DNA of 64,000 nucleotides from IMG/VR virus record IMGVR_UViG_3300025099_000016, positions 8,098 through 72,097 of that record; one strand, given 5' to 3'. The position numbers and the translations under genes were made by a program. The DNA is from a virus (Duplodnaviria > Caudoviricetes). The notes under the pieces are model-generated. The model was given only the letters and a program-made list of their open reading frames with translations, was not told the origin of the DNA and searched no databases. Positions 1 through 64,000 of this stretch are shown here, in pieces; positions within the stretch are counted from its first letter, which is position 1, and every line of letters starts with the position of its first letter.

Positions 1-20
1 CTCCTTTCATAGTTTTATTT

Positions 21-374
21 TTAAGCTGCTGTTGTTATTGCTATCCCTGAAACATGAGGATATATACTATCTGGTAAAGATCCATTATTACCAACGAAAT
101 CACTGTGACACACTAACATACCACCATTAGTTCTAGTTAGAGCTGAAGCTAATGCTTTCATATAATCTCTAACCACACCTTCTGAGTTTAATGTTACTGC
201 TACAGTATCGTCTGTTAACGCACCATTTCTAGATTTAAAAGACAACGTAATAACATTGTCAGCTGTAAGGTCAGCACCTAAAAAATCCGAAGACTTGTAC
301 ATTGCACCATCTCCAGTAGCGTTCGCTGCATCTGTTTGTTCGTTAAAGAACAGAAAATTTTCTCTGTAAGACAT
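21..374 (-). CDS. hypothetical virion-associated protein
   Basis: 117-aa ORF, co-directional and downstream of the capsid operon; A/T-rich leader. Confidence 0.55.
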   Translation of the reverse strand: MSYRENFLFFNEQTDAANATGDGAMYKSSDFLGADLTADNVITLSFKSRNGALTDDTVAVTLNSEGVVRDYMKALASALTRTNGGMLVCHSDFVGNNGSLPDSIYPHVSGIAITTAA

Positions 375-471
375 TTGTTTTTTGTTTAATAATTAATAAA
401 TAATTGTTTGTGAATTAAGGTTTAAAGTTTAAGGGTTAGGGTTTGCGCTTATTTAGTATTAAAAGAAACGG

Positions 472-1317
472 TTATGATAACCGCTTCTCTATATTAGTGT
501 ATACTTCCATACCTTCATCAGTTTTAAACCACTGTGCAAGCGCGGAGTATGGGTGTTCGTCAAACGGAACTGTCATAAGTTTTCTATCGTTAGATCCCCA
601 CATAAAGTGTCTTTGATCTGATGATAACTTTATAATGTTTAGTTCAGTCGCTTTAATACCAAAGTTCCTTAGTTGCACGTTATCGTCATTAACTAACTCT
701 AAGAACAATTCAGGGTTTCTTTTAGCATATAATAATAAATCTCGTTTAAGTTCCTTAGAACTCATCTCAGATACCTTAGAGCCTAACTCAACACGCATAA
801 CAGCTTCAGCCATATCTATGTCTAGATTTTGAGCAGCGTTTAAAGCCTCAATCTCTAGTTCAATCAAAGCTACTTCGTTAGCTGCTTGTACTATAGGTTT
901 ATCCTCTTCGTATATAACATCTTTCATTGGGTGATAAAGAGATAATAACTTCTGTAGAACGGTTTTATTTTTAGGAACTACTAATGTTCCGTTTCTAAAT
1001 ATAATATGTTCCAATCTTTGGTCACCAACCATCTCATCTACAAAGCATGTCCTTTGATTAGAGCAATACTTCAATTCTCTTTCGTAACCTTTTTCTTCAT
1101 CAAAGTAATAAATATTACTACCTTTTATAAGACTAGATAGAGGTGTCTTACCTTTTAAGTGATAAACTCTATCTTTAATCTCCCATTTAGGAGTTTTAGG
1201 TTTTTTAGGAACTTCTACTTTAGGTGTTTCAACAATAGGTTGCTCCATTACTTCAATCACCTCTTGTTCTACTACAGTTTCTTTCACTGCAGCTTTCTTT
1301 GTTTGCTTTTTAGCCAT
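472..1317 (-). CDS. conserved head-module protein of unknown function
   Basis: 281-aa ORF directly after the MCP; K/E/P-rich N-terminus followed by a globular region. Confidence 0.65.
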   Translation of the reverse strand: MAKKQTKKAAVKETVVEQEVIEVMEQPIVETPKVEVPKKPKTPKWEIKDRVYHLKGKTPLSSLIKGSNIYYFDEEKGYERELKYCSNQRTCFVDEMVGDQRLEHIIFRNGTLVVPKNKTVLQKLLSLYHPMKDVIYEEDKPIVQAANEVALIELEIEALNAAQNLDIDMAEAVMRVELGSKVSEMSSKELKRDLLLYAKRNPELFLELVNDDNVQLRNFGIKATELNIIKLSSDQRHFMWGSNDRKLMTVPFDEHPYSALAQWFKTDEGMEVYTNIEKRLS

Positions 1318-1337
1318 AATATAATATAATAAAAATT

Positions 1338-1370
1338 AAAAAAATAAGACCGAGGCCGAAGCCTCGATCT
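1338..1370 (-). terminator. rho-independent terminator after the major capsid gene
   Basis: Minus strand CGAGGC-TTCG-GCCTCG hairpin (UUCG loop) followed by GTCTTATTTTTTT. Confidence 0.8.
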
Positions 1371-1379
1371 ATATATTGC

Positions 1380-2831
1380 TTAGTTTAATAAGCAGAAGTT
1401 GTTAGCTCCTTGTACTACTAAACATCTCTCTGATAGGAAGTGCATTTCCATCGCATCTAAATCCGATGTAACAGCTCCAACAGAACCAGTAGTCCAAGTT
1501 TTCATTTTACGAGATTCAGTCTTAGAAGCTCTGTAACGAACGTGTAAAAACGGACGCTTAAGATTCTTACCTAAGTTTTCATCGTAAACAGATGATACAC
1601 CAGCTGGAACAACAACACCGCGAATAGCGCCTGCTGCGTTTCTAGCGTTAATACCACCACGAGTAGCCAGATCATTTAAGTATTTCCAGTCAGATTTGTA
1701 GAAGTCGTAAGAACCTCTTCTGAAACCAGAGAAACCTAAATTTAAAGCCATATCTTCGTCGTTGTCAAATACTCCGTAAGAAGTACCACCAGCTCCGTAA
1801 GAATTCATAGAAGCAAGCATGTCATCCATAGCAAGAGCAGTAGCTCTGTTAACGAACATCATGTTCTCTTCAATAGCACCTTGCTTGTCGAACTCTGCTA
1901 ATAAAGCATCAAATTCAGCTAAGTCAGTTGATGCGTTAACACCAGAGATACCAGTAGAAGTATTACCTCTAGCTTCTAAAGCTGCGAATAAACCTTCAGT
2001 ACCTTGTAAATCATTCGCGTCGTTGGCACTACCAAAAATGATTGATGTAGTGTGAGCTTTTTCAGCTTCAACCATAGACATTTCACAATAATCTGAGAAA
2101 CGAGATCTAGTATCGCCTTCAGCTTTTAAATACCAGTAATACCCGTTTTGACCGTCTTCACCAGAAACTTCAACCCAACCAATTTGAGCAGCGTCAGACC
2201 CAGAGATCTCATACTTATCTTTAAGGATTATAGGTTTGTTAGTAAATCTAGTGAAAGAAGGTTTGTTAGCACCAGCTCTACCTTCAGTACCTTTCTTATA
2301 TTCAGAACCGTAAACCAATACTGTAACAGCATCGTCTGTTCCAAAACCAGCATCATCTAAGTGTTCTGCACCGTAAGGTATAGCTGTAATACAGTCTGTT
2401 GCAGTAGCACTTTGTGCACCAGTTGCTAAAACCGAATTAATTTGAGATACATAACACTTCTTAGTTAAAGCTGCAGATGCTACTATAATAGTATCACCAA
2501 CTCTAACACCGTGAGTGGTACCAACATCTTTACCGTCAATATCTGTATCTAATTGAATTGTACTTACCGTGTGAGTACCAACAGAACCTTTGTACGATAA
2601 GTGTAATCTACCTTGCTCTGACCAAACAACTTGATCAGCAGCCATTGCTTCTTCAGCACCTACTTGAGCTAAGAAACCTGAGATAGTTCTCTTTCCGAAA
2701 ACCTCAGCTTCTTTCTCCATTAAGTCTGGTAGGTACTGTTGTGCCCAACCACTTGAGAAGTCTAAATAATTGTCAGCTAATACTTGCTGAACTGCCCCAG
2801 CTCTCGACTGAGGCGCACCTGTTACTGCCAT
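1380..2831 (-). CDS. major capsid protein
   Basis: 483 aa; follows portal and an acidic scaffold and precedes a strong terminator; N-terminal QQYLPDL/WSEQGRLH motif recalled from marine Bacteroidota phage capsids. Confidence 0.85.
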   Translation of the reverse strand: MAVTGAPQSRAGAVQQVLADNYLDFSSGWAQQYLPDLMEKEAEVFGKRTISGFLAQVGAEEAMAADQVVWSEQGRLHLSYKGSVGTHTVSTIQLDTDIDGKDVGTTHGVRVGDTIIVASAALTKKCYVSQINSVLATGAQSATATDCITAIPYGAEHLDDAGFGTDDAVTVLVYGSEYKKGTEGRAGANKPSFTRFTNKPIILKDKYEISGSDAAQIGWVEVSGEDGQNGYYWYLKAEGDTRSRFSDYCEMSMVEAEKAHTTSIIFGSANDANDLQGTEGLFAALEARGNTSTGISGVNASTDLAEFDALLAEFDKQGAIEENMMFVNRATALAMDDMLASMNSYGAGGTSYGVFDNDEDMALNLGFSGFRRGSYDFYKSDWKYLNDLATRGGINARNAAGAIRGVVVPAGVSSVYDENLGKNLKRPFLHVRYRASKTESRKMKTWTTGSVGAVTSDLDAMEMHFLSERCLVVQGANNFCLLN

Positions 2832-2853
2832 AATATTTTAATTTAAAAATTAA

Positions 2854-4047
2854 TTATTTTCTTTTCCTAATTTTGAATTTGAAATCATTTGAATCATCAC
2901 CTAGTATTCTAACTTTCATCCCACTAGTTTGCTCACCTCCGTGAGTACCCCTTGGATTCACATCGATGTTCTTACCTTTAGCTACAGTATCTTTAATCGC
3001 ATCAGCTTTACCTTGCTCGTAAAAATGTTGAGCTATAGCGTCAGCGTTCATTGCCGTAAATAAAGACTTGTGATAACCCTTAGTGTCCGTGACTTGACCG
3101 TTTTTATCTAGGTACTTCCCGATAAAATTATCTAGTTTACTTTGGGTCTGTTTAACATCTTGAGTGTTTTTAACATTAAACCTGTACTTCTTATCTCCGA
3201 CATTATATTCAAAACCTTTGAACTTGTCATTAAATAGATTATCAGTTTTATGTAAAAAATCTTTCGTGTTAGTCTCTGTGATCTTTCTAGTTCTCTCAGA
3301 TTCCTTATTGTAACGATTGAAGAAATCAATTGCTTTCTGCTGCTCACCAGTGAGTTTACTTCCAGCTTTAATATCTTCGTAATATCTAGACTTTTGCCCG
3401 TCTAAGTAGGCTTTCGCTTCTGCAACTTGCTCTTTTAAAGCGATTTTCTTTGATCTTATTATACGCTCATCATCCATGTCTTCATCAAAACCGAACTTGT
3501 CTTCTAGTAAGAAATTTCGTTCGGCTGCGGTTAAATGAGATTTAGTAGCACGATAGTATTCGTCTAAAACTTCAGAGTCATCCAGCTCAGCCAGATCTCT
3601 ATTTAATCTAACGTAATCATTTATATCCCCACCAGTCTCATCCATGAAGTCAACTAATTTCTGGATGTTCTCTGGTAGAGGTTTACCAGTTGTTTCAGAT
3701 TCTGTTATAGCCTCAGCGACTTGTTCCTCTACTGCTTCGACCTCACCGTCTGTTAACTCCTCATTAGTTACTTCCTCTAATACTGGTAGTTCCTCTTCTT
3801 GTACTTCTCCTTGCGGCTGTACCTCTTCTTGTTCTTCTGTGGATCCGGTGTCTTCATCGCGTCCCACCACTCCTGCTGTGTCAGCTTCTGTTTCTGTAGT
3901 TTCATTAGTCTCTTGGGTTGGGGGTTTACTTAAATCTACTTTAATAACGCTATCATCTCCAGCGCTTTGGAATTTGGATTCGTTAATAGTATTATCAACG
4001 GGTTGATCTACAGTCTCTTCAACTGCGTCTTTCGTTTCTTCTGTCAT
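2854..4047 (-). CDS. capsid scaffolding protein
   Basis: Very acidic, low-complexity N-terminal half and coiled coils; lies between portal and MCP. Confidence 0.7.
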   Translation of the reverse strand: MTEETKDAVEETVDQPVDNTINESKFQSAGDDSVIKVDLSKPPTQETNETTETEADTAGVVGRDEDTGSTEEQEEVQPQGEVQEEELPVLEEVTNEELTDGEVEAVEEQVAEAITESETTGKPLPENIQKLVDFMDETGGDINDYVRLNRDLAELDDSEVLDEYYRATKSHLTAAERNFLLEDKFGFDEDMDDERIIRSKKIALKEQVAEAKAYLDGQKSRYYEDIKAGSKLTGEQQKAIDFFNRYNKESERTRKITETNTKDFLHKTDNLFNDKFKGFEYNVGDKKYRFNVKNTQDVKQTQSKLDNFIGKYLDKNGQVTDTKGYHKSLFTAMNADAIAQHFYEQGKADAIKDTVAKGKNIDVNPRGTHGGEQTSGMKVRILGDDSNDFKFKIRKRK

Positions 4048-4068
4048 AATAAAATATTATATAATTAA

Positions 4069-6450
4069 TTATCTTGGGTCAAAGCTCTCTAAACCAAGAC
4101 CTCCACCTATTACATCATTACCTGATGATTCAAACTTTTTAAGTGATTCGCCCTTGTTTTTTACTTCACCCTTTATTTTCTCACGCTTATCTAATCTATC
4201 TTCTTTAACTTTATCTCTAAGCGCAATGTTATTATTCTCTATACCACCAAGTTTCATGTTTATAAACATCTCGTGGTTCATAAGTTCTTTCTTAACCTCA
4301 GCTTCCCTATTTAGATACTGCATTTTCAAATCACTCTTCTGCTGCTCGAGTTGCATATCTATCTGAGCTTTAGCTTGATTTTTTTGCATTTCAGCTTGAG
4401 CGGCTGCTTGTTGAGCTTCTTGATTAGCTTTAGACTGAGCTTGAATGTTTTGCTCTTGTAGCTTTTGATCTCTCTCCTGCTTCTTTCTTCTTTTAATTTT
4501 TAGAAGTTGATTAGCTAGTTTTATATTTCTTATGTCTCTCAAGTCTATAGCATCGTCCAGCTCTATTAAACCTTGAGATAAAGCTTGTTGTATATTATTC
4601 TCAAGCATTTGTTTTTCTTCTTCATCAGGCATTAACTCTATAAATATACCAAAATCATAAAGATGTAACTCTGACATCTCCTCCAGTGTTGCTACATTAT
4701 GGGCGCCTATAGATTGAATGAAAGCTTCTCTAGTTGGTGAGTATTCTATGATGTCAGATATTCTGAGCGATAAAGCTTCAGCGCTTTCTGATGCTAGCAG
4801 TAACATTGACTGTAACACATGCCTAGTAGCTGTGTTAGAATTAGCTGCAGCCAACTTCTGTATACCAACCAAAGAATTCTTATCTGGAGTGGAAGCGTCT
4901 CTTGCTTCGTTCAAACCTGTCACGTCACGTATCATCTGTAGATAGTAATTATAAGTCTGTATTAGCGCTTGAAGTTTATTACCACCAGCGCCATTCTGAA
5001 TTTGCTGAATAGGTATCTTACCAGGATTCTGATCTCCCTCAGAGGTAAATGATCTACCAATAACCGAACCTGTTTGGAAGAACATATTTAAAGCTTCTTG
5101 CGGATTGTAGTTAGTACCGTTACCAAGGTCTATCTCAGCTAAACCATCAGCGTCTAAGTAAACACCATCAGGTACCATGCGAGACATGACTTGCTGCAAC
5201 TTCAAGTGAGTTAACTGTATCATATCAGCGAACCCAGTTATTCTACTAACAACAGATTCGATTTTACCATTGTACATTCTAGGCGCAACAATACTATAGT
5301 TCATTTTTACTTTGTCAAAATTAGATTTAGATCGCAACATATTCTTAGCCATCTCCCATTTCAACAACCTGTCTGTACCAAGTATTAAAACTCCTTCGTA
5401 TAAACACTCCATAACTCTTTCGAGTTTAGAAAAGTTACCCTCCATATCAGATGGTGGATTAAAAGTATCATCTTTCTCTATAACTTTCTCAGCACCGGTA
5501 CCCATCTCCTTTAGCTTATAAGTGTTATTTTTATGGGTTTTGTAGTTAAAGTAAAGTACATCTACTTTATTCTTATCTCTATTACTGTTGTTATTATAAC
5601 TTTTTATAGAGCTTCTAGGTCCTTCAACTATGTCTTTAATATCTTCTTCCGTGAGCTCAGGGAATTGTTTAACTAACTCGTTTATTGGAACTTCCTTGAC
5701 TTCACCAACATAATATATATCATCGAAGTAAGGGGATTCAGTATAAGAGTAAACTAAATTAGCTGGGTCAACGTATTCAATCTTAGCTCCATCACTCCAA
5801 TCAAACGTAGTTTTAACCGCTCCTATGCCGATGGTAGTTAAATCATATAAGCACCTTCTTTTTGTAAGATCAAATTTACTACCATCCATCAATATGTTTA
5901 TAGCTTGCTCTTCCGCTAATTCAACAGCTTGCTTATAGTCTAATTGCATATGAAGTGTTAACTCCTCTTCAGTATCGGGTAGTTTTTCTACGTCATTCTC
6001 GTACAGATCTATATTTAATCCAGCTTTTACCGTGTCGTTAAATTGCTTAGCTCTTATATCTTTTAATATAGACTCCATATACTCGGTTCTTTTACTAACA
6101 CCGTAAGGGTCTTGTGAGTACGCTTTTACATCATACGACCTTTGAGCCATACCATTAACAACTATATCAACAAACTTAGGTACGATAGGTACTGGCTTCC
6201 AATCTAAGTTCAAATAACTTAAGTCACCATTTATAGATAACTCGTCTTTGTATTTTTGTATAGGCTGCTCTCCTCTAGCATACAACCTGAGCTTGTGAAA
6301 ACTGTTTTTAGTGTTAAGGTATTTGCTATTAGTACTGTTGAACCACTCATGCTCGATAGCTCTACCAATCTTCAACCCATACTCGTAGGTCATTTTTTCT
6401 AAATCACTTACCGCTTGTGAAGGGAAGTTACTTATCGCAGACTCTGCCAT
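4069..6450 (-). CDS. portal protein
   Basis: 793 aa directly after TerL; helical, with a Q/A-rich C-terminal coiled coil typical of podovirus portals. Confidence 0.85.
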   Translation of the reverse strand: MAESAISNFPSQAVSDLEKMTYEYGLKIGRAIEHEWFNSTNSKYLNTKNSFHKLRLYARGEQPIQKYKDELSINGDLSYLNLDWKPVPIVPKFVDIVVNGMAQRSYDVKAYSQDPYGVSKRTEYMESILKDIRAKQFNDTVKAGLNIDLYENDVEKLPDTEEELTLHMQLDYKQAVELAEEQAINILMDGSKFDLTKRRCLYDLTTIGIGAVKTTFDWSDGAKIEYVDPANLVYSYTESPYFDDIYYVGEVKEVPINELVKQFPELTEEDIKDIVEGPRSSIKSYNNNSNRDKNKVDVLYFNYKTHKNNTYKLKEMGTGAEKVIEKDDTFNPPSDMEGNFSKLERVMECLYEGVLILGTDRLLKWEMAKNMLRSKSNFDKVKMNYSIVAPRMYNGKIESVVSRITGFADMIQLTHLKLQQVMSRMVPDGVYLDADGLAEIDLGNGTNYNPQEALNMFFQTGSVIGRSFTSEGDQNPGKIPIQQIQNGAGGNKLQALIQTYNYYLQMIRDVTGLNEARDASTPDKNSLVGIQKLAAANSNTATRHVLQSMLLLASESAEALSLRISDIIEYSPTREAFIQSIGAHNVATLEEMSELHLYDFGIFIELMPDEEEKQMLENNIQQALSQGLIELDDAIDLRDIRNIKLANQLLKIKRRKKQERDQKLQEQNIQAQSKANQEAQQAAAQAEMQKNQAKAQIDMQLEQQKSDLKMQYLNREAEVKKELMNHEMFINMKLGGIENNNIALRDKVKEDRLDKREKIKGEVKNKGESLKKFESSGNDVIGGGLGLESFDPR

Positions 6451-6453
6451 AGT

Positions 6454-8682
6454 TTACTTTTTTATTATTGTTGAATTAAAACCTGTATTTTTATATTTGG
6501 ATATTGTGAGGTTGATAGGTTCTTTTTTATAATCTGGGTTTGGTTTATACATATGTCTATTACAAGCCATTATTGCTAATCCACTACTAATGGAAGCATC
6601 ATACTTTGTTCTTTTAGTTATATCAAATCTACTCCAATCACTTAACGTTTCGTTGAAATACATAGTACCATAGGTACCATCCTGCAAATGACCTATGTGA
6701 TCGTTAATATACATTTCAATAGCCGCAGCGTGAGCTTGTTTTATGTCCTCACTAGAGTTCGGTATGCCACCAACTTCTTTTTCTGCAACAGATAATTTAT
6801 TCCATACTTTATCAGGTCTGTTCATACTAAAACCTCTATATCCTCTACGCCTTAAATAGTACAATAGACGAGGTTTATTATTCTCTGCGAGTATTGGCAT
6901 CCCGTAAAATACTAAAGCCATTAGAACGTCTTCAAAAAATATTTCAGCAGTTTGTGGTCTAGCTACGTATTCTAAGAAAAACGTATTAGCTGGTGCATCT
7001 TCCATGCTAAACTTAGTTAACCCATGTAAAGCTCCTTTGGAACCCTTACCGTCTACAGTACCACTAATATCGTAACTATCACACCCAAAAGCACCCATAT
7101 GTTCGTTACCTGGATATTTAATACCGTTCTTTAGTATTACATTGTTTTGCATCCTACCAGTAGGGACCCAACTAACTTTAAATCTACCATTGGGATCTGG
7201 ATTGAAGCTCACTCTTGTATCTTTAACGCCGTTTTCCCATTGAAAATTTCCAGTAGTTAAAACTGAGGAATTTCTATTACCCTCATTATAATCTATTTGC
7301 TCATAAATTTTAACGAGGTTGAATAATGAGTTTTTAGTCTCATCCCTAAACGCATGCTCTTCTGTTCTAGGAAATTGTCTATAAAACTCATTTAAAGCGT
7401 CTTGATCTCCTTTTAATCCATCAACTTCGTTTTCCCAATAGTCAACTACACCTATATCTATTAGTTCACCGTGAGGCCCGGACCTACCATTACTTGGTGT
7501 ATCAAATACTGGAATTCCGTACTCATCAATAAATCCTTCATAGTTCCACTCCATTGGTATAAACAGAGAATATAAACCAGACTTTGTCTGTCCATTTCTA
7601 TTTCTTCTATTGACATCTGAATCATTATACAATTTTTTAAAGTTATCACCACCCTTATCTAAAGCATTCGATGTTGACCCCATCATACATTTACCTACTA
7701 TTCTACCACCTAACCTTAGACAAGTTTTTGTTACTCGCCAATTGTTTAGTATATTGTCAGGTCTTTCCCATTTACCACTTTCATCATGCACTAGTAACGC
7801 TAACTTCTCACCATCATAACTGTTGTCACCGGTATTCTTCCAGTCAATAGTAGTGTCAAGACCTTGCATGTCATCCTGCTCTTCATGCACACCCATCTTT
7901 CTACGGGTGAATTTTTTAGCTGGTACACGGTAAGCTAGCTCTGACTTTGGGCGATCCATACCATCTTGTATAGGCTTAAAGAAAAACGGATAGTTAATAC
8001 TTATAGGTACTATCTTATCCGTAAACATTTTCTTAGCATCGGCCCCACTTTTAGATAACACTCCAAATCTACTATCACCTGCAAGAGTGGCTAAGTTAAC
8101 GGTTTCAGCTGAACTCATAAATGAAAAACCAGAACGTCTATTCTTTAAATAACACATCCCATAACATCTCTGATCAGCTTTACACGCTTCCCAAAATATA
8201 AAAAACAATCTATTTGCTTCTCTAAAATCTGGAGCACCAACATCAATCTTACTCCATTGCAGATACATATAGTAACTACCAGGTATGTAAGTTGGTACAC
8301 CGTTATTCATAAACCAAAACCCATTCTCTCTCCTATCAAATTCTTGATCTATATATCCATAATGTGTTTCTTTAAACTCTTTAGGATAATCCGCCCAGTC
8401 AAATCTTGTTTTGATTTTCTTGAACACCTCAGGAATGTCGAACTTCCTCCACTTCTGTTCAGACTTCTTATTAGAACAACTAAATACATCCTTAGGTGCT
8501 TTAGGTAAAGCTATCTTTAAACCTTGTATGTCTAGTACCTCACCTATTTGTCCAGACTTAGATATAACAACCACGTCCCCTTCCTTATCGTAACCATACT
8601 TCCATTTCTTACCTTTGTTAAGTCTATTAACAGTAGTTAGCTTTAGTGGTTCAATTGTTTTATATAGAGATTGTTCGTACAT
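6454..8682 (-). CDS. terL: terminase large subunit
   Basis: KNRRSGFS Walker-A-like motif, LLVHDESGKW Walker B, C-terminal nuclease with GCDSYD. Confidence 0.9.
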   Translation of the reverse strand: MYEQSLYKTIEPLKLTTVNRLNKGKKWKYGYDKEGDVVVISKSGQIGEVLDIQGLKIALPKAPKDVFSCSNKKSEQKWRKFDIPEVFKKIKTRFDWADYPKEFKETHYGYIDQEFDRRENGFWFMNNGVPTYIPGSYYMYLQWSKIDVGAPDFREANRLFFIFWEACKADQRCYGMCYLKNRRSGFSFMSSAETVNLATLAGDSRFGVLSKSGADAKKMFTDKIVPISINYPFFFKPIQDGMDRPKSELAYRVPAKKFTRRKMGVHEEQDDMQGLDTTIDWKNTGDNSYDGEKLALLVHDESGKWERPDNILNNWRVTKTCLRLGGRIVGKCMMGSTSNALDKGGDNFKKLYNDSDVNRRNRNGQTKSGLYSLFIPMEWNYEGFIDEYGIPVFDTPSNGRSGPHGELIDIGVVDYWENEVDGLKGDQDALNEFYRQFPRTEEHAFRDETKNSLFNLVKIYEQIDYNEGNRNSSVLTTGNFQWENGVKDTRVSFNPDPNGRFKVSWVPTGRMQNNVILKNGIKYPGNEHMGAFGCDSYDISGTVDGKGSKGALHGLTKFSMEDAPANTFFLEYVARPQTAEIFFEDVLMALVFYGMPILAENNKPRLLYYLRRRGYRGFSMNRPDKVWNKLSVAEKEVGGIPNSSEDIKQAHAAAIEMYINDHIGHLQDGTYGTMYFNETLSDWSRFDITKRTKYDASISSGLAIMACNRHMYKPNPDYKKEPINLTISKYKNTGFNSTIIKK

Positions 8683-8963
8683 TATTTACTTCTTCCTTCA
8701 GCGAAACCTTGGAATTTAGGTTTGCTATCTTTAGGTTTATCTAAATCATTTAATATCCTCTCCTCATCTTCGATCCTAGTGAGTATTTCAAAAGCATCGA
8801 ATATAGCTAGCTTCTTAGTGGCCGCTGCATTCTTCAGCCTATCTGCAGATATGTCATCGTCAGAATCTACTATAGGTTCTTCAGCTACTTTAATTAGCTC
8901 TTCCACTGCTTTCCGCCCAGCTTGGATTATATTCTTCTTCGTCTCCTTCGTGTTCATATTCAA
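8682..8963 (-). CDS. putative terminase small subunit
   Basis: Small helical ORF whose stop overlaps the TerL start; positional inference only. Confidence 0.5.
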   Translation of the reverse strand: MNMNTKETKKNIIQAGRKAVEELIKVAEEPIVDSDDDISADRLKNAAATKKLAIFDAFEILTRIEDEERILNDLDKPKDSKPKFQGFAEGRSK

Positions 8964-9492
8964 TTGTAATAAAATTATTCATAATTCTATACAGTCTCTC
9001 GCCATCTATAATAAACTCATATTCACTGTTAGGCTTGAATCCTACCAACTGTGTAGGTAGAAACTCACCATCAGAGTATTTAACTATACCGATTAAAGGT
9101 CTTTCTGTTTCTACAGAAAAGTTGTCTGTATTTTTTAAAGGCTTAACGAAAGTATAACCATTAACACATTCCCAGCTCATAGTTTTATACATGTATATCT
9201 GATCAGGGCTAGCAAGGTACTCATCCTCTTTTAAAAAACCTCTACTATTCTTCTCTCGCCCCTTAACGTCGTGCCATCTTCTAAATATATTATGGTGTAC
9301 TACAACTTCTTGACCTTTCTGTAGGTTATGTACATTGTCAATAGGAGTAGAGATAACAATAGCTTTACGATTAATATATCCATGATTAAATATCTCTGTA
9401 TTTAATATTAAGCTTTTGCCATCATCTACACTTACTGAATTGTTATATCTACCACCTAAAGGTTTTACTACATAATCATATAGAGGATTCAT
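8890..9492 (-). CDS. GroES-like (tandem beta-barrel) protein
   Basis: Starts MNPLYDYVVKP, resembling the GroES first strand (KPL.DRV.V); GQEVVVHH and GFKPNSEYEFIIDGERLYRI resemble GroES C-terminal strands. Confidence 0.5.
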   Translation of the reverse strand: MNPLYDYVVKPLGGRYNNSVSVDDGKSLILNTEIFNHGYINRKAIVISTPIDNVHNLQKGQEVVVHHNIFRRWHDVKGREKNSRGFLKEDEYLASPDQIYMYKTMSWECVNGYTFVKPLKNTDNFSVETERPLIGIVKYSDGEFLPTQLVGFKPNSEYEFIIDGERLYRIMNNFITIEYEHEGDEEEYNPSWAESSGRAN

Positions 9493-9716
9493 TAGTAGTT
9501 TAAATCATATTCAACCGATATAGCCATGTTCTTATTGAAATCCTTCCAAGGAATAACAATGTCTTTCTTCCTGATATAAATAGAGTACTTTTCTTCTTCC
9601 TCTAGTATATCACATATCGTATGACCACCGTAAACATCTTGACCAACAGAGTAATGCATTGCATCGTTCTTGTAATCTTTACCTACGGTGATTTTTCTAA
9701 TCACGTGACTTTCCAT
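9492..9716 (-). CDS. hypothetical protein
   Basis: ORF in the operon; ATG of MESHVIRK at 9716 preferred over the upstream GTG. Confidence 0.6.
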   Translation of the reverse strand: MESHVIRKITVGKDYKNDAMHYSVGQDVYGGHTICDILEEEEKYSIYIRKKDIVIPWKDFNKNMAISVEYDLNY

Positions 9717-9984
9717 CTTCCGCTGGATAGTTAATAGTACCATCGTCTAGATTGACGTCAAAAGTACCGTACGATTCATTAAGATCGTTCTGAATTTTAA
9801 TAACCTGACCTTGCAGTTGAGAATGTTGGTGAAGCATCTCATGTTTTTGAGATTCTAATTGACCTATTCTAAACTGTGTAGCGTTTATTCTATTGACTAC
9901 TTCTTGTAATGTTTTTAACTCTTCTTCAGTTACTTTTTCTGCTTTAGGCTTTAAGTCTATGACTTTTTCTCTCGTTGCTTCCAT
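9697..9984 (-). CDS. coiled-coil protein (prefoldin-like shape)
   Basis: Long amphipathic helix followed by a short beta hairpin GTFDVNLDDGTI. Confidence 0.5.
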   Translation of the reverse strand: MEATREKVIDLKPKAEKVTEEELKTLQEVVNRINATQFRIGQLESQKHEMLHQHSQLQGQVIKIQNDLNESYGTFDVNLDDGTINYPAEDGKSRD

Positions 9985-9997
9985 AATAAAATTTAAT

Positions 9998-10390
9998 TTA
10001 CTTTTTTGTTTTTTCTAGTGAACGTCCTCCGAAGTAGGCTCCTATCACTGTGATTAATACTAATTGTAACAGATCAGTCCACTTTGCTTCCACATTAAAA
10101 GCTATAGCTCCAGCATCAATGAATATCATTAACACTGTCGATACAACTAGAAACATAAGAACTAGTGGTCTAACATTCTTTGATAACCAAGAATCAGACT
10201 TCATATCAGCCTCCCATCTATTGGTTACTTGCTTTTGTAATTCTAACTCGTGGTTAGATATTAATTCTTTTATCTTCTGCTCAGCGGCTAGCTTTTCTTC
10301 CTTAGTTGTAGTCAAGTTGTCTAAAACCCCACCAACATCTTTTATAAGTTTACCAGCTCCGCTTGAAAATACTTTTTGTAATATACCCAT
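9998..10390 (-). CDS. holin (3TM / GTA-type holin-like)
   Basis: RWEADMKSDSWLSKNVRP motif, two hydrophobic helices, C-terminal GAYFGGRSLEK. Confidence 0.7.
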   Translation of the reverse strand: MGILQKVFSSGAGKLIKDVGGVLDNLTTTKEEKLAAEQKIKELISNHELELQKQVTNRWEADMKSDSWLSKNVRPLVLMFLVVSTVLMIFIDAGAIAFNVEAKWTDLLQLVLITVIGAYFGGRSLEKTKK

Positions 10391-10722
10391 TACTCTTTGC
10401 TTTTAGCCTTCTTCTCCCAAGGTAATTTATTACTACCCTCTACACACCATTTCCCATTGTACTTTATTTTACCATTTTTTCTAAGGTATTTCTTACCTTG
10501 CCATAAAACATGGTTGTCAGTGTAAGACAATTTACCGCTATCCATATCCTTCACGTGTTGCTTCTCATGCCTAACCACTTTTTTATACATAGGTGAGTCT
10601 GGATCTAAAGACTTATCGATGTCTATAGTGCCATCTTTATTAGCCCTTCCTAATATACCATCTAGATCTTTCCTATGTATGGGGGTTTTCTTAAATGGAT
10701 TTCTACCTTGTTTATATGCCAT
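10390..10722 (-). CDS. small HExxH (zincin-like) protein
   Basis: VVRHEKQH motif preceded by beta strands (GRANKDGTIDID). Confidence 0.5.
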   Translation of the reverse strand: MAYKQGRNPFKKTPIHRKDLDGILGRANKDGTIDIDKSLDPDSPMYKKVVRHEKQHVKDMDSGKLSYTDNHVLWQGKKYLRKNGKIKYNGKWCVEGSNKLPWEKKAKSKE

Positions 10723-11162
10723 TATCTTTCTTTATCTTTAATCATATCGTCTATAGACTTGTTCATGACTTTATCTGTATATGATTTGTTTTTATAATAA
10801 GGGTTTTTTATTGATATAGGTATATCTTCTTCACCTAGCAAAATTCTATATATTCTACTAATCATATGATTACACTTAAACGATGTTTTGTAAACAGCAT
10901 ATTTCATTGTTGTGCGATTTCTCTCTCTCCACACGTCTATCCAACCGTCTCTCCTCAATCTCTCCCATCTATGTTTATCCCAAGAGTAAGAATACATACC
11001 GTTTATAAATTCGTCACGTGTAAACCTGTTTAGACAGTTTAAGTATATCAATAACTCTAGGTCAGCATCATTTATCTTATTAGCTTTACATATCCATTTC
11101 CTAACTATCCTGTAATACTTGAATAGTTGTATCTGCTTTATGTCATCAGCTGTTATCCTCAT
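10722..11162 (-). CDS. hypothetical protein, possibly winged-helix DNA-binding
   Basis: 146-aa basic ORF overlapping the groES stop. Confidence 0.55.
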   Translation of the reverse strand: MRITADDIKQIQLFKYYRIVRKWICKANKINDADLELLIYLNCLNRFTRDEFINGMYSYSWDKHRWERLRRDGWIDVWRERNRTTMKYAVYKTSFKCNHMISRIYRILLGEEDIPISIKNPYYKNKSYTDKVMNKSIDDMIKDKER

Positions 11163-11415
11163 CTACTAAAACTACATCTCTTAATCTAATAACTCTATAC
11201 ATCACACTATCATAATCTATATCGTGGCCAGCGTGCTTATCGTACATCACAACCGTATTGACTTTTATGATGTCCGCTAAGTTACCAACAGATACTACCC
11301 TAGCTTTCTTATACCTATTATCTGTATCTGTGTCGTCAGTAAGTAAAAGACCACCCGAAGTAGTCTTCTGCTCTTTTATTCTTTCTACAACTATATAATC
11401 ATTAACTGCCTTCAT
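11146..11415 (-). CDS. groES: co-chaperonin GroES
   Basis: MKAVNDYIVVE..TTSGGLLL mobile loop, ARVVSVG, YRVIRLRDV; adjacent to groEL. Confidence 0.9.
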   Translation of the reverse strand: MKAVNDYIVVERIKEQKTTSGGLLLTDDTDTDNRYKKARVVSVGNLADIIKVNTVVMYDKHAGHDIDYDSVMYRVIRLRDVVLVDEDNS

Positions 11416-12967
11416 TTACTCTTACATTTGAGATTACACAATCAGCTGACATTATTGTGAGCGCTACACTAACGGCATTCTTCAATGCTGTTTTAGTTAC
11501 TAACACTGGATCTATAATACCTGCTTTAACCATATCTACAGGTAAACCGCTTACAACGTCGATACCTCTTCCTAAGTCTTGAGTGTTAATCATGTCTTCA
11601 TAACCAGCATTGGATAATATAGTTTCGTAAGGAGCTCGGCACGCTAGAAGAAGTACATCTCCGGCTTGTCCGGAGAGAATTTTTTCTGAAGCGTTTAATA
11701 ACGCAACGCCTCCACCTGGTACTATACCTTCTTTCAGAGCGGCTTTAGTAGCATATATAGCATCCTCAACTCTATCTTTCTTTTCTTTAAGTTCAATTTT
11801 AGAGTCAGCACCAACTTTAACGACACCAACACTACCTGATAAAGTAGCTAACCTCTGCTCAAGCTTCTTCTTTAAAAAATCGTTACCCTCTTCAGCTATC
11901 ATAGCCTTAACTTCTACTATCCTTTCTAATACATCGTTAGTAGTAGCGTCCATAGTTATTGTAGTATTTCTATCATCAGTAACAGCGAAATCAACTTCAC
12001 CTAAATGTTCAGGTGTAATTAGATCTAAGTCATCTCCTAGCTCCTCGTTTATCACGGTAGAACCAGTCAGTATGGATAAATCCTCTATTGCATCCATTCG
12101 TGTAGGACCAAAACCTGGTGGATCGACGATGTTTACCTTGATATTACCCTTAACCTTATTCATCAATAACGCTGATTTGACTTGTTGAGCAACTGGTGCT
12201 ACAATAAGCAAAGCTCTACCTTGCTTTATAACATGTTCTAATACTCCTTGTATTTTACGTATGTTAGGTATTTCAGAAGAAACCGTTAACACATAAGGGT
12301 TATCTAGCTCGCATATATGTTTCTCCGTATTAGTAATGAAATGTGGGGAGGTTAAACCACAATCTATCTGCGCTCCATCAACTACTTCTACGTAAGTATC
12401 TTCAGTAGGGCTTTCCTCCAGTAAAACTACACCGTGTTTGCCTACTTTCTCGTATGCTTCAGCGATAATTGCACCTAATTCCTCGTCATTGTTACAGGAA
12501 ATAGCAGCGACAGATTTAAGCATATCTCCCTCCACTTCTATAGCTGTTGAATCTAGGTACTCAATAACCTCAGCAAGGCATTGATTAACTCCATCTTTAA
12601 TTTCTCTGATTGAAACGCCTGCAGCGACGGCAAAACGTATAGAATTTATAAGAGCTTCCACTAAAACTGTAGCGGTGGTTGTTCCATCACCAGCTTCTTT
12701 TACAGTATTACGAGCAGCTTCTTTAACTAGGGTTGCACCCATGTTCTCGACCGGATCAAATAAGACTACGCTTTCCGCAACGGTTACACCATCTTTTGTT
12801 ATGACCGGTTTGCCTCGTCCATCTTCGTAAATAACGCACTTTCCCGATGCGCCTAATGTGGACTTAACGGCTCGTGCTAGCTTATTAACGCCAGCAATTA
12901 CTCTATTCTCAGCTTCCTCGCCAAAGTTTAGATCTTTGACCAGTTCACTGGGTAAATTGTACTCCAT
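11402..12967 (-). CDS. groEL: chaperonin GroEL
   Basis: ITKDGVTVA, AGDGTTTATVL, GIVPGGGVAL and GIIDP motifs; 521 aa without a GGM tail. Confidence 0.95.
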   Translation of the reverse strand: MEYNLPSELVKDLNFGEEAENRVIAGVNKLARAVKSTLGASGKCVIYEDGRGKPVITKDGVTVAESVVLFDPVENMGATLVKEAARNTVKEAGDGTTTATVLVEALINSIRFAVAAGVSIREIKDGVNQCLAEVIEYLDSTAIEVEGDMLKSVAAISCNNDEELGAIIAEAYEKVGKHGVVLLEESPTEDTYVEVVDGAQIDCGLTSPHFITNTEKHICELDNPYVLTVSSEIPNIRKIQGVLEHVIKQGRALLIVAPVAQQVKSALLMNKVKGNIKVNIVDPPGFGPTRMDAIEDLSILTGSTVINEELGDDLDLITPEHLGEVDFAVTDDRNTTITMDATTNDVLERIVEVKAMIAEEGNDFLKKKLEQRLATLSGSVGVVKVGADSKIELKEKKDRVEDAIYATKAALKEGIVPGGGVALLNASEKILSGQAGDVLLLACRAPYETILSNAGYEDMINTQDLGRGIDVVSGLPVDMVKAGIIDPVLVTKTALKNAVSVALTIMSADCVISNVRVNEGS

Positions 12968-12996
12968 AATGTATTGAATTGAATTTAATTAAATTG

Positions 12997-13025
12997 TATA
13001 ATGCTTAAGAATCGAAGGTTTTTAC
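12997..13025 (-). promoter_or_regulatory. class L (middle/late) promoter candidate for groEL
   Basis: Minus strand GTAAAA-N17-ATTATA. Confidence 0.5.
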
Positions 13026-13304
13026 TACTTTTGGTCCGTTAAGGAACTCCAGTTTTTTACCAAAATGTTCGACACTGCCATCGATAGCAGCCTCAGCTCC
13101 ATCGAGAGTCTCTCTACGCGTGATGTCAACCCATTTCTCTGCGTCGTTTGGGTTGTTAACTTCTGTTTGGTAGTACCCATTTGGTAGTTGTGTTATTCTC
13201 CAGTTCTTTTTATCAGCTAAGTGCTTCCACTCTTTGATTTTATCGTCTGATACTTGAGGTTGTCCAGTATTTATGGTACTGGTTTTGTAGTAATAATAGG
13301 TCAT
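13005..13304 (-). CDS. hypothetical protein
   Basis: 99-aa ORF in the late operon. Confidence 0.65.
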   Translation of the reverse strand: MTYYYYKTSTINTGQPQVSDDKIKEWKHLADKKNWRITQLPNGYYQTEVNNPNDAEKWVDITRRETLDGAEAAIDGSVEHFGKKLEFLNGPKVVKTFDS

Positions 13305-13340
13305 TTGTTTGATTTTTGGTTTATAATTGATTTATTTGCG

Positions 13341-13928
13341 TTACTTGTATTTATTTTTCTTAATCATTGGTGATCCAGCACCAGAGTATCTATCGTCAAC
13401 CCTTGTTTTATCGCTAGCAGCGGTATAATTCCCCATGTATTTAGATGTATCACCTAGCATAGCGTCGTATTTCGAGGAATCATACTTAGGTTTAGACTTA
13501 GCTTTTGCTTTAGGTTTTGCTTTAGGTTTTGCTTTAGCCTTAGGCTTAGGCTTAGGCGTAGATTGTACCTTACGTTTAACCTCCATTTTTGGAGACTCAC
13601 TACCAACGCTCTTAACTTTCTTTGAATCTAGACTTATCTTTTTATCATCTTTCTTCTCGTCTCTAAGAGCTCTTTTACGGCGGTTTTCATCACGTTTAGC
13701 TATAATCTCTTCTTCAGTAAACCTCTTCTTGCTAGGCTTATTCTTACCTTTAATTATACCTGATAGTTTAGACCCACCCGGTTTGGAGCCATAACTAGCT
13801 TTACTTCTTCTACCTTTAGTACCGTAAGTACCTCTACTCTTATTGAATCTAGGTCTCTTCGCTAGAGGTGAATCCTCAGAACCATTAGTCCCTTCACCGA
13901 AATTTATTGGGGTTTGTTTATATGCCAT
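13341..13928 (-). CDS. basic Lys-rich protein (candidate internal head protein)
   Basis: Very K/R-rich with PKAKAK repeats; begins MAYKQ. Confidence 0.6.
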   Translation of the reverse strand: MAYKQTPINFGEGTNGSEDSPLAKRPRFNKSRGTYGTKGRRSKASYGSKPGGSKLSGIIKGKNKPSKKRFTEEEIIAKRDENRRKRALRDEKKDDKKISLDSKKVKSVGSESPKMEVKRKVQSTPKPKPKAKAKPKAKPKAKAKSKPKYDSSKYDAMLGDTSKYMGNYTAASDKTRVDDRYSGAGSPMIKKNKYK

Positions 13929-14023
13929 GACTTTGTTTTGGTTATGCTTTGTTAACGTCTGACTTCACAACTCCTCTACTGTCTTCTCTAGAGTTATATG
14001 CTACAGCCTTTCTTCTTAGCTGG

Positions 14024-14482
14024 CTAATTATTTTTCTTCTTCTTTTGTCTTGCAGCTTTCTTAGCTCTTGCTTTAGCACCAGCATAATTAAGTCTTTTCT
14101 CTAACTTACTAGTACCAGCTTGCGAAGCTATAGCTTTTTTCTTAGCTCTACGCTTATCTTGGCGTTTTATTTTACCAGTAGCTTCCATTTTAGTAGGTTT
14201 CACAGCAGCTTTCTCAGGAGCTTTTACGCTCACAGGTTTGCTAGCTACACCTGGTTTAGAAACTTTACTTGATGTCTGCTCTTTCTTAGTACCAAAACTT
14301 TTAGCTTTAGCTGTAGGTTGAGTTGTACCGTATTTATTCTCATTATATCTTTCAGCAGCAGATTTAAAGGACTCGAAAGTTTTATATTTACTCTTGTCAG
14401 CATCTTTATAAGCTTCCTTATAAGACTTTTTCATCGGTGACTCACCATGGTTACCAGAGTAACCTTTCATTTTAAAAGCCAT
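14024..14482 (-). CDS. basic Lys/Ala-rich protein (candidate internal head protein)
   Basis: Histone-H1-like K/A composition; begins MAFKMKG; first gene after promoter L1. Confidence 0.6.
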   Translation of the reverse strand: MAFKMKGYSGNHGESPMKKSYKEAYKDADKSKYKTFESFKSAAERYNENKYGTTQPTAKAKSFGTKKEQTSSKVSKPGVASKPVSVKAPEKAAVKPTKMEATGKIKRQDKRRAKKKAIASQAGTSKLEKRLNYAGAKARAKKAARQKKKKNN

Positions 14483-14517
14483 AGTTATATTTTTAGATTA
14501 ATTCAATGTCTTAACAG

Positions 14518-14546
14518 TATAATCACATTGTTATAGAATTATTTAC
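14518..14546 (-). promoter_or_regulatory. class L promoter candidate heading the head operon
   Basis: Minus strand GTAAAT-N17(ending TGTG)-ATTATA. Confidence 0.65.
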
Positions 14547-14548
14547 AG

Positions 14549-14594
14549 TGTGACATTAGCTAGTTACTATTACCTTATATAGGCTATTGTCATA
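14549..14594 (+). promoter_or_regulatory. TGTGACA..TGTCA(C/T)A element, copy A
   Basis: TGTGACATTAGCTAGTTACTAT..GCTATTGTCATA; homologous to 16110-16157 and 26267-26312. Confidence 0.6.
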
Positions 14595-14627
14595 GTTTCC
14601 CGTATTGTAAATATTGGGGTTGGGTGT

Positions 14628-15150
14628 AGCCCCTCTCCTCTCAGCCCACCGCCCCCAATATCAAAGTCAAATCCTTTGACCCAGCCCCGTCTCATCAATC
14701 CCGATCCGAACCCGTCCATCCAATCCGTCCCATACCCCCTACCCTACCCTACCCATACCCCACCCCTTACCCATCTCCCTCTTCCAGCTATCTAATTCTA
14801 TCCATCCATCTATCTATCCCAACCATCCAATCCACATCCCCGTCCATATCCACGTCCACAACCACATCTACATCCTCATCCATACCCTTATCCATATCCA
14901 CATCCTTATCTCTACCCAATCTCTGTCCGTATCCCTATCCTTGTCCTTATCTATACCCTGTCCATACCTCATCCATATCCATATCTATCCTCATCCCCAT
15001 CCTACGACCCATCCCCATCCTGACCTCCTCCCTGCCCCAATCCTATCCCTTTCCCCAACCATCCACATCCATATCTACGTCCTCATCTATGTCCCTATCC
15101 ATCCTCCCACTGTCCTCCCTCCCTCTTCTCTACCCATCTACCTCTGCTCT
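14628..15150. repeat. C-rich degenerate hexamer tract (G-rich on the minus strand; G-quadruplex/i-motif prone)
   Basis: Plus strand nearly lacks G; CCATAT/CCACAT/CCTCAT/CCCTA units; eight runs of 3 or more C at 14729-14772. Confidence 0.85.
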
Positions 15151-15202
15151 TGAGCCAATTACAATTCTTATTCGGCTCAAATATACCCACTTTCTGAGCC
15201 GA
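15150..15202. repeat. alternating inverted repeats TGAGCC(G)A
   Basis: TTGAGCC 15150-15156, GGCTCAA 15174-15180, TGAGCCGA 15195-15202. Confidence 0.55.
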
Positions 15203-15235
15203 TTAATAAATCTATTACCTCTTACGTATTATTTA

Positions 15236-15268
15236 TACAAAGTTAATACGAAGTTAAATGGATAATAT
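15236..15268 (+). promoter_or_regulatory. class E (early) promoter 1
   Basis: TACAAAGTTAATACGA-N8-GGATAATAT. Confidence 0.8.
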
Positions 15269-15312
15269 ATATGTAAATCAATTAAACTATTAAACTTTAA
15301 ATTCTAATTATT

Positions 15313-15552
15313 ATGCTTAAATCAAATTCAATTACTACTAAAAGATTCGTTATTCGTCAATCATTAATCGGCACTAACACTATCATTACATTCAAAACTA
15401 AGAAAGGCGATACAGTGTCATACAATCATGACAAAGTATATAATACTCACAAGTCTCGCTTCGATGCTATGAATTGTTTCGCTAAGTACAAATCGTATAC
15501 TAATTCAAATAACATTCCAGCATTCTGCCGTGACTTAGCAATACAAAGTTAA
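15313..15552 (+). CDS. early protein A1 (paralog of 17167-17493)
   Basis: KRFVIRQSLIG..YNHDKVY..AMNCFAKYKSYT..NNIP is shared with A2. Confidence 0.8.
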   Translation: MLKSNSITTKRFVIRQSLIGTNTIITFKTKKGDTVSYNHDKVYNTHKSRFDAMNCFAKYKSYTNSNNIPAFCRDLAIQS

Positions 15553-15574
15553 TACTATAGCAGTTGGATAATAT
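15542..15574 (+). promoter_or_regulatory. class E promoter 2
   Basis: TACAAAGTTAATACTA-N8-GGATAATAT. Confidence 0.75.
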
Positions 15575-15610
15575 ACATGTAAACAAACTAAATAAACTAA
15601 ATAAACTATT

Positions 15611-15760
15611 ATGATTAAGACTATTACTTTCCAAGTTGATGATAACAATGACATCTATGAAATTACTATCAATGGTATTACATATGACCTAGATACCATC
15701 TATGATAGTCCATATGGAAAGCTCTTTGATGAATTAAACCTTGCAATTGATATAAACTAA
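15611..15760 (+). CDS. small acidic early protein (49 aa)
   Basis: Translated by hand (MIKTITFQVDDNNDIYEITING..); A/T-rich leader after promoter 2. Confidence 0.55.
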   Translation: MIKTITFQVDDNNDIYEITINGITYDLDTIYDSPYGKLFDELNLAIDIN

Positions 15761-15774
15761 ATTAAACTATTACT

Positions 15775-15933
15775 ATGAGAAAGATCTTATCTTACTTACC
15801 ATTCGCTTCAGTACTATGTACTAATATCAGCTTACTATTCATGTTCGCTATAACTGGACAGCTAGGTTATCTGTCGCTACTAGTCGCAGCTGTTTTCGCC
15901 TTAGTTAATTCATTAAAACTAATTATAGAATAA
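15775..15933 (+). CDS. small membrane protein (52 aa, 2 TM)
   Basis: Translated by hand (MRKILSYLPFASVLCTNISLLFMFAITGQLGYLSLLVAAVFALVNSLKLIIE). Confidence 0.55.
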   Translation: MRKILSYLPFASVLCTNISLLFMFAITGQLGYLSLLVAAVFALVNSLKLIIE

Positions 15934-15934
15934 C

Positions 15935-16114
15935 ATGCGAATAGATACTATCAACGATTGGACAATGGAAAACCTTACTAATGCCCAAGCTGCACTTACT
16001 AAGGTCTTTACCGACGAATTCTACTACAACCACGATCTAGCTATGCAAGCTAAGGAAATGGCGGATACTATGCAGGTAGCAATAGATCTTCTTGCTAAGG
16101 CGGAAAAACTGTGA
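15935..16114 (+). CDS. early protein B1 (59 aa; paralog of 16849-17070)
   Basis: MENLTNAQAALTKVFTDEFYYNHDLA aligns with MKNLGDALTALSEVWTDELYYNVELA. Confidence 0.7.
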   Translation: MRIDTINDWTMENLTNAQAALTKVFTDEFYYNHDLAMQAKEMADTMQVAIDLLAKAEKL

Positions 16115-16157
16115 CATTTGCCTGTTACTATACCTAATCTAACTACCTATTGTCACA
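16110..16157 (+). promoter_or_regulatory. TGTGACA..TGTCACA element, copy B
   Basis: TGTGACATTTGCCTGTTACTAT..CCTATTGTCACA. Confidence 0.6.
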
Positions 16158-16168
16158 CTTTTCTACTA

Positions 16169-16241
16169 TGACAACTTGACATGACAGGTAGACAATTTGA
16201 CATGACAAAACTTCATGACAATATTTCATGACATACTGACA
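16169..16241 (+). repeat. TGACA iteron-like array
   Basis: Eight TGACA plus one AGACA within 73 bp, followed by very AT-rich DNA. Confidence 0.7.
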
Positions 16242-16294
16242 TGGTGGAATACCACGAAACTATTTTTTACTACTTAATAAATAATCCACTTTAT

Positions 16295-16327
16295 TACAAA
16301 GTTATTACGACTTGATTTGGATAATAT
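16295..16327 (+). promoter_or_regulatory. class E promoter 3
   Basis: TACAAAGTTATTACGA-N8-GGATAATAT. Confidence 0.8.
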
Positions 16328-16370
16328 ATACGTAACTAAAATAAATATAACAACTTAAAAATTAAACAAC

Positions 16371-16628
16371 ATGTCTACTATTATTAAAACTAACAATTCA
16401 ACTAAAATTATAACTATTAATAACAATAAATATATTCCATTTCAACTTCATCAATTACCAAAAAATTATCAAGAAATCGAATTATCAAGTCAATTCAAAC
16501 TAAACGGTTTAATATATATTAATATAAATTCTTTAAAAAATCGTTTTAAAACTACTAAACAATTACTAAAAAATTATAATTCAACATTAACTTCAAATAA
16601 AAATATTTCTTATACTAAATCAAGATAA
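16371..16628 (+). CDS. hypothetical early protein
   Basis: 85-aa ORF, extremely AT-rich, between promoters 3 and 4. Confidence 0.5.
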   Translation: MSTIIKTNNSTKIITINNNKYIPFQLHQLPKNYQEIELSSQFKLNGLIYININSLKNRFKTTKQLLKNYNSTLTSNKNISYTKSR

Positions 16629-16632
16629 TATT

Positions 16633-16665
16633 TACAAAATAAATACGACTAAAGTTGGATAATAT
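16633..16665 (+). promoter_or_regulatory. class E promoter 4
   Basis: TACAAAATAAATACGA-N8-GGATAATAT. Confidence 0.8.
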
Positions 16666-16699
16666 ATACGAAATTAAACTTTAAATAAAACTTAAAATT

Positions 16700-16843
16700 A
16701 TGACTAATAAAAAATTAAAACTTGTCAAAAAACTTATAAACGAATTATACTTTGACGAATTAAATAACAAGTCAAACGACTTTGATAAAGTATTCGAAAC
16801 TATAACTGACGACTTAAAATTCATACTTAAAAATAAAATATAA
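16700..16843 (+). CDS. small early protein (47 aa)
   Basis: Translated by hand (MTNKKLKLVKKLINELYFDE..); typical AAAATTATG leader. Confidence 0.5.
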   Translation: MTNKKLKLVKKLINELYFDELNNKSNDFDKVFETITDDLKFILKNKI

Positions 16844-16848
16844 TTATT

Positions 16849-17070
16849 ATGACTAAAGAAAATAAAAACTATATCTGTTGTCGAATACAACGAAATACTA
16901 TGAAGAATCTTGGTGACGCACTCACGGCACTATCAGAAGTGTGGACTGACGAGTTATATTATAACGTAGAATTAGCGAACGCTTGTCACGAGTTAAGAAT
17001 GAAGATAACTCCTATGATACACGAGTGTCACGAAGAATTAAATCGATTCAAGTCAATACTCGACGATTAA
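16849..17070 (+). CDS. early protein B2
   Basis: Paralog of 15935-16114. Confidence 0.7.
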   Translation: MTKENKNYICCRIQRNTMKNLGDALTALSEVWTDELYYNVELANACHELRMKITPMIHECHEELNRFKSILDD

Positions 17071-17103
17071 TACAAAATAAATACGATTACTATTGGATAA
17101 TAT
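17071..17103 (+). promoter_or_regulatory. class E promoter 5
   Basis: TACAAAATAAATACGA-N8-GGATAATAT. Confidence 0.8.
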
Positions 17104-17166
17104 ATATGTAACGAAACGAAATAAACAACTAAAATAAATTTTAAACTTAAACTAAATTAAATTACT

Positions 17167-17493
17167 ATGTCAAATTTACTTAAATCAAAAAGATTCGTCG
17201 TAAGACAATCACTAATCGGAAAAAATACTAATGTTGAAGTATCTTTCAAAAACGGAAAAACGATAACTTATTCGCACGATAAAGCGTATGAGATTATGAA
17301 AACAGCTCTTGAAGCGATGAATTGCTGGGAAAAATACAAGTCGTATACTGCGACTAATAATATTCCGAAAGTTCTTCGAGAAACTGAAGCAGTTATCTCT
17401 TCTGAACAAACTGAAGTTGAAACTACTGACGAAGTAGTTGAAACAACAGAAGTTGAAGAAACTGAAACTGTAACTCCAGAAGTTGCATTCTAA
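17167..17493 (+). CDS. early protein A2 with an acidic E/T/V tail
   Basis: Paralog of 15313-15552 plus a tail (EQTEVETTDEVVETTEVEE). Confidence 0.8.
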   Translation: MSNLLKSKRFVVRQSLIGKNTNVEVSFKNGKTITYSHDKAYEIMKTALEAMNCWEKYKSYTATNNIPKVLRETEAVISSEQTEVETTDEVVETTEVEETETVTPEVAF

Positions 17494-17501
17494 ACTACGA
17501 A

Positions 17502-17680
17502 GTATGAGTAGCCCAGTTAGTTCCACTTGTTTACTGGTAAAATCAAATATGAACAAGTCACACGAAAGTGTATTGGTTACCTAAATATAAATTATAGAGG
17601 TATTCATGTTAGCGAGAGAAATCTTACGCTGCAGGTGAGCAGGAAGTTAACATAGTGGTTCGATTCCACTGCTTTCACTA
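17502..17680 (+). ncRNA. structured RNA candidate ending in a tRNA-like T-arm
   Basis: CAC-GAAA-GTG and AGCG-AGA-GAAA-TCT-TA-CGCT GNRA hairpins; AGTGG-TTCGATT-CCACT T-arm then GCTTTCACTA. Confidence 0.45.
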
Positions 17681-17709
17681 GAAATTATTAACAATTAAAT
17701 TAAGAAATT

Positions 17710-17862
17710 ATGCAAATACACTGCAAAGTATGTGGCAAAGATGTCACTATGGAAACTGAGTTCGAAACTCGTCGACCATACAGAATAATAAATAACCATA
17801 AATGTGAAGTTAAATTAGCTCGAGCTAAAGCAAGAGCATTAGAAATGGGAATGATACTATGA
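17710..17862 (+). CDS. small Cys/His protein (50 aa)
   Basis: Translated by hand: CKVC..HKC; stop overlaps the next start (ATGA). Confidence 0.55.
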   Translation: MQIHCKVCGKDVTMETEFETRRPYRIINNHKCEVKLARAKARALEMGMIL

Positions 17863-18128
17863 GAAAATCGTTATTAACTATAGCAATTTTCGCTACAGTT
17901 AGCGGATTTGCTCAAGAAAAACCAAAGTGTAGTGGTACAACTAAAGCTGGAAATCAGTGTAAAATAGTTGTGTGGAAAGAATCTTCACTATGTTGGAGAC
18001 ATAATCCTAACTACGTTAAAGAAGTTATCACTCAGTCAACTACTTGTACGAGTAAAACTAAAACAGGTTTACCTTGCAAAATAAAAACTAGACACGAGAG
18101 CGGTATTTGTTATCACCACAGAGATTAA
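17859..18128 (+). CDS. secreted protein with two CCCH zinc-finger-like repeats (DUF5763-like)
   Basis: Signal peptide MRKSLLTIAIFATVSGFAQ; CSGTTKAGNQC..CWRH and CTSKTKTGLPC..CYHH. Confidence 0.7.
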   Translation: MRKSLLTIAIFATVSGFAQEKPKCSGTTKAGNQCKIVVWKESSLCWRHNPNYVKEVITQSTTCTSKTKTGLPCKIKTRHESGICYHHRD

Positions 18129-18144
18129 TATTTAAAATAAAACT

Positions 18145-18369
18145 ATGAGAGGATTATTAGAAAATAAGAAAATCATGTTCCGTTACAGAGGAACAGGTAA
18201 ATTCGCAGTAGCGAAAAAACGTCGTCAAGACGAAGCTATTGCTAGAAACGAAGGTTACCAGAAAATGGTAAGTACTAAAGCTGGTATCAGCGAGTATATT
18301 GCTAACACCAAGAATATTGGTAAAAAGCAGTTAGCTAAGTTGCAGTCTTTACTTAAAACTCGTAAGTAA
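18145..18369 (+). CDS. basic hypothetical early protein
   Basis: 74-aa ORF with an A/T leader. Confidence 0.6.
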   Translation: MRGLLENKKIMFRYRGTGKFAVAKKRRQDEAIARNEGYQKMVSTKAGISEYIANTKNIGKKQLAKLQSLLKTRK

Positions 18370-18521
18370 TGGACTACAACGAGTTAAAAGAAGTTATGGT
18401 AGATTTAATCGAAGCTGACGAAGTGTCAAAAACTCAGTTAAATTACATGCTGGAATTTATTCAAGGTAATGGTTATACAAACCAAATACGACGACTTATG
18501 GATAATATAGATGAACGTTAA
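18369..18521 (+). CDS. small early protein (50 aa)
   Basis: Translated by hand (MDYNELKEVMVDLIEADE..); runs through promoter 6. Confidence 0.5.
   Translation: MDYNELKEVMVDLIEADEVSKTQLNYMLEFIQGNGYTNQIRRLMDNIDER
18476..18508 (+). promoter_or_regulatory. class E promoter 6
   Basis: TACAAACCAAATACGA-N8-GGATAATAT. Confidence 0.75.
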
Positions 18522-18535
18522 ATAAATAAATAACT

Positions 18536-18766
18536 ATGACTAAAAAAATATTAAAAGACTACATGAAGTGTCACGAGATACAATTCATAGAGACTAACGA
18601 GAACTTTTTGGTATGTCCAAACACTTCGTTACAACAAGAATATTTAGAGCGATGGAGTAATGAGTGGGATAGCGGACAATGTCATTTACCATTCGATAGA
18701 GAAACTGGTAAAAACTACCTTGGAACTACTTGCTACATATTAATAATTGATAAAGTACAATTTTAA
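18536..18766 (+). CDS. hypothetical early protein
   Basis: ORF with a typical leader after promoter 6. Confidence 0.6.
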   Translation: MTKKILKDYMKCHEIQFIETNENFLVCPNTSLQQEYLERWSNEWDSGQCHLPFDRETGKNYLGTTCYILIIDKVQF

Positions 18767-18768
18767 AC

Positions 18769-18975
18769 ATGAAAATAATAAGAACAGTAAAAGAAGATAG
18801 TTGTATTTACATGCTTGAAGAGTTCGCAGGCACAACAATATCAACTAAATGGAGACCATATACTGTAGGTGATTTACCAAGTCGCTTCGGTTGTATTGAT
18901 GATGGTTCAGATAAAGGTGGATTATACGAATGGTTTAACTATAAAGGATATACTTATGTTAGAGACGAAAGATAG
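18769..18975 (+). CDS. hypothetical early protein
   Basis: 68-aa ORF in the operon. Confidence 0.6.
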   Translation: MKIIRTVKEDSCIYMLEEFAGTTISTKWRPYTVGDLPSRFGCIDDGSDKGGLYEWFNYKGYTYVRDER

Positions 18976-19138
18976 AAAGTTTACTCACGACCAAGTTATT
19001 GAAGTTGGAGGTGAATACCTAAGATGCAAAGAAACTGGTCAGTGGGTTAGTGAAAATAACGTAGAAAACTACGAAGTAGAAATGTTAAATATACAAATAC
19101 AGCAATATTATGAGCGAGAACAAGATAAACACTATTAA
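18956..19138 (+). CDS. hypothetical early protein
   Basis: ATG of MLETKDRK preferred over the longer track ORF that overlaps its neighbour. Confidence 0.5.
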   Translation: MLETKDRKFTHDQVIEVGGEYLRCKETGQWVSENNVENYEVEMLNIQIQQYYEREQDKHY

Positions 19139-19427
19139 CTGCGAAGACGAATTCGGAAGTGAAAAGCGAGTTCGTACGATCAAGAAATGTGAAACTAATA
19201 GATTATTAGAAGTACTTGAGTCACAGTTGAAACACCATGATTGGTTTTACGAGTATTCTGATGACGCTAGATATTATAACTCAGGTTTACGTGAATTTAC
19301 TCAGATATGGCAAACTATTGAGAAATTACAAGAGCTCGGTGAGAACGAATTTGACCAAGCTATATCTCTATACAAGCAGCATAAACCAGTAGTAAATACA
19401 CCACATGAGCGAGTTATTACAAAATAA
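19110..19427 (+). CDS. hypothetical early protein
   Basis: LKHHDWFYEYSDD motif; stop codon lies inside promoter 7. Confidence 0.65.
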   Translation: MSENKINTINCEDEFGSEKRVRTIKKCETNRLLEVLESQLKHHDWFYEYSDDARYYNSGLREFTQIWQTIEKLQELGENEFDQAISLYKQHKPVVNTPHERVITK

Positions 19428-19450
19428 ATACGATTACTCGTGGATAATAT
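19418..19450 (+). promoter_or_regulatory. class E promoter 7
   Basis: TACAAAATAAATACGA-N8-GGATAATAT. Confidence 0.8.
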
Positions 19451-19465
19451 AATAAACGATACGAT

Positions 19466-19675
19466 ATGAAATGTAGATGCTCAGCAGAAATACCGCAAGG
19501 TAGATTAAATCTTGGCTACAAGACATGTATTAACTGTTCGACAACAGCTAGATATGCCTGTGTACCAATCACAAACCACAAAACCGGTAATACAATACAG
19601 CTTGTCAGCCAAGACACTGCTGATGCTATTTACAAAGCAAGTCGTCGTAAAGGTTACGGCACTTGTTTACGATAA
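19466..19675 (+). CDS. DksA/TraR-like C4 zinc-finger protein
   Basis: CRCSAEIPQGRLNLGYKTCINC resembles C..C...IP..RL......C..C. Confidence 0.55.
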   Translation: MKCRCSAEIPQGRLNLGYKTCINCSTTARYACVPITNHKTGNTIQLVSQDTADAIYKASRRKGYGTCLR

Positions 19676-19699
19676 TATTCTTGCTGAAACAGCGTTTTA

Positions 19700-19845
19700 A
19701 CAGGAGAATAAGGCTAAAACACTCGCAGGTCTGGAACCACGCCGCTATATTCTAGTAAGCTAGATAAGTATAGTGGAACTAAGTGCAACTAGGAACCACG
19801 AAATTTCCGCTGGAGATGGAGTTACTGACGAGTAACATAGCCGAT
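19700..19845 (+). ncRNA. structured RNA candidate immediately 5' of tRNA-Arg
   Basis: GGCTA/TAGCC closing helix; CCGCTATAT-TCTAG-TAAG-CTAGA-TAA-GTATAGTGG and GTTAC-TGACGA-GTAAC hairpins. Confidence 0.4.
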
Positions 19846-19847
19846 TT

Positions 19848-19921
19848 GCCCGAGTAGCTCAACTGGATAGAGCAACGCCCTTCTAAGGCGTAGGTTATGA
19901 GTTCGAATCTCATCTCGGGTA
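19848..19921 (+). tRNA. tRNA-Arg(UCU)
   Basis: Full cloverleaf: GCCCGAG/CTCGGGT acceptor, GCTC/GAGC D-arm, ACGCC-CTTCTAA-GGCGT anticodon arm, ATGAG-TTCGAAT-CTCAT T-arm; CCA not encoded. Confidence 0.95.
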
Positions 19922-19937
19922 CTAAAAATTAAAGATT

Positions 19938-20132
19938 ATGAATAAACTAAACGAGTTAGCAAAAGAAATGTTTGCAGAATTTGGTTTCTGGACGTGTTCT
20001 ACTGCTGAACAAGAAGAAATAGTTAAAGTTATAAAGAATGACTTACTATGGACTATTGAGGAGTTTGAGTTGGGAGGAGTAACTTCTTTTGACTGTATAC
20101 AACAAATCAAAGAAAAAGTTAAAGAATTATGA
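19938..20132 (+). CDS. hypothetical early protein
   Basis: 64-aa ORF with an A/T leader. Confidence 0.6.
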   Translation: MNKLNELAKEMFAEFGFWTCSTAEQEEIVKVIKNDLLWTIEEFELGGVTSFDCIQQIKEKVKEL

Positions 20133-20293
20133 ATGAAAATTGGCAAGTAGTTTGTTACTCAAAAGAATCAGATTGGGAACAAGTGGTACGAAGAAACTTA
20201 TCAGAGGAGAACGCTTATGAAATATTAGCAGAAATGAACTCTCAAGAAGCAAATGGTTACCAAGGTTTCTATGTGAATAGATGTACAAACTAA
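20129..20293 (+). CDS. small early protein (54 aa)
   Basis: Translated by hand (MNENWQVVCYSKESDW..RCTN*); stop lies inside promoter 8. Confidence 0.5.
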   Translation: MNENWQVVCYSKESDWEQVVRRNLSEENAYEILAEMNSQEANGYQGFYVNRCTN

Positions 20294-20316
20294 ATACGAA
20301 CGCTCATGGATAATAT
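20284..20316 (+). promoter_or_regulatory. class E promoter 8
   Basis: TACAAACTAAATACGA-N8-GGATAATAT. Confidence 0.8.
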
Positions 20317-20339
20317 CTATGAACAAATTAATTAAAACT

Positions 20340-20549
20340 ATGTATATAACAGTATTAGACTTCGAAGAAGGACGAGTACATCAGTATGATATTACTACTA
20401 ATGATACTCACCCTAATAGCAATAGAATAGATTGGCCAGATGCAGAAGCAATTGAAGACTTTCTAATCGGTGAAGGTCATCGTTTAGGTAATCTAGAGTG
20501 GATGTCACACTCGGATGGTGAAATAATAACAGATAAAGCAGAGATATGA
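20340..20549 (+). CDS. hypothetical early protein
   Basis: Start moved to MYITVLDF (20340) because the 20319 ATG would precede the predicted TSS. Confidence 0.6.
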   Translation: MYITVLDFEEGRVHQYDITTNDTHPNSNRIDWPDAEAIEDFLIGEGHRLGNLEWMSHSDGEIITDKAEI

Positions 20550-21256
20550 GTAACAGATATTTAGATGAAGCTGGTGAAATAACTAGCAAGCAAATCGACA
20601 CAACTATAAAAGATCGTACTGATGCACTTGGTTTCTTTAAACTAATGGGTATCAAAGAGATAACTACTGCTCGTCAGAAGAAAAACGGTACAACAGTTTA
20701 TGAGTTACCTATTCGTAAATTAAGCTATACAGGTAATTCTTATGCTTACAGATACGCTATTTATGACTCAGGTTACATACGAGATGTCAGTGAACACTGT
20801 AGTTCTCCGTGGTATATTAACAAAAGATACGAGACTAAAAGTAAATACTGGAATAGTTACTATAAAGAGTACTACACCTATACAGGTAGTAAACCAGTAT
20901 TTATAGATAATCTTGGTGACCAACTTGTTTACTTAGCTAATTATATACTTAAAAACCGCTATGGTAGTAAGTTATATAGCTGTTGTGACTGGAATGTTGA
21001 GCAGATTAGAGAGCAACGTGAGTTCATGCACAATGCTAAGTGGGAGGGTAATACGGTTACTATATCACGTGATGAGTATAACGAGTTGAGAAAAGCAAAA
21101 CCGTTAGCTTTTACTGGAAACACAGTAAATATACCCACTAGTGAGTATGAAGCTATGTGTGCTAAGATTGACGCTGACGAGTTAGAAAAAATATCCGGTG
21201 GGGCACAAGACAAAGTAGAGGTATTTATTAATGGACATAGATATAATTTATCATGA
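20546..21256 (+). CDS. hypothetical early protein (236 aa, Tyr-rich)
   Basis: Long ORF with ATGA coupling at both ends. Confidence 0.7.
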   Translation: MSNRYLDEAGEITSKQIDTTIKDRTDALGFFKLMGIKEITTARQKKNGTTVYELPIRKLSYTGNSYAYRYAIYDSGYIRDVSEHCSSPWYINKRYETKSKYWNSYYKEYYTYTGSKPVFIDNLGDQLVYLANYILKNRYGSKLYSCCDWNVEQIREQREFMHNAKWEGNTVTISRDEYNELRKAKPLAFTGNTVNIPTSEYEAMCAKIDADELEKISGGAQDKVEVFINGHRYNLS

Positions 21257-21468
21257 AATTAGAAGCAGAACACATAGAAGCAATAGCAAGTTACATGGCA
21301 GATGACTTAGAAGATCACTTAGATATAGTATTCTGGGATGGTATAGCTCGTGTATTAGACGAGTTTAACATAGAATATGACGATATAGGTGAAATTTCTG
21401 ACGAAGACTGTGACGCTATTGTAAACGAAACAAGATTAATGTTTGCACCTAAAAACGATTCACTATGA
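21253..21468 (+). CDS. acidic hypothetical protein
   Basis: 71 aa, very D/E-rich, coupled. Confidence 0.6.
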   Translation: MKLEAEHIEAIASYMADDLEDHLDIVFWDGIARVLDEFNIEYDDIGEISDEDCDAIVNETRLMFAPKNDSL

Positions 21469-21692
21469 AATTAACAGAAAAAGAGCTAGAAAGCGTTAAA
21501 TGTACACTAATAGATGAGACATCTGACTTTATATTAGCTAGAGTATGCGATGCAATGGTTGATAAACTAGTAGATGCAGGTAAATTATCTGAAGATGTTA
21601 GTGGTCACAACTTAGATATTGAGCAAATAGATGAGATAGTATGTAGTGTATTTAAAGGACTTTATTATGAAAAAGAGAAAACTGAACAGTAG
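21465..21692 (+). CDS. acidic hypothetical protein
   Basis: 75 aa, coupled. Confidence 0.6.
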   Translation: MKLTEKELESVKCTLIDETSDFILARVCDAMVDKLVDAGKLSEDVSGHNLDIEQIDEIVCSVFKGLYYEKEKTEQ

Positions 21693-21798
21693 AAACCCAA
21701 AGTATAGACCAAAAACCACTAAAGTAGTGGAAAATAAGCGTCACGAGCTGATTTGTACAACAAAAAATGTGAAAGTATATGCTACTTTTACAAACTAA
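21667..21798 (+). CDS. small basic protein (43 aa)
   Basis: Translated by hand (MKKRKLNSRNPKYRPK..TFTN*); stop lies inside promoter 9. Confidence 0.5.
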   Translation: MKKRKLNSRNPKYRPKTTKVVENKRHELICTTKNVKVYATFTN

Positions 21799-21821
21799 AT
21801 ACGAACACTCATGGATAATAT
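21789..21821 (+). promoter_or_regulatory. class E promoter 9
   Basis: TACAAACTAAATACGA-N8-GGATAATAT. Confidence 0.8.
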
Positions 21822-21837
21822 ATTAAATTAACAACAA

Positions 21838-22191
21838 ATGAACAGAGAAAATTTAGAAACTAGAATTAAAGAACTTGGAGTTCTTATCGAAGAGGCAAGC
21901 GGAAACGTTAAAAAATTAGTTGATGAGCAAAATACTTTGACTCAAGACTTAGAGGATTTAGATAAACCTAAGTTAACTGAAGATCAGTGGGATAAAGTAG
22001 ACAACGCAGTTACAATGGCTTGTGAAGCTTTTGATGTAGACATAGACGACTGTGAGTATGAGCTTGAACTTGATTACGATAATAGAATACAAATTAACCA
22101 CTTCGATTGGAGTAGACAACAAGAAGATCTAGCTAACCACATCATGGAAAGACTCGGCGAGATGTTCGGTACAGTTAAAAACGAAGAATAA
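21838..22191 (+). CDS. acidic coiled-coil early protein
   Basis: 117-aa ORF after promoter 9. Confidence 0.65.
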   Translation: MNRENLETRIKELGVLIEEASGNVKKLVDEQNTLTQDLEDLDKPKLTEDQWDKVDNAVTMACEAFDVDIDDCEYELELDYDNRIQINHFDWSRQQEDLANHIMERLGEMFGTVKNEE

Positions 22192-22194
22192 CTG

Positions 22195-22390
22195 TCGCTT
22201 TAAACACTCAGGGAGGAGATATTAAAGCAGGTTATACGTAAGCAAACTTTAAGGTTCGACTGATTCTGGTCGCTAACGCGGAAATTAGATCCAGATAAGT
22301 GAGAAGGAATAAGGCTTACTTGTCAACTCATTAGGTTATGGGGAGTAATTCCCCGTGTAAAATTATGAAGCCTCTTTGAACGAGTTGACA
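22195..22390 (+). ncRNA. structured RNA candidate 5' of a tRNA-like element
   Basis: TGTCAACTC(22321)/GAGTTGACA(22382) 9-bp helix enclosing a GGGGA-GTAA-TTCCC GNRA hairpin; TCTGG/CCAGA hairpin. Confidence 0.4.
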
Positions 22391-22392
22391 CC

Positions 22393-22469
22393 CAGCTAGG
22401 TGATGGTCACAGGAAACACGGTTGCGCTCGTGTTGAAAACAATGAGGTTCGATTCCTCACTAGCTACTA
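22393..22469 (+). ncRNA. non-canonical tRNA-like element
   Basis: AGCTAG/CTAGCT acceptor, GTGA-TGG-TCAC mini D-arm, AACACG-GTTGCGCT-CGTGTT arm with an 8-nt loop, TGAGG-TTCGATT-CCTCA T-arm. Confidence 0.55.
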
Positions 22470-22479
22470 AATTACAAAT

Positions 22480-22602
22480 ATGAGAAGATTAATTTACGAT
22501 ATGTACTACGCTGAAGAGATTTCTTCTGACGCTTGCATAAAATTAATAGAAAAATTAGAACAAGTTTCTGAAAAGAGACGTAAAAAAAGAGGAAGATACT
22601 AA
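22480..22602 (+). CDS. small early protein (40 aa)
   Basis: Translated by hand (MRRLIYDMYYAEEIS..); TAATG coupling to the next ORF. Confidence 0.5.
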   Translation: MRRLIYDMYYAEEISSDACIKLIEKLEQVSEKRRKKRGRY

Positions 22603-22808
22603 TGGCAGATATAACATTTGAAGAGATGAACGAAGCAATCAGAGAAGAGATTTATACTGATGTAATACAAGAGTTTGAATACTTGAATAGCTATATTCTC
22701 AATGATACTGAAAAGCAAAATATTATATCAGATATAGTTGATTGCATTCTCAGAGAAAGACAGAGCCAACCTCCGTGTGAGTGTGCTGCATATGGTGGCA
22801 CAAACTAA
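22602..22808 (+). CDS. acidic hypothetical protein
   Basis: 68 aa; stop lies inside promoter 10. Confidence 0.6.
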   Translation: MADITFEEMNEAIREEIYTDVIQEFEYLNSYILNDTEKQNIISDIVDCILRERQSQPPCECAAYGGTN

Positions 22809-22831
22809 ATACGATTAGTGTTGGATAATAT
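22799..22831 (+). promoter_or_regulatory. class E promoter 10
   Basis: CACAAACTAAATACGA-N8-GGATAATAT. Confidence 0.8.
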
Positions 22832-22855
22832 TGTAAACAAATTAAATTAAACTAT

Positions 22856-23089
22856 ATGGAGAACTTATGGAAACGACTGAAACCAGCAGTTAAGACGAAA
22901 ATTCTGGCAGAAAAAGATGAATATCCTTACTTAGTTAATGATGTTAAGACTCAATTAGAAAATAATAAATTCTGGACTGACTTGCCTATTGGTACAGCTA
23001 GACAAGTTGTTAATTTTTCACACGATAGTGTGTTTGAGATTACAATGACTGACTTTATGTGGGGTGATTTATTCATTAAAAAAGCTTAA
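22856..23089 (+). CDS. hypothetical early protein
   Basis: 77 aa, typical leader. Confidence 0.65.
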   Translation: MENLWKRLKPAVKTKILAEKDEYPYLVNDVKTQLENNKFWTDLPIGTARQVVNFSHDSVFEITMTDFMWGDLFIKKA

Positions 23090-23091
23090 TT

Positions 23092-23373
23092 ATGACAAAA
23101 ATTAAAGAACAAACAGTACCTAAATGGTTTGAAGGTGAGGTTTATGACGAAGGTGCAGTAGTCCAAAACCGATTTAGTGGCGAAGAATATGAACTTAATG
23201 CACTTGAATTATCTATTTATGATATGATAATGGGTGCACAAATGTTTATCGAGATGAGATATAACGGTGATATGCTTGATCCTCGCACTGCAGACATGCA
23301 AAAAGATATGCGTAAAGGTTTGGATTGGTTCCGAACTCACAACGCTTCAGCTTACATGGTTCTGCTAGATTAA
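23092..23373 (+). CDS. hypothetical early protein
   Basis: 93 aa, coupled. Confidence 0.65.
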   Translation: MTKIKEQTVPKWFEGEVYDEGAVVQNRFSGEEYELNALELSIYDMIMGAQMFIEMRYNGDMLDPRTADMQKDMRKGLDWFRTHNASAYMVLLD

Positions 23374-23455
23374 TGGATTGGCAAGTGTATGTTCATTTTG
23401 GCATACTAGTATTGTGTGCATTTGAAACTAGAAAACAGACTAAATACAAAGAATA

Positions 23456-23779
23456 ATGACAACAAACGAAATTGAAAAGCAATTAAAACGCAAAGCAGAA
23501 CAGCAAATACGTGAACATGTTAAAGTTATCGTTGATAATATGGCTGAATTTGCTAGAGAACATACTAATATTAACCGTAGTGGTTTGCGATGGTATAGTA
23601 ATCGTGCAAAACCAGAACCTAGGTTCAACGGTGATGATGAACGACTAGATCCATTTAACCATTTTGATTGGAATGAGTTAGCTCAATTAATGAGAAGAAA
23701 TATGGAAGAAACCTTGTTAGAAACTATGGTTGAAAAGAAAACAAAAGAATTATTAAATAAAATGGACTTATTCGAATGA
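23456..23779 (+). CDS. hypothetical early protein
   Basis: 107-aa helical ORF. Confidence 0.6.
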   Translation: MTTNEIEKQLKRKAEQQIREHVKVIVDNMAEFAREHTNINRSGLRWYSNRAKPEPRFNGDDERLDPFNHFDWNELAQLMRRNMEETLLETMVEKKTKELLNKMDLFE

Positions 23780-24030
23780 AAGCATTTGCAATACATGAGT
23801 ATATTGTCAACGAGCTAGGTAAACAACCTAGACATAATGTATATTCTTTAGCTAGTGCTATAACGGATATAGCTGAAGAACAAGATTTAAACGAAGACAA
23901 GTTAATGAGATTACTTCTAGCTAATGAACCTATGGGTGTGTCGCACAGCTACGGGTTTCATACTAGATGGGGTAGATTTATTATTGAAGAAACACAAAAC
24001 AGATATTATGAGTATGAAGGAGAAATTTAG
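23776..24030 (+). CDS. hypothetical early protein
   Basis: 84 aa, ATGA coupling. Confidence 0.6.
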   Translation: MKAFAIHEYIVNELGKQPRHNVYSLASAITDIAEEQDLNEDKLMRLLLANEPMGVSHSYGFHTRWGRFIIEETQNRYYEYEGEI

Positions 24031-24127
24031 AGAATACGGATTCTATGCAGCTTGTACTGCTTATGTAGCACTTATAGGTAGTGTAGTAGTTAGTGCGATT
24101 TATATGCTTATGACTTATGGCAACTAG
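24014..24127 (+). CDS. small single-TM protein
   Basis: MKEKFREYGFYAACTAYVALIGSVVVSAIYMLMTYGN. Confidence 0.45.
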   Translation: MKEKFREYGFYAACTAYVALIGSVVVSAIYMLMTYGN

Positions 24128-24575
24128 AGCTATAGTAAGGTTCGCTACTCGCGAATCAGGTGTATCATTCAGTGAGCACCCGGATAAATGGCATGCGCAA
24201 TTATTTTGTAGATTAGACGGTCACCCTGAATCATTAGGTGTAGATATTGCTAATTCTATAGCTAACAGATGTTTTATACCACATAATTTAGAGATAGATA
24301 GTTTAGATACTAAACGCGGTGATCTAGATTATGTTTACTATGTATGGCAACATTTTGATAAATCTACATGGATTAGCATATTCGAAGCTACCGAAGCTTA
24401 TTGTCCAACCTGTGGACACCGAGACCCAGATGGTGAAGAACGTATGTATGAGTGTATATTTGTAGGTGAACCTTATGATTTACAAAAGAAATTTAGAGAT
24501 AACAAACCAAGAGATTTTGATGGTAACTGGAATGGTGATAAAATCACTTGTGTAGATGTAGAAGGCACAAACTAA
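24117..24575 (+). CDS. hypothetical protein (MATRA..DGHP..LG family) with CxxC
   Basis: 152 aa; stop lies inside promoter 11. Confidence 0.65.
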   Translation: MATRAIVRFATRESGVSFSEHPDKWHAQLFCRLDGHPESLGVDIANSIANRCFIPHNLEIDSLDTKRGDLDYVYYVWQHFDKSTWISIFEATEAYCPTCGHRDPDGEERMYECIFVGEPYDLQKKFRDNKPRDFDGNWNGDKITCVDVEGTN

Positions 24576-24598
24576 ATACGAACGCTAAAGGATAATAT
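24566..24598 (+). promoter_or_regulatory. class E promoter 11 (drives the ligase-to-sigma operon)
   Basis: CACAAACTAAATACGA-N8-GGATAATAT. Confidence 0.8.
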
Positions 24599-24602
24599 AT
24601 GT

Positions 24603-24860
24603 ATGACAAAAAACGAAATACAAAAATTAGGAATCAGTATTGCTGAAGAGTTAATCAAACTAGGTAGAGAATCAGGTGGTATAACTTACATAACTGAAGA
24701 TGATCTTGATCATGCAGTTGGTGAGTTAGCTAGATGCATGACTCTACTTAACTTATACGAAGAGCGCGAAGAATACGAAAAATGTGCAATTATGAAAATA
24801 CAAATTAAAAGATTGAAAGAACAAATAGGTGCAGAAGGAGGATTAGATGATGAGGTATAA
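24603..24860 (+). CDS. protein with a C-terminal UVR (UvrB/C-type) coiled coil
   Basis: EREEYEKCAIMKIQIKRL matches the UVR motif; possibly leaderless. Confidence 0.55.
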   Translation: MTKNEIQKLGISIAEELIKLGRESGGITYITEDDLDHAVGELARCMTLLNLYEEREEYEKCAIMKIQIKRLKEQIGAEGGLDDEV

Positions 24861-25698
24861 ACCAATGCTGGCACACCCTGTCAGCGACCGACCAGTTGAC
24901 TACGATAATGGTCCTGTATTTATACAACCTAAGCTTGACGGCGTGCGTTGTCTAATACAGTATGACAATAGCAAGGTAACAGCGTACTCACGTACAGGTA
25001 AAGAATGGAAAAACATTGACCATATATTGTTCAATCTAAAACCATTCTTTCAACTAAATCCTGACGTAGTACTCGACGGCGAGTTATATAATCACGATCT
25101 AAAAGATGATTTTGAGAAGATTATCTCTTGCGTTCGTAAAACTAAACCTACAGATGAGCATAGAGCTGAGTCTGAACGACTAGTACAGTTTCACTGCTAC
25201 GACATTATAAAACCTAGCCCACGTGGTATGAGTTTTAGTGTACGTGATGAATGGATACAGTTAAATGTACCACTAAACTTTTGTGTAAAACATGTGGATT
25301 CTATCCCTGTACGTAGTGATGATGATGCTCTATGGCAGAATAGTAGAAGCTTAAAAGCGGGTTACGAAGGTTCTATACTTAGAACTAATGATATTTATCA
25401 ACACAAACGTTCACACAACTTACGCAAGTTCAAGCAGTTTCACGACGCTGAAGCTAAGATAATTGGCTGGGTTGCAGGTAAAGGTAAACGTACAGGTACT
25501 ATTGGTAAGTTTATGGCAATGGACACTGATGGCGTAGAGTTCGGTATGCCTGTTATGGATAAGCAGAAATACCTAGAAGAAAACTTCGAAAAGATGCAAG
25601 GATGGGTAGGTAAGATTGCTACGTTCAAATACTTCGAGCGTACAAAAGCTGGTAGTTACCGTCATCCTTTATTCAAATGTATACGCGACTACGAATAG
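24847..25698 (+). CDS. ATP-dependent DNA ligase
   Basis: KPMLAH, QPKLDGVRC (KxDG), LDGELY, EGSILR, KFKQFHDAE. Confidence 0.92.
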   Translation: MMRYKPMLAHPVSDRPVDYDNGPVFIQPKLDGVRCLIQYDNSKVTAYSRTGKEWKNIDHILFNLKPFFQLNPDVVLDGELYNHDLKDDFEKIISCVRKTKPTDEHRAESERLVQFHCYDIIKPSPRGMSFSVRDEWIQLNVPLNFCVKHVDSIPVRSDDDALWQNSRSLKAGYEGSILRTNDIYQHKRSHNLRKFKQFHDAEAKIIGWVAGKGKRTGTIGKFMAMDTDGVEFGMPVMDKQKYLEENFEKMQGWVGKIATFKYFERTKAGSYRHPLFKCIRDYE

Positions 25699-25699
25699 T

Positions 25700-26191
25700 A
25701 TGAATATATTTTACTTAGATGAAGATCCTAAAAAAGCAGCTAAGCTACAATACAATAAACATGTAGTGAAGATGATACTAGAATCTGCCCAAATGTTGTG
25801 TACTGCACACCATCATTATGACAATGGTGACAAAGTACCATACAAGAAAGCGCACTATAATCATCCTTCTACTATATGGGTACGTGAAAACGCTTACAAT
25901 TATATGTGGCTTTACAGGCATATGCTAGCACTAGGTGATGAATATACTAGAAGGTATGGTAAACAGCATTTAACTATCACTAAATGTTATGATCCGCTGT
26001 TTAGATTACCGCCTGGTATACCTATACCTGACCCGTTAACTCACACACAACCTCCGCAGGCTATGCCTGATGAGTACAAGAATAAGTGTAGCGTTCAAGC
26101 TTACTGGAATTATTATATTGGCGACAAAAGCCATATAGCTAATACTAAAACAGAAAAAATATATGAAGAAAGACCTAAAACAACGTATTGA
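25700..26191 (+). CDS. pyrimidine-dimer DNA glycosylase-like protein
   Basis: MNIFYLD..KHVVKMILESAQMLCTAH..HPSTIW; start corrected to 25700. Confidence 0.8.
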   Translation: MNIFYLDEDPKKAAKLQYNKHVVKMILESAQMLCTAHHHYDNGDKVPYKKAHYNHPSTIWVRENAYNYMWLYRHMLALGDEYTRRYGKQHLTITKCYDPLFRLPPGIPIPDPLTHTQPPQAMPDEYKNKCSVQAYWNYYIGDKSHIANTKTEKIYEERPKTTY

Positions 26192-26297
26192 GGACTTTAA
26201 CCGAATTAAATACACCAAAGATGATTCCAAAAGAATCATTATTGCAACATTAAATGCCGAGGGGACTGTGACAACAGCCCCTATATATAAAGAATAA
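26163..26297 (+). CDS. small protein (44 aa)
   Basis: Translated by hand (MKKDLKQRIEDFNRIKY..); fills the gap. Confidence 0.4.
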   Translation: MKKDLKQRIEDFNRIKYTKDDSKRIIIATLNAEGTVTTAPIYKE

Positions 26298-26312
26298 CAG
26301 GCTTATGTCACA
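26267..26312 (-). promoter_or_regulatory. TGTGACA..TGTCACA element, copy C (inverted; overlaps the start codon of 26305)
   Basis: Minus strand TGTGACATAAGCCTGTTATTC..GCTGTTGTCACA. Confidence 0.6.
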
Positions 26313-26925
26313 AACCACACGGAATTTAGATTACTTACATCGTCGTAGAATAGTATACCGACGTGACCCAATAGAACCACCTGATTATGAAAATAGTCAG
26401 TACATGTTCTTTGAAAACGGTACATACCAAGCTTACGATTTATTTAAAGGTAATGCTAAAATAAATACTTATAAAAGTCTTAAATGGCATTTACTAGTAT
26501 TGTGGTATTTAAACCCAAAGCTAAACCCAGATGAGTTTAATAACTTAGCAGAGTTTATCGTAGATAAAGATAATGGCTTTACTACATTTAATATATCTAG
26601 TACAGGTTTAGAAAGGATTATACATGATGTATACATGTCTGATCTTGATCGACCACCTACAAATAGATTACGTAAAGTTGTATTTAAAATGAGTAACGGG
26701 CTTGAGAAACATGAAAAGTTAAGCATCGTGGGTAAATTAATAGGTAGATCAAAACGGATCCATTCTGATGACATTTATCAATGCATGATAGATATGAACG
26801 ATATGGGAAAAAAGATCACGATACGACGTCTAGCAGGCTTATTAGACTGTTCAGCACGAACAATACATCGCAACATGTGTAATGAATTGAAACGTGAAAA
26901 AGAATTATTAAATAGAAAAATATGA
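26305..26925 (+). CDS. HTH DNA-binding protein (candidate origin-binding or regulatory protein)
   Basis: C-terminal ITIRRLAGLLDCSARTIHR helix-turn-helix. Confidence 0.65.
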   Translation: MSQTTRNLDYLHRRRIVYRRDPIEPPDYENSQYMFFENGTYQAYDLFKGNAKINTYKSLKWHLLVLWYLNPKLNPDEFNNLAEFIVDKDNGFTTFNISSTGLERIIHDVYMSDLDRPPTNRLRKVVFKMSNGLEKHEKLSIVGKLIGRSKRIHSDDIYQCMIDMNDMGKKITIRRLAGLLDCSARTIHRNMCNELKREKELLNRKI

Positions 26926-27677
26926 AAAAATATAATGTACAGAATTATATTAGGTATAAAGAAGATGTAAAAGAAAGTATATCTAGGATAGAAGGTAAGT
27001 TCTGGAATGAATATACTAGAGAGGAATTAATAATAAAATTCTTACCACTAGTAGAAAATCTAGCTAGGAAATTTTCAACTTCTCAACAAGCATCTGGTGT
27101 AATGACAATTAATGATCTAATACAAGAAGGTAGTGCAGGCTTGATAGCAGCGGTAGATAAGATAGTATGGCCAAATATTACTGAATCAGAAGATCCTGAG
27201 AAAACTATTAAGTCTTTTTTCTCTAAACGCATACGTGGAGCAATACGTAGACGTATAGACATTAATAGAGGTAACATGCGTATACCTGAACATAAGCTGA
27301 ATGAGATACGTAAAGATTTTGGTGAAGATAAAAAAGCTGTAGAGATGTTTTTTAATTCTGTATTTCTTAGTTTAGACACTCCATTTAATGAAGATGGTTC
27401 AACCTATGATGTTCCAGACGAGTCTAAAGAATACAACTTAGACCTACTTGGTGCGTACATTAAAAGTTTAATGAATCAGTACTTAAACCACAAAGAATTT
27501 CAAGTGTTAAGACTGTCATTCGGTCTTGATTGTAAAAAACACTCAGCGAAAGAAATAGCATCTATTCTAGGTATGAAAGGTAATAGTTCTTATGTACGTG
27601 TTTCACAGTTAAAAAAGCAAGCAATAGGAAAATTAATAGACAACGTTCCTTACTCGCAAGTAGTTGATTATCTGTAG
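26922..27677 (+). CDS. phage sigma70-family RNA polymerase sigma factor
   Basis: Region 2 LVENLARKF..DLIQEG..GLIAAVDK..RIRGAIRR; LSLD; region 4 HTH SAKEIASILG..VRVSQLKKQAIGKL. Confidence 0.88.
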   Translation: MKKYNVQNYIRYKEDVKESISRIEGKFWNEYTREELIIKFLPLVENLARKFSTSQQASGVMTINDLIQEGSAGLIAAVDKIVWPNITESEDPEKTIKSFFSKRIRGAIRRRIDINRGNMRIPEHKLNEIRKDFGEDKKAVEMFFNSVFLSLDTPFNEDGSTYDVPDESKEYNLDLLGAYIKSLMNQYLNHKEFQVLRLSFGLDCKKHSAKEIASILGMKGNSSYVRVSQLKKQAIGKLIDNVPYSQVVDYL

Positions 27678-27696
27678 TTTAAGCGTGAAATAAATG

Positions 27697-27725
27697 TTAA
27701 ATTTGTGTATCTATCTGTAATTATA
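27697..27725 (+). promoter_or_regulatory. class L promoter candidate right after the sigma gene
   Basis: TTAAAT-N17(ending TGTA)-ATTATA. Confidence 0.55.
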
Positions 27726-27750
27726 TAGGTACCGATAAACCAATATACCA

Positions 27751-28302
27751 ATGGCAGAATTAACGAAAACATTAGCGGTCATTCAGACTGAGCTAAAGGC
27801 AAAAAAGTCTTCTTATAACGCCTTCGGAAAATACTATTTCCGTAAAGCAGAAGATATTCTTGAAGCGGCAAAACCGTTTCTAACAAAGCACAATGTATAC
27901 GTCAAGGTTGATGAATCAATCATTAGCGTTGACCCTGTACCAATGATGCAATCCACCGCCACTATTTCTAACGGCAAAGAATCCATCACAGCAACAGCGA
28001 TTGTAGGTGTAGACCTTAATCAAAAAGGTATGCAGACCTCACAACAGTTCGGTGCAGCTTCTACTTATGGTAAGAAGTACGCGCTAGGTAATCTATTTCT
28101 TATTGATGACACTGAAGATGCAGACGCTACCAACAATCATGGTAAGACTACAGCTCCTGAGGTTACTAAGAAAAAGATAACTGCTGCTCAAATGAAAAAA
28201 GCCAAAGACTTTGTTAGTGGTGGTGGGGACATCAAGGCTATATTAGCTAAGTATACAATGTCACCAGCAGAATTAACTGAACTAAAGAAACTAGTTAAAT
28301 AG
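27751..28302 (+). CDS. ERF-family ssDNA annealing protein
   Basis: LKAKK..NAFGKYYFRKAEDILEA; QQFGAASTYGKKYAL..DADA. Confidence 0.8.
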   Translation: MAELTKTLAVIQTELKAKKSSYNAFGKYYFRKAEDILEAAKPFLTKHNVYVKVDESIISVDPVPMMQSTATISNGKESITATAIVGVDLNQKGMQTSQQFGAASTYGKKYALGNLFLIDDTEDADATNNHGKTTAPEVTKKKITAAQMKKAKDFVSGGGDIKAILAKYTMSPAELTELKKLVK

Positions 28303-28303
28303 T

Positions 28304-29035
28304 ATGAAGGAAATACTCGAGAAATTAAGAGTAGATGAACATTATTACGGTGAATACGGTAACCAGTTCTTAAGTAACTCTAATATTAGTACATTACTTA
28401 AGGACCCAGCTAAGCTACGCGATAAGAGGGCTCAAACCCCAGCGTTTTTAGTTGGAGGTTACTTTCACACCGCAATACTTGAGCCTGAAAAGCTTAAATC
28501 TTTTAGAATAGTTGAAGCATCAACTAGGAATACGAAGGTATATAAAGAATTGTCTGGAGGTGAAATGTGTTTGTTACAAAGTGAAGTTGATAAGATCGAA
28601 CTCATGACTCAAGCAATGATGGATAATGATGTATGTAGAGACCTTATAAAACCTGTATTAGCAGAAGTAGAATATGAAGAGCCACGTGTTGGCGAACTAT
28701 TCGGTAATATGTGGAAGGGTAAAGCAGATGTTATTAACCATGGGGAAGAGCTTGTGATAGATCTTAAAACTACCTCTGATATAGATAAGTTTAGGTGGTC
28801 AGCATCTAAATACAACTACGATAGTCAAGCATATATTTATAGTAAGTTATTCGGTTACGAGATGATATTTATAGTCATTGACAAGAATACTAACAGGATA
28901 GGTATATATGATTGCTCGCCAGAGTTTTATAAACGAGGTGAGGAGAAAGTTAGGCAGGCTAGTGCTGCATATGATTTGTTCTACAAATCTGAAGACTATG
29001 ACTTTAAACAGTATCTACATAATGAAACACTTTAA
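28304..29035 (+). CDS. PD-(D/E)XK exonuclease (DUF3799/RecE-like)
   Basis: FLSNS..; KGKAD..VIDLKTT; YDSQAYIY. Confidence 0.8.
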   Translation: MKEILEKLRVDEHYYGEYGNQFLSNSNISTLLKDPAKLRDKRAQTPAFLVGGYFHTAILEPEKLKSFRIVEASTRNTKVYKELSGGEMCLLQSEVDKIELMTQAMMDNDVCRDLIKPVLAEVEYEEPRVGELFGNMWKGKADVINHGEELVIDLKTTSDIDKFRWSASKYNYDSQAYIYSKLFGYEMIFIVIDKNTNRIGIYDCSPEFYKRGEEKVRQASAAYDLFYKSEDYDFKQYLHNETL

Positions 29036-29068
29036 TACAAACTAAATACGACTACTAACGGATAATAT
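29036..29068 (+). promoter_or_regulatory. class E promoter 12
   Basis: TACAAACTAAATACGA-N8-GGATAATAT. Confidence 0.8.
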
Positions 29069-29109
29069 CAATGATTAAATCAATAATTAATTACTTAAAA
29101 CCAAAAACC

Positions 29110-29301
29110 ATGGCAAGAAGAAAAATGAAAATGTGTACAATTTCTGGAAGAAAATTTACAGCAAACACTAAAAACTTTTATGTAAATCATAACACTTCTG
29201 ATGGGTTACATCCATATCATAAAAGCTTCGATAATTTCCGTCGGACTACTGGAGCTACAGTATCGCAAGTTCGACAATTAGTTAACTTAATAAACGGATA
29301 A
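29110..29301 (+). CDS. small basic protein (degenerate zinc-ribbon-like)
   Basis: MARRKMKMCTISG..F..DGLHPYHKSFD; start moved to 29110. Confidence 0.55.
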   Translation: MARRKMKMCTISGRKFTANTKNFYVNHNTSDGLHPYHKSFDNFRRTTGATVSQVRQLVNLING

Positions 29302-29303
29302 GT

Positions 29304-29615
29304 ATGGCAAGTATTATTAAAACAAGTATCAACTTAAACGAGATACCAAAAGACAAAATCTTTAAAGGTAAGAAAGGGCAGTATCTGCCAATAACAATTA
29401 CCCTTAACGATGAGGTTGATCAATTCGGTAATCAAGGACCAGTGTGTGTTGAACAGTCTAAAGAAGAACGCGATGCAAAAACGCCTAAAGTTTATTTAGG
29501 TAATTGCCGTGTAGTATGGACTAACGGCGATAACGTCGACACAGCACCACGTGATAATGCACCTCAGCAAGCTACCCCACAGCCTGCTACAATGGATGAT
29601 GACTTACCATTTTAA
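29304..29615 (+). CDS. ssb: single-stranded DNA-binding protein
   Basis: OB-like strands and an acidic C-terminal DDDLPF tail. Confidence 0.8.
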   Translation: MASIIKTSINLNEIPKDKIFKGKKGQYLPITITLNDEVDQFGNQGPVCVEQSKEERDAKTPKVYLGNCRVVWTNGDNVDTAPRDNAPQQATPQPATMDDDLPF

Positions 29616-29621
29616 TAAGAC

Positions 29622-31334
29622 TTGATGGAGACAGTAGAGATCAATGGATTTTTGATTGACGAGTTCAATCAACATAGCTTGGAAGAAGGAAAAACGCAGG
29701 GGACTTGTCCCCTGTGTTCGTCTTCTAGGAAACCTGAGAATAGGAAAGCTAAATGTGCTTCTTATGATTGGGAACGTGGTCTCGGTACCTGTCATAACTG
29801 CGACACTAGTTTTCAGTTACATACATACAAACGTAAAGGTGAATCAACACGTGAATATGTGAAACCAGAAACGGAGGGCTACGTTGTATCAGAAAAGATT
29901 ACAAAGTGGTTCGATGAACGAGGTATATCTGAGCAAACCCTTATCGATCTTAAAGTTCGTGAAGGTAAAGAGTTCATGCCTCAAACTGGTAAACTTGAAA
30001 ATGCTATACAGTTTAATTATTATATGGGTATGGATCTCATTAATATTAAGTATAGAGACGGTCGTAAGAATTTTAAGTTATACAAAGGTGCAGAGAAGAT
30101 ATTCTACAATATCAACAGTGTTGTAGGATATGACTGGTGTGTTATCGTTGAGGGTGAGATGGATGTATTAGCATTCCATGAAGCTGGTGTTAAAAATGTA
30201 ATATCAGTACCAAACGGTGCAACACTTAACAGTAACAATTTAGATTATCTAGATAACTGTATTGATTACTTAGATGGTAAAGAGAAAATTATATTAGCAG
30301 TTGACGCAGATGAGCCTGGTCAAGCATTAAAACACGAGTTTATTCGTAGGCTCGGTGCTGAAGTTTGCTACCTAGTAGACTTTGGTAATGTTAAAGATGC
30401 TAATGATTTCCTACTACATTATGGTCCAGAAGAACTAAGAAACGTTATTACATATGCGTCTCAAGTTCCTCTTGAAGGTGTATCTACATTACGTGATGTT
30501 GAAGGTGAGTTGTTAGACTTTGTTCATAATGGTTTTAAACCTGGCTTTCAAGTTGGTTTAGAAAACTTTGATAAAATATTCTCTACGTATACTTCCCAGT
30601 TTATAACTGTAACGGGTATACCATCATCTGGTAAGTCGGACTTTGTAGATCAGATGTGTATAGGTTATAATAAAAACTACGGTTGGAAAACAGCTTATGC
30701 GTCTCCTGAGAATAAACCTAACTATTTACATGCGCATAAATTAATGCGTAAGACTTGGGAAGGTATGCCTACGAAAGCTGATGTCGGTACTAGTAAATGG
30801 AATCAGGTTACTGATCATGTTAACGACAACTATTTCTTTATAGATATGGATAGGTACACACTAGATGAAGTTTTAACTAAAGGCGGTGAACTAGTTAAAC
30901 GTAAAGGTATTAAATGCCTTGTTATCGATCCATATAATAAAGTTAGAGATACAAACTGTAAAACAGAAGATGTTAACAGGTACACTATGGAGTATTTAAC
31001 TAAGATAGAAGTATTTGCTAAGAAGTTTGATGTATTAGTTATTGTAGTAGCTCATCCTACTAAGATGTACAAAGACAAGGACGGTAAGATTGAAGAACCT
31101 ACTATGTACAATATCAAAGGTGGTGGTGAATGGTACGATGCTAGTTATCATGGACTACTTATTCATAGAGACTATGAAGCTAAGACTGTAAAAGCAAAAG
31201 TGCTAAAGGTTAAGTTTCAGAATCTAGGTGAGAATGGTGCTGAAGCACATTTCAACTGGGAACCTAAGTCTGGAAGTTACATACCTTTAGCTACTGATAC
31301 TATGCAAGACGAGCCAATGCCCTGGGAGAAATAA
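29622..31334 (+). CDS. primase-helicase (T7 gp4/Twinkle-like)
   Basis: CPLC..CHNC zinc domain, Toprim EGEMD..DAD, helicase GIPSSGKS, IDPYN, VAHP. Confidence 0.92.
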   Translation: MMETVEINGFLIDEFNQHSLEEGKTQGTCPLCSSSRKPENRKAKCASYDWERGLGTCHNCDTSFQLHTYKRKGESTREYVKPETEGYVVSEKITKWFDERGISEQTLIDLKVREGKEFMPQTGKLENAIQFNYYMGMDLINIKYRDGRKNFKLYKGAEKIFYNINSVVGYDWCVIVEGEMDVLAFHEAGVKNVISVPNGATLNSNNLDYLDNCIDYLDGKEKIILAVDADEPGQALKHEFIRRLGAEVCYLVDFGNVKDANDFLLHYGPEELRNVITYASQVPLEGVSTLRDVEGELLDFVHNGFKPGFQVGLENFDKIFSTYTSQFITVTGIPSSGKSDFVDQMCIGYNKNYGWKTAYASPENKPNYLHAHKLMRKTWEGMPTKADVGTSKWNQVTDHVNDNYFFIDMDRYTLDEVLTKGGELVKRKGIKCLVIDPYNKVRDTNCKTEDVNRYTMEYLTKIEVFAKKFDVLVIVVAHPTKMYKDKDGKIEEPTMYNIKGGGEWYDASYHGLLIHRDYEAKTVKAKVLKVKFQNLGENGAEAHFNWEPKSGSYIPLATDTMQDEPMPWEK

Positions 31335-31600
31335 TGTTTAAGAAGAAGAAAGCACCCTCCCGAAAAGCACCATTTTTACACCCATCTAAAGAGCAGTATA
31401 CTGCTTGGGCTTGGTGTGTAAATAATAATATAAGTATATGTGTATTACCCGACTGGAGTAATTCTGGTAAGTGGTTAGTTGAAATAACCATGAACGAAAA
31501 GGTTACGGTAGATCCTAATACTTATAACGGTGTAGAGGCTTTAACTAAGATGTACGAATACTGTAAATACTATAAAGACAAATATGAAAATACACTTTGA
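31334..31600 (+). CDS. hypothetical protein
   Basis: 88 aa, coupled to the nucleotide-modification cluster. Confidence 0.6.
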   Translation: MFKKKKAPSRKAPFLHPSKEQYTAWAWCVNNNISICVLPDWSNSGKWLVEITMNEKVTVDPNTYNGVEALTKMYEYCKYYKDKYENTL

Positions 31601-32225
31601 AAATGCAAATGAAGCTTACGAATACTACCATGATCGTATATTACAACATGGCATATCATTTGGTGATACAAAAGCCCTATTCAATATAGGGTTTTATTTA
31701 ACGAACCCATCCCTAAGGCAGATAACAAACCCTGAGCGTAAATGGAGTTTTGATTACGCTGAAGCTGAATGGCAATGGTATTTATCTGGCGACCCCAATA
31801 TAAGCAAGTTAGGTGAGATATATGGTAAAGTACCAGCTATATGGGAACGTATGGCAGATCAAAATGGTTATGTTAACTCTAACTATGGTCATCAGTGGAT
31901 GCGTCATGCACAGCTTGGTAATGTTATTAATATTCTTAGAGACAAGATGGAAACAAGACAAGCTGCTATAAGTATATACGATGGTAAAGAGATACATAAA
32001 TACGAGAATGACACACCATGTACATATGCAATACAGTTCACTATAATTGGTGGTAAGCTATGTATGTCAGTATATATGCGATCTAACGATTTGTGGTATG
32101 GCTTTTGTAATGATCAATACCAGTTTTCGCAACTACAAGAGTTGGTTGCATCAATGCTAGGTATTGAGATAGGTTGGTACTATCACCATGCGCACAACTT
32201 ACATTTATATAACGATAAGATATGA
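31584..32225 (+). CDS. thymidylate-synthase-fold enzyme, most like T4 gp42 dCMP hydroxymethylase
   Basis: EWQWYLS..P.IW..NSNYG, catalytic PCT, MRSNDLWYGFCND (Asp at the base-specificity position), HNLHLY. Confidence 0.75.
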   Translation: MKIHFENANEAYEYYHDRILQHGISFGDTKALFNIGFYLTNPSLRQITNPERKWSFDYAEAEWQWYLSGDPNISKLGEIYGKVPAIWERMADQNGYVNSNYGHQWMRHAQLGNVINILRDKMETRQAAISIYDGKEIHKYENDTPCTYAIQFTIIGGKLCMSVYMRSNDLWYGFCNDQYQFSQLQELVASMLGIEIGWYYHHAHNLHLYNDKI

Positions 32226-33010
32226 AATATAAATTATACCACATACCCGGTAAGAAGATCGGTGTAACTCTCGACCCTAAACATAGGGTGGAGACTCAGC
32301 AGGGTTACGGTCCTGGTGAGTATGAAATACTAGAAGAATCTAACGATATAGATTATATATCGCATCGTGAGATTGAACTACAGAGAAGTCACGGTTATCG
32401 TGTAGACGAAACCCTTTATAAACAATTAAACCCTAATAAAGATCATATGAGAATAAATATAACAGAGCAGACTACAACATTTCCAGTACCTTTAAACAAG
32501 TTAAAAGGTCGACTTATGGATAATATAGGTATGGTTATACAAACTGGCTTTAATCGCCATGAGTTAGACACTGATTTAGTAGACTGGATAATGAAACACG
32601 CTGTTACATCTCAGTTTAACGAAGATCGTTGCTATGTATATAACAAAGCAATGTCCAACTTTAGATCAGCTACATTAGATAATACACACCATAATGGTGC
32701 TACATATATAGCGGCTGATATGTTTACTAAGATTAGACGTTGGGCATACGAACGTGGTATATACGATCATGGTGATTCTAAAACGCAGTATGTTAAGTTA
32801 ATGGAAGAAGCTGGTGAATTAGCTGAAGCATTACTTAAGAACGATAAACCAGAGATTATAGATGCAATTGGTGATATGGTTGTTGTATTAACTAATCTAG
32901 CTAAATTAGAAAAGTTAGATATAGAAGATTGTATAGAGAACGCTTATGAAACTATATCAAAGAGAACAGGTAAAATGATGAATGGAACTTTTGTAAAAAA
33001 CACATTATAA
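32222..33010 (+). CDS. fusion: GIY-YIG-like N-terminus plus C-terminal MazG-like NTP pyrophosphohydrolase
   Basis: LYHIPGKKIGVT..R..REIE; KLMEEAGELAEA..DAIGDMVVVL. Confidence 0.7.
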   Translation: MKYKLYHIPGKKIGVTLDPKHRVETQQGYGPGEYEILEESNDIDYISHREIELQRSHGYRVDETLYKQLNPNKDHMRINITEQTTTFPVPLNKLKGRLMDNIGMVIQTGFNRHELDTDLVDWIMKHAVTSQFNEDRCYVYNKAMSNFRSATLDNTHHNGATYIAADMFTKIRRWAYERGIYDHGDSKTQYVKLMEEAGELAEALLKNDKPEIIDAIGDMVVVLTNLAKLEKLDIEDCIENAYETISKRTGKMMNGTFVKNTL

Positions 33011-33352
33011 ATGAGCAGTAGAGAAATTATGGATTCTAAAAACGGGGTATCAACTAGAAGTATGCAGTTTAGAGACCCTATAGTAGAGAATGTTTGCGAT
33101 AAATTCTTACGTCGATCAGACATGGGTTATGAAAAGTATGGTCGTACATTACACAACGAACGTACCGGTAAACATAAAGACTTACTAGGTTATCTAAATG
33201 ATATACAAGAAGAACTAATGGACGCGATACTTTATATTCAAACGGCTCGTGAAGAGATGATGGAGCAAATGCAAAATCAACGTATGAATGTGATAGGGCA
33301 GAATGGAAATGACGGAGAGCATTATGAAAACACGCCGGACTCGGACTACTAA
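33011..33352 (+). CDS. all-alpha NTP pyrophosphohydrolase-like protein
   Basis: RSDMGYEKYG..YLNDIQEELMDAILY (ExxD acidic helix). Confidence 0.5.
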   Translation: MSSREIMDSKNGVSTRSMQFRDPIVENVCDKFLRRSDMGYEKYGRTLHNERTGKHKDLLGYLNDIQEELMDAILYIQTAREEMMEQMQNQRMNVIGQNGNDGEHYENTPDSDY

Positions 33353-33785
33353 AAATAGAGGCCCGGTAAGATCAAAGAAGGTGACCTATGATGGGATCAC
33401 CTTCGCCTCCGGGCTTGAAAAGTATATGTATAAAGCTCTTAAAGAAGCTAAAGTTAAAGCCAAGTACGAAGGAGAGACTTTTGTTTTACTAGATGGTTTT
33501 TATTTTGAAAACGAAGTATACGAAAGACAATCCAATGGAAAGGGTGAATTAGTTAACAGAGGTTGTAAACGTATACTACCTATTAAATACACTCCTGATT
33601 TTATTGGTACAGATTTCATAATAGAAACAAAAGGTAGGGCAAACGAAAGTTTCCCTATGCGGTGGAAATTATTCAAGAGATTAGTTATGAATCAATTTCC
33701 TAATGTAACCTTATACAAGCCACAAAATCAGAAAGAGTGTGATAAAGTAATTGAAATAATTTTAGAAAAAAGAAAAAGCAAATGA
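33324..33785 (+). CDS. Holliday junction resolvase (T7 endonuclease I-like)
   Basis: FASGLE..YTPDF..IIETKG. Confidence 0.8.
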   Translation: MKTRRTRTTKNRGPVRSKKVTYDGITFASGLEKYMYKALKEAKVKAKYEGETFVLLDGFYFENEVYERQSNGKGELVNRGCKRILPIKYTPDFIGTDFIIETKGRANESFPMRWKLFKRLVMNQFPNVTLYKPQNQKECDKVIEIILEKRKSK

Positions 33786-33934
33786 TAACAGGTTGGGAAA
33801 TAAGTTTAGGATTATATCCAGGTGTACTACTTGGGTTTAGATCGTACATAGAAAAAAGTATAGAGAATCACGTTTTATATATACCGTTTATAGATATATG
33901 TTTAACTATAGAACGTGAATTTGATGAAGAGTAA
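33782..33934 (+). CDS. small hypothetical protein (50 aa)
   Basis: Translated by hand (MITGWEISLGLYPGVLLGFRSY..); coupled on both sides. Confidence 0.55.
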   Translation: MITGWEISLGLYPGVLLGFRSYIEKSIENHVLYIPFIDICLTIEREFDEE

Positions 33935-34904
33935 TATATTTGAGAAAAGGGTTAACATACTACCGTATCAATACCCACAGCTACTAGACTATAAGGATGC
34001 CATTCGGCATTCTTATTGGATAGATACTGAGTTTAATTTTACCGATGATATACAAGACTTCAAGGTAAACATTAGTGATAAAGAGAGAGATATAATCAAG
34101 AAGACTATGTTATCGATAGCTCAAATAGAGGTAAGTGTTAAAACTTTCTGGGCTGATATGTACAAGCGAATGCCTATAACTGAAATTGGTGATGTAGGTA
34201 TGACGTTTGCTGAGTCTGAGGTAAGACATAAAGATGCATATGCTAGACTGCTACGTATTCTTGGTCTTGAGAAAGAGTTTGAAACTGTAGTGGGAGTACC
34301 AGCAATTGATAAACGAATAAAGTATCTGACTAAATACTTGGATGGCACACGATCTAAAGATAATAAGATGTATACTAAATCAGTATTATTATTTTCATTA
34401 TTTATAGAGCACGTTAGTCTGTTTAGTCAATTCCTAATAATGATGTCTTTCAACAAGAACAATAACGTACTCAAAGGCATATCCAATGTCGTTGAAGCAA
34501 CATCTAAAGAGGAAGAGATACACGGTAATTTCGGAGTTGAGATTATCAACATCATCAAGAAAGAAAACCCTGAGTGGTTCGATGATGAGTTTCAAGAGTT
34601 AATTAATTCAGCGTGCTTAAAGGCTTATAAAGCTGAGTGTGGAGTTTTAGACTGGATATTCGAAACTGGTGAATTAGACTTCTTAACTAAAGAAACGATA
34701 CAAGAATTCATCAAGAACAGATTTAATAATTCACTAAACAAAATAGGGTATGAGTCTATATTCGAAATCGAGGAAGGGCTCCTCGCTAGTACCAAATGGT
34801 TTGATGTTGAAATTACAGCTACAAAAGAAGGTGATTTCTTCTATAAAAAATCAATTGATTACAATAAGAAAAGTAAAAGTATAACTGTAGATGATTTGTT
34901 TTAA
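33924..34904 (+). CDS. nrdB: ribonucleotide reductase class I beta subunit
   Basis: QIE..ESEVRH..AY, IEHVSLF, EEIH di-metal motifs. Confidence 0.92.
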   Translation: MKSNIFEKRVNILPYQYPQLLDYKDAIRHSYWIDTEFNFTDDIQDFKVNISDKERDIIKKTMLSIAQIEVSVKTFWADMYKRMPITEIGDVGMTFAESEVRHKDAYARLLRILGLEKEFETVVGVPAIDKRIKYLTKYLDGTRSKDNKMYTKSVLLFSLFIEHVSLFSQFLIMMSFNKNNNVLKGISNVVEATSKEEEIHGNFGVEIINIIKKENPEWFDDEFQELINSACLKAYKAECGVLDWIFETGELDFLTKETIQEFIKNRFNNSLNKIGYESIFEIEEGLLASTKWFDVEITATKEGDFFYKKSIDYNKKSKSITVDDLF

Positions 34905-36529
34905 TGGAGTATAAAAAATATTATTGGCTCAATAAAGAGTCTAGGTTGTTTCTGTCTAGAGGTTATATTACAGAAACACCCGAACAAAGAATAAAGGATA
35001 TAGCTAACACAGCGGAAAAGTATTTAAAGATCGAAGGCTTTGCTCAGAAATTTGAAGACTACATGGCAAGGGGTTTTTACTCCTTGTCCACCCCGGTGTG
35101 GATAAACTTCGGTAAAAATAAAGGTCTACCGATTAGTTGTTATGGTTCGAACATCGATGATAACCTAGATTCAATTTTAAATGCGTCTAGGGAGATCGGT
35201 ATGATGTCGAAATACGGAGGAGGAACATCAGCATACCTCGGGAATATAAGACCACGAGGAACGTCGATTTCAACTGGTGGTAAAGCTGACGGTCCGGTAC
35301 ATTATGCACGTATGTATGATACCACTGTCGATGTCTGTAAACAAGCTGAAGCTAGGCGTGGAGCTTGTGCTGTATACTTGCCTATAGAGCATGATGATGT
35401 AAACGAGTTTCTAGATATTGGTACTGAAGGTAATCCTATTCAGAATTTGCAGTACGGTATTACTATTACTGATGACTGGATGAAGAGTATGATAAGTGGC
35501 GCTAAACGTAAACGCGAGACTTGGGCTAAAGTTATACAAAGAAGATCTGAGTTTGGTTTTCCTTATATAATGTTTAAAGATAACTCCAACAATAATACAC
35601 CTTACAAAGAGTTAGGTTTGAATATTACAGCATCAAACTTATGCTCTGAAATTCAATTGCCAACCGACAGTTATAACTCATTTGTTTGTTGCTTAGGTTC
35701 GATTAACTTGTTACACTGGGAAGAGATAAAACATACTGACGCTATAGAAACGTACGCACATTTCTTGAATGCGGTAATGGATGAGTTTATAAATAAGTCT
35801 TCAATACTACCTGGTCTTGCTCGCGCACACAGATTTGCTGAGCAACACAGAGCAATTGGCATTGGTGTTATGGGTTATCATTCCTTATTACAATCTAAAC
35901 TGTTAGAGTTTGATTCTCTGGCTTCAAAAGGTTTGAACAACGAAATATTCAAGACAATAAAACAACGATCAGAGGATGCATCTAAATGGCTACACGATTA
36001 TAAAGGCTATAATAGTCTACGGGAAGGATTTGCTAACACAACTCTTATGGCTATTGCACCAACAAAATCTAGTTCCTTTATTCATGGTGCTGTCAGTATG
36101 GGGATCGAGCCTATTAAATCTAATTACTTTATTAAAGATTTGGCTAAAACGAAAACTGTCTACAAAAACCCGTTCTTAGAAGCTGAATTAGAAGAGTATG
36201 ATTTGAATACTGAAGAAGTTTGGGAAGGGATATTAAAGAAGGATGGGTCAGTGCAACATTTAGATTTCCCTACTAAAGAAGTGTTTAAGTCTTTTGTGGA
36301 AATAGCACCAAAGGAATTAGTGTTACAGGCCGCACAACGACAAAAGTACATAGATCAATCACAGAGTTTAAACCTTATGATTGATCCTAGTATACCTGCG
36401 AAGGATATTAATCAATTATATATTTATGCTTGGAAAGAGGGCGTGAAAACTTTGTACTATCAATTCAGTCAAAGTTCAGCTCAAGCATTCAGTAGAAATA
36501 TATTAGAATGCTCTTCATGTGAAGGTTAA
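34904..36529 (+). CDS. nrdA: ribonucleotide reductase class I alpha subunit (no ATP cone)
   Basis: ISCY, RRGACA, SNLCSEI, VCCLGSINL, APTKSSS, YY, C-terminal CSSC. Confidence 0.95.
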   Translation: MEYKKYYWLNKESRLFLSRGYITETPEQRIKDIANTAEKYLKIEGFAQKFEDYMARGFYSLSTPVWINFGKNKGLPISCYGSNIDDNLDSILNASREIGMMSKYGGGTSAYLGNIRPRGTSISTGGKADGPVHYARMYDTTVDVCKQAEARRGACAVYLPIEHDDVNEFLDIGTEGNPIQNLQYGITITDDWMKSMISGAKRKRETWAKVIQRRSEFGFPYIMFKDNSNNNTPYKELGLNITASNLCSEIQLPTDSYNSFVCCLGSINLLHWEEIKHTDAIETYAHFLNAVMDEFINKSSILPGLARAHRFAEQHRAIGIGVMGYHSLLQSKLLEFDSLASKGLNNEIFKTIKQRSEDASKWLHDYKGYNSLREGFANTTLMAIAPTKSSSFIHGAVSMGIEPIKSNYFIKDLAKTKTVYKNPFLEAELEEYDLNTEEVWEGILKKDGSVQHLDFPTKEVFKSFVEIAPKELVLQAAQRQKYIDQSQSLNLMIDPSIPAKDINQLYIYAWKEGVKTLYYQFSQSSAQAFSRNILECSSCEG

Positions 36530-36594
36530 ACGGCTACCACAAAAACGGTAACCATTATAAGTATATATAGTATCTTGCTTATCTCAATTCTCAT
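36526..36594 (-). CDS. candidate 22-aa hydrophobic peptide
   Basis: MRIEISKILYILIMVTVFVVAV directly after a class L promoter. Confidence 0.35.
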   Translation of the reverse strand: MRIEISKILYILIMVTVFVVAV

Positions 36595-36599
36595 AACAG

Positions 36600-36628
36600 T
36601 ATAATTACTTTAGTATATAAAGAATTAC
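36600..36628 (-). promoter_or_regulatory. class L promoter candidate pointing toward nrdA
   Basis: Minus strand GTAATT-N17(ending AGTA)-ATTATA. Confidence 0.45.
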
Positions 36629-36662
36629 TTATTATGATATTAAGATATTGTTAAGAAATTGT

Positions 36663-36693
36663 AAGGGGATAGCTAAATAGTTATCCCCTTTTT
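36663..36693. terminator. terminator between the convergent arms
   Basis: AAGGGGATAGCT-AAAT-AGTTATCCCCTT followed by TTT. Confidence 0.8.
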
Positions 36694-36694
36694 A

Positions 36695-37066
36695 TTATGA
36701 TCTACTAAAGTATGCGTACTCTAACACACACGCTGAACCTGTGGCTTTAGCTTTTAAACCTGTAGCACCTTTTAATGGTATAAACAGAAATTCACCTGGG
36801 TTTAAATCCGCGAAAGCTGTGCCACCGTGTACTGACACTGTAACCACATTAGTTCCATCCGTATTCTTTAAGTAAACATAAGTTATAGCTGATTGAGAAG
36901 TTGTTAAATCAGCTGATATTTCTTGTATATCAGTTCCTACTGAAATCCTTGAAACACCTGAAAAAGGTGTTGTACAGCCTAGTGAATCATCTACTGATAA
37001 ATTTACAGAAGATCCAAAGTGTGCTGCTGTTCCTGATAATGTTAATCTAGGTGTTAATGTTGCCAT
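36695..37066 (-). CDS. small beta-rich virion protein
   Basis: S/T/G-rich; last gene of the tail arm. Confidence 0.55.
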   Translation of the reverse strand: MATLTPRLTLSGTAAHFGSSVNLSVDDSLGCTTPFSGVSRISVGTDIQEISADLTTSQSAITYVYLKNTDGTNVVTVSVHGGTAFADLNPGEFLFIPLKGATGLKAKATGSACVLEYAYFSRS

Positions 37067-37076
37067 GTTTTTTTAT

Positions 37077-37733
37077 TTAATAACCTGTTAATAATTTTAA
37101 TACGTCGTCTATTGCTTTATGTCTATGATTGTCTTCTAATACAACTTTATACACATATTTACTTTGTTCCATTTTAGCTATATCATCTATAGCAGAATTG
37201 AATGAATCTTTGAGGTCCACTTGTTGGTTGTCCCCACAGAATATCATTACAGAGTTTTTACCTAATCTACCTAATGCCATGCGTAATTGTGCTTTAGTAA
37301 GATTTTGAAATTCATCTACTATAACTACAGCACTATCAAATGTTCTACCTCTAAAATGAGTTAGCGAAACTAACTCTACTTCTTCTGAGTCTAACATCGT
37401 TTTAATCTTCTCAGGTTTGTTATAAACCTTTCTCATGTTAGACATAATAGGTACGAGCCAAGGTTCTAACTTCTCTTTCTCTGTACCAGGTAGAAAACCA
37501 TTATCCTCTGTTGAGACTGTTGGTCTAGTAATAACTATTTTATTGTACTGTCTTTTGAAGTACATATCTAACCCGATCTGAACCGCTAGTAACGTTTTAC
37601 CACTACCGGCTTTACCAACAACAAAGTTGTAAGCGTGTTTTATTATTTGTTCCTTAGCTCTCTTCTGTTCTTCAGATAAAGTTATATTAAATTTAATATT
37701 ACCTTTCGGTGGTTTTTTATTTTTATTTTCCAT
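37077..37733 (-). CDS. phoH: PhoH-like ATPase
   Basis: GKAGSGKT, ITRP, GFLPG, RGRTF, DEFQN, CGD..QVD. Confidence 0.92.
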   Translation of the reverse strand: MENKNKKPPKGNIKFNITLSEEQKRAKEQIIKHAYNFVVGKAGSGKTLLAVQIGLDMYFKRQYNKIVITRPTVSTEDNGFLPGTEKEKLEPWLVPIMSNMRKVYNKPEKIKTMLDSEEVELVSLTHFRGRTFDSAVVIVDEFQNLTKAQLRMALGRLGKNSVMIFCGDNQQVDLKDSFNSAIDDIAKMEQSKYVYKVVLEDNHRHKAIDDVLKLLTGY

Positions 37734-37742
37734 AAAATATAA

Positions 37743-38198
37743 TTATACATCAGCTATTTTATATGCTGTATCTCCATCGTTATCTTTGTAAGCTTCAAGT
37801 ACTTGCTTCCTGTTATTCTTTTCTTTTAAAGATATATGTATCCAAGCGAAGTCGAACTCGTTAATCATTTGATCAAACTCTATCCCTTCTTTTATAACCC
37901 AGTCGTAGATTTCTTTATTACACATTTCACCCTTTTTCCAGAATTGTAGATCCAACGCCTGACCTTTACAGTGTTGGCTCTTAGTAGATCCGCCAATGGC
38001 ACGATTAAGTGACGGGGAGCGGTAACCACTACTAATCCTAATAGGACCAAGAGCGTCACGCATAGGCTGTATAAGATCTCTAATAAGGATTTGCATATTA
38101 TTAAGGTGTTCTTGATTCGGCGCATTGTCTATTCCTAATCTTTTAGCTGTGTTACTTTTTACTATTTCTGATAATGTAAAGTTTCTACTTAATCTCAT
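37743..38198 (-). CDS. endolysin, peptidase M15A
   Basis: ISSGYRS..N..IGG..SQHCKGQALD..WIHIS. Confidence 0.88.
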   Translation of the reverse strand: MRLSRNFTLSEIVKSNTAKRLGIDNAPNQEHLNNMQILIRDLIQPMRDALGPIRISSGYRSPSLNRAIGGSTKSQHCKGQALDLQFWKKGEMCNKEIYDWVIKEGIEFDQMINEFDFAWIHISLKEKNNRKQVLEAYKDNDGDTAYKIADV

Positions 38199-38539
38199 GT
38201 ATCTATTCTTATTGTTAGTTTAGGTGTCGTACCAGTGTTATTGATCTTTAAATCATGTGTAAATACGTTCATAGAGAATGAATCATCTAATATTAAACTA
38301 ACGCCGGGAGGTATAATAACTAAACCACTGATGTAATAATCATCATAAGTTACACCATCAACCGTTTTACCGTCTAGTAATACCTCTATTCTAGCCTCAT
38401 TAGTACTATAATTAGTTATCAAAATCTTATTTACTTTAAACACATGTGTGCCAATGATGCTATTAGCACTGTTAGTAACATAATCAGTTTCTGATAATAA
38501 CTTTATATTTGAGGCTTCAAGTTTAATAAGTTTTGCCAT
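38195..38539 (-). CDS. hypothetical virion protein
   Basis: beta-rich 114 aa in the tail arm. Confidence 0.55.
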   Translation of the reverse strand: MAKLIKLEASNIKLLSETDYVTNSANSIIGTHVFKVNKILITNYSTNEARIEVLLDGKTVDGVTYDDYYISGLVIIPPGVSLILDDSFSMNVFTHDLKINNTGTTPKLTIRIDT

Positions 38540-38548
38540 ATCACTGTT

Positions 38549-39109
38549 TTATACTCCTATTACTTTTTCTATACTTGCTGTTGCCACTCCGTTTACTTTA
38601 CCTATATTTCCAGTTACCACACCTACAACGTTGTTTGCGTAACCTGAAGGTGCAGCAGTATAGTCAATAGTGACGAATAACTCCTTCGCGGTTATGCCTT
38701 GTGTGTTTGGTGCTATCTTAACGCTGCAATTGTTTATGTATGTAAACGTTAAAGCAGAAGAACCATCTTGTTGTGTAGTTCTAGCTGTAGTTGTTTGAGT
38801 GGTTGTACCAGATCCAAAACTTTCAGACTCTGCCGCAAACTCCCCATCAGAGGAATGAATTAACGACATTTGGACAGAAGACGCTCCTGACCTACCTGGT
38901 GCACCAGTTAAAGATATAGTGAAATTATTTATTGTTGCTCCACTTAGTGAACCACTTAGATCACTTAACGTACCTGTGAAATTACACGTTACGTTATTTT
39001 GTGCTACACTAGTACTAGTATTATTATCACCTATAATAGTATGAACATTTGAAGATGCCCATCCTGTTTGTGCTGTTGTTGAGTCTGGTCTTAATACTAC
39101 TGTTGGCAT
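38549..39109 (-). CDS. hypothetical virion protein
   Basis: S/T/G-rich with a C-terminal V.GV..I.KV.GV repeat. Confidence 0.55.
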   Translation of the reverse strand: MPTVVLRPDSTTAQTGWASSNVHTIIGDNNTSTSVAQNNVTCNFTGTLSDLSGSLSGATINNFTISLTGAPGRSGASSVQMSLIHSSDGEFAAESESFGSGTTTQTTTARTTQQDGSSALTFTYINNCSVKIAPNTQGITAKELFVTIDYTAAPSGYANNVVGVVTGNIGKVNGVATASIEKVIGV

Positions 39110-39110
39110 A

Positions 39111-40472
39111 CTACGCTATTTCTACCCAAGTGTTATCAGGATTAAAATACATTATACCATGGTCATCACTTAGGCAATAACCAACCACCCTTACAAAATC
39201 ACCACTTCCACTTGGTGCAACATGGGTCATACCTCCAGCAACAGTTTTAACATAGACAGGGTTTCCAACATCGCCTAAATCATAATCCATAGTTATTATA
39301 CCTCTAATAAGCATACCATTTATATCTGGGTCTGTTCCTAAAGCTATAGCTAGCATTCCCATAGCATCTCTATCTGCGTCATCTCCTGTTGCTGCACCAC
39401 TAGCATGCGCCTGACCCCAAGACCCATCTTCTTTTAAGTAACAAAGGTCTCCTTGAGTTGTGCTTCCGCTTCCAAAATAAAGCACGTCCCCTTCTACTTC
39501 AAAATGAGCTGAAGAGTCTGTTCTAACAAACTTTCTTCTAGGTGAAGAAAACTCTGTTGTTACAGTTAAACCTCCTGTTATAGTTTTATTACCAGATGTT
39601 AAAGCATCTGCTGTCGCAGCATTACCTGTACAAGAAGCAGATGAACCCGTAGTATTTTGGTTCAGCGTGGGTATATTAGTAGAGTTTACAGTTCCAGCGC
39701 TAGCCGCCGTCCAGTCTATGTGTTTATTACCACTAGAGTTGGCTAACGAATCGTGATCTATAGTCCCTTGTGTGGCGACTTGAATAACACCGCTGTTGTT
39801 TGCGAACAAGGTACTACCCATAGTGAGTGTGCCAGTTAAAGTAGTTGATGAGGTAGAACCATACCCTATATTTACATCGACTTCATTGTCAGTACTATGA
39901 CCTATTAATTCCAAACCTGTTCTTAAAGCACTTAAATTTCCATCACTTGCCGCGACACGAAATTCAAACTTACCAGCCTCATCTGTATCTAATGCGGTGT
40001 TAACCCTACCACTAATTCTACAAAAATCTACTTGCTCTTGAGCTGAGTTATCACCTGTGAAAGTTACATGACCTATACCATCACTATCTGCCCCGGGTCC
40101 ACCCTTGTCTGATACAAAGTTAAAGTAGCTACCTTTATTATCGTTTGTAGTACTCTTTAGAACAAATTCTGGCTTCATACTTGTAGAAGATGAAACAGTT
40201 GCAGTATCACCTTCGAACTTAAAGTTAGCTTCAGACGTCACAGTACCATCACCATCATCAGTTAATAATTGATTAGCGGCACCATTCACCCCAGCTCCAT
40301 GTAAGTCTGTTACACCAGTATCGCTTTCCTTAACTAACTTATTGTTAGAATCTAAACCTAAGTTTTTACCTGAAGCTATAGTACCATCAGGCACAGCTTC
40401 AAAATAAACGTCACCGCGAAACCTAGATATAAAATCCCATATATGTTGACCTATCCATTTCATACTCTGCAT
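39111..40472 (-). CDS. tail fibre / appendage protein
   Basis: S/T/G/D-rich beta repeats and a C-terminal globular domain; the start may be 40463 (MKWIGQH). Confidence 0.65.
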   Translation of the reverse strand: MQSMKWIGQHIWDFISRFRGDVYFEAVPDGTIASGKNLGLDSNNKLVKESDTGVTDLHGAGVNGAANQLLTDDGDGTVTSEANFKFEGDTATVSSSTSMKPEFVLKSTTNDNKGSYFNFVSDKGGPGADSDGIGHVTFTGDNSAQEQVDFCRISGRVNTALDTDEAGKFEFRVAASDGNLSALRTGLELIGHSTDNEVDVNIGYGSTSSTTLTGTLTMGSTLFANNSGVIQVATQGTIDHDSLANSSGNKHIDWTAASAGTVNSTNIPTLNQNTTGSSASCTGNAATADALTSGNKTITGGLTVTTEFSSPRRKFVRTDSSAHFEVEGDVLYFGSGSTTQGDLCYLKEDGSWGQAHASGAATGDDADRDAMGMLAIALGTDPDINGMLIRGIITMDYDLGDVGNPVYVKTVAGGMTHVAPSGSGDFVRVVGYCLSDDHGIMYFNPDNTWVEIA

Positions 40473-40603
40473 TGTAAGCTAGCCTCACTAATATCTTTCT
40501 GTAAAACAATGTACTCACCAATTAATAAAAATAAAAAAGCACAAACACTAAACAACATCTTTAAACTAACGCTAAATGTAGTGTCTTGTATTTCTTTACT
40601 CAT
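40460..40603 (-). CDS. small single-TM protein (47 aa)
   Basis: Translated by hand (MSKEIQDTTFSVSLKMLFSVCAFLFLLIGEYIVLQK..). Confidence 0.45.
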   Translation of the reverse strand: MSKEIQDTTFSVSLKMLFSVCAFLFLLIGEYIVLQKDISEASLQCRV

Positions 40604-40842
40604 TTTTCTTTTATTTGATTAGAGGCTAATAACAATTCTATCGCGTGTAATCTAGCTGATATTTCAACTAGTGTGGTTTTTAAGTCTGTGTCGGACTTTT
40701 CTAGTTGATACACTCTAGATTTTAACTTAGTGTATTCGTTATTTAAATTAATCCACAAACCTAATGCGGTAGCTAGAATTGCAGCCACACTTATAATTAA
40801 TTCTACTACTCCTATTGGCATCATATTATTTTTTATTAGCAA
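40600..40842 (-). CDS. TM plus coiled-coil protein (holin/spanin-like)
   Basis: N-terminal hydrophobic helix then heptad repeats. Confidence 0.5.
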   Translation of the reverse strand: MLIKNNMMPIGVVELIISVAAILATALGLWINLNNEYTKLKSRVYQLEKSDTDLKTTLVEISARLHAIELLLASNQIKEK

Positions 40843-41041
40843 ATTTTTCTACACCTGACACACCAAACGAACCAAGTACAACCCATACAAAAGAATCGTA
40901 CACAAACTCGTTTATTATTAAGTCTGTTCCTACCCATCCAGTAACAAGATCAGCAACCATTATAAGGCACATTATAGCAAACGCTATAAACCCTACTATA
41001 GCTTTCTCGTTCCAGCTATTATCGTTTTTAAATATTTCCAT
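40826..41041 (-). CDS. two-TM membrane protein (holin-like)
   Basis: Two hydrophobic helices, basic C-terminus GVSGVEKFANKK. Confidence 0.55.
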   Translation of the reverse strand: MEIFKNDNSWNEKAIVGFIAFAIMCLIMVADLVTGWVGTDLIINEFVYDSFVWVVLGSFGVSGVEKFANKK

Positions 41042-41373
41042 TACGAAACTTTAACTGTACCTCTATCGTTCCAAAGTTTACCCGTAGATCTAGGATCAGA
41101 AGTAGGTAAGCTAGCAATACTATTAGAATCTAAAGTAACAGCATCATCACTACTATTCTGAACTGACTTCACTAATATATGCATAAAAGCTCTAAGTTTG
41201 TCAGCCGTTATACTTTTGTTACCGTCTTGAAAAAGATCTTCTATCATATCTAATAGTTCTGCTCTTTCTCTTTTTTCGTCAGAAGAAACAGTTATCTTAG
41301 TGTCTGTATTTGTACTAACTAGAGCTTTGTATCTAGTCTTCCTTGTTGAATCTGTGTAATCACCTTTTGCCAT
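41041..41373 (-). CDS. hypothetical virion protein
   Basis: C-terminal LPTSDP..GKLWND.GTVKVS motif. Confidence 0.55.
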   Translation of the reverse strand: MAKGDYTDSTRKTRYKALVSTNTDTKITVSSDEKRERAELLDMIEDLFQDGNKSITADKLRAFMHILVKSVQNSSDDAVTLDSNSIASLPTSDPRSTGKLWNDRGTVKVS

Positions 41374-41386
41374 TTTATTTATTTAT

Positions 41387-44245
41387 TTATATGAAACTTG
41401 AATCAAAATCATCTGACCAGTTAGATACTGTATTGTTTTTATGTTGAGATTTTGTTGCTTTATAATTCTTTTTTATTTCACTCAATTCTAATGGTCTGTT
41501 GTACCATTTCACATCATCCACGATAGAAGAAGATCTGTAACCTGTATTTAATTCGTAATTATCACCAATATGCAAATCGCGAGTTTCATCAACAGTTCCA
41601 TCCGGTGTAACACTACTTATTAAATTTTCGTTAATATATAATTTAAGACTAGTATCTAATGCGTAAGTAACAGTCACATACAGCCAATCATTTTCAACTA
41701 TAGCTTCTGTGGTGTGTACTTGATACCTATTCACATCAGTGTTAATACTTGCATATACTCTTGGATAAAGACCGTCTGGTTTAAATATAGTTGTACCAAA
41801 ACCTTTGTCTGATGCGTGATTATTAACTGCAGTCCCCTTAGTAACTAACCATTGTCGTGTATTTACATCTCTACAATTAACCCAAAAACTAGTACTAAAA
41901 CCACTAGACATATTAAAGTCATTATCATCATCAACAGTAACGTAGCTATCTCCGTCAAAGTTTAAACCTTTCTGTCTAACCTTATTCATAGGTAAACCGA
42001 AAGTATCCTTCTTAAAGTAAGGAACCTCTTGAAGCTGTATTGTTGTTGGCGAACCATTGACAGTACCATCATTTCCGTATGGTGATAGATCAACCCAAGT
42101 GTCAACACCGTTATTTCTCCAGTAACCGTTCAACTGTACTTCTCTTAATGAAAGGTTATCTATCGAAAACTCAGAAGCATTAACACCATACATGTAAACT
42201 TGAATATCATCACCTAGTGCTACAACTCTATAATTGTATACACCATTTTCACTAAAGTTGTCAAGATTATCACTAGTTCCTGCAATATTAAACTGGTTAA
42301 AACCAAATTGAAAAGCACCTTTGACGTAGTCGCTAATCTCAAAGGTTAAATCATATATCTTACCTTGTGTGACGCTTAGTACTTGTCTGAGTGCGGTATC
42401 AGTAGCGTTTACAGAGGCTTTACCACCACTAACAGTCCATCCTGTATTAGGGCTCCATTTGTTAGCGTCATCAAACCCTCCGTCGTTAACTATCTCACTA
42501 CCTAAGAAAGCACTATGGTCTCTACAATCTAAAGCCATACCAGCGTTGAATATCTCTTGGACTTCGGTCACGGATAACACCTTCTTAAATACAGAGATCT
42601 CATCTCCAAATCCATCAAAGTCTTTCATGAATCTCAAAGTGTCATCACAGGTTGTGTCAACACCATCAGCATCACTAATATCCTTTTCGTCAACTAGCAC
42701 TCCGTCTAAGTAAAGCTTAAAACCTGTTGATGTAGATTTATCTATAGTTGCAACCACGTGATACAATTGTCCTACGTCAAGAGTTGGGGTTGGAATATTT
42801 ACAGACGAACCCCAATCAAACAAAGCTTGCATGGTACCATTAGCCATCATCCTAAACTCAAAACCTTCTTCGGGGGAAGTATTATTTCTTAAATCAAACA
42901 GGTTTTTGTAATCTTCAAATGTGTTAACAGAGAACCAGCATGAGACTGTAAAGCCATCATCTAAGACATCATTAAGACCTGTCCCACAATCAACGTATTC
43001 ATCAGCCGCACCATCGAACAATGCTTTCTTAGAATAAGATGACATAGCATATTGTGGGATATATGGTTGAGCTGTTTTCCAGTTATCAGAAACCCAAGAA
43101 GCTTGGATATGGGAATTAGATAGGGATATTTCCTGCAACTTCAACGTTGTTATTGTAGTTGTTCCAGCACTATTATTTTTTAAATAAGTTTGGACGTGAG
43201 TAGCTTTAAAAACAAAAGTAGAAGAGAACTCTCCATCCGAGGAAATAGTGTGGTAAACATCGCTGTTACTCGCGTTCCTAAATTCAAGACCATTTCCAGA
43301 CGAAGTACTAACAGTACCTGCGATGGTAACTTTATAAGTGGAACCAACAGTAACATTACTCTTATAAATACCACTAGCCTGATATGTAGTAAAAGTGTTA
43401 GCATCATCTGCCTTTGTATCATCAAGTATTTGCCACTCATTTTTAAAGTGGTAATCTTTAGTTAAATCCTCTCCTAAAACTGGGGCTGCGTTATACACTC
43501 TATCTCCAGCACCTTCGTTTAATCTATATAAAGCTTTACAGTCTGTTGTTTCAATACTACTGTTAGAATTATCAAATACATCTTTATCAGGGTTATTGTA
43601 GTCATAAGTAACATCTGAAGCTGTCCAAGCTTTATCGTAGATTTGGAAGTCTGACAACTTGCCATACCAAATGCTACTAGCAACATCACCCTGAGAGCCA
43701 ATGTACACGCCATTATCATCTAGAGTAAAACTACTCGTAGCCGTCTTACTGAAAACAAATTCACCATTAAGATATACACTACAAGTTAAACCATCAACTA
43801 CCGCTACAGCTCTATACCAAGTGTCATTTGCTACTGAAGGTAGAGCCCCGGATGTTACGTCATCCCCCCATTCAGAATCGTTCCAACCTAAGTCTAATTT
43901 AGCACTCTTAGTAGCAAGGTAGAACCAATCGGCAGTAATCGCTGTTCCAAATATAAAACCTCCGTAACCAACATCCTCAGAATTAAACCACACAGCAAAA
44001 GTTGCCTTAGTGCTAACACTTATAGCTTCAGATTTCCAATAATCTATATCTATGTAGTCATTAGCTTGAGCAAAATGAAGTGCTTTACCAGAATATAAAA
44101 CACCGTCGTTTGTATTAGGAGAAAAGTCTTTAACCCCCCCTAAAGGAGCTTGAGTCTCGTCAGCTTTATACCAAGCTTGTAGACCTCTACGAACGACATT
44201 AGCAACTTTGCTACCTGCCGTAACCATGTTACCAATACCTAGCAT
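41387..44245 (-). CDS. LamG/concanavalin-A-like multi-domain tail spike or fibre
   Basis: Three LamG-type units (WYRAVAVVDG..VYLNG; LYHVVATID..LYLDG; WLYVTVTY..LYIN; .DE/D..Y..L). Confidence 0.8.
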   Translation of the reverse strand: MLGIGNMVTAGSKVANVVRRGLQAWYKADETQAPLGGVKDFSPNTNDGVLYSGKALHFAQANDYIDIDYWKSEAISVSTKATFAVWFNSEDVGYGGFIFGTAITADWFYLATKSAKLDLGWNDSEWGDDVTSGALPSVANDTWYRAVAVVDGLTCSVYLNGEFVFSKTATSSFTLDDNGVYIGSQGDVASSIWYGKLSDFQIYDKAWTASDVTYDYNNPDKDVFDNSNSSIETTDCKALYRLNEGAGDRVYNAAPVLGEDLTKDYHFKNEWQILDDTKADDANTFTTYQASGIYKSNVTVGSTYKVTIAGTVSTSSGNGLEFRNASNSDVYHTISSDGEFSSTFVFKATHVQTYLKNNSAGTTTITTLKLQEISLSNSHIQASWVSDNWKTAQPYIPQYAMSSYSKKALFDGAADEYVDCGTGLNDVLDDGFTVSCWFSVNTFEDYKNLFDLRNNTSPEEGFEFRMMANGTMQALFDWGSSVNIPTPTLDVGQLYHVVATIDKSTSTGFKLYLDGVLVDEKDISDADGVDTTCDDTLRFMKDFDGFGDEISVFKKVLSVTEVQEIFNAGMALDCRDHSAFLGSEIVNDGGFDDANKWSPNTGWTVSGGKASVNATDTALRQVLSVTQGKIYDLTFEISDYVKGAFQFGFNQFNIAGTSDNLDNFSENGVYNYRVVALGDDIQVYMYGVNASEFSIDNLSLREVQLNGYWRNNGVDTWVDLSPYGNDGTVNGSPTTIQLQEVPYFKKDTFGLPMNKVRQKGLNFDGDSYVTVDDDNDFNMSSGFSTSFWVNCRDVNTRQWLVTKGTAVNNHASDKGFGTTIFKPDGLYPRVYASINTDVNRYQVHTTEAIVENDWLYVTVTYALDTSLKLYINENLISSVTPDGTVDETRDLHIGDNYELNTGYRSSSIVDDVKWYNRPLELSEIKKNYKATKSQHKNNTVSNWSDDFDSSFI

Positions 44246-44572
44246 TTAGTCTCCTATATAAGCTATTACTTTCCCATCAGCTAAGTTTACAGATGTCCAT
44301 CTACCGTAAACAGTAAGTCCAGCTTGAAATGAAACTGTATTAGGTATTGCATCACCACCGTTTGAACTGTAGGAAGCTGATGTACCTATATACTCTAAAC
44401 CAGAACCAGCCGTATCATTATCAGCTGTTAACCCTTGAAACTTAGCGTCTTCAAGTATAGTTATAGCTACAAATACTTTTCCAGCCGGCGGTGTCGCTTC
44501 ATTAGTGTCAGCTAGATACAATGATCCTAATTGACCAAATGAATATGCTGTTTGAGTGTTATTGATTCCCAT
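44246..44572 (-). CDS. small virion protein
   Basis: 108 aa; first gene after promoter L3. Confidence 0.6.
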   Translation of the reverse strand: MGINNTQTAYSFGQLGSLYLADTNEATPPAGKVFVAITILEDAKFQGLTADNDTAGSGLEYIGTSASYSSNGGDAIPNTVSFQAGLTVYGRWTSVNLADGKVIAYIGD

Positions 44573-44598
44573 AATTTTATTTGTTAATTATTCATACT

Positions 44599-44629
44599 TA
44601 TAATATTACATGCTACGTAAACAGTTTAC
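44599..44629 (-). promoter_or_regulatory. class L promoter candidate
   Basis: Minus strand GTAAAC-N17(ending TGTA)-ATATTATA. Confidence 0.5.
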
Positions 44630-47600
44630 TGGTGTGCGTAACATCTTTTGTTTTTCCTTTCCGTTATGTTCTTACACCGAGGACCTTTACCGCCTCTAGT
44701 ATTTGCTTTACATCTATATTCTTTTTTACCGTCACCATCTAAATCGTCTCCATCTTTCCTGTTTTTCTCTGCCTCAGCTCTCTTTCTTTTGTTCTCTTTC
44801 TTTTTATCTTCACTTTCAGCTTTCTTCTTACCCGCTCTCTCTTGCTTAACTTTAGCTTTAGCCTCCTCTAGCTCCTTGTCTTTAACATCTAAACTCCACT
44901 TATCCCAACCAGCTATTAAAGCTACTCGTTTCCAAGTCTCGTGGTTACTATTTATAGCTTCCTCTAAGTTCTGAGCTTTCCTAACAACTCTGGCTAAAGG
45001 AACGTTTGTTGTGGCTTCAACAAGGTTACCGATAACGTTTAGTATAGGATTATCTATATCTAACCCCATTTTTTCTGGCACATCTTTGTTATACTCATAA
45101 CTATATATGGCAGACATTATTTTCCTAAGTTTACTACCTATAGGTGGGGATAATTGTACTGCTTCAATTGCTACTTTAGATAATTCTCTCTTACCGTAAG
45201 GCTTGTCTCTTTCTTCTAAATACTTCATGATAGTATTCTTAAGAGTGGAAGCCATAGCACCATACACGCCAGTACCTCTTAACAAAGTATCTAAAGCTCC
45301 ATTAGCTACACGTGTTGTTTTAGTTTTAGTCTTTTCTTCATCTTCATCTCCACCGAACAATAAAAACGCTAAACCAGTTTGTAAGCTACCGAATATAACA
45401 TTCTGCATAGCACCATAATATAATATCCTAGACACATGAGACTTCCAGTCACCCCTACCATTAACTAAATCTGATATTGCTTTCTTAGTTAGTCTAGTAT
45501 ATTGCATCGGAGTGTTTTGCCAAGCTAATACTAATCTACCTAACGTCCCAGCTTGTTGCTGAGATATAAGGTCAGGTCTAGAAGATTGTTGTGTTTCTTC
45601 TGCGATCTCTTGGAATTGATCGAAAGCTTTTGTTTCAGCCTCTTTCTGACTTAATCCTTCTTTAATATATTTGTTTATCTTATTTCTGTAATAAGTCGCG
45701 CCACCAGATGCTATAGCGAAACTATCCGCGATCTGTGTAGGTGTGAAACCTATCTGAAGCAAATATCTAACAGCGGCTTTGTATTTATCTTTCGCACCAC
45801 TCTTAGCTACAGTATTACTTAGCTCCGATAAGTTTACATCAATAGACATACCAGACCTACGCTGTTTTAACATGTCTGAATTAAACAACGTTATAAAATC
45901 TTTCCAATATTGAGGTTGGTTAGCGAAAGCTTTAGCCGCTTGGAATATATTATTATCTCCCCAATCTATAAAGTTAACCGTGGATAGGGTTTGAAGCATC
46001 GCTGATCTAGTGTTAAAGAACATAACAGCACCAACAGACCCGTTGATCCAGTCCATAAAGCCATTTACTACTTTATCTTTTTTACCAGTAACTCTGTTAC
46101 TACCAGTTTCCATACGGTATAACATATTCTCTAAAGCATCTCTAAAGTCTGTACCATAAACAGCCTCTATCTTATTCATGTTTTCAGGTGAAAATATAAT
46201 GTCTACATTATCTTTCCATTCAGACAAGAACTCAGCTCTATTGGTCTGGCTAGATTGCCCAAATAAATCTGAAGCTATATTCCCAACAACCCAATTTTCG
46301 TCAGGTGTCACGTAACCGTCCTTAGCTCTAGATATTATACCTAAAGTATCAGCAAATGCTTTTGTTTTAGGATCGTTATTAACGTGGTCAGACAATAGTT
46401 CAATTTCGTTTTCTGATATACCTGGTATATCTATACCACTCTTGCTCCACAAGTAAACTCTTATCGCATCATTAACAGTGAAGTCAGTTCCAGACACGTT
46501 TTTATTGAGATTTTTGATAACCGTTGGCATCTCTTTTTTCAAAGTTTTAAACTCTTCAGAAGTTCTTTGCTTAGCAAAGTTCATATCTCTAATACCCTTA
46601 GCGAATGGATCTAATAAATGTTCTTTAAAGAAAGCCATGTCGGCATCACCTTGTTTACCCTTGCCCAGGAAGTTGTAAAGTAAACCTTTAAAATCCTCAG
46701 CTGATGGTGGAACGAAGAATTTCTTTAAAATACCACCATCTACCTTCTTACCTCTTAATCTAGCTTGAGCATCGGAGAACACTTTACCTATAGGTACACC
46801 AGAGCTTCTTTCAAGTATATTATTGAAGTTAGCCGCACCATCTTGACTGAACTTAAGTTTAGCTTGTACTACTTTAGATTTAATATCTAATTGATCTAGT
46901 ACATCTTTAACAGCTTTAACGTTTGGCAAAGCATCATCAACAAAGTACATGTCGTTATAACCCTCAGCAAATTTCTGTAACATCCATTGACCCTTAGCTT
47001 CACCTTCACTCTTGCCTAAGCCAGTTATATTTCTCAAAGGTAAATCTACACCTTGTGTTTTCAACCACTGCTGTATAGGCCCAGCTGAAGCTTGTTGTCT
47101 AGCTGTAAGTATGAATACATTTTTATTACCGTACTTAGCTATTTGATTTTTTAGTTTCTGAAGTAGAGGACCTTCCTTTCCACCACGAACATTTGCAAAA
47201 TCAGAGAAATCGAACTCATACCCAGCGGCTGCATATTCAGGACCTTCGATCGGCCATTCTTCAGACGTTATCTTAACCTGTTGTTTAGTAACTGGGTCTG
47301 TAGCGACAACGAAGTTTTCACCACCAATAATAAGTGTTTCGTCAAAGTCAAATGTAGACATACCTTTTGAGTTGGCATTATCAAATCTAACTTCACTAAA
47401 CTTGTCTATTTTGCCAATAAAATTTCTTGGTAAAGGTTGATCTTGCTTTAGATTATCAGTGTTTATTTCAACAAAGTTTACGCCTAACTCTTTAAATCTT
47501 TTTTTATTCGCTTGAATAGATTTATAACTATTCTTCACAGCGGTATTAGTTAGAATTCTTTCAGGTCTAGCTTTATTTCTAGCTAAAGCAGTTTCTAAAG

Positions 47601-50600
47601 AAGAGTCAACAAATATAATTTGAACATCATATCCAGCTTGCTTGAACTCTCTAACAGATCTTTCTACACCAGCCTTTTGAGCTCCGGTACTATGTGTGAC
47701 AATGCTCTTACCAGTTTCTCGTTGTTTTGCTTTAAGCTTATCAAGATCTGCACTAGAGTCATATTGTAAATTCCAAAATTTTTCCGACTGCTCTCTAGTG
47801 AACTCATTCATATCTTTTGGTAACCCGGCTTTTTTAATACCTTTTTCTAAAGCGATATCAGGATTCATTACTTCAAACCCTTGATCTTTTAAACCAAGTT
47901 TTTTAATTATAGTGGACTTACCAGATCCTGAAGCACCAACAACTAATATAGCTTTTCTATCTGGTACTATTCTTTGGATATTACCATCGGTGCTATTTCT
48001 AACGACTTCTCTAGCTTTTCTAGTGTTGTCTAAGTTCTTGATGTCAGCTTCATTAGCTATTAATCCAACTTCGCTTATAGCGTCTACATATTCAGATGCC
48101 TGCTCTCTAGTTATCTTACCGGTTAATATCTCTGATATTAAATTATTCTGTACATCGACTAATGCCCTAACTTTAGTCTTGCTCATACCTTTAGTATCTA
48201 TACCTACCTTAAAGTATTCAGGTATAGTCATGTTCTTAGATGGTAAGAAATAGTTATTTAAGTTTATACCACCCTTAGCGTATCTTATCATCGACGCCAT
48301 ACCAAGGTCTAACCAAGGTAGTTTATCATCTAATATAGCGGGTACTACCTCTTCCCAGAATTCATTAGGCATTGAGTCAACTAAGCTTTCTCTAAGTATA
48401 TTCCCATCCTTATCTTTAATAGCTTTTAGCATGTTATCATCAACTTGAGTTAATGACAACTGAACAAACGCTGCTTTAGCAACTTTCAATACATTATCTA
48501 TAGGTGTTTGATTTATTGCTGCACTTAAAAACATTGTGCCGATATTGTTTTGGGGCATAGAATGCTCCTCCCTCATCTCAACATCATAATGCAACTTACC
48601 ATCCTTATAGTACACACCGACTAGAGAAGCTGAAGTTCTAAATATGGCATCACCATTACTACTAGCGTTAGTAACAAATCTAGCAAAGAACCAAGCATCA
48701 TCTGGATTATTCTTTAAATGTTTCTGCACGTCAGTAAACATTTTAGCTAGGAAGTCTATTTTTTGTTGTTCAAACTCGAAAAATTCTTTCCCACTTAACT
48801 CTTGCTTACCAACGATAAACTTAACCTCACCGTTCTTTTTAACTACTCTTTTAGGATCAAGTTTTTGTGTACTGTGAAATCTGAATCTCTTTAAGAAGTT
48901 TGGCAACTCGTACCTTCTCATCCCAGCTAGTTCGTCAAAAACATCCTTAACACCAAACATACTTTTCCCTCGCCCGTTAGACATACCAACTCTAAATAGA
49001 GTAGCATAGACAGGATCAAGATCAGCCATTGTTTTAATTATTCTAGATGTTTCTTCACCTAAAGTTTTATCTCTACCTACTTCTCTACCTATCTGTACTA
49101 GTGATTCAAAATTAATTAAAGTTACAGGTACTTCTCCTCTAGTTCTACTAACCTTAGTGCTGACTATTTTAGCTACCTTGCTCAATAATGGATCAGTTAT
49201 ACCAGCATCTTTAAGTATATGCCTAGACTCCATATTAGCATACTTCTTAAGTTCTCTAGAAACACTAACAGCATCTTCACTAAACATAACAGGTGACTTA
49301 CCACTAGCCATTTGTTGTACAGTTGTGGCTTGAGTATCATCTTGCATTAGAACCTCTCTAATGGCTTGATTTGACATAGCCCTATCTAACTGTTTAGCTA
49401 AAGCTAAAACCCTCGAGGATGTGTTCCTATCGTCTCTCTGTGGCTTACCATCTATAATACCGAATACCTCTAAAAACTCTGTTCTAGTTATATTAGGTTT
49501 TTTAGATTGAGCAGTCAAACCAGCTTTGGTTTTCTCTCTCTTAGATTTTTTATTATAGAACTTATCTAATAAAACTTTTTGAACACCTGTCGCTGTACCA
49601 TCTTCAGTCGCACCTTCAGGTAACATTGATTGTAGCATGTCAGCGTTCTTAGCTATAAACATCTGAGCGTTAGCTAACTCTGGTTTACTAAGATTAGCAT
49701 TACTAGTTATTTTCTTGGAAGGTATACTCATTAACTCACCAACAGTCTCAGTAGCTATGTTAGGTGTTTTCTTATATGTAGTACCTGTAAGGTCGTTGTC
49801 TTTAACGTACTGCTTAGCTTTAGGTGCTATCTTATCTCTAACCTTTAATCTGTCAGCTAGAACAATACCTTTTCTTTTAGGACCAGATTGTTTAATACCT
49901 TCTTCAGTGGTAACGCTTTCAGCTTGTTTTGCTATACCTTCGTCAGTCATTGACTTGGTGGCAGTGTCTTGAACCCCTCTTTTAGCCATCACCTCTTTTG
50001 CTCTTTGAGGTAAGAACTGATTAATGTAGGCTGCAACGTTTTGATACTTGTGTTTTGCTGGATTAAAATCTTTAACTAATCCTAATACAGTTCTAGCTTT
50101 TGCTTTATCGGTACCGGGATCATATAGTATGTCAGCTATTATATCTTCTTTATTATCTAGTAAGTCATTTCTAATATCTTCTGTCTGTGCATTAGCTAAG
50201 GCTCTACTAAATATATTCTCAGCCATACCTCTATACTCCATAGCTATAACTCCAGAAATATCATCTTTCATTCTAGCCATCATCTTTAAATCAGCTTCAG
50301 TCTTTATTTCTTTATTTTGAATATCAAGTATGGGTTTATATAAATCTTGCACCCTCTCTGAAGCTTCAACGTCTATAGATTCTTTTGGCTCCACTGTGGT
50401 ATCAGTATCTTCAGTCACACCAGCCGTTAATTCTCTACCTATTTTTATACCTTCTAACGATGCTTTTGTAAACGCTTTATTTCTACCAAACATGTTGCTC
50501 TTAGCATTCATATCAGTTATAAAGTTTAAAACATCTTCAGCCGTGTTAAGCTCTACGTTTTTCATACCTGACGCTTGTAGTATTCTACGTATAGGTGATT

Positions 50601-53600
50601 TAAGTTTAGCACCCAAGCTAGTATTGATCTTAATATCACCACTCTTCAAAGCATCCATTAACAAGGTTACTTTCTCCTCAGCTCTAACAGACTCAGGCTT
50701 ATTAATATAAGCTGTTAATCTACTAGACATTTCAGATTGAGCTACAGCATCTGGATCTAAATCACTTAGTATATCATCAACAGCATTACCCAAAGCAATA
50801 GCAGCTCTAGGATTATCCGCTAAAGTATTCTTTAACAACTGATGCATCATCTCATGTTGTACTACGTTCGTAGCGCCTCTCTCGGCAGCAAACTCAGGGT
50901 TCACTAATATCATATCTGCATGTATAGCAGAAGCACCGTGGCTGTTATTAAACGTTTCCTCAGTTAAAGCCTTCACACTAGCCTTATCCTCTTGTAACTG
51001 CTTTATCTCTTCTTTGATCTTAGTTTTAGATTCTTCGTCAGCAGTTTTTAAATCTTCCTTCTTCTTCTTTATTTTCTTATCAACAGCTTCTACCTCAGCT
51101 TTCTTATAAGTCTTTAACTGTTCACTTATGTTTTCACTATCAATCTTTACAACACTTATAGGTTTACCAAACATCTTGGTAGCTTTTCTTTCAAGCTCCT
51201 TAGTATCTCTTTCTACTCTACCTAAGTTTTCACTTTTGTTAGCGTTAGCTATTGTTTGATTTTTTAAAGCTGTTAAGTTAGCTATCTGAGCGTTGTTATC
51301 TTTTACTTGAGACTCTATTTGTTCTGGAGTTAAACCAAATTCACCTCTAATGCTTTTGTTATTAGCTTTTAAAGCAGCTATAGTTACGTCTACATCTATT
51401 AAAGCTTGCTTCTCTTGCGGTGTCATTTTATCTATGTTAGAAACAGTCTCATCCATTAGCTGTGAATGTTGACCCACTAACATACCTATATCCGACTCTA
51501 TAGCTTTTCTATTTTCTGGAGACAGTTCTACCTCACTAAGTATTCTACTTTTTTGTTGTATCTTTTCACTTATACTTTGTAACTCAGCTGTAGCATCTGT
51601 AGATTGAAAAGCTTTAGCTACATTCTTACCTATTAAAGGAGACTTGTATACGAGCCCACTCATAAATACACCACTAATGAAACTTTCGGTTGCACCTTCT
51701 AATAGTGATTTACTCTCATCTCCTAATATAAATCTATCAGTAGCATTGGAAGCTAATTGAGCTAAAACCTCTGTACCACCTTCCTCTATAGGGTCGTATA
51801 AATTCTCGTATAAACCTTTTCTAGTAAAAAAGTTTCGCTTCATAGTATTAGCAAAACCTCTCTTAGCTGCGGGGTTAGCTTTGAGTAGTGCTTTAACTTT
51901 ATTGGCTTGACCAAGTGTAACCTTCTCAGATAGTCCCTCCGCTAAACCAGTTAGTATAGCAGTGGAATACTTTTGAGCAAATGTATAATTTTTCCCTGTA
52001 TCTCTTTCCTCTCTATCTATATCCTTAAACTTCTGACCAGCAGAAGAAGCTCCTAATATAAAAAGACTCGCACCGCCAGTAGTAAACGTAACAGCTGTAT
52101 TAGCTGCTTGAGACGTAACTAAATGACCAAACCACTCTCCAAGCTCCTCTCCATTACTAATATCTTTAAACTCTCCAGGTTTTTCTAAACCATTTAGTAA
52201 GTCTTCGTTAACTTTATCTATAGCGTCTATTCCTTCCCTAATAAGAGGAGTAGCTTTCATCATTCCCGATGCTACTGGACCCATTAGCGGTGCAATCCAC
52301 TCTGGCATATCTAATTCTTTAGGTATTTCCAAAGCTTTCTGACCAACCTCTAATACTCCAGAACCTAATGTCATAGCACCAGAAGCTAGTTGACCACTCA
52401 AGTTAGCAGCCCAACCATAGTTCCTACCAACAGCATCTAAGTAACCAGTTAATTCCTCTTCCTTCTCAACTAGACCAGAACCTTCTTTCTGAGCGTTATC
52501 AAAACCTTTTAAGTTCTTGTCTCTAAAGTCTATTAATTCCTCGTATGTTAAACCACCACCACTATCATAGTCTGTATTTAATTTATCAAACTGCAACCTT
52601 AAACTAGCTAACTGCTTGTTAGCATCATCAACCTCTTCTTGAGTTTTATATTCCGCTGAGTTTATTTTATTCGCTTGAGCATTTATATCTCCTAGCTTTG
52701 TTTGAAGATTCTTTAAGTCATTGAATTTAGATTCTACACTCTCTAAGTTTGATATAAACTGTTTAGACCTCTTAACATTACTTTGAATCTCATTGTTTAG
52801 CTTCTTAGCGGACTCACTGGTTTCTTGTTCTAAATCTTTTTGATATGAACTTTTTTTAGAGCCAGCTGCTAATATCGAAAATGGATTCTCAACGGAAGAT
52901 AACTCTTCCATTGCTTCTTCAAAGTTATCCTCAAACTCTTGTTGCTCTATGTTTTTAGATCTTGCTTTAAGCATTTCAGTGTTGATAGACTCTTGAGGAA
53001 TGTTTTTAATAAAATCCTCGTACTTCTCCGTGCCGGGCTCTAGTTTTTCGCCTGTAGTAGAATAATGAGATCTAAGAATATTTCTAGTAGCTTCCTCTTT
53101 CAAGCTATTCAATTCTCTATTAGCTTCAACCTGCTTATTTCTAGCTTGTTGATACTCTGCGTTAGAACCAGAGAAAGCTCCCGCTGTGGAATACTTAGAG
53201 GTAAAAGCATTATGTTTTACTACATTTTTAGGAGGTAACTCTGCTTGAGAAATTTGATTTAATAAGTCTATCTGCCCTTGAGCTTCTGACTGTATCTCAA
53301 GTAGTCTCTCTTCTTTAGGTTTGAAAGCTCTAAATTTATCTAGAGTACTATCTACTGATTCCGAAGAAGTACCTTCCGAAGGTGATTCCGTATTTGTTGT
53401 TTGATTTACTTGAGGTGGATTTACCTCTTGAGTCTGTGCTGCAGTTTCCGATCCCGCAGTCGCACTTGTTGCAGGATCTTTCTGGTTTCCCTGATCTTGT
53501 GATACAGGTGATTTACCTTGAGATTTCATCGTTGATAAAAACTCTTCTTCTCTATGTGGAGCGACCTCATAAGGTTTACCATCCACTAAATAAACTTTGT

Positions 53601-53604
53601 TCAT
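44626..53604 (-). CDS. giant polyvalent ejection/internal virion protein (zincin, sigma70-like, P-loop kinase, HAD phosphatase, C-terminal CCCH finger)
   Basis: 2992 aa; HEMMH (aa 917), sigma-like segment (~1112-1315), GASGSGKS (~1890), DFDET..ILTAR..FVDD (~2086 onward), C-terminal C..C..CYAH. Confidence 0.8.
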   Translation of the reverse strand: MNKVYLVDGKPYEVAPHREEEFLSTMKSQGKSPVSQDQGNQKDPATSATAGSETAAQTQEVNPPQVNQTTNTESPSEGTSSESVDSTLDKFRAFKPKEERLLEIQSEAQGQIDLLNQISQAELPPKNVVKHNAFTSKYSTAGAFSGSNAEYQQARNKQVEANRELNSLKEEATRNILRSHYSTTGEKLEPGTEKYEDFIKNIPQESINTEMLKARSKNIEQQEFEDNFEEAMEELSSVENPFSILAAGSKKSSYQKDLEQETSESAKKLNNEIQSNVKRSKQFISNLESVESKFNDLKNLQTKLGDINAQANKINSAEYKTQEEVDDANKQLASLRLQFDKLNTDYDSGGGLTYEELIDFRDKNLKGFDNAQKEGSGLVEKEEELTGYLDAVGRNYGWAANLSGQLASGAMTLGSGVLEVGQKALEIPKELDMPEWIAPLMGPVASGMMKATPLIREGIDAIDKVNEDLLNGLEKPGEFKDISNGEELGEWFGHLVTSQAANTAVTFTTGGASLFILGASSAGQKFKDIDREERDTGKNYTFAQKYSTAILTGLAEGLSEKVTLGQANKVKALLKANPAAKRGFANTMKRNFFTRKGLYENLYDPIEEGGTEVLAQLASNATDRFILGDESKSLLEGATESFISGVFMSGLVYKSPLIGKNVAKAFQSTDATAELQSISEKIQQKSRILSEVELSPENRKAIESDIGMLVGQHSQLMDETVSNIDKMTPQEKQALIDVDVTIAALKANNKSIRGEFGLTPEQIESQVKDNNAQIANLTALKNQTIANANKSENLGRVERDTKELERKATKMFGKPISVVKIDSENISEQLKTYKKAEVEAVDKKIKKKKEDLKTADEESKTKIKEEIKQLQEDKASVKALTEETFNNSHGASAIHADMILVNPEFAAERGATNVVQHEMMHQLLKNTLADNPRAAIALGNAVDDILSDLDPDAVAQSEMSSRLTAYINKPESVRAEEKVTLLMDALKSGDIKINTSLGAKLKSPIRRILQASGMKNVELNTAEDVLNFITDMNAKSNMFGRNKAFTKASLEGIKIGRELTAGVTEDTDTTVEPKESIDVEASERVQDLYKPILDIQNKEIKTEADLKMMARMKDDISGVIAMEYRGMAENIFSRALANAQTEDIRNDLLDNKEDIIADILYDPGTDKAKARTVLGLVKDFNPAKHKYQNVAAYINQFLPQRAKEVMAKRGVQDTATKSMTDEGIAKQAESVTTEEGIKQSGPKRKGIVLADRLKVRDKIAPKAKQYVKDNDLTGTTYKKTPNIATETVGELMSIPSKKITSNANLSKPELANAQMFIAKNADMLQSMLPEGATEDGTATGVQKVLLDKFYNKKSKREKTKAGLTAQSKKPNITRTEFLEVFGIIDGKPQRDDRNTSSRVLALAKQLDRAMSNQAIREVLMQDDTQATTVQQMASGKSPVMFSEDAVSVSRELKKYANMESRHILKDAGITDPLLSKVAKIVSTKVSRTRGEVPVTLINFESLVQIGREVGRDKTLGEETSRIIKTMADLDPVYATLFRVGMSNGRGKSMFGVKDVFDELAGMRRYELPNFLKRFRFHSTQKLDPKRVVKKNGEVKFIVGKQELSGKEFFEFEQQKIDFLAKMFTDVQKHLKNNPDDAWFFARFVTNASSNGDAIFRTSASLVGVYYKDGKLHYDVEMREEHSMPQNNIGTMFLSAAINQTPIDNVLKVAKAAFVQLSLTQVDDNMLKAIKDKDGNILRESLVDSMPNEFWEEVVPAILDDKLPWLDLGMASMIRYAKGGINLNNYFLPSKNMTIPEYFKVGIDTKGMSKTKVRALVDVQNNLISEILTGKITREQASEYVDAISEVGLIANEADIKNLDNTRKAREVVRNSTDGNIQRIVPDRKAILVVGASGSGKSTIIKKLGLKDQGFEVMNPDIALEKGIKKAGLPKDMNEFTREQSEKFWNLQYDSSADLDKLKAKQRETGKSIVTHSTGAQKAGVERSVREFKQAGYDVQIIFVDSSLETALARNKARPERILTNTAVKNSYKSIQANKKRFKELGVNFVEINTDNLKQDQPLPRNFIGKIDKFSEVRFDNANSKGMSTFDFDETLIIGGENFVVATDPVTKQQVKITSEEWPIEGPEYAAAGYEFDFSDFANVRGGKEGPLLQKLKNQIAKYGNKNVFILTARQQASAGPIQQWLKTQGVDLPLRNITGLGKSEGEAKGQWMLQKFAEGYNDMYFVDDALPNVKAVKDVLDQLDIKSKVVQAKLKFSQDGAANFNNILERSSGVPIGKVFSDAQARLRGKKVDGGILKKFFVPPSAEDFKGLLYNFLGKGKQGDADMAFFKEHLLDPFAKGIRDMNFAKQRTSEEFKTLKKEMPTVIKNLNKNVSGTDFTVNDAIRVYLWSKSGIDIPGISENEIELLSDHVNNDPKTKAFADTLGIISRAKDGYVTPDENWVVGNIASDLFGQSSQTNRAEFLSEWKDNVDIIFSPENMNKIEAVYGTDFRDALENMLYRMETGSNRVTGKKDKVVNGFMDWINGSVGAVMFFNTRSAMLQTLSTVNFIDWGDNNIFQAAKAFANQPQYWKDFITLFNSDMLKQRRSGMSIDVNLSELSNTVAKSGAKDKYKAAVRYLLQIGFTPTQIADSFAIASGGATYYRNKINKYIKEGLSQKEAETKAFDQFQEIAEETQQSSRPDLISQQQAGTLGRLVLAWQNTPMQYTRLTKKAISDLVNGRGDWKSHVSRILYYGAMQNVIFGSLQTGLAFLLFGGDEDEEKTKTKTTRVANGALDTLLRGTGVYGAMASTLKNTIMKYLEERDKPYGKRELSKVAIEAVQLSPPIGSKLRKIMSAIYSYEYNKDVPEKMGLDIDNPILNVIGNLVEATTNVPLARVVRKAQNLEEAINSNHETWKRVALIAGWDKWSLDVKDKELEEAKAKVKQERAGKKKAESEDKKKENKRKRAEAEKNRKDGDDLDGDGKKEYRCKANTRGGKGPRCKNITERKNKRCYAHQ

Positions 53605-53624
53605 ACTGTCTCGTTAGTTACCCG

Positions 53625-54887
53625 TTATTGTGCCCAATCTTGGTTGGGGTTCATTTGTTTTTCTTCTTGCTTTCCTTTCCAAGCCGTCTCTGCTAACCGC
53701 TGGAGTTCAACCTCAGATAACGTAGGTGACATCTGAGGTGGGTTATTTTGGTTGTAAACATCCACGTGAACTTTATGCTGCTTATCCCACCCCTGCTTGA
53801 CAAACTGTGTGTAGTAATCGACTAACAGCTCATCTCTTTCGCTCTTCATATTGGGATCTTTAATAAAAGCATTTATTATAGATCTTTGATCATCTTCACT
53901 TAATCCATCACCTTTTAAGTCAACCATATTGTTATCGTCTCCAGCTGGTGGATCTATGCCTAAGCTCTCATAGCTTATAGCGCTTAAATAACCAGAATTA
54001 AGTAGATCATCTTTAAAAGATTTCTGTCTAACTAAAGGATCATGCATTAGTGATATTTGCTTACCGTTTTTAACCAAACGTCTAACGGCATTTTTAGTTT
54101 CATCAGCGTTAAACACGGATTGGTGATTACCTTTCTTTGCTTCTTTAGCTGATATTTCTTTTAATTCCATTATACCTTTAGCACTAGCTGCGTCGACTTG
54201 AAACTTACTAGACAACTGTTGAGCGTCATTAATTGACATCATAGTACCATCTTCATTTTTAAAACCGGCTTCAACACCTACCATGTTACCGTCTTTGTCA
54301 AGAACCTCTATAACACCTAAAGCATCGTCTCCATTGTGATTGCCAAGCATAGCTCTAGCTTCCTCATCGTCTTGCAAACCCAAAGAGTAACCTGCTGGAT
54401 CAAAAGCCCCATCACTAAGATTCTGCTTAGACCATAGAGCTGCATTGGTTTTACGTTGTGCTTTGAACCCGTTAACTTGGTTGTTTAGTCTTTGTACATT
54501 ATTTAAAGCTTCCGCTTGTTGACCTTTATCTCCGTTTAAGAATAATTGTTGCATTTGAGGGTGCTCCTCTAAAACGCTTCTTAGTTGCCTATGATTATTA
54601 GTTGATAGTTCTCCATTATCTCCTAGTATAGAATTAGCTTTGTCGTAAGTATTTTTATCCCAAGCTTTTTGCTTAGCTTGCCTTTCAGCTTTGATACCTT
54701 CTTCTCTTTGCTGCCACTCTAGCTCAGCTTGTTCTTTAGCTGCTTTTTTTCTTTCAGCTATATCGTTAACAGTTTCGTTTAGTGTATTCTGCAACTCCAT
54801 GCTAGCTTTATCTCTAGCTTTCATTTGCTCACTATACCTAGTAACGTTATAAGCTCCTTTAATTAACTCTGGATAGTAAGCTCCCAT
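53625..54887 (-). CDS. putative ejection protein
   Basis: Q/K/E coiled coil between other ejection genes. Confidence 0.55.
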   Translation of the reverse strand: MGAYYPELIKGAYNVTRYSEQMKARDKASMELQNTLNETVNDIAERKKAAKEQAELEWQQREEGIKAERQAKQKAWDKNTYDKANSILGDNGELSTNNHRQLRSVLEEHPQMQQLFLNGDKGQQAEALNNVQRLNNQVNGFKAQRKTNAALWSKQNLSDGAFDPAGYSLGLQDDEEARAMLGNHNGDDALGVIEVLDKDGNMVGVEAGFKNEDGTMMSINDAQQLSSKFQVDAASAKGIMELKEISAKEAKKGNHQSVFNADETKNAVRRLVKNGKQISLMHDPLVRQKSFKDDLLNSGYLSAISYESLGIDPPAGDDNNMVDLKGDGLSEDDQRSIINAFIKDPNMKSERDELLVDYYTQFVKQGWDKQHKVHVDVYNQNNPPQMSPTLSEVELQRLAETAWKGKQEEKQMNPNQDWAQ

Positions 54888-56191
54888 TATATAATTCTTT
54901 TAAATTGTACATCTAAGTTAGAGTAGTCAACTGTTTCAAAGCCACTACCGTGAACGTGAGATGCTTGAGGAACTTCGTCAGACATAACACCTTGATAAAC
55001 TCCTTCGCCAAACGATTTGTCTATATACTCGAAAGTATATATGTTTAAACCACTAGGTGAAGTACCTATTTTATTAATATTCTTTTTTAATCTTCTATCA
55101 GAGAATATACTACCTATACCACTAACCATGCCACTGATAGCACTACTCTGTTGTGCTTGACCTGCAGCAACCTGCTCTTGATAGCCAGCCATTTGTTGTT
55201 GAGACATACCCATCAAAGTAGCCGCCTGATCCATCTGCATTTGGCTAGACCACTGCTGACCCTGAGCTACCTGGCTCTGTATGTCCATACCTGCACCAGC
55301 TTCTGCCATAAGTGCTTGTCCTCCAAAACCCGCTTGCTGCATTTGTAAGTTGGTAGCCCCCTGAGCTTCTTGAGTTTGAAGTTGGTTTGCCATTTGAGCT
55401 TGTGCCATTTGTAAGTTTGAGCCCTCACCGGCTTGCGCCATTTGTAATTGACTACCTTGTTGAGCAGCCGCCATTTGTAGGCTAGCCGCTTGTTGAGCTT
55501 CTGCGCTTTGTAATCTACTAGCCTCACCCTTCTGCAATCCCTGTATTCTAGCAGCTTCTTGAGCTTTAGCTCTTTCGTTAGCAGACTCCTGTTGACCAAT
55601 ACTAGCAGAGGCTTGTTGTGAAGCTAGCTGACCCGATTGAGCCATTTGTTGTGCTAACGCTGCTACACCGCTGCCACCGGCTGATTGTTTCATGTTAGCC
55701 ATTATGTTAGCCCTCTGTTGTTGACCTTGCTGCGCTTCGAATTGAGCTTGCTTTTGATCAACTGTTAAGTCTTCCATAGTATTCTCCATGCCTTCATACA
55801 TATTCTTCTGGTTAGACATAGTATTAGTTAATCCAGCCATAGTATTCTCTAAACCAGCGTACTGATTTTGTAGACCACTCATAGTATTCTGCATGCCAGC
55901 ATACTGGTTTTGTAAACCGGCATAGGGATTTTCCATACCAGAGTAGGTGTTCTGCATATTAGCAAAAGGGTTTGTAGTGTCTACATTTTGAAAATCTTGT
56001 TGTTGTTGATTGAATTGTGATTGAGCTTGGTTAAAACCAGATTGGGCTTGGTTTTCAGCACTCTGCCCACCGAAATAATTAACAGCTCCACCAATAAGAG
56101 CTGCACCACCTGCTATAGCAGCACCTACTCCAAAAGTTGCATGTTGAACTATTGGCTCAGTAGCAAGACTAATAACTTCTAATAAAAGCAT
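54887..56191 (-). CDS. Gln-rich ejection/pilot protein with a C-terminal peptidase S74 chaperone domain
   Basis: Gly/Ala N-terminus GAAIAGGAALIGG, heptad and 11-aa repeats, FSDRRLKKNI..GVMSDEV. Confidence 0.7.
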   Translation of the reverse strand: MLLLEVISLATEPIVQHATFGVGAAIAGGAALIGGAVNYFGGQSAENQAQSGFNQAQSQFNQQQQDFQNVDTTNPFANMQNTYSGMENPYAGLQNQYAGMQNTMSGLQNQYAGLENTMAGLTNTMSNQKNMYEGMENTMEDLTVDQKQAQFEAQQGQQQRANIMANMKQSAGGSGVAALAQQMAQSGQLASQQASASIGQQESANERAKAQEAARIQGLQKGEASRLQSAEAQQAASLQMAAAQQGSQLQMAQAGEGSNLQMAQAQMANQLQTQEAQGATNLQMQQAGFGGQALMAEAGAGMDIQSQVAQGQQWSSQMQMDQAATLMGMSQQQMAGYQEQVAAGQAQQSSAISGMVSGIGSIFSDRRLKKNINKIGTSPSGLNIYTFEYIDKSFGEGVYQGVMSDEVPQASHVHGSGFETVDYSNLDVQFKRII

Positions 56192-56192
56192 A

Positions 56193-56771
56193 TTATTCTA
56201 TTTTTAAATTAATTTTTTTTAAAGTTTCTATCACATCTATACTAGGCGGAAGATCCTCATATTTTGAGCACACTACATCTTTAGTAACTTCTTCTATAGT
56301 AGTTTTGTCTGTAGCATGCACCGTTATGAATACACAGTTCTCGTGTACATATATTATTCTCTTTGTTCCAGGTTTTGTTATACCGTGGTATGGAGCTCTA
56401 ATATGTTGTATACCTTTCTCTGTCAATACAGATATGTAACCAGTCATAACAAAAAACGGATGGTTTTTCATGTGGATTTTAGTAGTACATATTTGACCAG
56501 CAGGCATGTATATTCTCCTAACGTATTGACCGTCAGTGAATTCGTGAGTTAAAGGGTTTAACTTATCGAAGTCATCCCCAACCAAAGCACCGTTCTCTAT
56601 CATAGTGTCTTCGACTTCAGTTATCTTATCCCTAAAATCTAACCTACTCTGTATCTCTAAGTCTAAACTCCAGTCTTCATTAAATTCATTTATAGGTTCT
56701 ATACCTAGCTCGTTGACCATATAATCAAACTGCTCTCTAGGTTCCTTTACAATTAAATTGTTATCCTCCAT
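56193..56771 (-). CDS. cupin-like protein
   Basis: HEFTDGQYVR..G....KIH...HPFFV..G. Confidence 0.6.
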   Translation of the reverse strand: MEDNNLIVKEPREQFDYMVNELGIEPINEFNEDWSLDLEIQSRLDFRDKITEVEDTMIENGALVGDDFDKLNPLTHEFTDGQYVRRIYMPAGQICTTKIHMKNHPFFVMTGYISVLTEKGIQHIRAPYHGITKPGTKRIIYVHENCVFITVHATDKTTIEEVTKDVVCSKYEDLPPSIDVIETLKKINLKIE

Positions 56772-56797
56772 TTAATTTCATTACATTTACTTGTTAA

Positions 56798-56826
56798 TAT
56801 AATCACAGTTATACTATCTTATTTAC
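56798..56826 (-). promoter_or_regulatory. class L promoter candidate heading the ejection-protein operon
   Basis: Minus strand GTAAAT-N17(ending TGTG)-ATTATA. Confidence 0.65.
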
Positions 56827-57184
56827 TGCTTTCATTAACCTCTAAGCCTATAGAAAATAGTTCAGAACTTCCATTAAATGAGTTATTAGTAAACTTAACC
56901 TCAGCGTAGTAACCTTTAATAGAAGATGTGTTCACAATGTTATTCTTCCCGAAAAAGAAAAAGCTAGCGCTAGCATCTGGCCAGCTTTGAAGAGGAGGTA
57001 TTTCACATACTACCTCGTAGCCACCGCCAAGTCGTGTAGAAATATCTTTTATTCTACCTAACTTCGTTACAGAGTAACTTCCTACGGTAAACTCACTAGT
57101 GTTAGTTACTTCAGTATAATACATAGTGTCACCAACCTGTGCAGATGCGTTTATATTATCAAAAATTAAATGTAATGCTGGCAT
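56819..57184 (-). CDS. small tail protein
   Basis: C-terminal SSIKGYYAEVKFTN..ELFS motif. Confidence 0.55.
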   Translation of the reverse strand: MPALHLIFDNINASAQVGDTMYYTEVTNTSEFTVGSYSVTKLGRIKDISTRLGGGYEVVCEIPPLQSWPDASASFFFFGKNNIVNTSSIKGYYAEVKFTNNSFNGSSELFSIGLEVNESSK

Positions 57185-57191
57185 ATACTTA

Positions 57192-60100
57192 TTATGAATG
57201 GTTAAATATTTCAGTTAAATCTAAATTGTATGTTTGGCTTTGTTTACCAAATTTAACGTATCTTACTCTACCAGTAACTGTAGCGTAATTACTCTCTGTT
57301 CCAGACAACCCCCTACCTATATGTGCCGTTATTGAAGAGAAAACAACATGATCCTTATTGTCAACAACTTTAGGTGTTATAATAGAACTATTAAGCGTTT
57401 CAGAATCAATAATTACACTACCTATAGAGAGAGAGCTATGAGACTTTAATGAAGTTGTATTAGCGCTTAGAGTAAAAGTAGTAGGACTTGTTACTGACGT
57501 GATGAAAGCTCCGCTTGGTATACCATCACCGTACACTAGCATACCAGGTGTTATAACGTTTTCACCTGAATGTGTTATAGTACTGGCGTTGTTATTAAAT
57601 GATATATTTTTAAGCTCAGCCACTGTGTTTATCCACCTTGGGTTTATAGAAAATACACCTGACTTTGTTACTCTTATTTCAAAATTAACACTCTTATCGC
57701 TTTGATTTATAAAAGTCATATCGTCTACCATAGAGAGAGCTGTACCTAAAGCCTTGTCACTACTAAAACCTAGCCTAGGCACGTCGCTAATATCGTAACC
57801 AGGGTCATAATTCCAATCTGACTCCTTAGTTATTGACATACTAATGTCAACTTTAGGATATTGAAAAATATCCATCTTGACATAACTGTTAGTGGAGTTA
57901 GAAGTTGCAGATCTATCACCTAGTCTACCCGCTGTACTTTTCATTACGGTAGAAACTTTAGTGTCTAGTTTGTTCACGGGTTTTACAGTAAGTTCAAAAG
58001 TCTTCCACCCAGAAGTGCGTGATATTGATTCTATATACGGTAATTTGAGCCTTGTCCTACCGTCTCGTCCGATAGCATATACGGTGTCACTGTCTAACTC
58101 AAACCCCTTAAACCAACCACCATTTAGTATAGTATTGTTTGGAGAGTCTGACATTGTTGACCTAGTATTACCACTGGCCTCAACTTCTATATTTTCAACC
58201 TCTCTCATTAAGACTTCGAACTCCGCGTTGGGATCACCCTTAACTTCGATGTAAGCATCGGAGTTTGAGCTTAACCCACCTGGTCCTATTATGTAACTAC
58301 CACTATCACTAACATTACCTAAGTGAAGATTTACATCAGTTATCTCTAACCTATCTTTCTTACCGTTATTTCTAACGAGTGCATTGGTGAAATTTCTAGG
58401 AGGAACGTTTCCAAACGTTCTGAGGTAACCGTCACCAATCCAATATTCACCTAATGGCCAATCTTCGATTGGTTCAGTAGACCCTTCGCTGACCTGCCAA
58501 AAATGTTTCGATAGATAACCACCTAACTCTAGAATTTGTCGCCAGTTTAAGCGATTCCATTTGAACCTAGTAGATAAACCTAATACTCTGGAACTAAGCT
58601 TCATTCTTGGTATCCCCGAATTATCGCTAATTATAGGATTTATTGTACTTAAAGTGTGAGCACCGTCCGGGAATATAATTACGGGATTCGAAATATCTTC
58701 TATGATAAATTCCTCAAAGCTTGCCTGGTCAGCCCTATTACCGTCTTCCGTATAGTAAATATCAAACGATATAGTTCTATAGAAATTAGACAGAGCTTCG
58801 GTTGTAAACTGATAAGCTGCTATAGTATTAGGGTATAATTGTTCAATATCCTCGTCGTCGAATGCCTCACCCATTGCAGTGTATATGCTTGTTAACTCAG
58901 CAACACTAGGGTCTATAGACAATGTAGATCCAACCTGCCCGAGAGGTGTGTTTATTTTACCAAAACTTGCTCCCCATGTATTTTGATTAAAAGGTGGCGG
59001 GGCGGCGACGTATGTGTTAGTATCCGCATCTAATAAACCTTCTGTCTCGAACATGTATTGATTTTGAATCGCACTTCTCTGCCAACCATCTGGTGCCCAC
59101 TTTTCCCAAAGATCTTTTCTTTTTTCTACCCTAAAACCTCCATCATAGTCGTCCGAGGTGTTGTGTTGTATAACTTTTATAACTTCGTGTTCTGTTATAT
59201 CAGTGCTTTGCTCTACTGGCTCAAATGCACCCTCTTTTTCTCCCCAGTTAGGAAACCACGCGAACGGGTGTAGATCTAAGTGCCAATAAAGCTGTTTACT
59301 CCAGTTAGATAAAGATTCTGAGGCTATATCAACTGCGTTATCAATTTCTGATTGATTTAAGTCATTAATAACCCCACTTGAACTCCACGCTAAAGCGGTT
59401 TGAACGACTAAGCTAGTATCGTTAGGACTTGTCGAGACCGAGCCCGAATACTCCAAATAAGAAGAAGAGTCTGGGTATTGCGGAGCAGTAAAAGCAACGT
59501 AATTCATATCTCTAATACTCCACTGTTCGTTTAAACTAAAAATACCCTCAAACCTAGCTCCGCTTGATATTGGTGGAAGATCACATATACTTCTATGGTC
59601 ATACCTTTCTCGTCTCGCAGTACTAATCAAACCAGTTGGACCATCCGCTCGCCAATTATCGTTATCAACCGTCCCAATACCATAGCGCCCTGTAAGAAAA
59701 CTATTAGGACTTGCATCAAACCCATGCTTAGTTAAACCACCATCGAAATTATTATCTAATTCTGGTTGTATTCCTGTGTGTCTATGCCAACCAAAAACTC
59801 TACCATAATTATCAAATTTACCATCAATCCAATCCTGATAAGTTGCTTGGGGAGAGGTACCATAATACCCATAACCCATTTCACCTGAAGTGCCTTCAGA
59901 GGTTGACGTGTGAGGCATGTACAAATCTTGATGTAACTTTAAAGTTATAGTACCAACTTTCTGTTCAACTCCTACTTTACAGTGTAAACCTACATGTATA
60001 ACGTCCTTTCTAGCTCTTTCTATAAATTTATTTTGATCTGACTCATGGAAATATTGATCATCCACGTCCTCCACCCTAGCTACATCCCCATCATTAATGT

Positions 60101-60815
60101 TTGTATCTTCTTCGTTTTGAGTCTTATGAAAATGGGTGCTGTTAAAGTGAATTGGTTCATTATCTAGATAGTCAAGTGCTGGAGTAAAAATTATACTATC
60201 CTCTTGGAATTTTAATGGCTTCTTGTTTTTAAAACAATCCTCCCATTTATCACCAGCATTAGTGTCCCAACCTTCAGTGAGATTGCTATCGCTAGGTTCC
60301 ATTGCTAAAGCCCAATCACTTGAAATTGTTGTATCTCCACCACTAGGTGAAGAGAGTACAGCTGTAGCGAAATCGTTAACCAGTGATAACGTAACGAATC
60401 TCACACCAAATTCCTGTGCGTCGCCATATATATCTATTTCTACAATCCCATTTCCATTCCCGAAATCATCTATGTTTGTGTCATCCAACCTCACTGTACA
60501 GATAACAGTGTTATCCGCGGCTAATGGAGCACCTGAATCTTCAAAAGTAACACTCTCAATAGGCGCGCCAACCTCGTAACCATAAGCCGATGCTGCTACA
60601 CACCAACCTAAATCAGGTGTTATAACCAACGTGAACTCTCTGTTGTCCCCCGCTAAAGGTTGATTGACATCCCCGTTACCAGCATTTATAACTATATCAG
60701 AGTTTATACCATCACCAGTGGCTAGATCGTATTCTCCACCTGCTCCCAACGGTGATATAAAACTATCTCTAATAGTAGCGTTGGTTATGTTGTTAGTTCT
60801 TAATGATATTGCCAT
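57192..60815 (-). CDS. large tail / appendage protein
   Basis: 1207 aa, acidic and beta-rich, in the tail module. Confidence 0.6.
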   Translation of the reverse strand: MAISLRTNNITNATIRDSFISPLGAGGEYDLATGDGINSDIVINAGNGDVNQPLAGDNREFTLVITPDLGWCVAASAYGYEVGAPIESVTFEDSGAPLAADNTVICTVRLDDTNIDDFGNGNGIVEIDIYGDAQEFGVRFVTLSLVNDFATAVLSSPSGGDTTISSDWALAMEPSDSNLTEGWDTNAGDKWEDCFKNKKPLKFQEDSIIFTPALDYLDNEPIHFNSTHFHKTQNEEDTNINDGDVARVEDVDDQYFHESDQNKFIERARKDVIHVGLHCKVGVEQKVGTITLKLHQDLYMPHTSTSEGTSGEMGYGYYGTSPQATYQDWIDGKFDNYGRVFGWHRHTGIQPELDNNFDGGLTKHGFDASPNSFLTGRYGIGTVDNDNWRADGPTGLISTARRERYDHRSICDLPPISSGARFEGIFSLNEQWSIRDMNYVAFTAPQYPDSSSYLEYSGSVSTSPNDTSLVVQTALAWSSSGVINDLNQSEIDNAVDIASESLSNWSKQLYWHLDLHPFAWFPNWGEKEGAFEPVEQSTDITEHEVIKVIQHNTSDDYDGGFRVEKRKDLWEKWAPDGWQRSAIQNQYMFETEGLLDADTNTYVAAPPPFNQNTWGASFGKINTPLGQVGSTLSIDPSVAELTSIYTAMGEAFDDEDIEQLYPNTIAAYQFTTEALSNFYRTISFDIYYTEDGNRADQASFEEFIIEDISNPVIIFPDGAHTLSTINPIISDNSGIPRMKLSSRVLGLSTRFKWNRLNWRQILELGGYLSKHFWQVSEGSTEPIEDWPLGEYWIGDGYLRTFGNVPPRNFTNALVRNNGKKDRLEITDVNLHLGNVSDSGSYIIGPGGLSSNSDAYIEVKGDPNAEFEVLMREVENIEVEASGNTRSTMSDSPNNTILNGGWFKGFELDSDTVYAIGRDGRTRLKLPYIESISRTSGWKTFELTVKPVNKLDTKVSTVMKSTAGRLGDRSATSNSTNSYVKMDIFQYPKVDISMSITKESDWNYDPGYDISDVPRLGFSSDKALGTALSMVDDMTFINQSDKSVNFEIRVTKSGVFSINPRWINTVAELKNISFNNNASTITHSGENVITPGMLVYGDGIPSGAFITSVTSPTTFTLSANTTSLKSHSSLSIGSVIIDSETLNSSIITPKVVDNKDHVVFSSITAHIGRGLSGTESNYATVTGRVRYVKFGKQSQTYNLDLTEIFNHS

Positions 60816-60818
60816 ATC

Positions 60819-63800
60819 TTATATTTCATCAATGTAAATTAATTTATTTGGTAGTGGAGGGTACGTGCACGAGCCATCATCGGTATCTGCGTTAGGGTTA
60901 TAGTTATCTGCTGTAGGATCCGTGCATCCGTAGACTAAGTACTCACAACAAGAATCGCACTGATCATCAAACCGAGGGGAATATTGCACAAATGTACCGT
61001 CTTCCTGTTCGTGGCTAACACTTAAGCTTACATCTCCTTTATCCATGTAATTAGCAGCATTAGTATCGTAACAACCTTGATACACACATGCGTTACCACT
61101 ATAGTAACCATTATCTACATATAAAGCGTTTATTGTTGCGTCAACATTGTAGTTTGTTGCGTCCGGATCCATACATCCCAATACATCATAAGTACACGAT
61201 CCATCACTAACATTTGCATTTACATTATAGTTATTTGCATTTGGATCTGTACACCCATCAATCCATTGAATACAAGATCCATCGTCTACAGTATTACTAG
61301 GAATGTGATTTACAGCATCAGTAAAAGGGTAATCACCTAAAAGAATGTTACAACCTATTACGTGTAGGTTCACACACGGATTAGTTATATTATCATTGAT
61401 GTTTACTTGATTAACAGTAGCGTTAGGGTTATATTCCTGGTAGCTATCATCCATGCAGCCGTATATGTTATCATCTATACATTCACCAGGAGAGTTAGCA
61501 TTCTCATTGTAGTTACTGTACAATGGATCCATGCATCCTATAACTTTTTGTATACAACTACTATCATCTAGCGTCGCACTAGGGTTAGCGTTTATAACTT
61601 CGCTAAATGGGTATGTAGCATTAGAAGCGTTTGGGTTACACCCAAATGTGTGGAGCTCTCCACAAGGGTCGCTAGTATCCTCGCAACTAACCTGGTTGAC
61701 AGTCGCTAACTCGTTATAGTTTTGATAACTTGCATCAGTGCATCCATACACTTTAGTGTAAATACAAGTCCCATCAGAAGTGTTAGCATACGCATTATAA
61801 TTATCCGCACATGAATCCATACATCCAAGAACAGGTGGAGTACTCATAGATCTAACCATACCAACACCTTGTAAATTACTAGGATCAATCACTACATTTC
61901 CAAACACAGGAATTGGTGCGACTGCATCTCCATCGCCAGTAATGTTAGAGAACCACTTACCCTCTTTCTCTCTAAAATCAATAACATTACCTTTTCCTAA
62001 GTCTGTACTAATGCTATCTACTCTCCAACCGGCTCTACTGTTTAAGTTATAATACTCACCATCGCTAACCCAGCTGTTTAAGTTATTATAAGATACATTA
62101 TTACCGTTAACGTCTACAACTACGGCTTCTTCTGCGAATTTCTCAATATAAGCTTGACTACCCTCGTAGTCCATAGCAACAAAGTTTTTAATTATATTTG
62201 GTTGCTCATTAAATACGACGTTAATACTAGATTCCACGGGGTCTAAGTCGTAGAATTCACAATGATTAGGTGCGATTATTGCTGGCCTCGAATATCCAGT
62301 TGAAGCATCACCCATATACGCTGGAATGGTGTTTGTCACGTGATGTAGCCATATATAACCATCATAAGCAGTTAAGTAATCTGAGTTTATAGAGCAACCA
62401 GACTCTTGAACCCAAGATTTAAAACTAGTCCAACCTTTATTTCTTTCGTTAAACGATATTGTTTTATTATAGTAACTATTGCTATGTATTATGGATATGT
62501 TGTAATCACCTTTAACTTCATCAAAAGAACCTATGATTTTCTTAGAGTCGACTAGGTTATCCCTAAACCAATCCTTCATACCTATATCAGATATTACAGT
62601 TAATCCATCTTGAGATAACCTGAGAACCTTGTTTCTATGATTGTCAACAAAATACATTCTATAACCATCAACGGCTAGCGACTCTGGGGTATTAGATATA
62701 CCGTAATCACCAGCGTAAGCGATGGAGTTACCAAGAATCACATTAGAAGACGTTATGTTAGAACTGCCATCAGCATTATATAAAGCATCTTTATTCGCTA
62801 ATATCTTTAAAACTTTATCCTCACAGAATGTAATTAAATTAGTGTCCCTACTTTTTAACGCCATTATAGGTCCATAAGAAGGATTAATGTCCTTCGTTAT
62901 AGGCTCAGCCATATTAAATTGATTAAGATCATTAATACCACTAGTGGAGTTGTATATTCCAGAGTGTATTAAACCGTTAGTCCTAATCTCTTTACCATAC
63001 GAGTCTAGAGTAGTAGAAACTTTAACACCATTATTGATGTAAGGCGCGTTGTAGTCATCTCTAATTCTATTAGACTCTAAACCATTACCAAAAGAATAGC
63101 AGTTAAACCAGGGGAGTGTTATACTATTGGTATGTAAGGAGTCATCTAATCTGTAGTATCCAGTTATTCTATGCAGATTGACAATGAAATGATGAGGCAC
63201 GTTCATACCGGCAGGGTTATATTCTCCAATATTCTCCTGCCAACCCCATGCACTATACCAATCAGCACCTGATTCATTCAAACTGTTAGGAAATACATGT
63301 GTAGTTTCTAGTTCAAAAGCCTCTTCACTAGCATCAAACTGCATACCAGTAACATATAAGTTAGCCTCTATACTCACGTTACCATTATATGAGTTAGCAA
63401 TCTCCATTCGCCATATAGAACGCTGTGATCCAGAAGTGTTAACAGTTTGCTGTAATTTATCCAACATCGCGCCGCCTTGCGCTAAGAATATTTTTACACT
63501 ACCTCCCTGAGGGTTGTTAGCATCTTGAGGTTCCATAACGTATACAGGTACATCGTAGTAAGACTCAGCTGGTCTATAAGGAGCGTCAGATGCGTTGGAA
63601 GCAGCAACTGTTGGTAACCAATGATCTTTCACTATACCTTCAGTCATCGTCCCGTCTGGTCTTTCAAACTTTAACTTATTACCTACTGTTAAAGGTATGG
63701 GTTCTACTTCTCCTATTTCTCTACCAATACCAATCACATCTCTAGATAAAGTGTTTACGAAAGCATCACCACCATCAACGTTTAAATAATTATCATAAAC

Positions 63801-64000
63801 TTGCTCGTAAACACCCCCACTTCCTTCTATTATAGAAAAAGGTTTCACCTTAGAGTATAGAGGTATGTAATTCTCTATAGTATCCTCCTTCAACTTCATG
63901 GGTATAGCATCTGATACTTCATAGTATAAGTCTAGTCCTACATCTTCTTTTGGTTCAGTTTCCCATATAGCATTACCACCGTTGTTATTACTTGGTGTGT
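60819..64000 (-). CDS. tail tubular B / nozzle-like protein with C-terminal Cys repeats (5'-truncated by the window)
   Basis: Frame stays open from the track start (63899) to the window edge (AIWETEPKEDVGLDLYYE); ESNRIRDDYN..GLIHSGIYNS beta-propeller-like core. Confidence 0.7.
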   Translation of the reverse strand, partial: TPSNNNGGNAIWETEPKEDVGLDLYYEVSDAIPMKLKEDTIENYIPLYSKVKPFSIIEGSGGVYEQVYDNYLNVDGGDAFVNTLSRDVIGIGREIGEVEPIPLTVGNKLKFERPDGTMTEGIVKDHWLPTVAASNASDAPYRPAESYYDVPVYVMEPQDANNPQGGSVKIFLAQGGAMLDKLQQTVNTSGSQRSIWRMEIANSYNGNVSIEANLYVTGMQFDASEEAFELETTHVFPNSLNESGADWYSAWGWQENIGEYNPAGMNVPHHFIVNLHRITGYYRLDDSLHTNSITLPWFNCYSFGNGLESNRIRDDYNAPYINNGVKVSTTLDSYGKEIRTNGLIHSGIYNSTSGINDLNQFNMAEPITKDINPSYGPIMALKSRDTNLITFCEDKVLKILANKDALYNADGSSNITSSNVILGNSIAYAGDYGISNTPESLAVDGYRMYFVDNHRNKVLRLSQDGLTVISDIGMKDWFRDNLVDSKKIIGSFDEVKGDYNISIIHSNSYYNKTISFNERNKGWTSFKSWVQESGCSINSDYLTAYDGYIWLHHVTNTIPAYMGDASTGYSRPAIIAPNHCEFYDLDPVESSINVVFNEQPNIIKNFVAMDYEGSQAYIEKFAEEAVVVDVNGNNVSYNNLNSWVSDGEYYNLNSRAGWRVDSISTDLGKGNVIDFREKEGKWFSNITGDGDAVAPIPVFGNVVIDPSNLQGVGMVRSMSTPPVLGCMDSCADNYNAYANTSDGTCIYTKVYGCTDASYQNYNELATVNQVSCEDTSDPCGELHTFGCNPNASNATYPFSEVINANPSATLDDSSCIQKVIGCMDPLYSNYNENANSPGECIDDNIYGCMDDSYQEYNPNATVNQVNINDNITNPCVNLHVIGCNILLGDYPFTDAVNHIPSNTVDDGSCIQWIDGCTDPNANNYNVNANVSDGSCTYDVLGCMDPDATNYNVDATINALYVDNGYYSGNACVYQGCYDTNAANYMDKGDVSLSVSHEQEDGTFVQYSPRFDDQCDSCCEYLVYGCTDPTADNYNPNADTDDGSCTYPPLPNKLIYIDEI
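60860..61835 (-). repeat. ten GC[TM]D..A.NY..A..DDGSC disulfide-type repeats
   Basis: Counted in the translation; units 2-3 and 5-6 look like a duplicated pair. Confidence 0.85.

Follow-up and report, generated by a model that had tools for sequence, protein, structure and literature searches.

Does the single thymidylate synthase-like gene of this phage make thymidylate, or does it make a modified cytosine nucleotide destined for the phage DNA? The virus is an uncultured marine phage of a podovirus group with genomes of ~60-80 kb, and we infer that its host is a marine bacterium of the Bacteroidota/Flavobacteria type. The window analyzed is a stretch of 64,000 nucleotides, to which all coordinates refer. 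It belongs to a complete viral genome of 72,097 bp in which the gene at 31584-32225 is the only ThyA-family gene. A nucleotide-level search of a phage collection found no relative. The initial annotation had proposed that the apparent thymidylate synthase resembles a dCMP hydroxymethylase, a proposal that is supported in silico by residues, tree, fold, and a conserved MazG partner. The genes that bear on the question are the following.

29622..31334, + strand: Toprim primase/DnaB-like helicase fusion (Pfam Toprim_2 3.4e-12, DnaB_C 2.2e-08)
31584..32225, + strand: ThyA-family enzyme of 213 aa, predicted dCMP 5-hydroxymethylase of the T4 gp42 type (Pfam, PDB, signature, tree, AF2)
32222..33010, + strand: two-domain protein of 262 aa, T5orf172/GIY-YIG-like plus MazG/PRA-PH (Pfam, PHROG, PDB)
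33011..33352, + strand: conserved protein of 113 aa, third cassette gene (no Pfam family; PHROGs of unknown function)
33915..36529, + strand: class I-type ribonucleotide reductase, small (329 aa) and large (541 aa) subunits (Pfam)

The open reading frame at 31584-32225 is present as first described. Its 213-aa product matched Pfam Thymidylat_synt (PF00303) with an E-value of 6.5e-25 and 88 bits (cut-off 24.3 bits), PHROG thymidylate-synthase families with a best E-value of 1.5e-39, and, among the sequences of solved ThyA-family structures in the PDB, MilA (1.7e-25) and T4 dCH (7.9e-11). These scores place its membership of the ThyA family far beyond chance. The marine phage group is represented by 558 viral contigs in IMG/VR and by thousands of proteins at 80-95% identity in ocean metagenomes (Tara and others). 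The sources label the homologues "thymidylate synthase," a label that is most likely wrong.

Alignment with fetched sequences of E. coli ThyA and T4 gp42 bore out most of the strings on which the initial annotation relied. The specificity string MRSNDLWYGFCND is found exactly at residues 165-177 and NSNYG at residues 98-102, and the comparator strings (QRSCDVFLGLPFN for ThyA; MRSNDVVFGFRND and INSNYG for gp42) had been quoted correctly. In the first string given for the phage protein every named element is present, but the spacing had been compressed: YLS and P.IW are 15 rather than 2 residues apart, and IW and the following A are separated by 3 residues rather than 2. In none of the three sequences does a gap fall between Arg166 and position 177, and the Asp of the phage protein therefore aligns with Asn177 of ThyA, the base-specificity position, as claimed. 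The complete signature D143/C146/T147/S167/N168/D169/D177 is shared with T4 gp42.

The functional meaning of these positions is known from work on other family members. N177D confers use of dCMP, L143D/E confers hydroxymethylation, and D169N confers 5-hydroxylation (PMC13326640). An Asp three residues before the catalytic Cys together with a Ser-x-Tyr motif constitutes the hydroxymethylation signature, in which the acidic residue (Asp or Glu) activates the water substrate and Ser-x-Tyr holds this water in place; the D145N, S94N, and Y96F variants are inactive, with product formation by T4 dCH being abolished by D145N (PMC6400193). A Ser/Arg rather than an Ala/Lys pair distinguishes deoxyribose from ribose enzymes (PMC5175136). 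The phage protein matches gp42 at every published diagnostic position, namely Cys146, Asp143, Ser99-x-Tyr101, Asp177, Asp169, and Ser167/Arg125. Specifically, the catalytic Cys146 (E. coli numbering; Cys148 in T4) is aligned and is invariant in 81 orthologues, and Asp177 (Asp179 in T4) is invariant both in these orthologues and in 93 representative clusters. Asp143 (Asp145 in T4), located three residues before the Cys in the motif NDTPC, is found in 91/93 representatives and 81/81 orthologues. The NSNYG motif is the same as in T4, where its key residues are Ser94 and Tyr96; Ser99 and Tyr101 are present in at least 98% of the orthologues, whereas ThyA has Val for Ser. Deoxyribose-type pocket residues are also present (Ser167, Arg125, His207, and Tyr209). 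Across the 93 clusters D169 and D177 never vary and D143, C146, and S167 hardly do, and all five are invariant in the 81 orthologues, for which dN/dS is ~0.1. The Asp three residues before the Cys, the Ser-x-Tyr motif, and the retained Asp169 are discriminators additional to those of the initial annotation.

Comparison with verified class representatives (E. coli ThyA, RB69 Td, SPO1 gp29, ViI, phiW-14, RB69 gp48, and Xp12) showed that at least one diagnostic position separates the phage protein from thymidylate synthase, the dUMP hydroxymethylases, the 5-hydroxy-dCMP synthases, and the Xp12 enzyme; it differs from MilA at such positions as well. Canonical ThyA has Asn177, Leu143, and His147 where the phage protein has Asp177, Asp143, and Thr147, and a tail of 55 rather than 4 residues. 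The dUMP hydroxymethylases SPO1 gp29, ViI, and phiW-14 have Asn instead of Asp177 and Asn147 instead of Thr147. The hallmark of the 5-hydroxy-dCMP synthases is Asn169, as found in RB69 gp48 and OLIVR5 gp242, and the phage protein has Asp169. The hallmarks of MilA are likewise missing, the phage protein having Ser167/Arg125 and no five-helix C-terminal domain.

In a phylogenetic tree the phage protein and T4 gp42 fall in one clade with an SH-aLRT support of 97, obtained in a quick search in which gp42 sits on a long branch (2.28) and from which MilA was left out. This clade excludes the dUMP hydroxymethylases (96), the 5-hydroxy-dCMP synthases (99), the Xp12 enzyme, and the ThyA anchors. The three dUMP-hydroxymethylase anchors (SPO1 gp29, ViI, and phiW-14) form their own clade inside the group supported at 96. 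The phylogeny that the initial annotation had proposed as a check thus places the protein with gp42 and apart from Xp12 and the dUMP hydroxymethylases.

The AlphaFold (AF2) model of the protein has a pLDDT of 97.7 and comprises the whole fold despite a missing C-terminal extension. Foldseek matched the model to MilA with a TM-score of 0.91 (rmsd 1.8 Å), to the dCMP hydroxylase structures 9iqc and 9iqu with 0.84-0.88, and to T4 dCH with 0.77-0.78. The protein is a minimal form that stops 4 residues past the Tyr209 equivalent, and the segment that follows HxY in T4 dCH (~28 residues) is missing; all 81 orthologues have only 4-9 residues past Tyr209, and tails of no more than 20 residues occur in 22/93 representatives. 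C-terminal truncations of MilA are insoluble (PMC5175136). As a counterweight, the short form is conserved and models confidently, and RB69 gp48 is active with a 12-residue tail. We treat the missing segment as a structural variant rather than a catalytic feature. The possibility that the gene is split or frameshifted, with its C terminus in the next open reading frame, was also considered and rejected, since a stop codon lies in the -1 frame immediately ahead of the downstream ATG, orthologues retain the short end HLYNDKI, and the modeled fold is complete.

The closest functional parallel is T4 gp42 (EC 2.1.2.8; PDB 1B5E and 6A9A), which has the common ThyA-family fold, lies in the same supported clade, and shares D143, C146, T147, R166, S167, N168, D169, D177, the S-N-Y motif, E62, H207, and Y209. 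The two proteins are only ~25% identical, and gp42 extends ~28 residues further at its C terminus. On the basis of these sequence comparisons the phage protein is likely to be a folate-dependent deoxycytidylate 5-hydroxymethylase like gp42; its product would end up as 5-hydroxymethylcytosine (5hmC) in the phage DNA. In the proposed mechanism Cys146 would attack C6 of dCMP, Asp177 would read the N3/N4 face of the cytosine, and methylene-tetrahydrofolate would donate a one-carbon unit to C5. The intermediate would then be hydrated to 5-hydroxymethyl-dCMP and not reduced to the methyl compound, because Asp143 and Ser99/Tyr101 would hold a water molecule at the exocyclic methylene and there is no tail for hydride transfer.

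The genes that follow are consistent with such a pathway. The start of the 262-aa gene overlaps the hydroxymethylase stop codon (ATGA). Its product consists of an N-terminal T5orf172/GIY-YIG-like domain of ~150 aa and a C-terminal all-α NTP pyrophosphatase domain of ~110 aa of the MazG/PRA-PH type. The latter was recognized by Pfam (MazG, 5.3e-08; PRA-PH, 3.7e-07), by PHROG MazG-like families (to 1.2e-33), and by comparison with the MazG-like protein of PDB 1vmg (3.1e-07), with the EExGE...E..D metal motif aligned and intact. For the N-terminal domain the Pfam T5orf172 match was no better than E 0.16, and Atlas feature matches of 0.95-0.97 pointed to clusters with T5orf172 in 11-48% of their members. 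The MazG fusion lies directly 3' of the ThyA-like gene in 76/80 related loci. Both of its domains are found in 6/6 genomes that carry the cassette, and the N-terminal domain is missing in 6/6 relatives that have no ThyA-like gene.

The MazG domain is predicted to convert dCTP to dCMP. The product of this translationally coupled gene would most likely both feed the hydroxymethylase and keep ordinary dCTP out of the phage DNA. In T4 an all-α NTP pyrophosphatase, gp56, likewise accompanies gp42; the partner here is a MazG/PRA-PH domain fused to a T5orf172-like one, unlike gp56, and BLASTP detected no significant similarity between the MazG domain and the gp56 dCTPase. There is a precedent for a MazG-type enzyme in such a role: MazZ of phage S-2L supplies the dNMP substrate of a base-replacement pathway (PMC8342488). 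A marine phage MazG has a preference for dGTP and dCTP (PMC6850273).

A related association was found by MetaGPA (eLife 2021), in which Asp177 and the residue at position 147 of ThyA homologues associate with cytosine-modified environmental phage contigs and the genes co-occur with PRA-PH domains (PMC8670742). The present gene resembles those homologues in Asp177, in the variation at position 147, and in its PRA-PH/MazG partner. In MetaGPA, experiments tied such genes to virome DNA whose cytosine is physically modified. The MetaGPA study used sewage and coastal viromes and includes a carbamoyltransferase branch, whereas the present clade has no carbamoyltransferase or deaminase partner; the marine flavobacterial-phage clade is apparently not described in that study.

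The third gene of the cassette follows the MazG gene in 68/80 loci, and the three genes co-occur in 6/6 complete genomes. Its 113-aa product has the core motif RS..G..KYG.T ... QEE[LI]MDA.LY, with 22 invariant columns in 30 orthologues, and was modeled by AF2 as a helical hairpin (pLDDT 66). It had no Foldseek match, no sequence or profile match in the PDB, and no match to an enzyme fold. The QEELMDA helix suggested a second all-α NTP pyrophosphatase, an idea that was not supported: Pfam, PDB, and Foldseek gave no match, hhalign gave a probability of 0.4% against the MazG domain, and Atlas returned unnamed viral clusters only.

Among the surrounding genes, the primase-helicase fusion precedes the ThyA-like gene in 73/80 loci and is the sole replisome enzyme recognized in the genome. 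The ribonucleotide reductase (Ribonuc_red_sm 5e-57; Ribonuc_red_lgC 2.6e-96) has homologues in ~50/80 loci; it provides deoxyribonucleotides upstream of the pathway and is context rather than a specific part of the cassette. Many apparent new clusters in the mining of neighboring genes were alternative frames of the reductase genes and were ignored. In the relatives L075 and L059 a three-gene insert that includes a PLP-dependent enzyme lies immediately upstream of the ThyA-like gene. Six sequenced relatives (phi38:1, phi46:3, phi19:3, elemoB, Gundel_1, and MW202828) contain no ThyA-family gene.

Restriction-site avoidance was compared between the six cassette genomes and the six relatives without the cassette, using site classes taken from the cleavage of 5hmC DNA (T4gt; Table S1 of PMC7653180), z-scores, and Mann-Whitney tests. 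The 4-mer sites that are blocked on 5hmC DNA are far less avoided in the cassette genomes (p 0.004), although the comparison has a weak design in that the six cassette genomes are close kin and hosts differ. The z-scores ranged from +0.3 to -4.3 against -7.5 to -17.6 for GATC and from +0.1 to -1.3 against -2.0 to -5.9 for CCGG. For the 4-mers still cut on 5hmC DNA (TCGA, AATT, and TTAA) the two groups were alike (p 0.82). CATG, a site blocked on 5hmC DNA, is still avoided, the value of -4.3 for GATC is that of the present genome itself, and the two sets of genomes are also unlike in their AT-only palindromes, taken as a class (p 0.002). Avoidance of GATATC and TCGA is retained in the cassette genomes, with 0-1 GATATC sites observed against 18-24 expected in 4/6 of them. 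EcoRV and TaqI cut 5hmC DNA completely; on glucosylated T4 DNA, EcoRV cuts very partially and TaqI completely (PMC7653180). Taken together these data give indirect support to the view that the DNA of cassette-bearing phages is protected at cytosine. The pattern does not discriminate 5mC from 5hmC.

Further parts of a base-replacement pathway were sought in the genome. The remark in the initial annotation that no glucosyltransferase is visible holds genome-wide, as judged by scanning nearly all open reading frames above 90 aa against Pfam and PHROG. Nor did the genome scans detect any other glycosyltransferase, a carbamoyl-, amino-acyl-, or other transferase, a DNA kinase, a radical SAM protein, or a PLP enzyme; annotation is missing for about half of the early genes. 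A dNMP kinase was found neither with Pfam DNMK (PF21448) and Thymidylate_kin (PF02223) nor with the OLIVR5 kinase as query or a Walker A scan, the two Pfam families had no match in the near-complete to complete relatives searched either, and there is no free-standing P-loop kinase. An AAA_33/zeta-like kinase domain in a 2992-aa virion protein was considered as the pathway kinase and placed outside the pathway, since among the six cassette genomes it occurs in this one only. PhoH is present in 2/6 cassette genomes. PHROG scans and a further search of the genome recognized no phage DNA polymerase, and a host polymerase would therefore have to accept the modified dNTP. In contrast, T4 has a gp1-type dNMP kinase, glucosyltransferases, and a DNA polymerase, and it differs also from the present virus, which belongs to a podovirus group and probably infects a marine Bacteroidota-type bacterium.

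The modified nucleotide would then be phosphorylated by a host enzyme or by a phage enzyme that the searches did not recognize, and incorporated by the host replisome with the phage primase-helicase. The resulting DNA, with 5hmC that is apparently sugar-free, would escape many restriction enzymes. Modified cytosine is a probable constituent of the phage DNA, in what would be a stripped-down form of an established anti-restriction strategy. The sequence analysis shows the family membership, the diagnostic residues, the fold, the conservation, the gene linkage, and a fitting pattern of site avoidance; from these we can only infer the enzyme activity, the MazG substrate, the phosphorylation, the incorporation, the extent of cytosine replacement, and that the product would reach the DNA in bulk. 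We put forward only tentatively, as a reading with odds against it, that a widespread marine Flavobacteriia podovirus clade has bare 5hmC in place of cytosine, produced with a three-gene cassette built around a minimal hydroxymethylase, relying on host kinases and the host replisome and dispensing with a dedicated dNMP kinase, phage polymerase, and glycosyltransferase. That reading includes a new function, which might be a GIY-YIG-like domain that selectively attacks unmodified DNA and is coupled to dCTP hydrolysis or, alternatively, a 113-aa protein that is an unrecognized kinase or specificity factor.

If the assignment is correct, a common marine phage group carries 5hmC, and the automatic labeling of these genes as thymidylate synthase auxiliary metabolic genes would be wrong. 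Restriction- or enzyme-based library preparation, as well as methylation calling, might work differently on such genomes. The assignment would also bear on phage-host arms races in Bacteroidota, including those that involve modification-dependent nucleases, and the cassette would be leaner than any other known hmC pathway, as well as a compact candidate for producing hmC DNA in vivo. Biologically it would extend the T4 paradigm and the MetaGPA result in an expected way rather than introduce a new principle.

The alternative that survives best, though we think it unlikely, is that 5-hydroxymethyl-dCMP is made and the base is then decorated by unrecognized proteins, such as the 113-aa partner or products of early genes, to give a hypermodified cytosine. 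In most known 5hmC and 5hmU phages a group is added after replication, the cassette includes a strictly conserved protein of unknown function, many early genes are unannotated, and the PLP-enzyme insert of L075 and L059 is a hint of such chemistry in the clade. Against this stand the absence of a recognizable transferase, DNA kinase, radical SAM protein, or PLP enzyme from the genome scans and the nature of the 113-aa protein as a small helical hairpin without a match to an enzyme fold. The persisting avoidance of GATATC and TCGA is, moreover, as expected with plain 5hmC.

It is distinctly improbable that the hydroxymethylase and the MazG protein act on the nucleotide pool alone, draining dCTP and dCMP, perhaps as a means of stopping host replication or starving a defense system, with no meaningful incorporation into phage DNA. 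The lack of a recognized dNMP kinase and phage polymerase would fit such a role, and when ThyA homologues were expressed in E. coli without the matching kinase, no more than traces of modified base appeared in the DNA; substantial incorporation of a related product depended on the kinase (PMC13326640). However, the phage must copy its own genome of 36% G+C, so that a dC drain without use of the product would be harmful. The relaxed avoidance of GATC and CCGG also argues for cytosine protection, and MetaGPA links Asp177 ThyA homologues to contigs with physically cytosine-modified DNA (PMC8670742).

Within the preferred assignment, the 5-methyl half of the original proposal of "5-hydroxymethyl- or 5-methylcytosine" can be given little weight. 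A dCMP methylase that yields 5-methyl-dCMP and 5-methylcytosine DNA, as in Xanthomonas phage Xp12, would be compatible with the restriction-site pattern to the same degree, and Asp177 alone is enough for a thymidylate synthase to act as a dCMP methylase (Liu and Santi 1992; Hardy and Nalivaika 1992; both cited in PMC8670742). We nevertheless regard it as very improbable. The phage protein carries the published hydroxymethylation signature (Asp143, Ser99, and Tyr101), the Asp of which is essential for product formation in T4 dCH; the closing tail is missing (4 residues past Tyr209, whereas ThyA has 55 and the Xp12 enzyme 61); and the Xp12 enzyme has N143/P147 and branches beside ThyA, outside the clade of the phage protein. 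General scans of the genome also gave no dihydrofolate reductase among their matches. The presence of Asp143, the absence of the closing tail, and the placement in the tree away from Xp12 narrow the assignment towards hydroxymethylation.

Least probable of all is another ThyA-family chemistry (a 5-hydroxy-dCMP synthase, a MilA-type CMP hydroxymethylase, a dUMP hydroxymethylase, or a true thymidylate synthase), for although MilA is the best match in both sequence and structure, 9iqc and 9iqu superpose well, and the homologues bear the thymidylate synthase label, Asp169 is invariant where the 5-hydroxy-dCMP synthases have Asn, ribose preference needs Ala167 and Lys126' in place of Ser167 and Arg125, in the dUMP enzymes position 177 or its neighbor is Asn and position 147 is Asn or His, as opposed to Asp and Thr here, and all of these classes that are in the tree (MilA being outside it) separate from the phage protein. 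Neither ThyX nor a dCMP deaminase was found in the genome, showing that this is not a dTMP pathway.

MilA, the CMP 5-hydroxymethylase of mildiomycin biosynthesis (PDB 5JNH and 5B6D), is ~31% identical to the phage protein and has the same Asp143, Cys146, and Asp177 chemistry, but its ribonucleotide preference arises from Ala176 and Lys133', which in the phage protein, as in the deoxy enzymes, are replaced by Ser and Arg, and with its extra five-helix C-terminal domain it serves antibiotic biosynthesis rather than DNA precursor synthesis. The flavin-dependent 5-hydroxy-dCMP synthases RB69 gp48 and HY126 AfhB (PMC13326640; 9IQC and 9IQU) share the ThyA fold, Asp177, an acidic residue at 143, and a short C terminus (12 residues in gp48). 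They differ in having Asn169 and in using flavin and O2, whereas the phage protein has Asp169 and Gly173 and lies in another clade. The closest protein from a cultured phage, with 44% identity, is gp42 of Bacteroides phage BF503P2 (WAX07047.1), annotated as a deoxycytidylate 5-hydroxymethyltransferase in a record that cites no experiment. It falls in the same 21-row clade with the same signature and a 17-residue tail after Tyr209; unlike the present phage, BF503P2 has no adjoining MazG gene and carries a second Asp177 ThyA homologue and a dUTPase.

The 213-aa product of the ORF at 31584-32225 (+) is a ThyA-family protein (Pfam PF00303, E = 6.5e-25) and the only PF00303 member encoded in the genome. 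Family membership is far above chance in Pfam, PHROG, and PDB sequence matches, with a best E value of 1.5e-39 against the PHROG thymidylate-synthase families. Among PDB sequences the top match was the CMP hydroxymethylase MilA (E = 1.7e-25); thymidylate synthases ranked below it at E = 1e-16 and weaker, and T4 dCMP hydroxymethylase (dCH, gp42) was matched at E = 7.9e-11. Two motifs reported in the initial annotation were located exactly, MRSNDLWYGFCND at residues 165-177 and NSNYG at residues 98-102. The elements of its first motif string are also present, but their spacing had been abbreviated.

The protein was aligned with 93 representative homologues and with enzymes of known product, using E. 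coli ThyA, T4 gp42, RB69 Td, RB69 gp48, SPO1 gp29, and the ViI, phiW-14, and Xp12 homologues as anchors. From residue 143 on, its own numbering coincides with that of E. coli ThyA. The alignment contains no gap from Arg166 to position 177, and taking the adjacent Asn176 for the uracil-specifying residue would be an error of register by one residue.

Residues at positions 143/146/147/167/168/169/177 (E. coli ThyA numbering)
213-aa protein: D C T S N D D
T4 gp42: D C T S N D D
E. coli ThyA: L C H S C D N
dUMP hydroxymethylases SPO1, ViI, phiW-14: D C N S x D N
RB69 gp48, 5-hydroxy-dCMP synthase: E C T S Q N D
Xp12 homologue: N C P S S D D

The N177D substitution changes the substrate to dCMP, L143D/E accompanies hydroxymethyl products, and D169N is the mark of flavin-dependent 5-hydroxy-dCMP synthases (PMC13326640). 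The hydroxymethylation signature derived from the T4 dCH ternary complex is an Asp three residues before the Cys together with Ser-x-Tyr, and the D145N, S94N, and Y96F variants of T4 dCH are inactive (PMC6400193). The NSNYG segment is identical in T4 gp42. The ribonucleotide preference of MilA requires Ala176 and Lys133', and reversion of these residues to Ser/Arg gives a dCMP enzyme (PMC5175136); in contrast to MilA, the protein studied here carries Ser167 and Arg125. The diagnostic residues show no variation across 81 orthologues, among which pairwise dN/dS is ~0.1 with dS close to saturation. It was already known that Asp177 ThyA homologues mark cytosine-modified phages (MetaGPA, PMC8670742). 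No residues are more strongly associated with physically cytosine-modified contigs of environmental viromes than Asp177 and position 147, and the ThyA homologues of such contigs co-occur with PRA-PH domains (PMC8670742). Added here are the signature table built on anchor enzymes, the tree, the finding that sequenced relatives lack the gene, and the restriction-site contrast.

The AlphaFold2 model of the 213 residues had a pLDDT of 97.7 and a pTM of 0.93. Foldseek aligned it to MilA with a TM score of 0.91 (rmsd 1.8 Å), to the dCMP hydroxylase 9iqc with 0.88, to ThyA with about 0.8, and to T4 dCH with 0.78. The chain ends 4 residues past Tyr209; beyond this type of end ThyA continues for 55 residues, T4 dCH for 28, and RB69 gp48 for 12. 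A truncated gene is ruled out because the short end is conserved (4-9 residues after Tyr209 in 81 of 81 orthologues, and ≤20 in 22 of the 93 representatives), and we therefore regard the protein as a natural minimal form, differing from T4 gp42 in having no C-terminal extension. In ThyA the C-terminus closes over folate, and T4 dCH is without this closing C-terminus and has a more open folate site (PMC5175136). The missing tail fits hydration rather than reduction.

A tree of 106 rows (IQ-TREE quick search, LG+C20, MilA left out) placed the protein in a marine clade (SH-aLRT 99) nested in a 21-row clade with Bacteroides phage BF503P2 gp42 (support 95), itself nested in a 64-row clade that includes T4 gp42 (support 97). 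Outside the 64-row clade lay the dUMP hydroxymethylases (in a clade with support 96), the 5-hydroxy-dCMP synthases (99), Xp12, and ThyA. The grouping with T4 gp42 is supportive rather than decisive, because T4 gp42 has a long branch and the tree does not include MilA. The protein is a credible member of the dCMP hydroxymethylase branch of the ThyA family, and from residues, modeled fold, and clade it probably has dCMP hydroxymethylase activity.

Homologues in two other phages stand out. Agathobaculum phage AB434P2 gp7 (L007 2860-3522), recorded as a deoxyuridylate hydroxymethyltransferase, carries Asp177, Thr147, and Asp143 and clusters with the dCMP enzymes; its substrate is probably misannotated. 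The cultured gut Bacteroides phage BF503P2 has two Asp177 ThyA homologues (L002 6121-6927 and 9001-9681) with a dUTPase gene between them. In one of the two homologues, the strongly diverged gp36, Leu stands in place of both the catalytic Glu62 and Gly173.

The genes around the ThyA-like gene are as follows.

Preceding: Toprim/DnaB primase-helicase
Start overlapping the ThyA-like stop (ATGA): 262-aa protein, C-terminal MazG/PRA-PH pyrophosphatase with intact metal-binding motif
Downstream of the MazG fusion: conserved 113-aa protein with no assigned function
After the 113-aa ORF: DUF1064 resolvase-like gene
After the resolvase-like gene: RNR small and large subunit genes

The N-terminal ~150 aa of the 262-aa protein are T5orf172/GIY-YIG-like; the Pfam match is weak (E = 0.16) and is backed by Atlas feature matches of 0.95-0.97. 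In 80 related IMG/VR loci drawn from 558 matching, the MazG fusion lies directly downstream of the ThyA-like gene in 76 and the 113-aa ORF follows in 68. By terminase similarity the phage falls among marine Flavobacteriia podoviruses (Elemovirus, Callevirus, Pachyviridae, and an uncultured Manatee Spring virus). None of the six sequenced terminase-related relatives has a ThyA-family gene or a homologue of the fusion N-terminal domain, which makes the cassette an accessory module of a single sub-lineage; in two of the six, the MazG C-terminal domain finds a match that is short and distant. Ocean metagenomes, including Tara, contain this sub-lineage very commonly, the best 120 database matches being 81-95% identical. 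Four or five related viral contigs, but not the window, have a three-gene insert between primase-helicase and ThyA-like gene, which is a candidate for modifying the hydroxymethyl base further in its carriers:

L075 383-3091 (+), a related viral contig, also in L059: just upstream of the ThyA-like gene, two unknowns of ~307 aa and a PLP-dependent PALP-family enzyme (Pfam 1.9e-10)

Maximal-order Markov z-scores of palindromic sites were compared between six complete genomes that carry the cassette and six relatives that lack it, with sites classed as cut or not cut by commercial enzymes on T4gt (5hmC) DNA (Table S1 of PMC7653180). For seven blocked 4-mers (GATC, CCGG, GGCC, GCGC, CATG, ACGT, and TGCA) the mean z per genome was -1.3 to -2.9 with the cassette and -2.8 to -6.4 without (Mann-Whitney p = 0.004), a contrast with few independent events behind it, since the cassette genomes are close kin, and with different hosts in the two groups. 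Separation was complete for GATC (+0.3 to -4.3 versus -7.5 to -17.6) and for CCGG (+0.1 to -1.3 versus -2.0 to -5.9), with mild GATC avoidance retained in the query genome (188 observed versus 242 expected) and CATG still avoided in cassette genomes. The still-cut 4-mers TCGA, AATT, and TTAA did not differ (p = 0.82), and AT-only palindromes as a class did (p = 0.002). The pattern is that expected if cytosine is modified in the cassette phages, equally for 5hmC and 5mC, and supports modification indirectly.

EcoRV cuts GATATC completely on 5hmC DNA (PMC7653180). In four of the six cassette genomes this site occurs 0-1 times where 18-24 are expected (once versus 21 in the query genome, z = -5.4; zero in three related genomes). 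It is similarly avoided, with 1-5 occurrences, in four of the relatives that lack the cassette, suggesting that EcoRV-like restriction is a pressure commonly met in these Flavobacteriia hosts.

In the pathway we propose, RNR would supply dCDP and hence dCTP, which the MazG domain would convert to dCMP, as in the precedents of T4 gp56, S-2L MazZ, which feeds PurZ (PMC8342488), and the MazG of a marine phage, which has a preference for dGTP and dCTP (PMC6850273). The 213-aa enzyme, as predicted from residues, fold, and clade, would form 5hm-dCMP; some kinase and host NDK would yield 5hm-dCTP, and the host replisome with the phage primase-helicase would incorporate it. The resulting DNA would resist many Type II enzymes, for which the avoidance contrast is indirect support. 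That virion DNA carries modified cytosine is reasonably likely; complete replacement of cytosine is a more doubtful proposition.

Searches of the genome found no ThyX, dCMP deaminase, T4-type dNMP kinase, thymidylate kinase, or family-A polymerase, and none of the near-complete to complete relatives that were searched had either kinase family. Phosphorylation and polymerization of 5hm-dCMP therefore lack an explaining gene; the kinase matters because in E. coli a related product was incorporated beyond trace amounts only with its cognate kinase (PMC13326640). As the initial annotation had said of glucosyltransferases, scans of nearly all ORFs detected no glycosyl- or other group transferase. 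Compared with the T-even paradigm, this system is without kinase and transferases. Walker A motifs are limited to the primase-helicase, PhoH, a chance Erf site, and one domain of a virion protein:

44626-53604 (-): 2992-aa virion protein, AAA_33/zeta-toxin-like P-loop kinase domain at residues ~1882-2026 (Pfam 5e-10)

By tblastn the kinase segment is in none of the five other cassette genomes, and the adjacent HAD-like segment is in all five; the domain is a recent insertion, and being unique to the query genome it was rejected as the pathway kinase. PhoH, present in only two of six cassette genomes, was likewise rejected.

The 72,097-base record, of which the window spans bases 8098-72097, is rated complete by CheckV. 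It is labeled linear in IMG/VR, but one ORF broken by the record end resumes at the opposite end, showing a circularly permuted whole genome. Neither half of this ORF has a Pfam match. Other genes of the window include a sigma-70-family protein in the early/replication module, with weak Pfam matches to regions 2 and 4, chaperonin genes adjoining the terminase and portal genes, and a lectin-repeat protein that is probably a receptor-binding fiber.

60819-63998 (-) joined to 3-4679 (-) of the query virus record, L008: split ORF, ~2618 aa in total
26922-27677 (+): sigma-70-family protein (PHROG RNA polymerase sigma factor, 2.3e-26)
11402-12967 (-): GroEL-like chaperonin (PHROG 6.8e-137)
8890-9492 (-): GroES-like chaperonin (PHROG 2.9e-11)
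41387-44245 (-): 951-aa protein with three C-terminal Laminin_G_3/concanavalin-A-like lectin repeats (Pfam 1e-46)

Follow-up and report, generated by a model that had tools for sequence, protein, structure and literature searches.

Phages take over early transcription in the host cell by relying on the host holoenzyme, by injecting a polymerase of their own, or through injected enzymes that modify the polymerase of the host. A factor reduced to the sigma-2 domain can work, as demonstrated by the late sigma factor of phage T4, gp55, which is sigma-2-like only; gp55 is a free protein of 185 aa that is made during infection and acts on TATAAATA late promoters together with gp33 and the gp45 clamp. 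In N4-like and crAss-like phages, giant virion RNA polymerases encoded in the structural module enter the cell by injection and initiate or direct early transcription (PMC13492108, PMC5512222). Injected polyvalent proteins rich in zincins have been described by Iyer, Burroughs, Anand, de Souza, and Aravind in 2017 (PMC5512222).

Here we examine a 2992-aa protein (44626..53604, minus strand, from ORF listing and translation; hereinafter, the giant protein) encoded in a 64,000-nucleotide stretch of viral DNA (the window). The surrounding genes encode tail-fibre-like and virion structural proteins, and the giant protein is probably a virion-carried, injected polyvalent protein of an uncultured marine phage. 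It shares with the described polyvalent proteins (PMC5512222) a giant multidomain architecture in which a zincin-like metallopeptidase is the hub and the effector modules are unrelated to one another; here, the modules are an HEMMH zincin with a conserved Glu, a sigma-2-like domain, a P-loop kinase, and a HAD motif. The Glu-zincin metallopeptidase-like domain (aa ~898-1067, 50404..50913, minus strand, as are all features of this protein) contains HEMMH at aa 917-921 (50842-50856, exact string search), exactly where the original prediction placed it, upstream of the sigma-like sequence; the family consensus is HExLH followed by EExLT, which includes the conserved downstream Glu. Next come the helical domain resembling sigma-70 regions 1.2-2.4, that is, sigma-2 (aa ~1079-1212, 49969..50370), a low-confidence linker (aa 1215-1244, 49873..49962; pLDDT <50 at model residues 336-365) that includes the string TKSMTDEG, and a conserved 200-aa domain (aa 1245-1443, 49276..49872). 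A variable cargo module, a P-loop kinase of the AAA_33 or Zeta-toxin type (aa 1883-2027, 47524..47958; Pfam E-values 5e-10 and 1.1e-7; labelled ATPase or polynucleotide kinase in PHROGs), is present in few homologues, and a candidate HAD-like phosphatase region (46855..47367) is suggested by a DxDxT motif, FDFDETL, at aa 2085-2091 (47332-47352).

The conserved blocks of the giant protein are aa 900-1450 and aa 2075-2900. The C-terminal part (aa ~2075-2900, 44905..47382) is the best-conserved piece among the relatives, with 44-73% identity across eleven related genomes, whereas the middle of the protein is not similarly conserved but rather is a mosaic, with different modules in different relatives. 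The exchange of cargo modules among relatives and the location of the gene in the virion module are, again, features of polyvalent proteins, and delivery with the DNA and self-processing would be predicted for the giant protein as well. The segment that includes the zincin and the sigma-2-like domain is conserved in 77 giant proteins and 556 cluster representatives, and is far from a chance feature; in the search of the representatives, the first conserved stretch was query 19-211, that is, the zincin domain. Megablast and tblastn searches of 50,697 GenBank phage records with the giant protein, two segments of it, and the free sigma factor of the same phage produced no match and revealed neither a cultured relative nor a host; phmmer and family-profile searches against PDB sequences returned nothing relevant, the ESM Atlas no usable match, and BFVD a single family member. 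Uncultured marine phages encode hundreds of giant proteins with the sigma-2-like domain.

The original prediction was that a sigma-70-like domain, with regions 2.3-2.4 and, given an 8-aa insertion, an ECF-type region 4.2, is buried in this protein. The amino acid strings on which it was based are real, as found by exact string search on the minus strand: AMEYRGMAENIFSR (aa 1121-1134), KEDIIADIL (aa 1152-1160), VLGLVKDFNP...EVM (aa 1173-1206), TKSMTDEG (aa 1216-1223), and GTTYKK...SKKI (aa 1274-1299); they span aa 1121-1299 rather than the proposed ~1112-1315. An AlphaFold2 model covering aa 880-1450 (mean pLDDT 80.4) was compared to the PDB using Foldseek. No row was significant for this model or for the model of the downstream domain; sigma chains made up 24 of the 50 best rows (45 of the 50 in a second reading of Foldseek's list). 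The match comprises model residues 200-333 and the range from ~95/110 to 447 of E. coli sigma-70, that is, region 1.2 and region 2, and the predicted structure displays the sigma-2 fold, the region 1.2 helix with the helical bundle of regions 2.1-2.4, over the whole domain. The model also resembles PDB 7d7d chain F, which, from its size and place in the complex, we take to be gp55.

Profile-profile comparison of a 132-sequence alignment of the domain with a 7-sequence sigma-2 alignment (hhalign) yielded a probability of 64% and P = 6.3e-5 over 89 columns, in the register of regions 2.1-2.4, compared to P = 0.68 for the reversed alignment, P = 0.23 or worse for 20 column shuffles, and P = 0.34 for the neighbouring domain against sigma-2. 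This clear signal was obtained only with the diverse sigma-2 set from a Mangrovicoccus genome; the free phage sigma family, used by itself, gave weak results (P = 0.64, and P = 0.012 with a deeper alignment). Pfam returned nothing for a Mangrovicoccus ORF with a weak domain-B match. Counterparts of the motifs of regions 2.1, 2.2, and 2.3-2.4 follow in the same order as in sigma-2; AAYINQFLPQR aligns with the sigma-70 stretch ATWWIRQAITR, with a Tyr at a Trp position, and the region 2.3-2.4-like helix (consensus AAYINKFLPaRAIEA) is the best-conserved element of the domain family.

Sigma70_r2 (PF04542) was the most frequently matched Pfam family among 40 scanned relatives (4 members, best E-value 4.7e-4). 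Matches to PF04542 lie inside the same domain in P0068 (aa 855-921, E-value 1e-4), P0086 (aa 748-798), and P0196 (aa 291-331), the E-values of the relatives' domain matches being 1e-4, 4.7e-4, and 4.5e-3; in the P0068 phage record, the match scores 28.8 bits, above the 24-bit cut-off. Among the 40 giants that scored highest with a crude sigma-2 HMM, 31 had their best match inside the sigma-like domain, which comprises ~6% of each protein. Pfam does not detect the window's own copy, with no Sigma70_r2 match at E ≤10 in the whole protein or in three sub-segments; a six-frame Sigma70_r2 search of the genome matched only the free sigma gene, and the equivalent segments of six motif-bearing relatives yielded no sigma match in Pfam.

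These observations show that aa ~1079-1212 is a divergent homologue of the sigma-2 domain of the sigma-70 family (regions 1.2 and 2.1-2.4). Chance convergence of a small helical bundle, without homology, is extremely improbable: fold comparison, profile-profile comparison with controls, and Pfam matches in relatives are three independent lines of evidence that involve the same residues in the same register, and both the share of sigma chains among the best Foldseek rows and the concentration of the HMM matches in such a small part of each protein count against it. The domain differs from its counterparts in sigma factors in being located around residue 1080 of a 2992-aa structural-module protein, whereas sigma-2 heads a factor of 180-600 aa, and in the presence of a loop of ~12 residues that, in the model, breaks the region 2.2-like helix.

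No sigma-3 or sigma-4 was detected in the giant protein after the sigma-2-like domain. The part of the original prediction that concerns regions 2.1-2.4 stands, in the proposed register, whereas the proposed region 4.2 helix-turn-helix is not supported. In a six-frame search at E ≤10, the region 4 models PF04545 and PF08281 matched the free sigma gene only and nothing in this segment of the giant protein. The string proposed as region 4.2 falls within the separate, well-conserved 200-aa domain, for which hhalign against a sigma-4 alignment gave P = 0.14; the confident model of this domain (pLDDT 88.5) matches no solved fold. With no sigma-4 signal in these comparisons, the segment does not appear to be a complete sigma factor. 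The 200-aa domain also matches no Pfam LPD family, a difference from the polyvalent proteins. Strongly conserved and confidently folded but lacking a known fold, it merits attention independently of the sigma-2-like domain.

The same phage encodes, as originally noted, a free sigma factor of 251 aa (26922..27677, plus strand; PF04542, E-value 1.5e-5; PF04545, 3.9e-6; PF08281, 0.009), to which all 8000 of the 8000 scored candidates from marine metagenomes matched. The twelve early promoter-like sites on which the original prediction relied are also present (15237..29068, plus strand, motif search). They share the 32-bp motif TACAAAnnAAATACGA-N8-GGATAATAT, with GGATAATAT starting at 15260, 15566, 16319, 16657, 17095, 18500, 19442, 20308, 21813, 22823, 24590, and 29060, and the motif was found in at least 118 IMG/VR stretches. 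The search for a late promoter motif yielded nothing other than the AT-rich leader of a single late gene, which is conserved. Half of the motif, AATACGAC, resembles the T7 promoter, so a phage single-subunit polymerase was considered as the reader; this candidate was dropped given that a six-frame search, the control of which was also silent, detected no T7-like RNA polymerase.

The original prediction envisaged a virion-delivered sigma-2 plus sigma-4 factor, cut out by the zincin, that directs the host core enzyme to these twelve early (class E) promoters, and several observations are consistent with this possibility. The sigma-2 homology is real, and gp55, a structural match of the giant's model, is a precedent for a factor with sigma-2 only. 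The motif has a -35/-10-like geometry, with GATAAT in the -10 place; sigma-70-type sites are not overrepresented in the early region (73 compared to 74.7 in shuffles), and Bacteroidota-type sites (TTTG-N17-21-TAnnTTTG) number 0 across the window compared to 2.6 in shuffles. The lack of a detected T7-like polymerase fits as well, and the free sigma gene is itself downstream of a copy of the motif, the one at 24590. Moreover, 6 of 12 related genomes retain the AAYINxFLPxRAxE helix.

Comparison of related genomes points in the opposite direction, in addition to the lack of a sigma-4 signal. The early motif is kept in eleven related genomes and is the same in 12 genomes, whereas the sigma-2-like domain in the giants of the eleven motif-sharing relatives is only 19-26% identical to that of the window. 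The AAYINxFLPxRAxE helix is replaced in the genomes that do not keep it; G004, G008, G007, G011, and G012 differ in the region 2.3-2.4-like helix, and in G011, G012, and G007, the domain was detected only in part or weakly, or not at all. The closest relative, G011, has a free sigma that is 94% identical and yet a very different middle region of the giant protein. For G002, the relative most like sigma, the record comprises the late arm only. The combination of a shared motif with a divergent or undetected domain weakens the case for a role of the giant protein in reading the early promoters. In contrast, the region 2.4 and 4.2 helices of the free sigma are nearly invariant across the motif-sharing genomes and, therefore, a self-amplifying circuit of the free sigma explains the motif at least as well. 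The free phage sigma is a better candidate than the giant's domain for reading the twelve early promoters, and the sigma-2-like module is probably not their specific reader. The story of an injected sigma that reads these promoters does not fit the related-genome comparison, and we consider it quite improbable.

Another line of evidence comes from prediction of complexes between the domain and the host polymerase. A complex of aa 1076-1217 with residues 1-400 of Flavobacterium johnsoniae beta', taken as a stand-in for the host protein, scored 0.34, which was rated as weak support, with no interface reported. The docking runs scored 0.34, 0.40, and 0.26, compared to 0.02 for the best of 3 controls, passing a mark that 58 of 80 solved complexes reach, as do 2 of 110 mismatched pairs; only 7 of the 80 solved complexes, and both passing mismatches, do so with a score ≤0.60. 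The runs share at least 84% of the contacts, with partner pLDDT of at least 78. Given that complexes of sigma-2 with beta' have already been solved, the predictor might have reproduced known structures in passing this mark; the result shows likeness rather than binding by this particular copy.

The sigma-2 fold might instead have been co-opted for a job that does not involve the polymerase, such as a helical spacer or packing element of the giant protein stored in the capsid, a regulator of the zincin, or a binder of a variable host defence protein. The extreme divergence of the domain among phages that are otherwise 50-94% identical is typical of an arms race or structural filler, and such hypervariability among close relatives would be compatible, too, with a role that does not involve the beta' clamp, itself well conserved. 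The coupling of the domain to the zincin, with one HExxH ~100-180 aa upstream in every relative, the insertion loop in the region 2.2-like helix, and the lack of a direct Pfam match for the window's copy are all compatible with such a role. However, the best-conserved element is the 2.3-2.4-like helix rather than a generic helical surface, the most sigma-like members attain the Pfam cut-off, and the predicted complex with beta', albeit rated weak, scores well above the controls. On balance, we regard co-option as doubtful.

The best reading, for which we consider the chances to be about even, is that the giant is a mosaic injected polyvalent protein with a sigma-2 module that docks on the host RNA polymerase. 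The genomic context and the known class of polyvalent proteins suggest that the giant protein would be packaged in the virion and leave it together with the DNA. The central portion of the protein would be a string of exchangeable effector modules, which its own zincin may cut apart; inspection of the domain borders revealed no L-x-[SA]-Q junction code. In the cell, the sigma-2-like module would dock, by analogy with the roles of sigma-2, on the beta' clamp helices of the host core enzyme, equipping the incoming phage with a pre-made grip on host transcription. This grip could serve to recruit or retain the polymerase at the incoming genome or, alternatively, to direct the neighbouring modules to this enzyme. 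A sigma-2 module is not among the domains listed for polyvalent proteins, given that the word "sigma" does not occur in the paper (PMC5512222).

Under this preferred reading, the giant protein and the virion polymerases of N4-like and crAss-like phages would be functional analogues, all being injected giants whose genes lie in the structural module. The difference is that those proteins carry a polymerase catalytic domain, whereas the sigma-2-like domain is the only transcription-related part of the giant protein and would need the host core enzyme. A stronger version, which we deem unlikely, is that the module released by the zincin is a virion-borne, gp55-like minimal sigma, a few copies of which load the host core and start the first transcripts. 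Unlike gp55, which is free and small, the domain is internal to a 2992-aa, probably pre-made virion protein. If this version is true, an injected gp55-like minimal sigma would be a third strategy of early transcription, beside the injected polymerases of N4 and crAss-like phages and the use of the host holoenzyme. If the reading of the module as a polymerase-docking element is true, an injected protein with a sigma core-binding domain would offer phages one more way to seize the host enzyme at time zero.

The window covers positions 8098-72097 of its IMG/VR source record (72,097 bases), which is rated complete by CheckV. A giant protein of 2992 residues is encoded by the minus-strand open reading frame 44626..53604 of the window. 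Virion structural proteins, a tail-fibre-like protein and one protein with weak similarity to the crAss muzzle are encoded nearby, and the left arm of the genome encodes a P22-like portal; the giant gene is therefore a member of the structural module, and its product is presumably packaged in the virion. One neighbour, a 1026-residue virion protein (60819-63899, minus strand), matches both the C-terminal domain of the crAss-like muzzle (a weak match, E 0.0034) and a PHROG virion structural protein (E 1.5e-54), which hints at a crAss-like tail organisation. The phage also encodes a full-length GroEL-type chaperonin (11402-12967, minus strand; Cpn60_TCP1, E 2e-53).

The only region of the giant recognised by Pfam and PHROGs is a P-loop kinase (aa 1883-2027), which is followed by a DxDxT (HAD) motif at aa 2085 and is found in few of the homologues. 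By homologue coverage, conservation in the giant is concentrated in aa 900-1450 and aa 2075-2900; aa 880-1400 are matched by 556 cluster representatives, and aa 1050-1400 by 77 giant proteins of 1650-3830 residues. No match to any part was found among GenBank phage records, protein-level search included, and the phage group is uncultured. The giant genes of relatives G004, G007-G014 and G016 (loci L136-L179) were compared with 44626-53604 of the window. In the giants of relatives that carry the early promoter motif discussed below, the C-terminal ~900 residues are 44-73% identical to those of the window protein and the middle is a mosaic, with 1000-1800 residues swapped or diverged beyond the reach of BLAST.

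The original prediction placed a sigma factor in this middle part, next to a zincin protease. All the strings it quoted were recovered by exact search, namely HEMMH (aa 917-921), AMEYRGMAENIFSR (aa 1121-1134), KEDIIADIL (aa 1152-1160), VLGLVKDFNP...EVM (aa 1173-1206), TKSMTDEG (aa 1216-1223) and GTTYKK...SKKI (aa 1274-1299), and those assigned to the putative sigma segment span aa 1121-1299, not aa 1112-1315. Folding of aa 880-1450 with a 50-row alignment (mean pLDDT 80.4) yielded a zincin region (model residues 1-188), a helical domain (model residues 196-335, that is, aa 1075-1214) and, joined by a disordered linker, a very confidently predicted third domain (model residues 366-564). A Foldseek search with this model returned no significant row, but numerous sigma-A chains appeared at E values around 1. 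When the model was compared with 48,161 PDB representatives using VIA-align, 24 of the 50 best rows were sigma factors, all aligned to model residues ~200-333, including sigma-A domain 2, SigB, ShbA, sigma-28 and pro-sigma-K; SigR aligned over 78/78 residues at 2.9 A and SigE over 80/80 residues at 2.7 A, and further sigma rows came from SigW, sigma-32, RpoS, CnrH, AlgU, SigI6 and SigC. On re-examination of the top 750 Foldseek chains, 45 of 50 rows were occupied by sigma chains, with E. coli sigma-70 aligned from residue ~95-110 to 447, which corresponds to regions 1.2 and 2, the non-conserved insert being skipped.

Another line of evidence comes from profile comparison. The consensus of 131 copies of the domain gathered by iterated HMM searches (roughly, ..eeFKPIvnkIverR .. 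reLLtdEIEtG .. kRGILDLIrdYkPeSG..VPLAAYINKFLPaRAIEA) is closer to sigma than the window's own copy. Aligned by hhalign with a sigma-2 set that consisted of six Mangrovicoccus sequences (RpoD, RpoH and ECF types) and the separate sigma factor of the phage, the domain alignment gave a probability of 64% and P 6.3e-5 over 89 columns, in the same register as that proposed originally for region 2. The reversed alignment (P 0.68), 20 column shuffles (P 0.23 or worse) and the neighbouring domain (P 0.34) served as controls. A crude HMM built from the seven sequences of the sigma-2 set was also run against the giants; of the 40 that scored highest, 31 had their best match within the sigma-2-like domain. 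In a Pfam search of 40 relatives, Sigma70_r2 was the family matched by most members, and the matches in the giants P0068 (aa 855-921, E 1e-4), P0086 (aa 748-798, E 4.7e-4) and P0196 (aa 291-331, E 4.5e-3) all fall within the sigma-2-like domain; in a six-frame search of the IMG/VR record of the P0068 phage, a 2406-residue frame scored 28.8 bits against a cut-off of 24 bits. The window's own copy has no Pfam match. Given the fold, the profile-profile alignment and the Pfam matches in relatives, we conclude that the giant contains a genuine but distant sigma-2 homologue.

The second half of the predicted sigma factor gained no support. The string read as region 4.2 lies within the third domain (aa 1245-1443; window 49276-49872, minus strand), which shows no sigma-4 signal (hhalign against a sigma-4 alignment, P 0.14), and the sole match to Sigma70_r4 and r4_2 in the genome is the free sigma gene (26922..27677, plus strand; 251 aa). 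Within the module, the third domain is conserved best, and many of its residues hardly vary (as in LPEG..GT.TGVP, FLE.FGI.DGK and TNQ.VR); it is net basic (33 K/R vs 23 D/E). Modelled alone, it reached pLDDT 88.5 and pTM 0.86 and matched nothing among solved folds or viral predicted folds; a small helix-turn-helix may be hidden within it, but nothing supports one. A 1371-residue ORF without a Pfam family on a bacterial chromosome contig (Mangrovicoccus ximenensis NZ_QBKZ01000015.1; locus L004, 3319-7434, plus strand) shows 30% identity to this domain over 80 residues and may be prophage-borne.

The sigma domain had been proposed to read the early promoters, on the argument that something pre-made must do so. 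The early motif, TACAAAnnAAATACGA-N8-GGATAATAT, is present in 12 copies between 15237 and 29068 (one occupies 24567-24598), all on the plus strand ahead of early genes, one of them upstream of the operon that contains the free sigma gene. Sigma-70-type sites are not enriched (73 vs 74.7 in shuffles), the Bacteroidota-type bipartite site TTTG-N17-21-TAnnTTTG does not occur on either strand of the whole window (2.6 expected from shuffles), and the genes lack Shine-Dalgarno-like leaders. With no other kind of promoter evident, the question of what reads the early promoters first is a real one. In several copies the upstream half of the motif reads AAATACGAC, and this half resembles positions -17 to -10 of the T7 promoter; because a search of the genome, whose control was also silent, turned up no gene for a T7-like RNA polymerase, this likeness is probably coincidental. 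Upstream of a late gene (472-1317, minus strand) and of its orthologues in 11 relatives, there is a conserved AT-rich leader, ..TTATTATATTATATTATG, after a GC-rich hairpin; this element probably leads a highly expressed late gene and probably does not act as a general promoter of late genes.

The core of the early motif is carried by at least 118 IMG/VR stretches, and eleven near-complete genomes, picked for carrying the motif, were compared with the window. The motif is kept in all 11 relatives, and a full-length free sigma, 57-94% identical to that of the window, in 10; in these free sigmas, the helix resembling region 2.4 (KSFxxKRxxGxIRRxID) and the recognition helix of 4.2 (xxYVRxSQLKxQA) hardly vary. 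(Two IMG/VR records, G006 and G010, each have two Sigma70_r2 matches in separate ~260-residue frames near opposite record ends, which may represent either a pair of sigma genes or a repeat at the termini.) The sigma-2-like domains of the relatives, in contrast, are only 19-26% identical to the window's copy. Six of the 12 genomes retain the AAYINxFLPxRAxE helix of the giant, and other sequences replace it in G004, G008, G011, G007 and G012; with the domain HMM, no copy was detected in G007, and those detected in G011 and G012 were partial or weak. Even the nearest relative, G011, whose free sigma is 94% identical, has a giant whose middle is among the most different. An invariant promoter facing a hypervariable candidate reader argues against the giant's domain reading the early promoters; this is not decisive, because the genomes were chosen for the motif and promoter recognition might need no more than a few conserved contacts. 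At least as strong a candidate is the free sigma, which would amplify its own expression once a little initial transcription had taken place.

Thus, a sigma-2 homologue lies between a conserved Glu-zincin and a conserved domain of unknown fold, within a mosaic giant of the structural module. Such a giant would belong to the polyvalent proteins, injected carriers of effectors in which zincins are believed to cleave between the modules (Iyer et al. 2017, PMC5512222); the paper that defined this class never mentions sigma, and a non-exhaustive literature search that included a jumbo-phage survey found no report of an ejected protein with a sigma-like domain. The domain is a distant member of the sigma-2 family and not a complete sigma factor; the nearest functional model is T4 gp55, which, unlike the giant's domain, is a free protein.

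Sigma-2 domains bind the clamp helices of beta' and, once bound, the non-template -10 strand; docking on the host core polymerase would therefore be the simplest function of the module. The complex of aa 1076-1217 with residues 1-400 of F. johnsoniae beta', a stand-in for that of the host, was predicted with a score of 0.34 against 0.02 for the best control, and at least 84% of the contacts agreed between runs, with a partner pLDDT of at least 78 and no interface given. Of 80 solved complexes, 58 reached the mark for a complex, as did 2 of 110 mismatched pairs; at scores of 0.60 or under, only 7 of the 80 reached it, together with both passing mismatches. The prediction was rated as weak support, and the pass may reflect solved sigma-beta' complexes already known to the predictor. 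If the module does dock, stoichiometric shut-off of the host polymerase is an unlikely role because the few copies injected would not suffice to titrate the polymerase of the cell. It would fit better if the module recruited the polymerase to the phage genome as it enters, or directed a neighbouring catalytic module to the enzyme.
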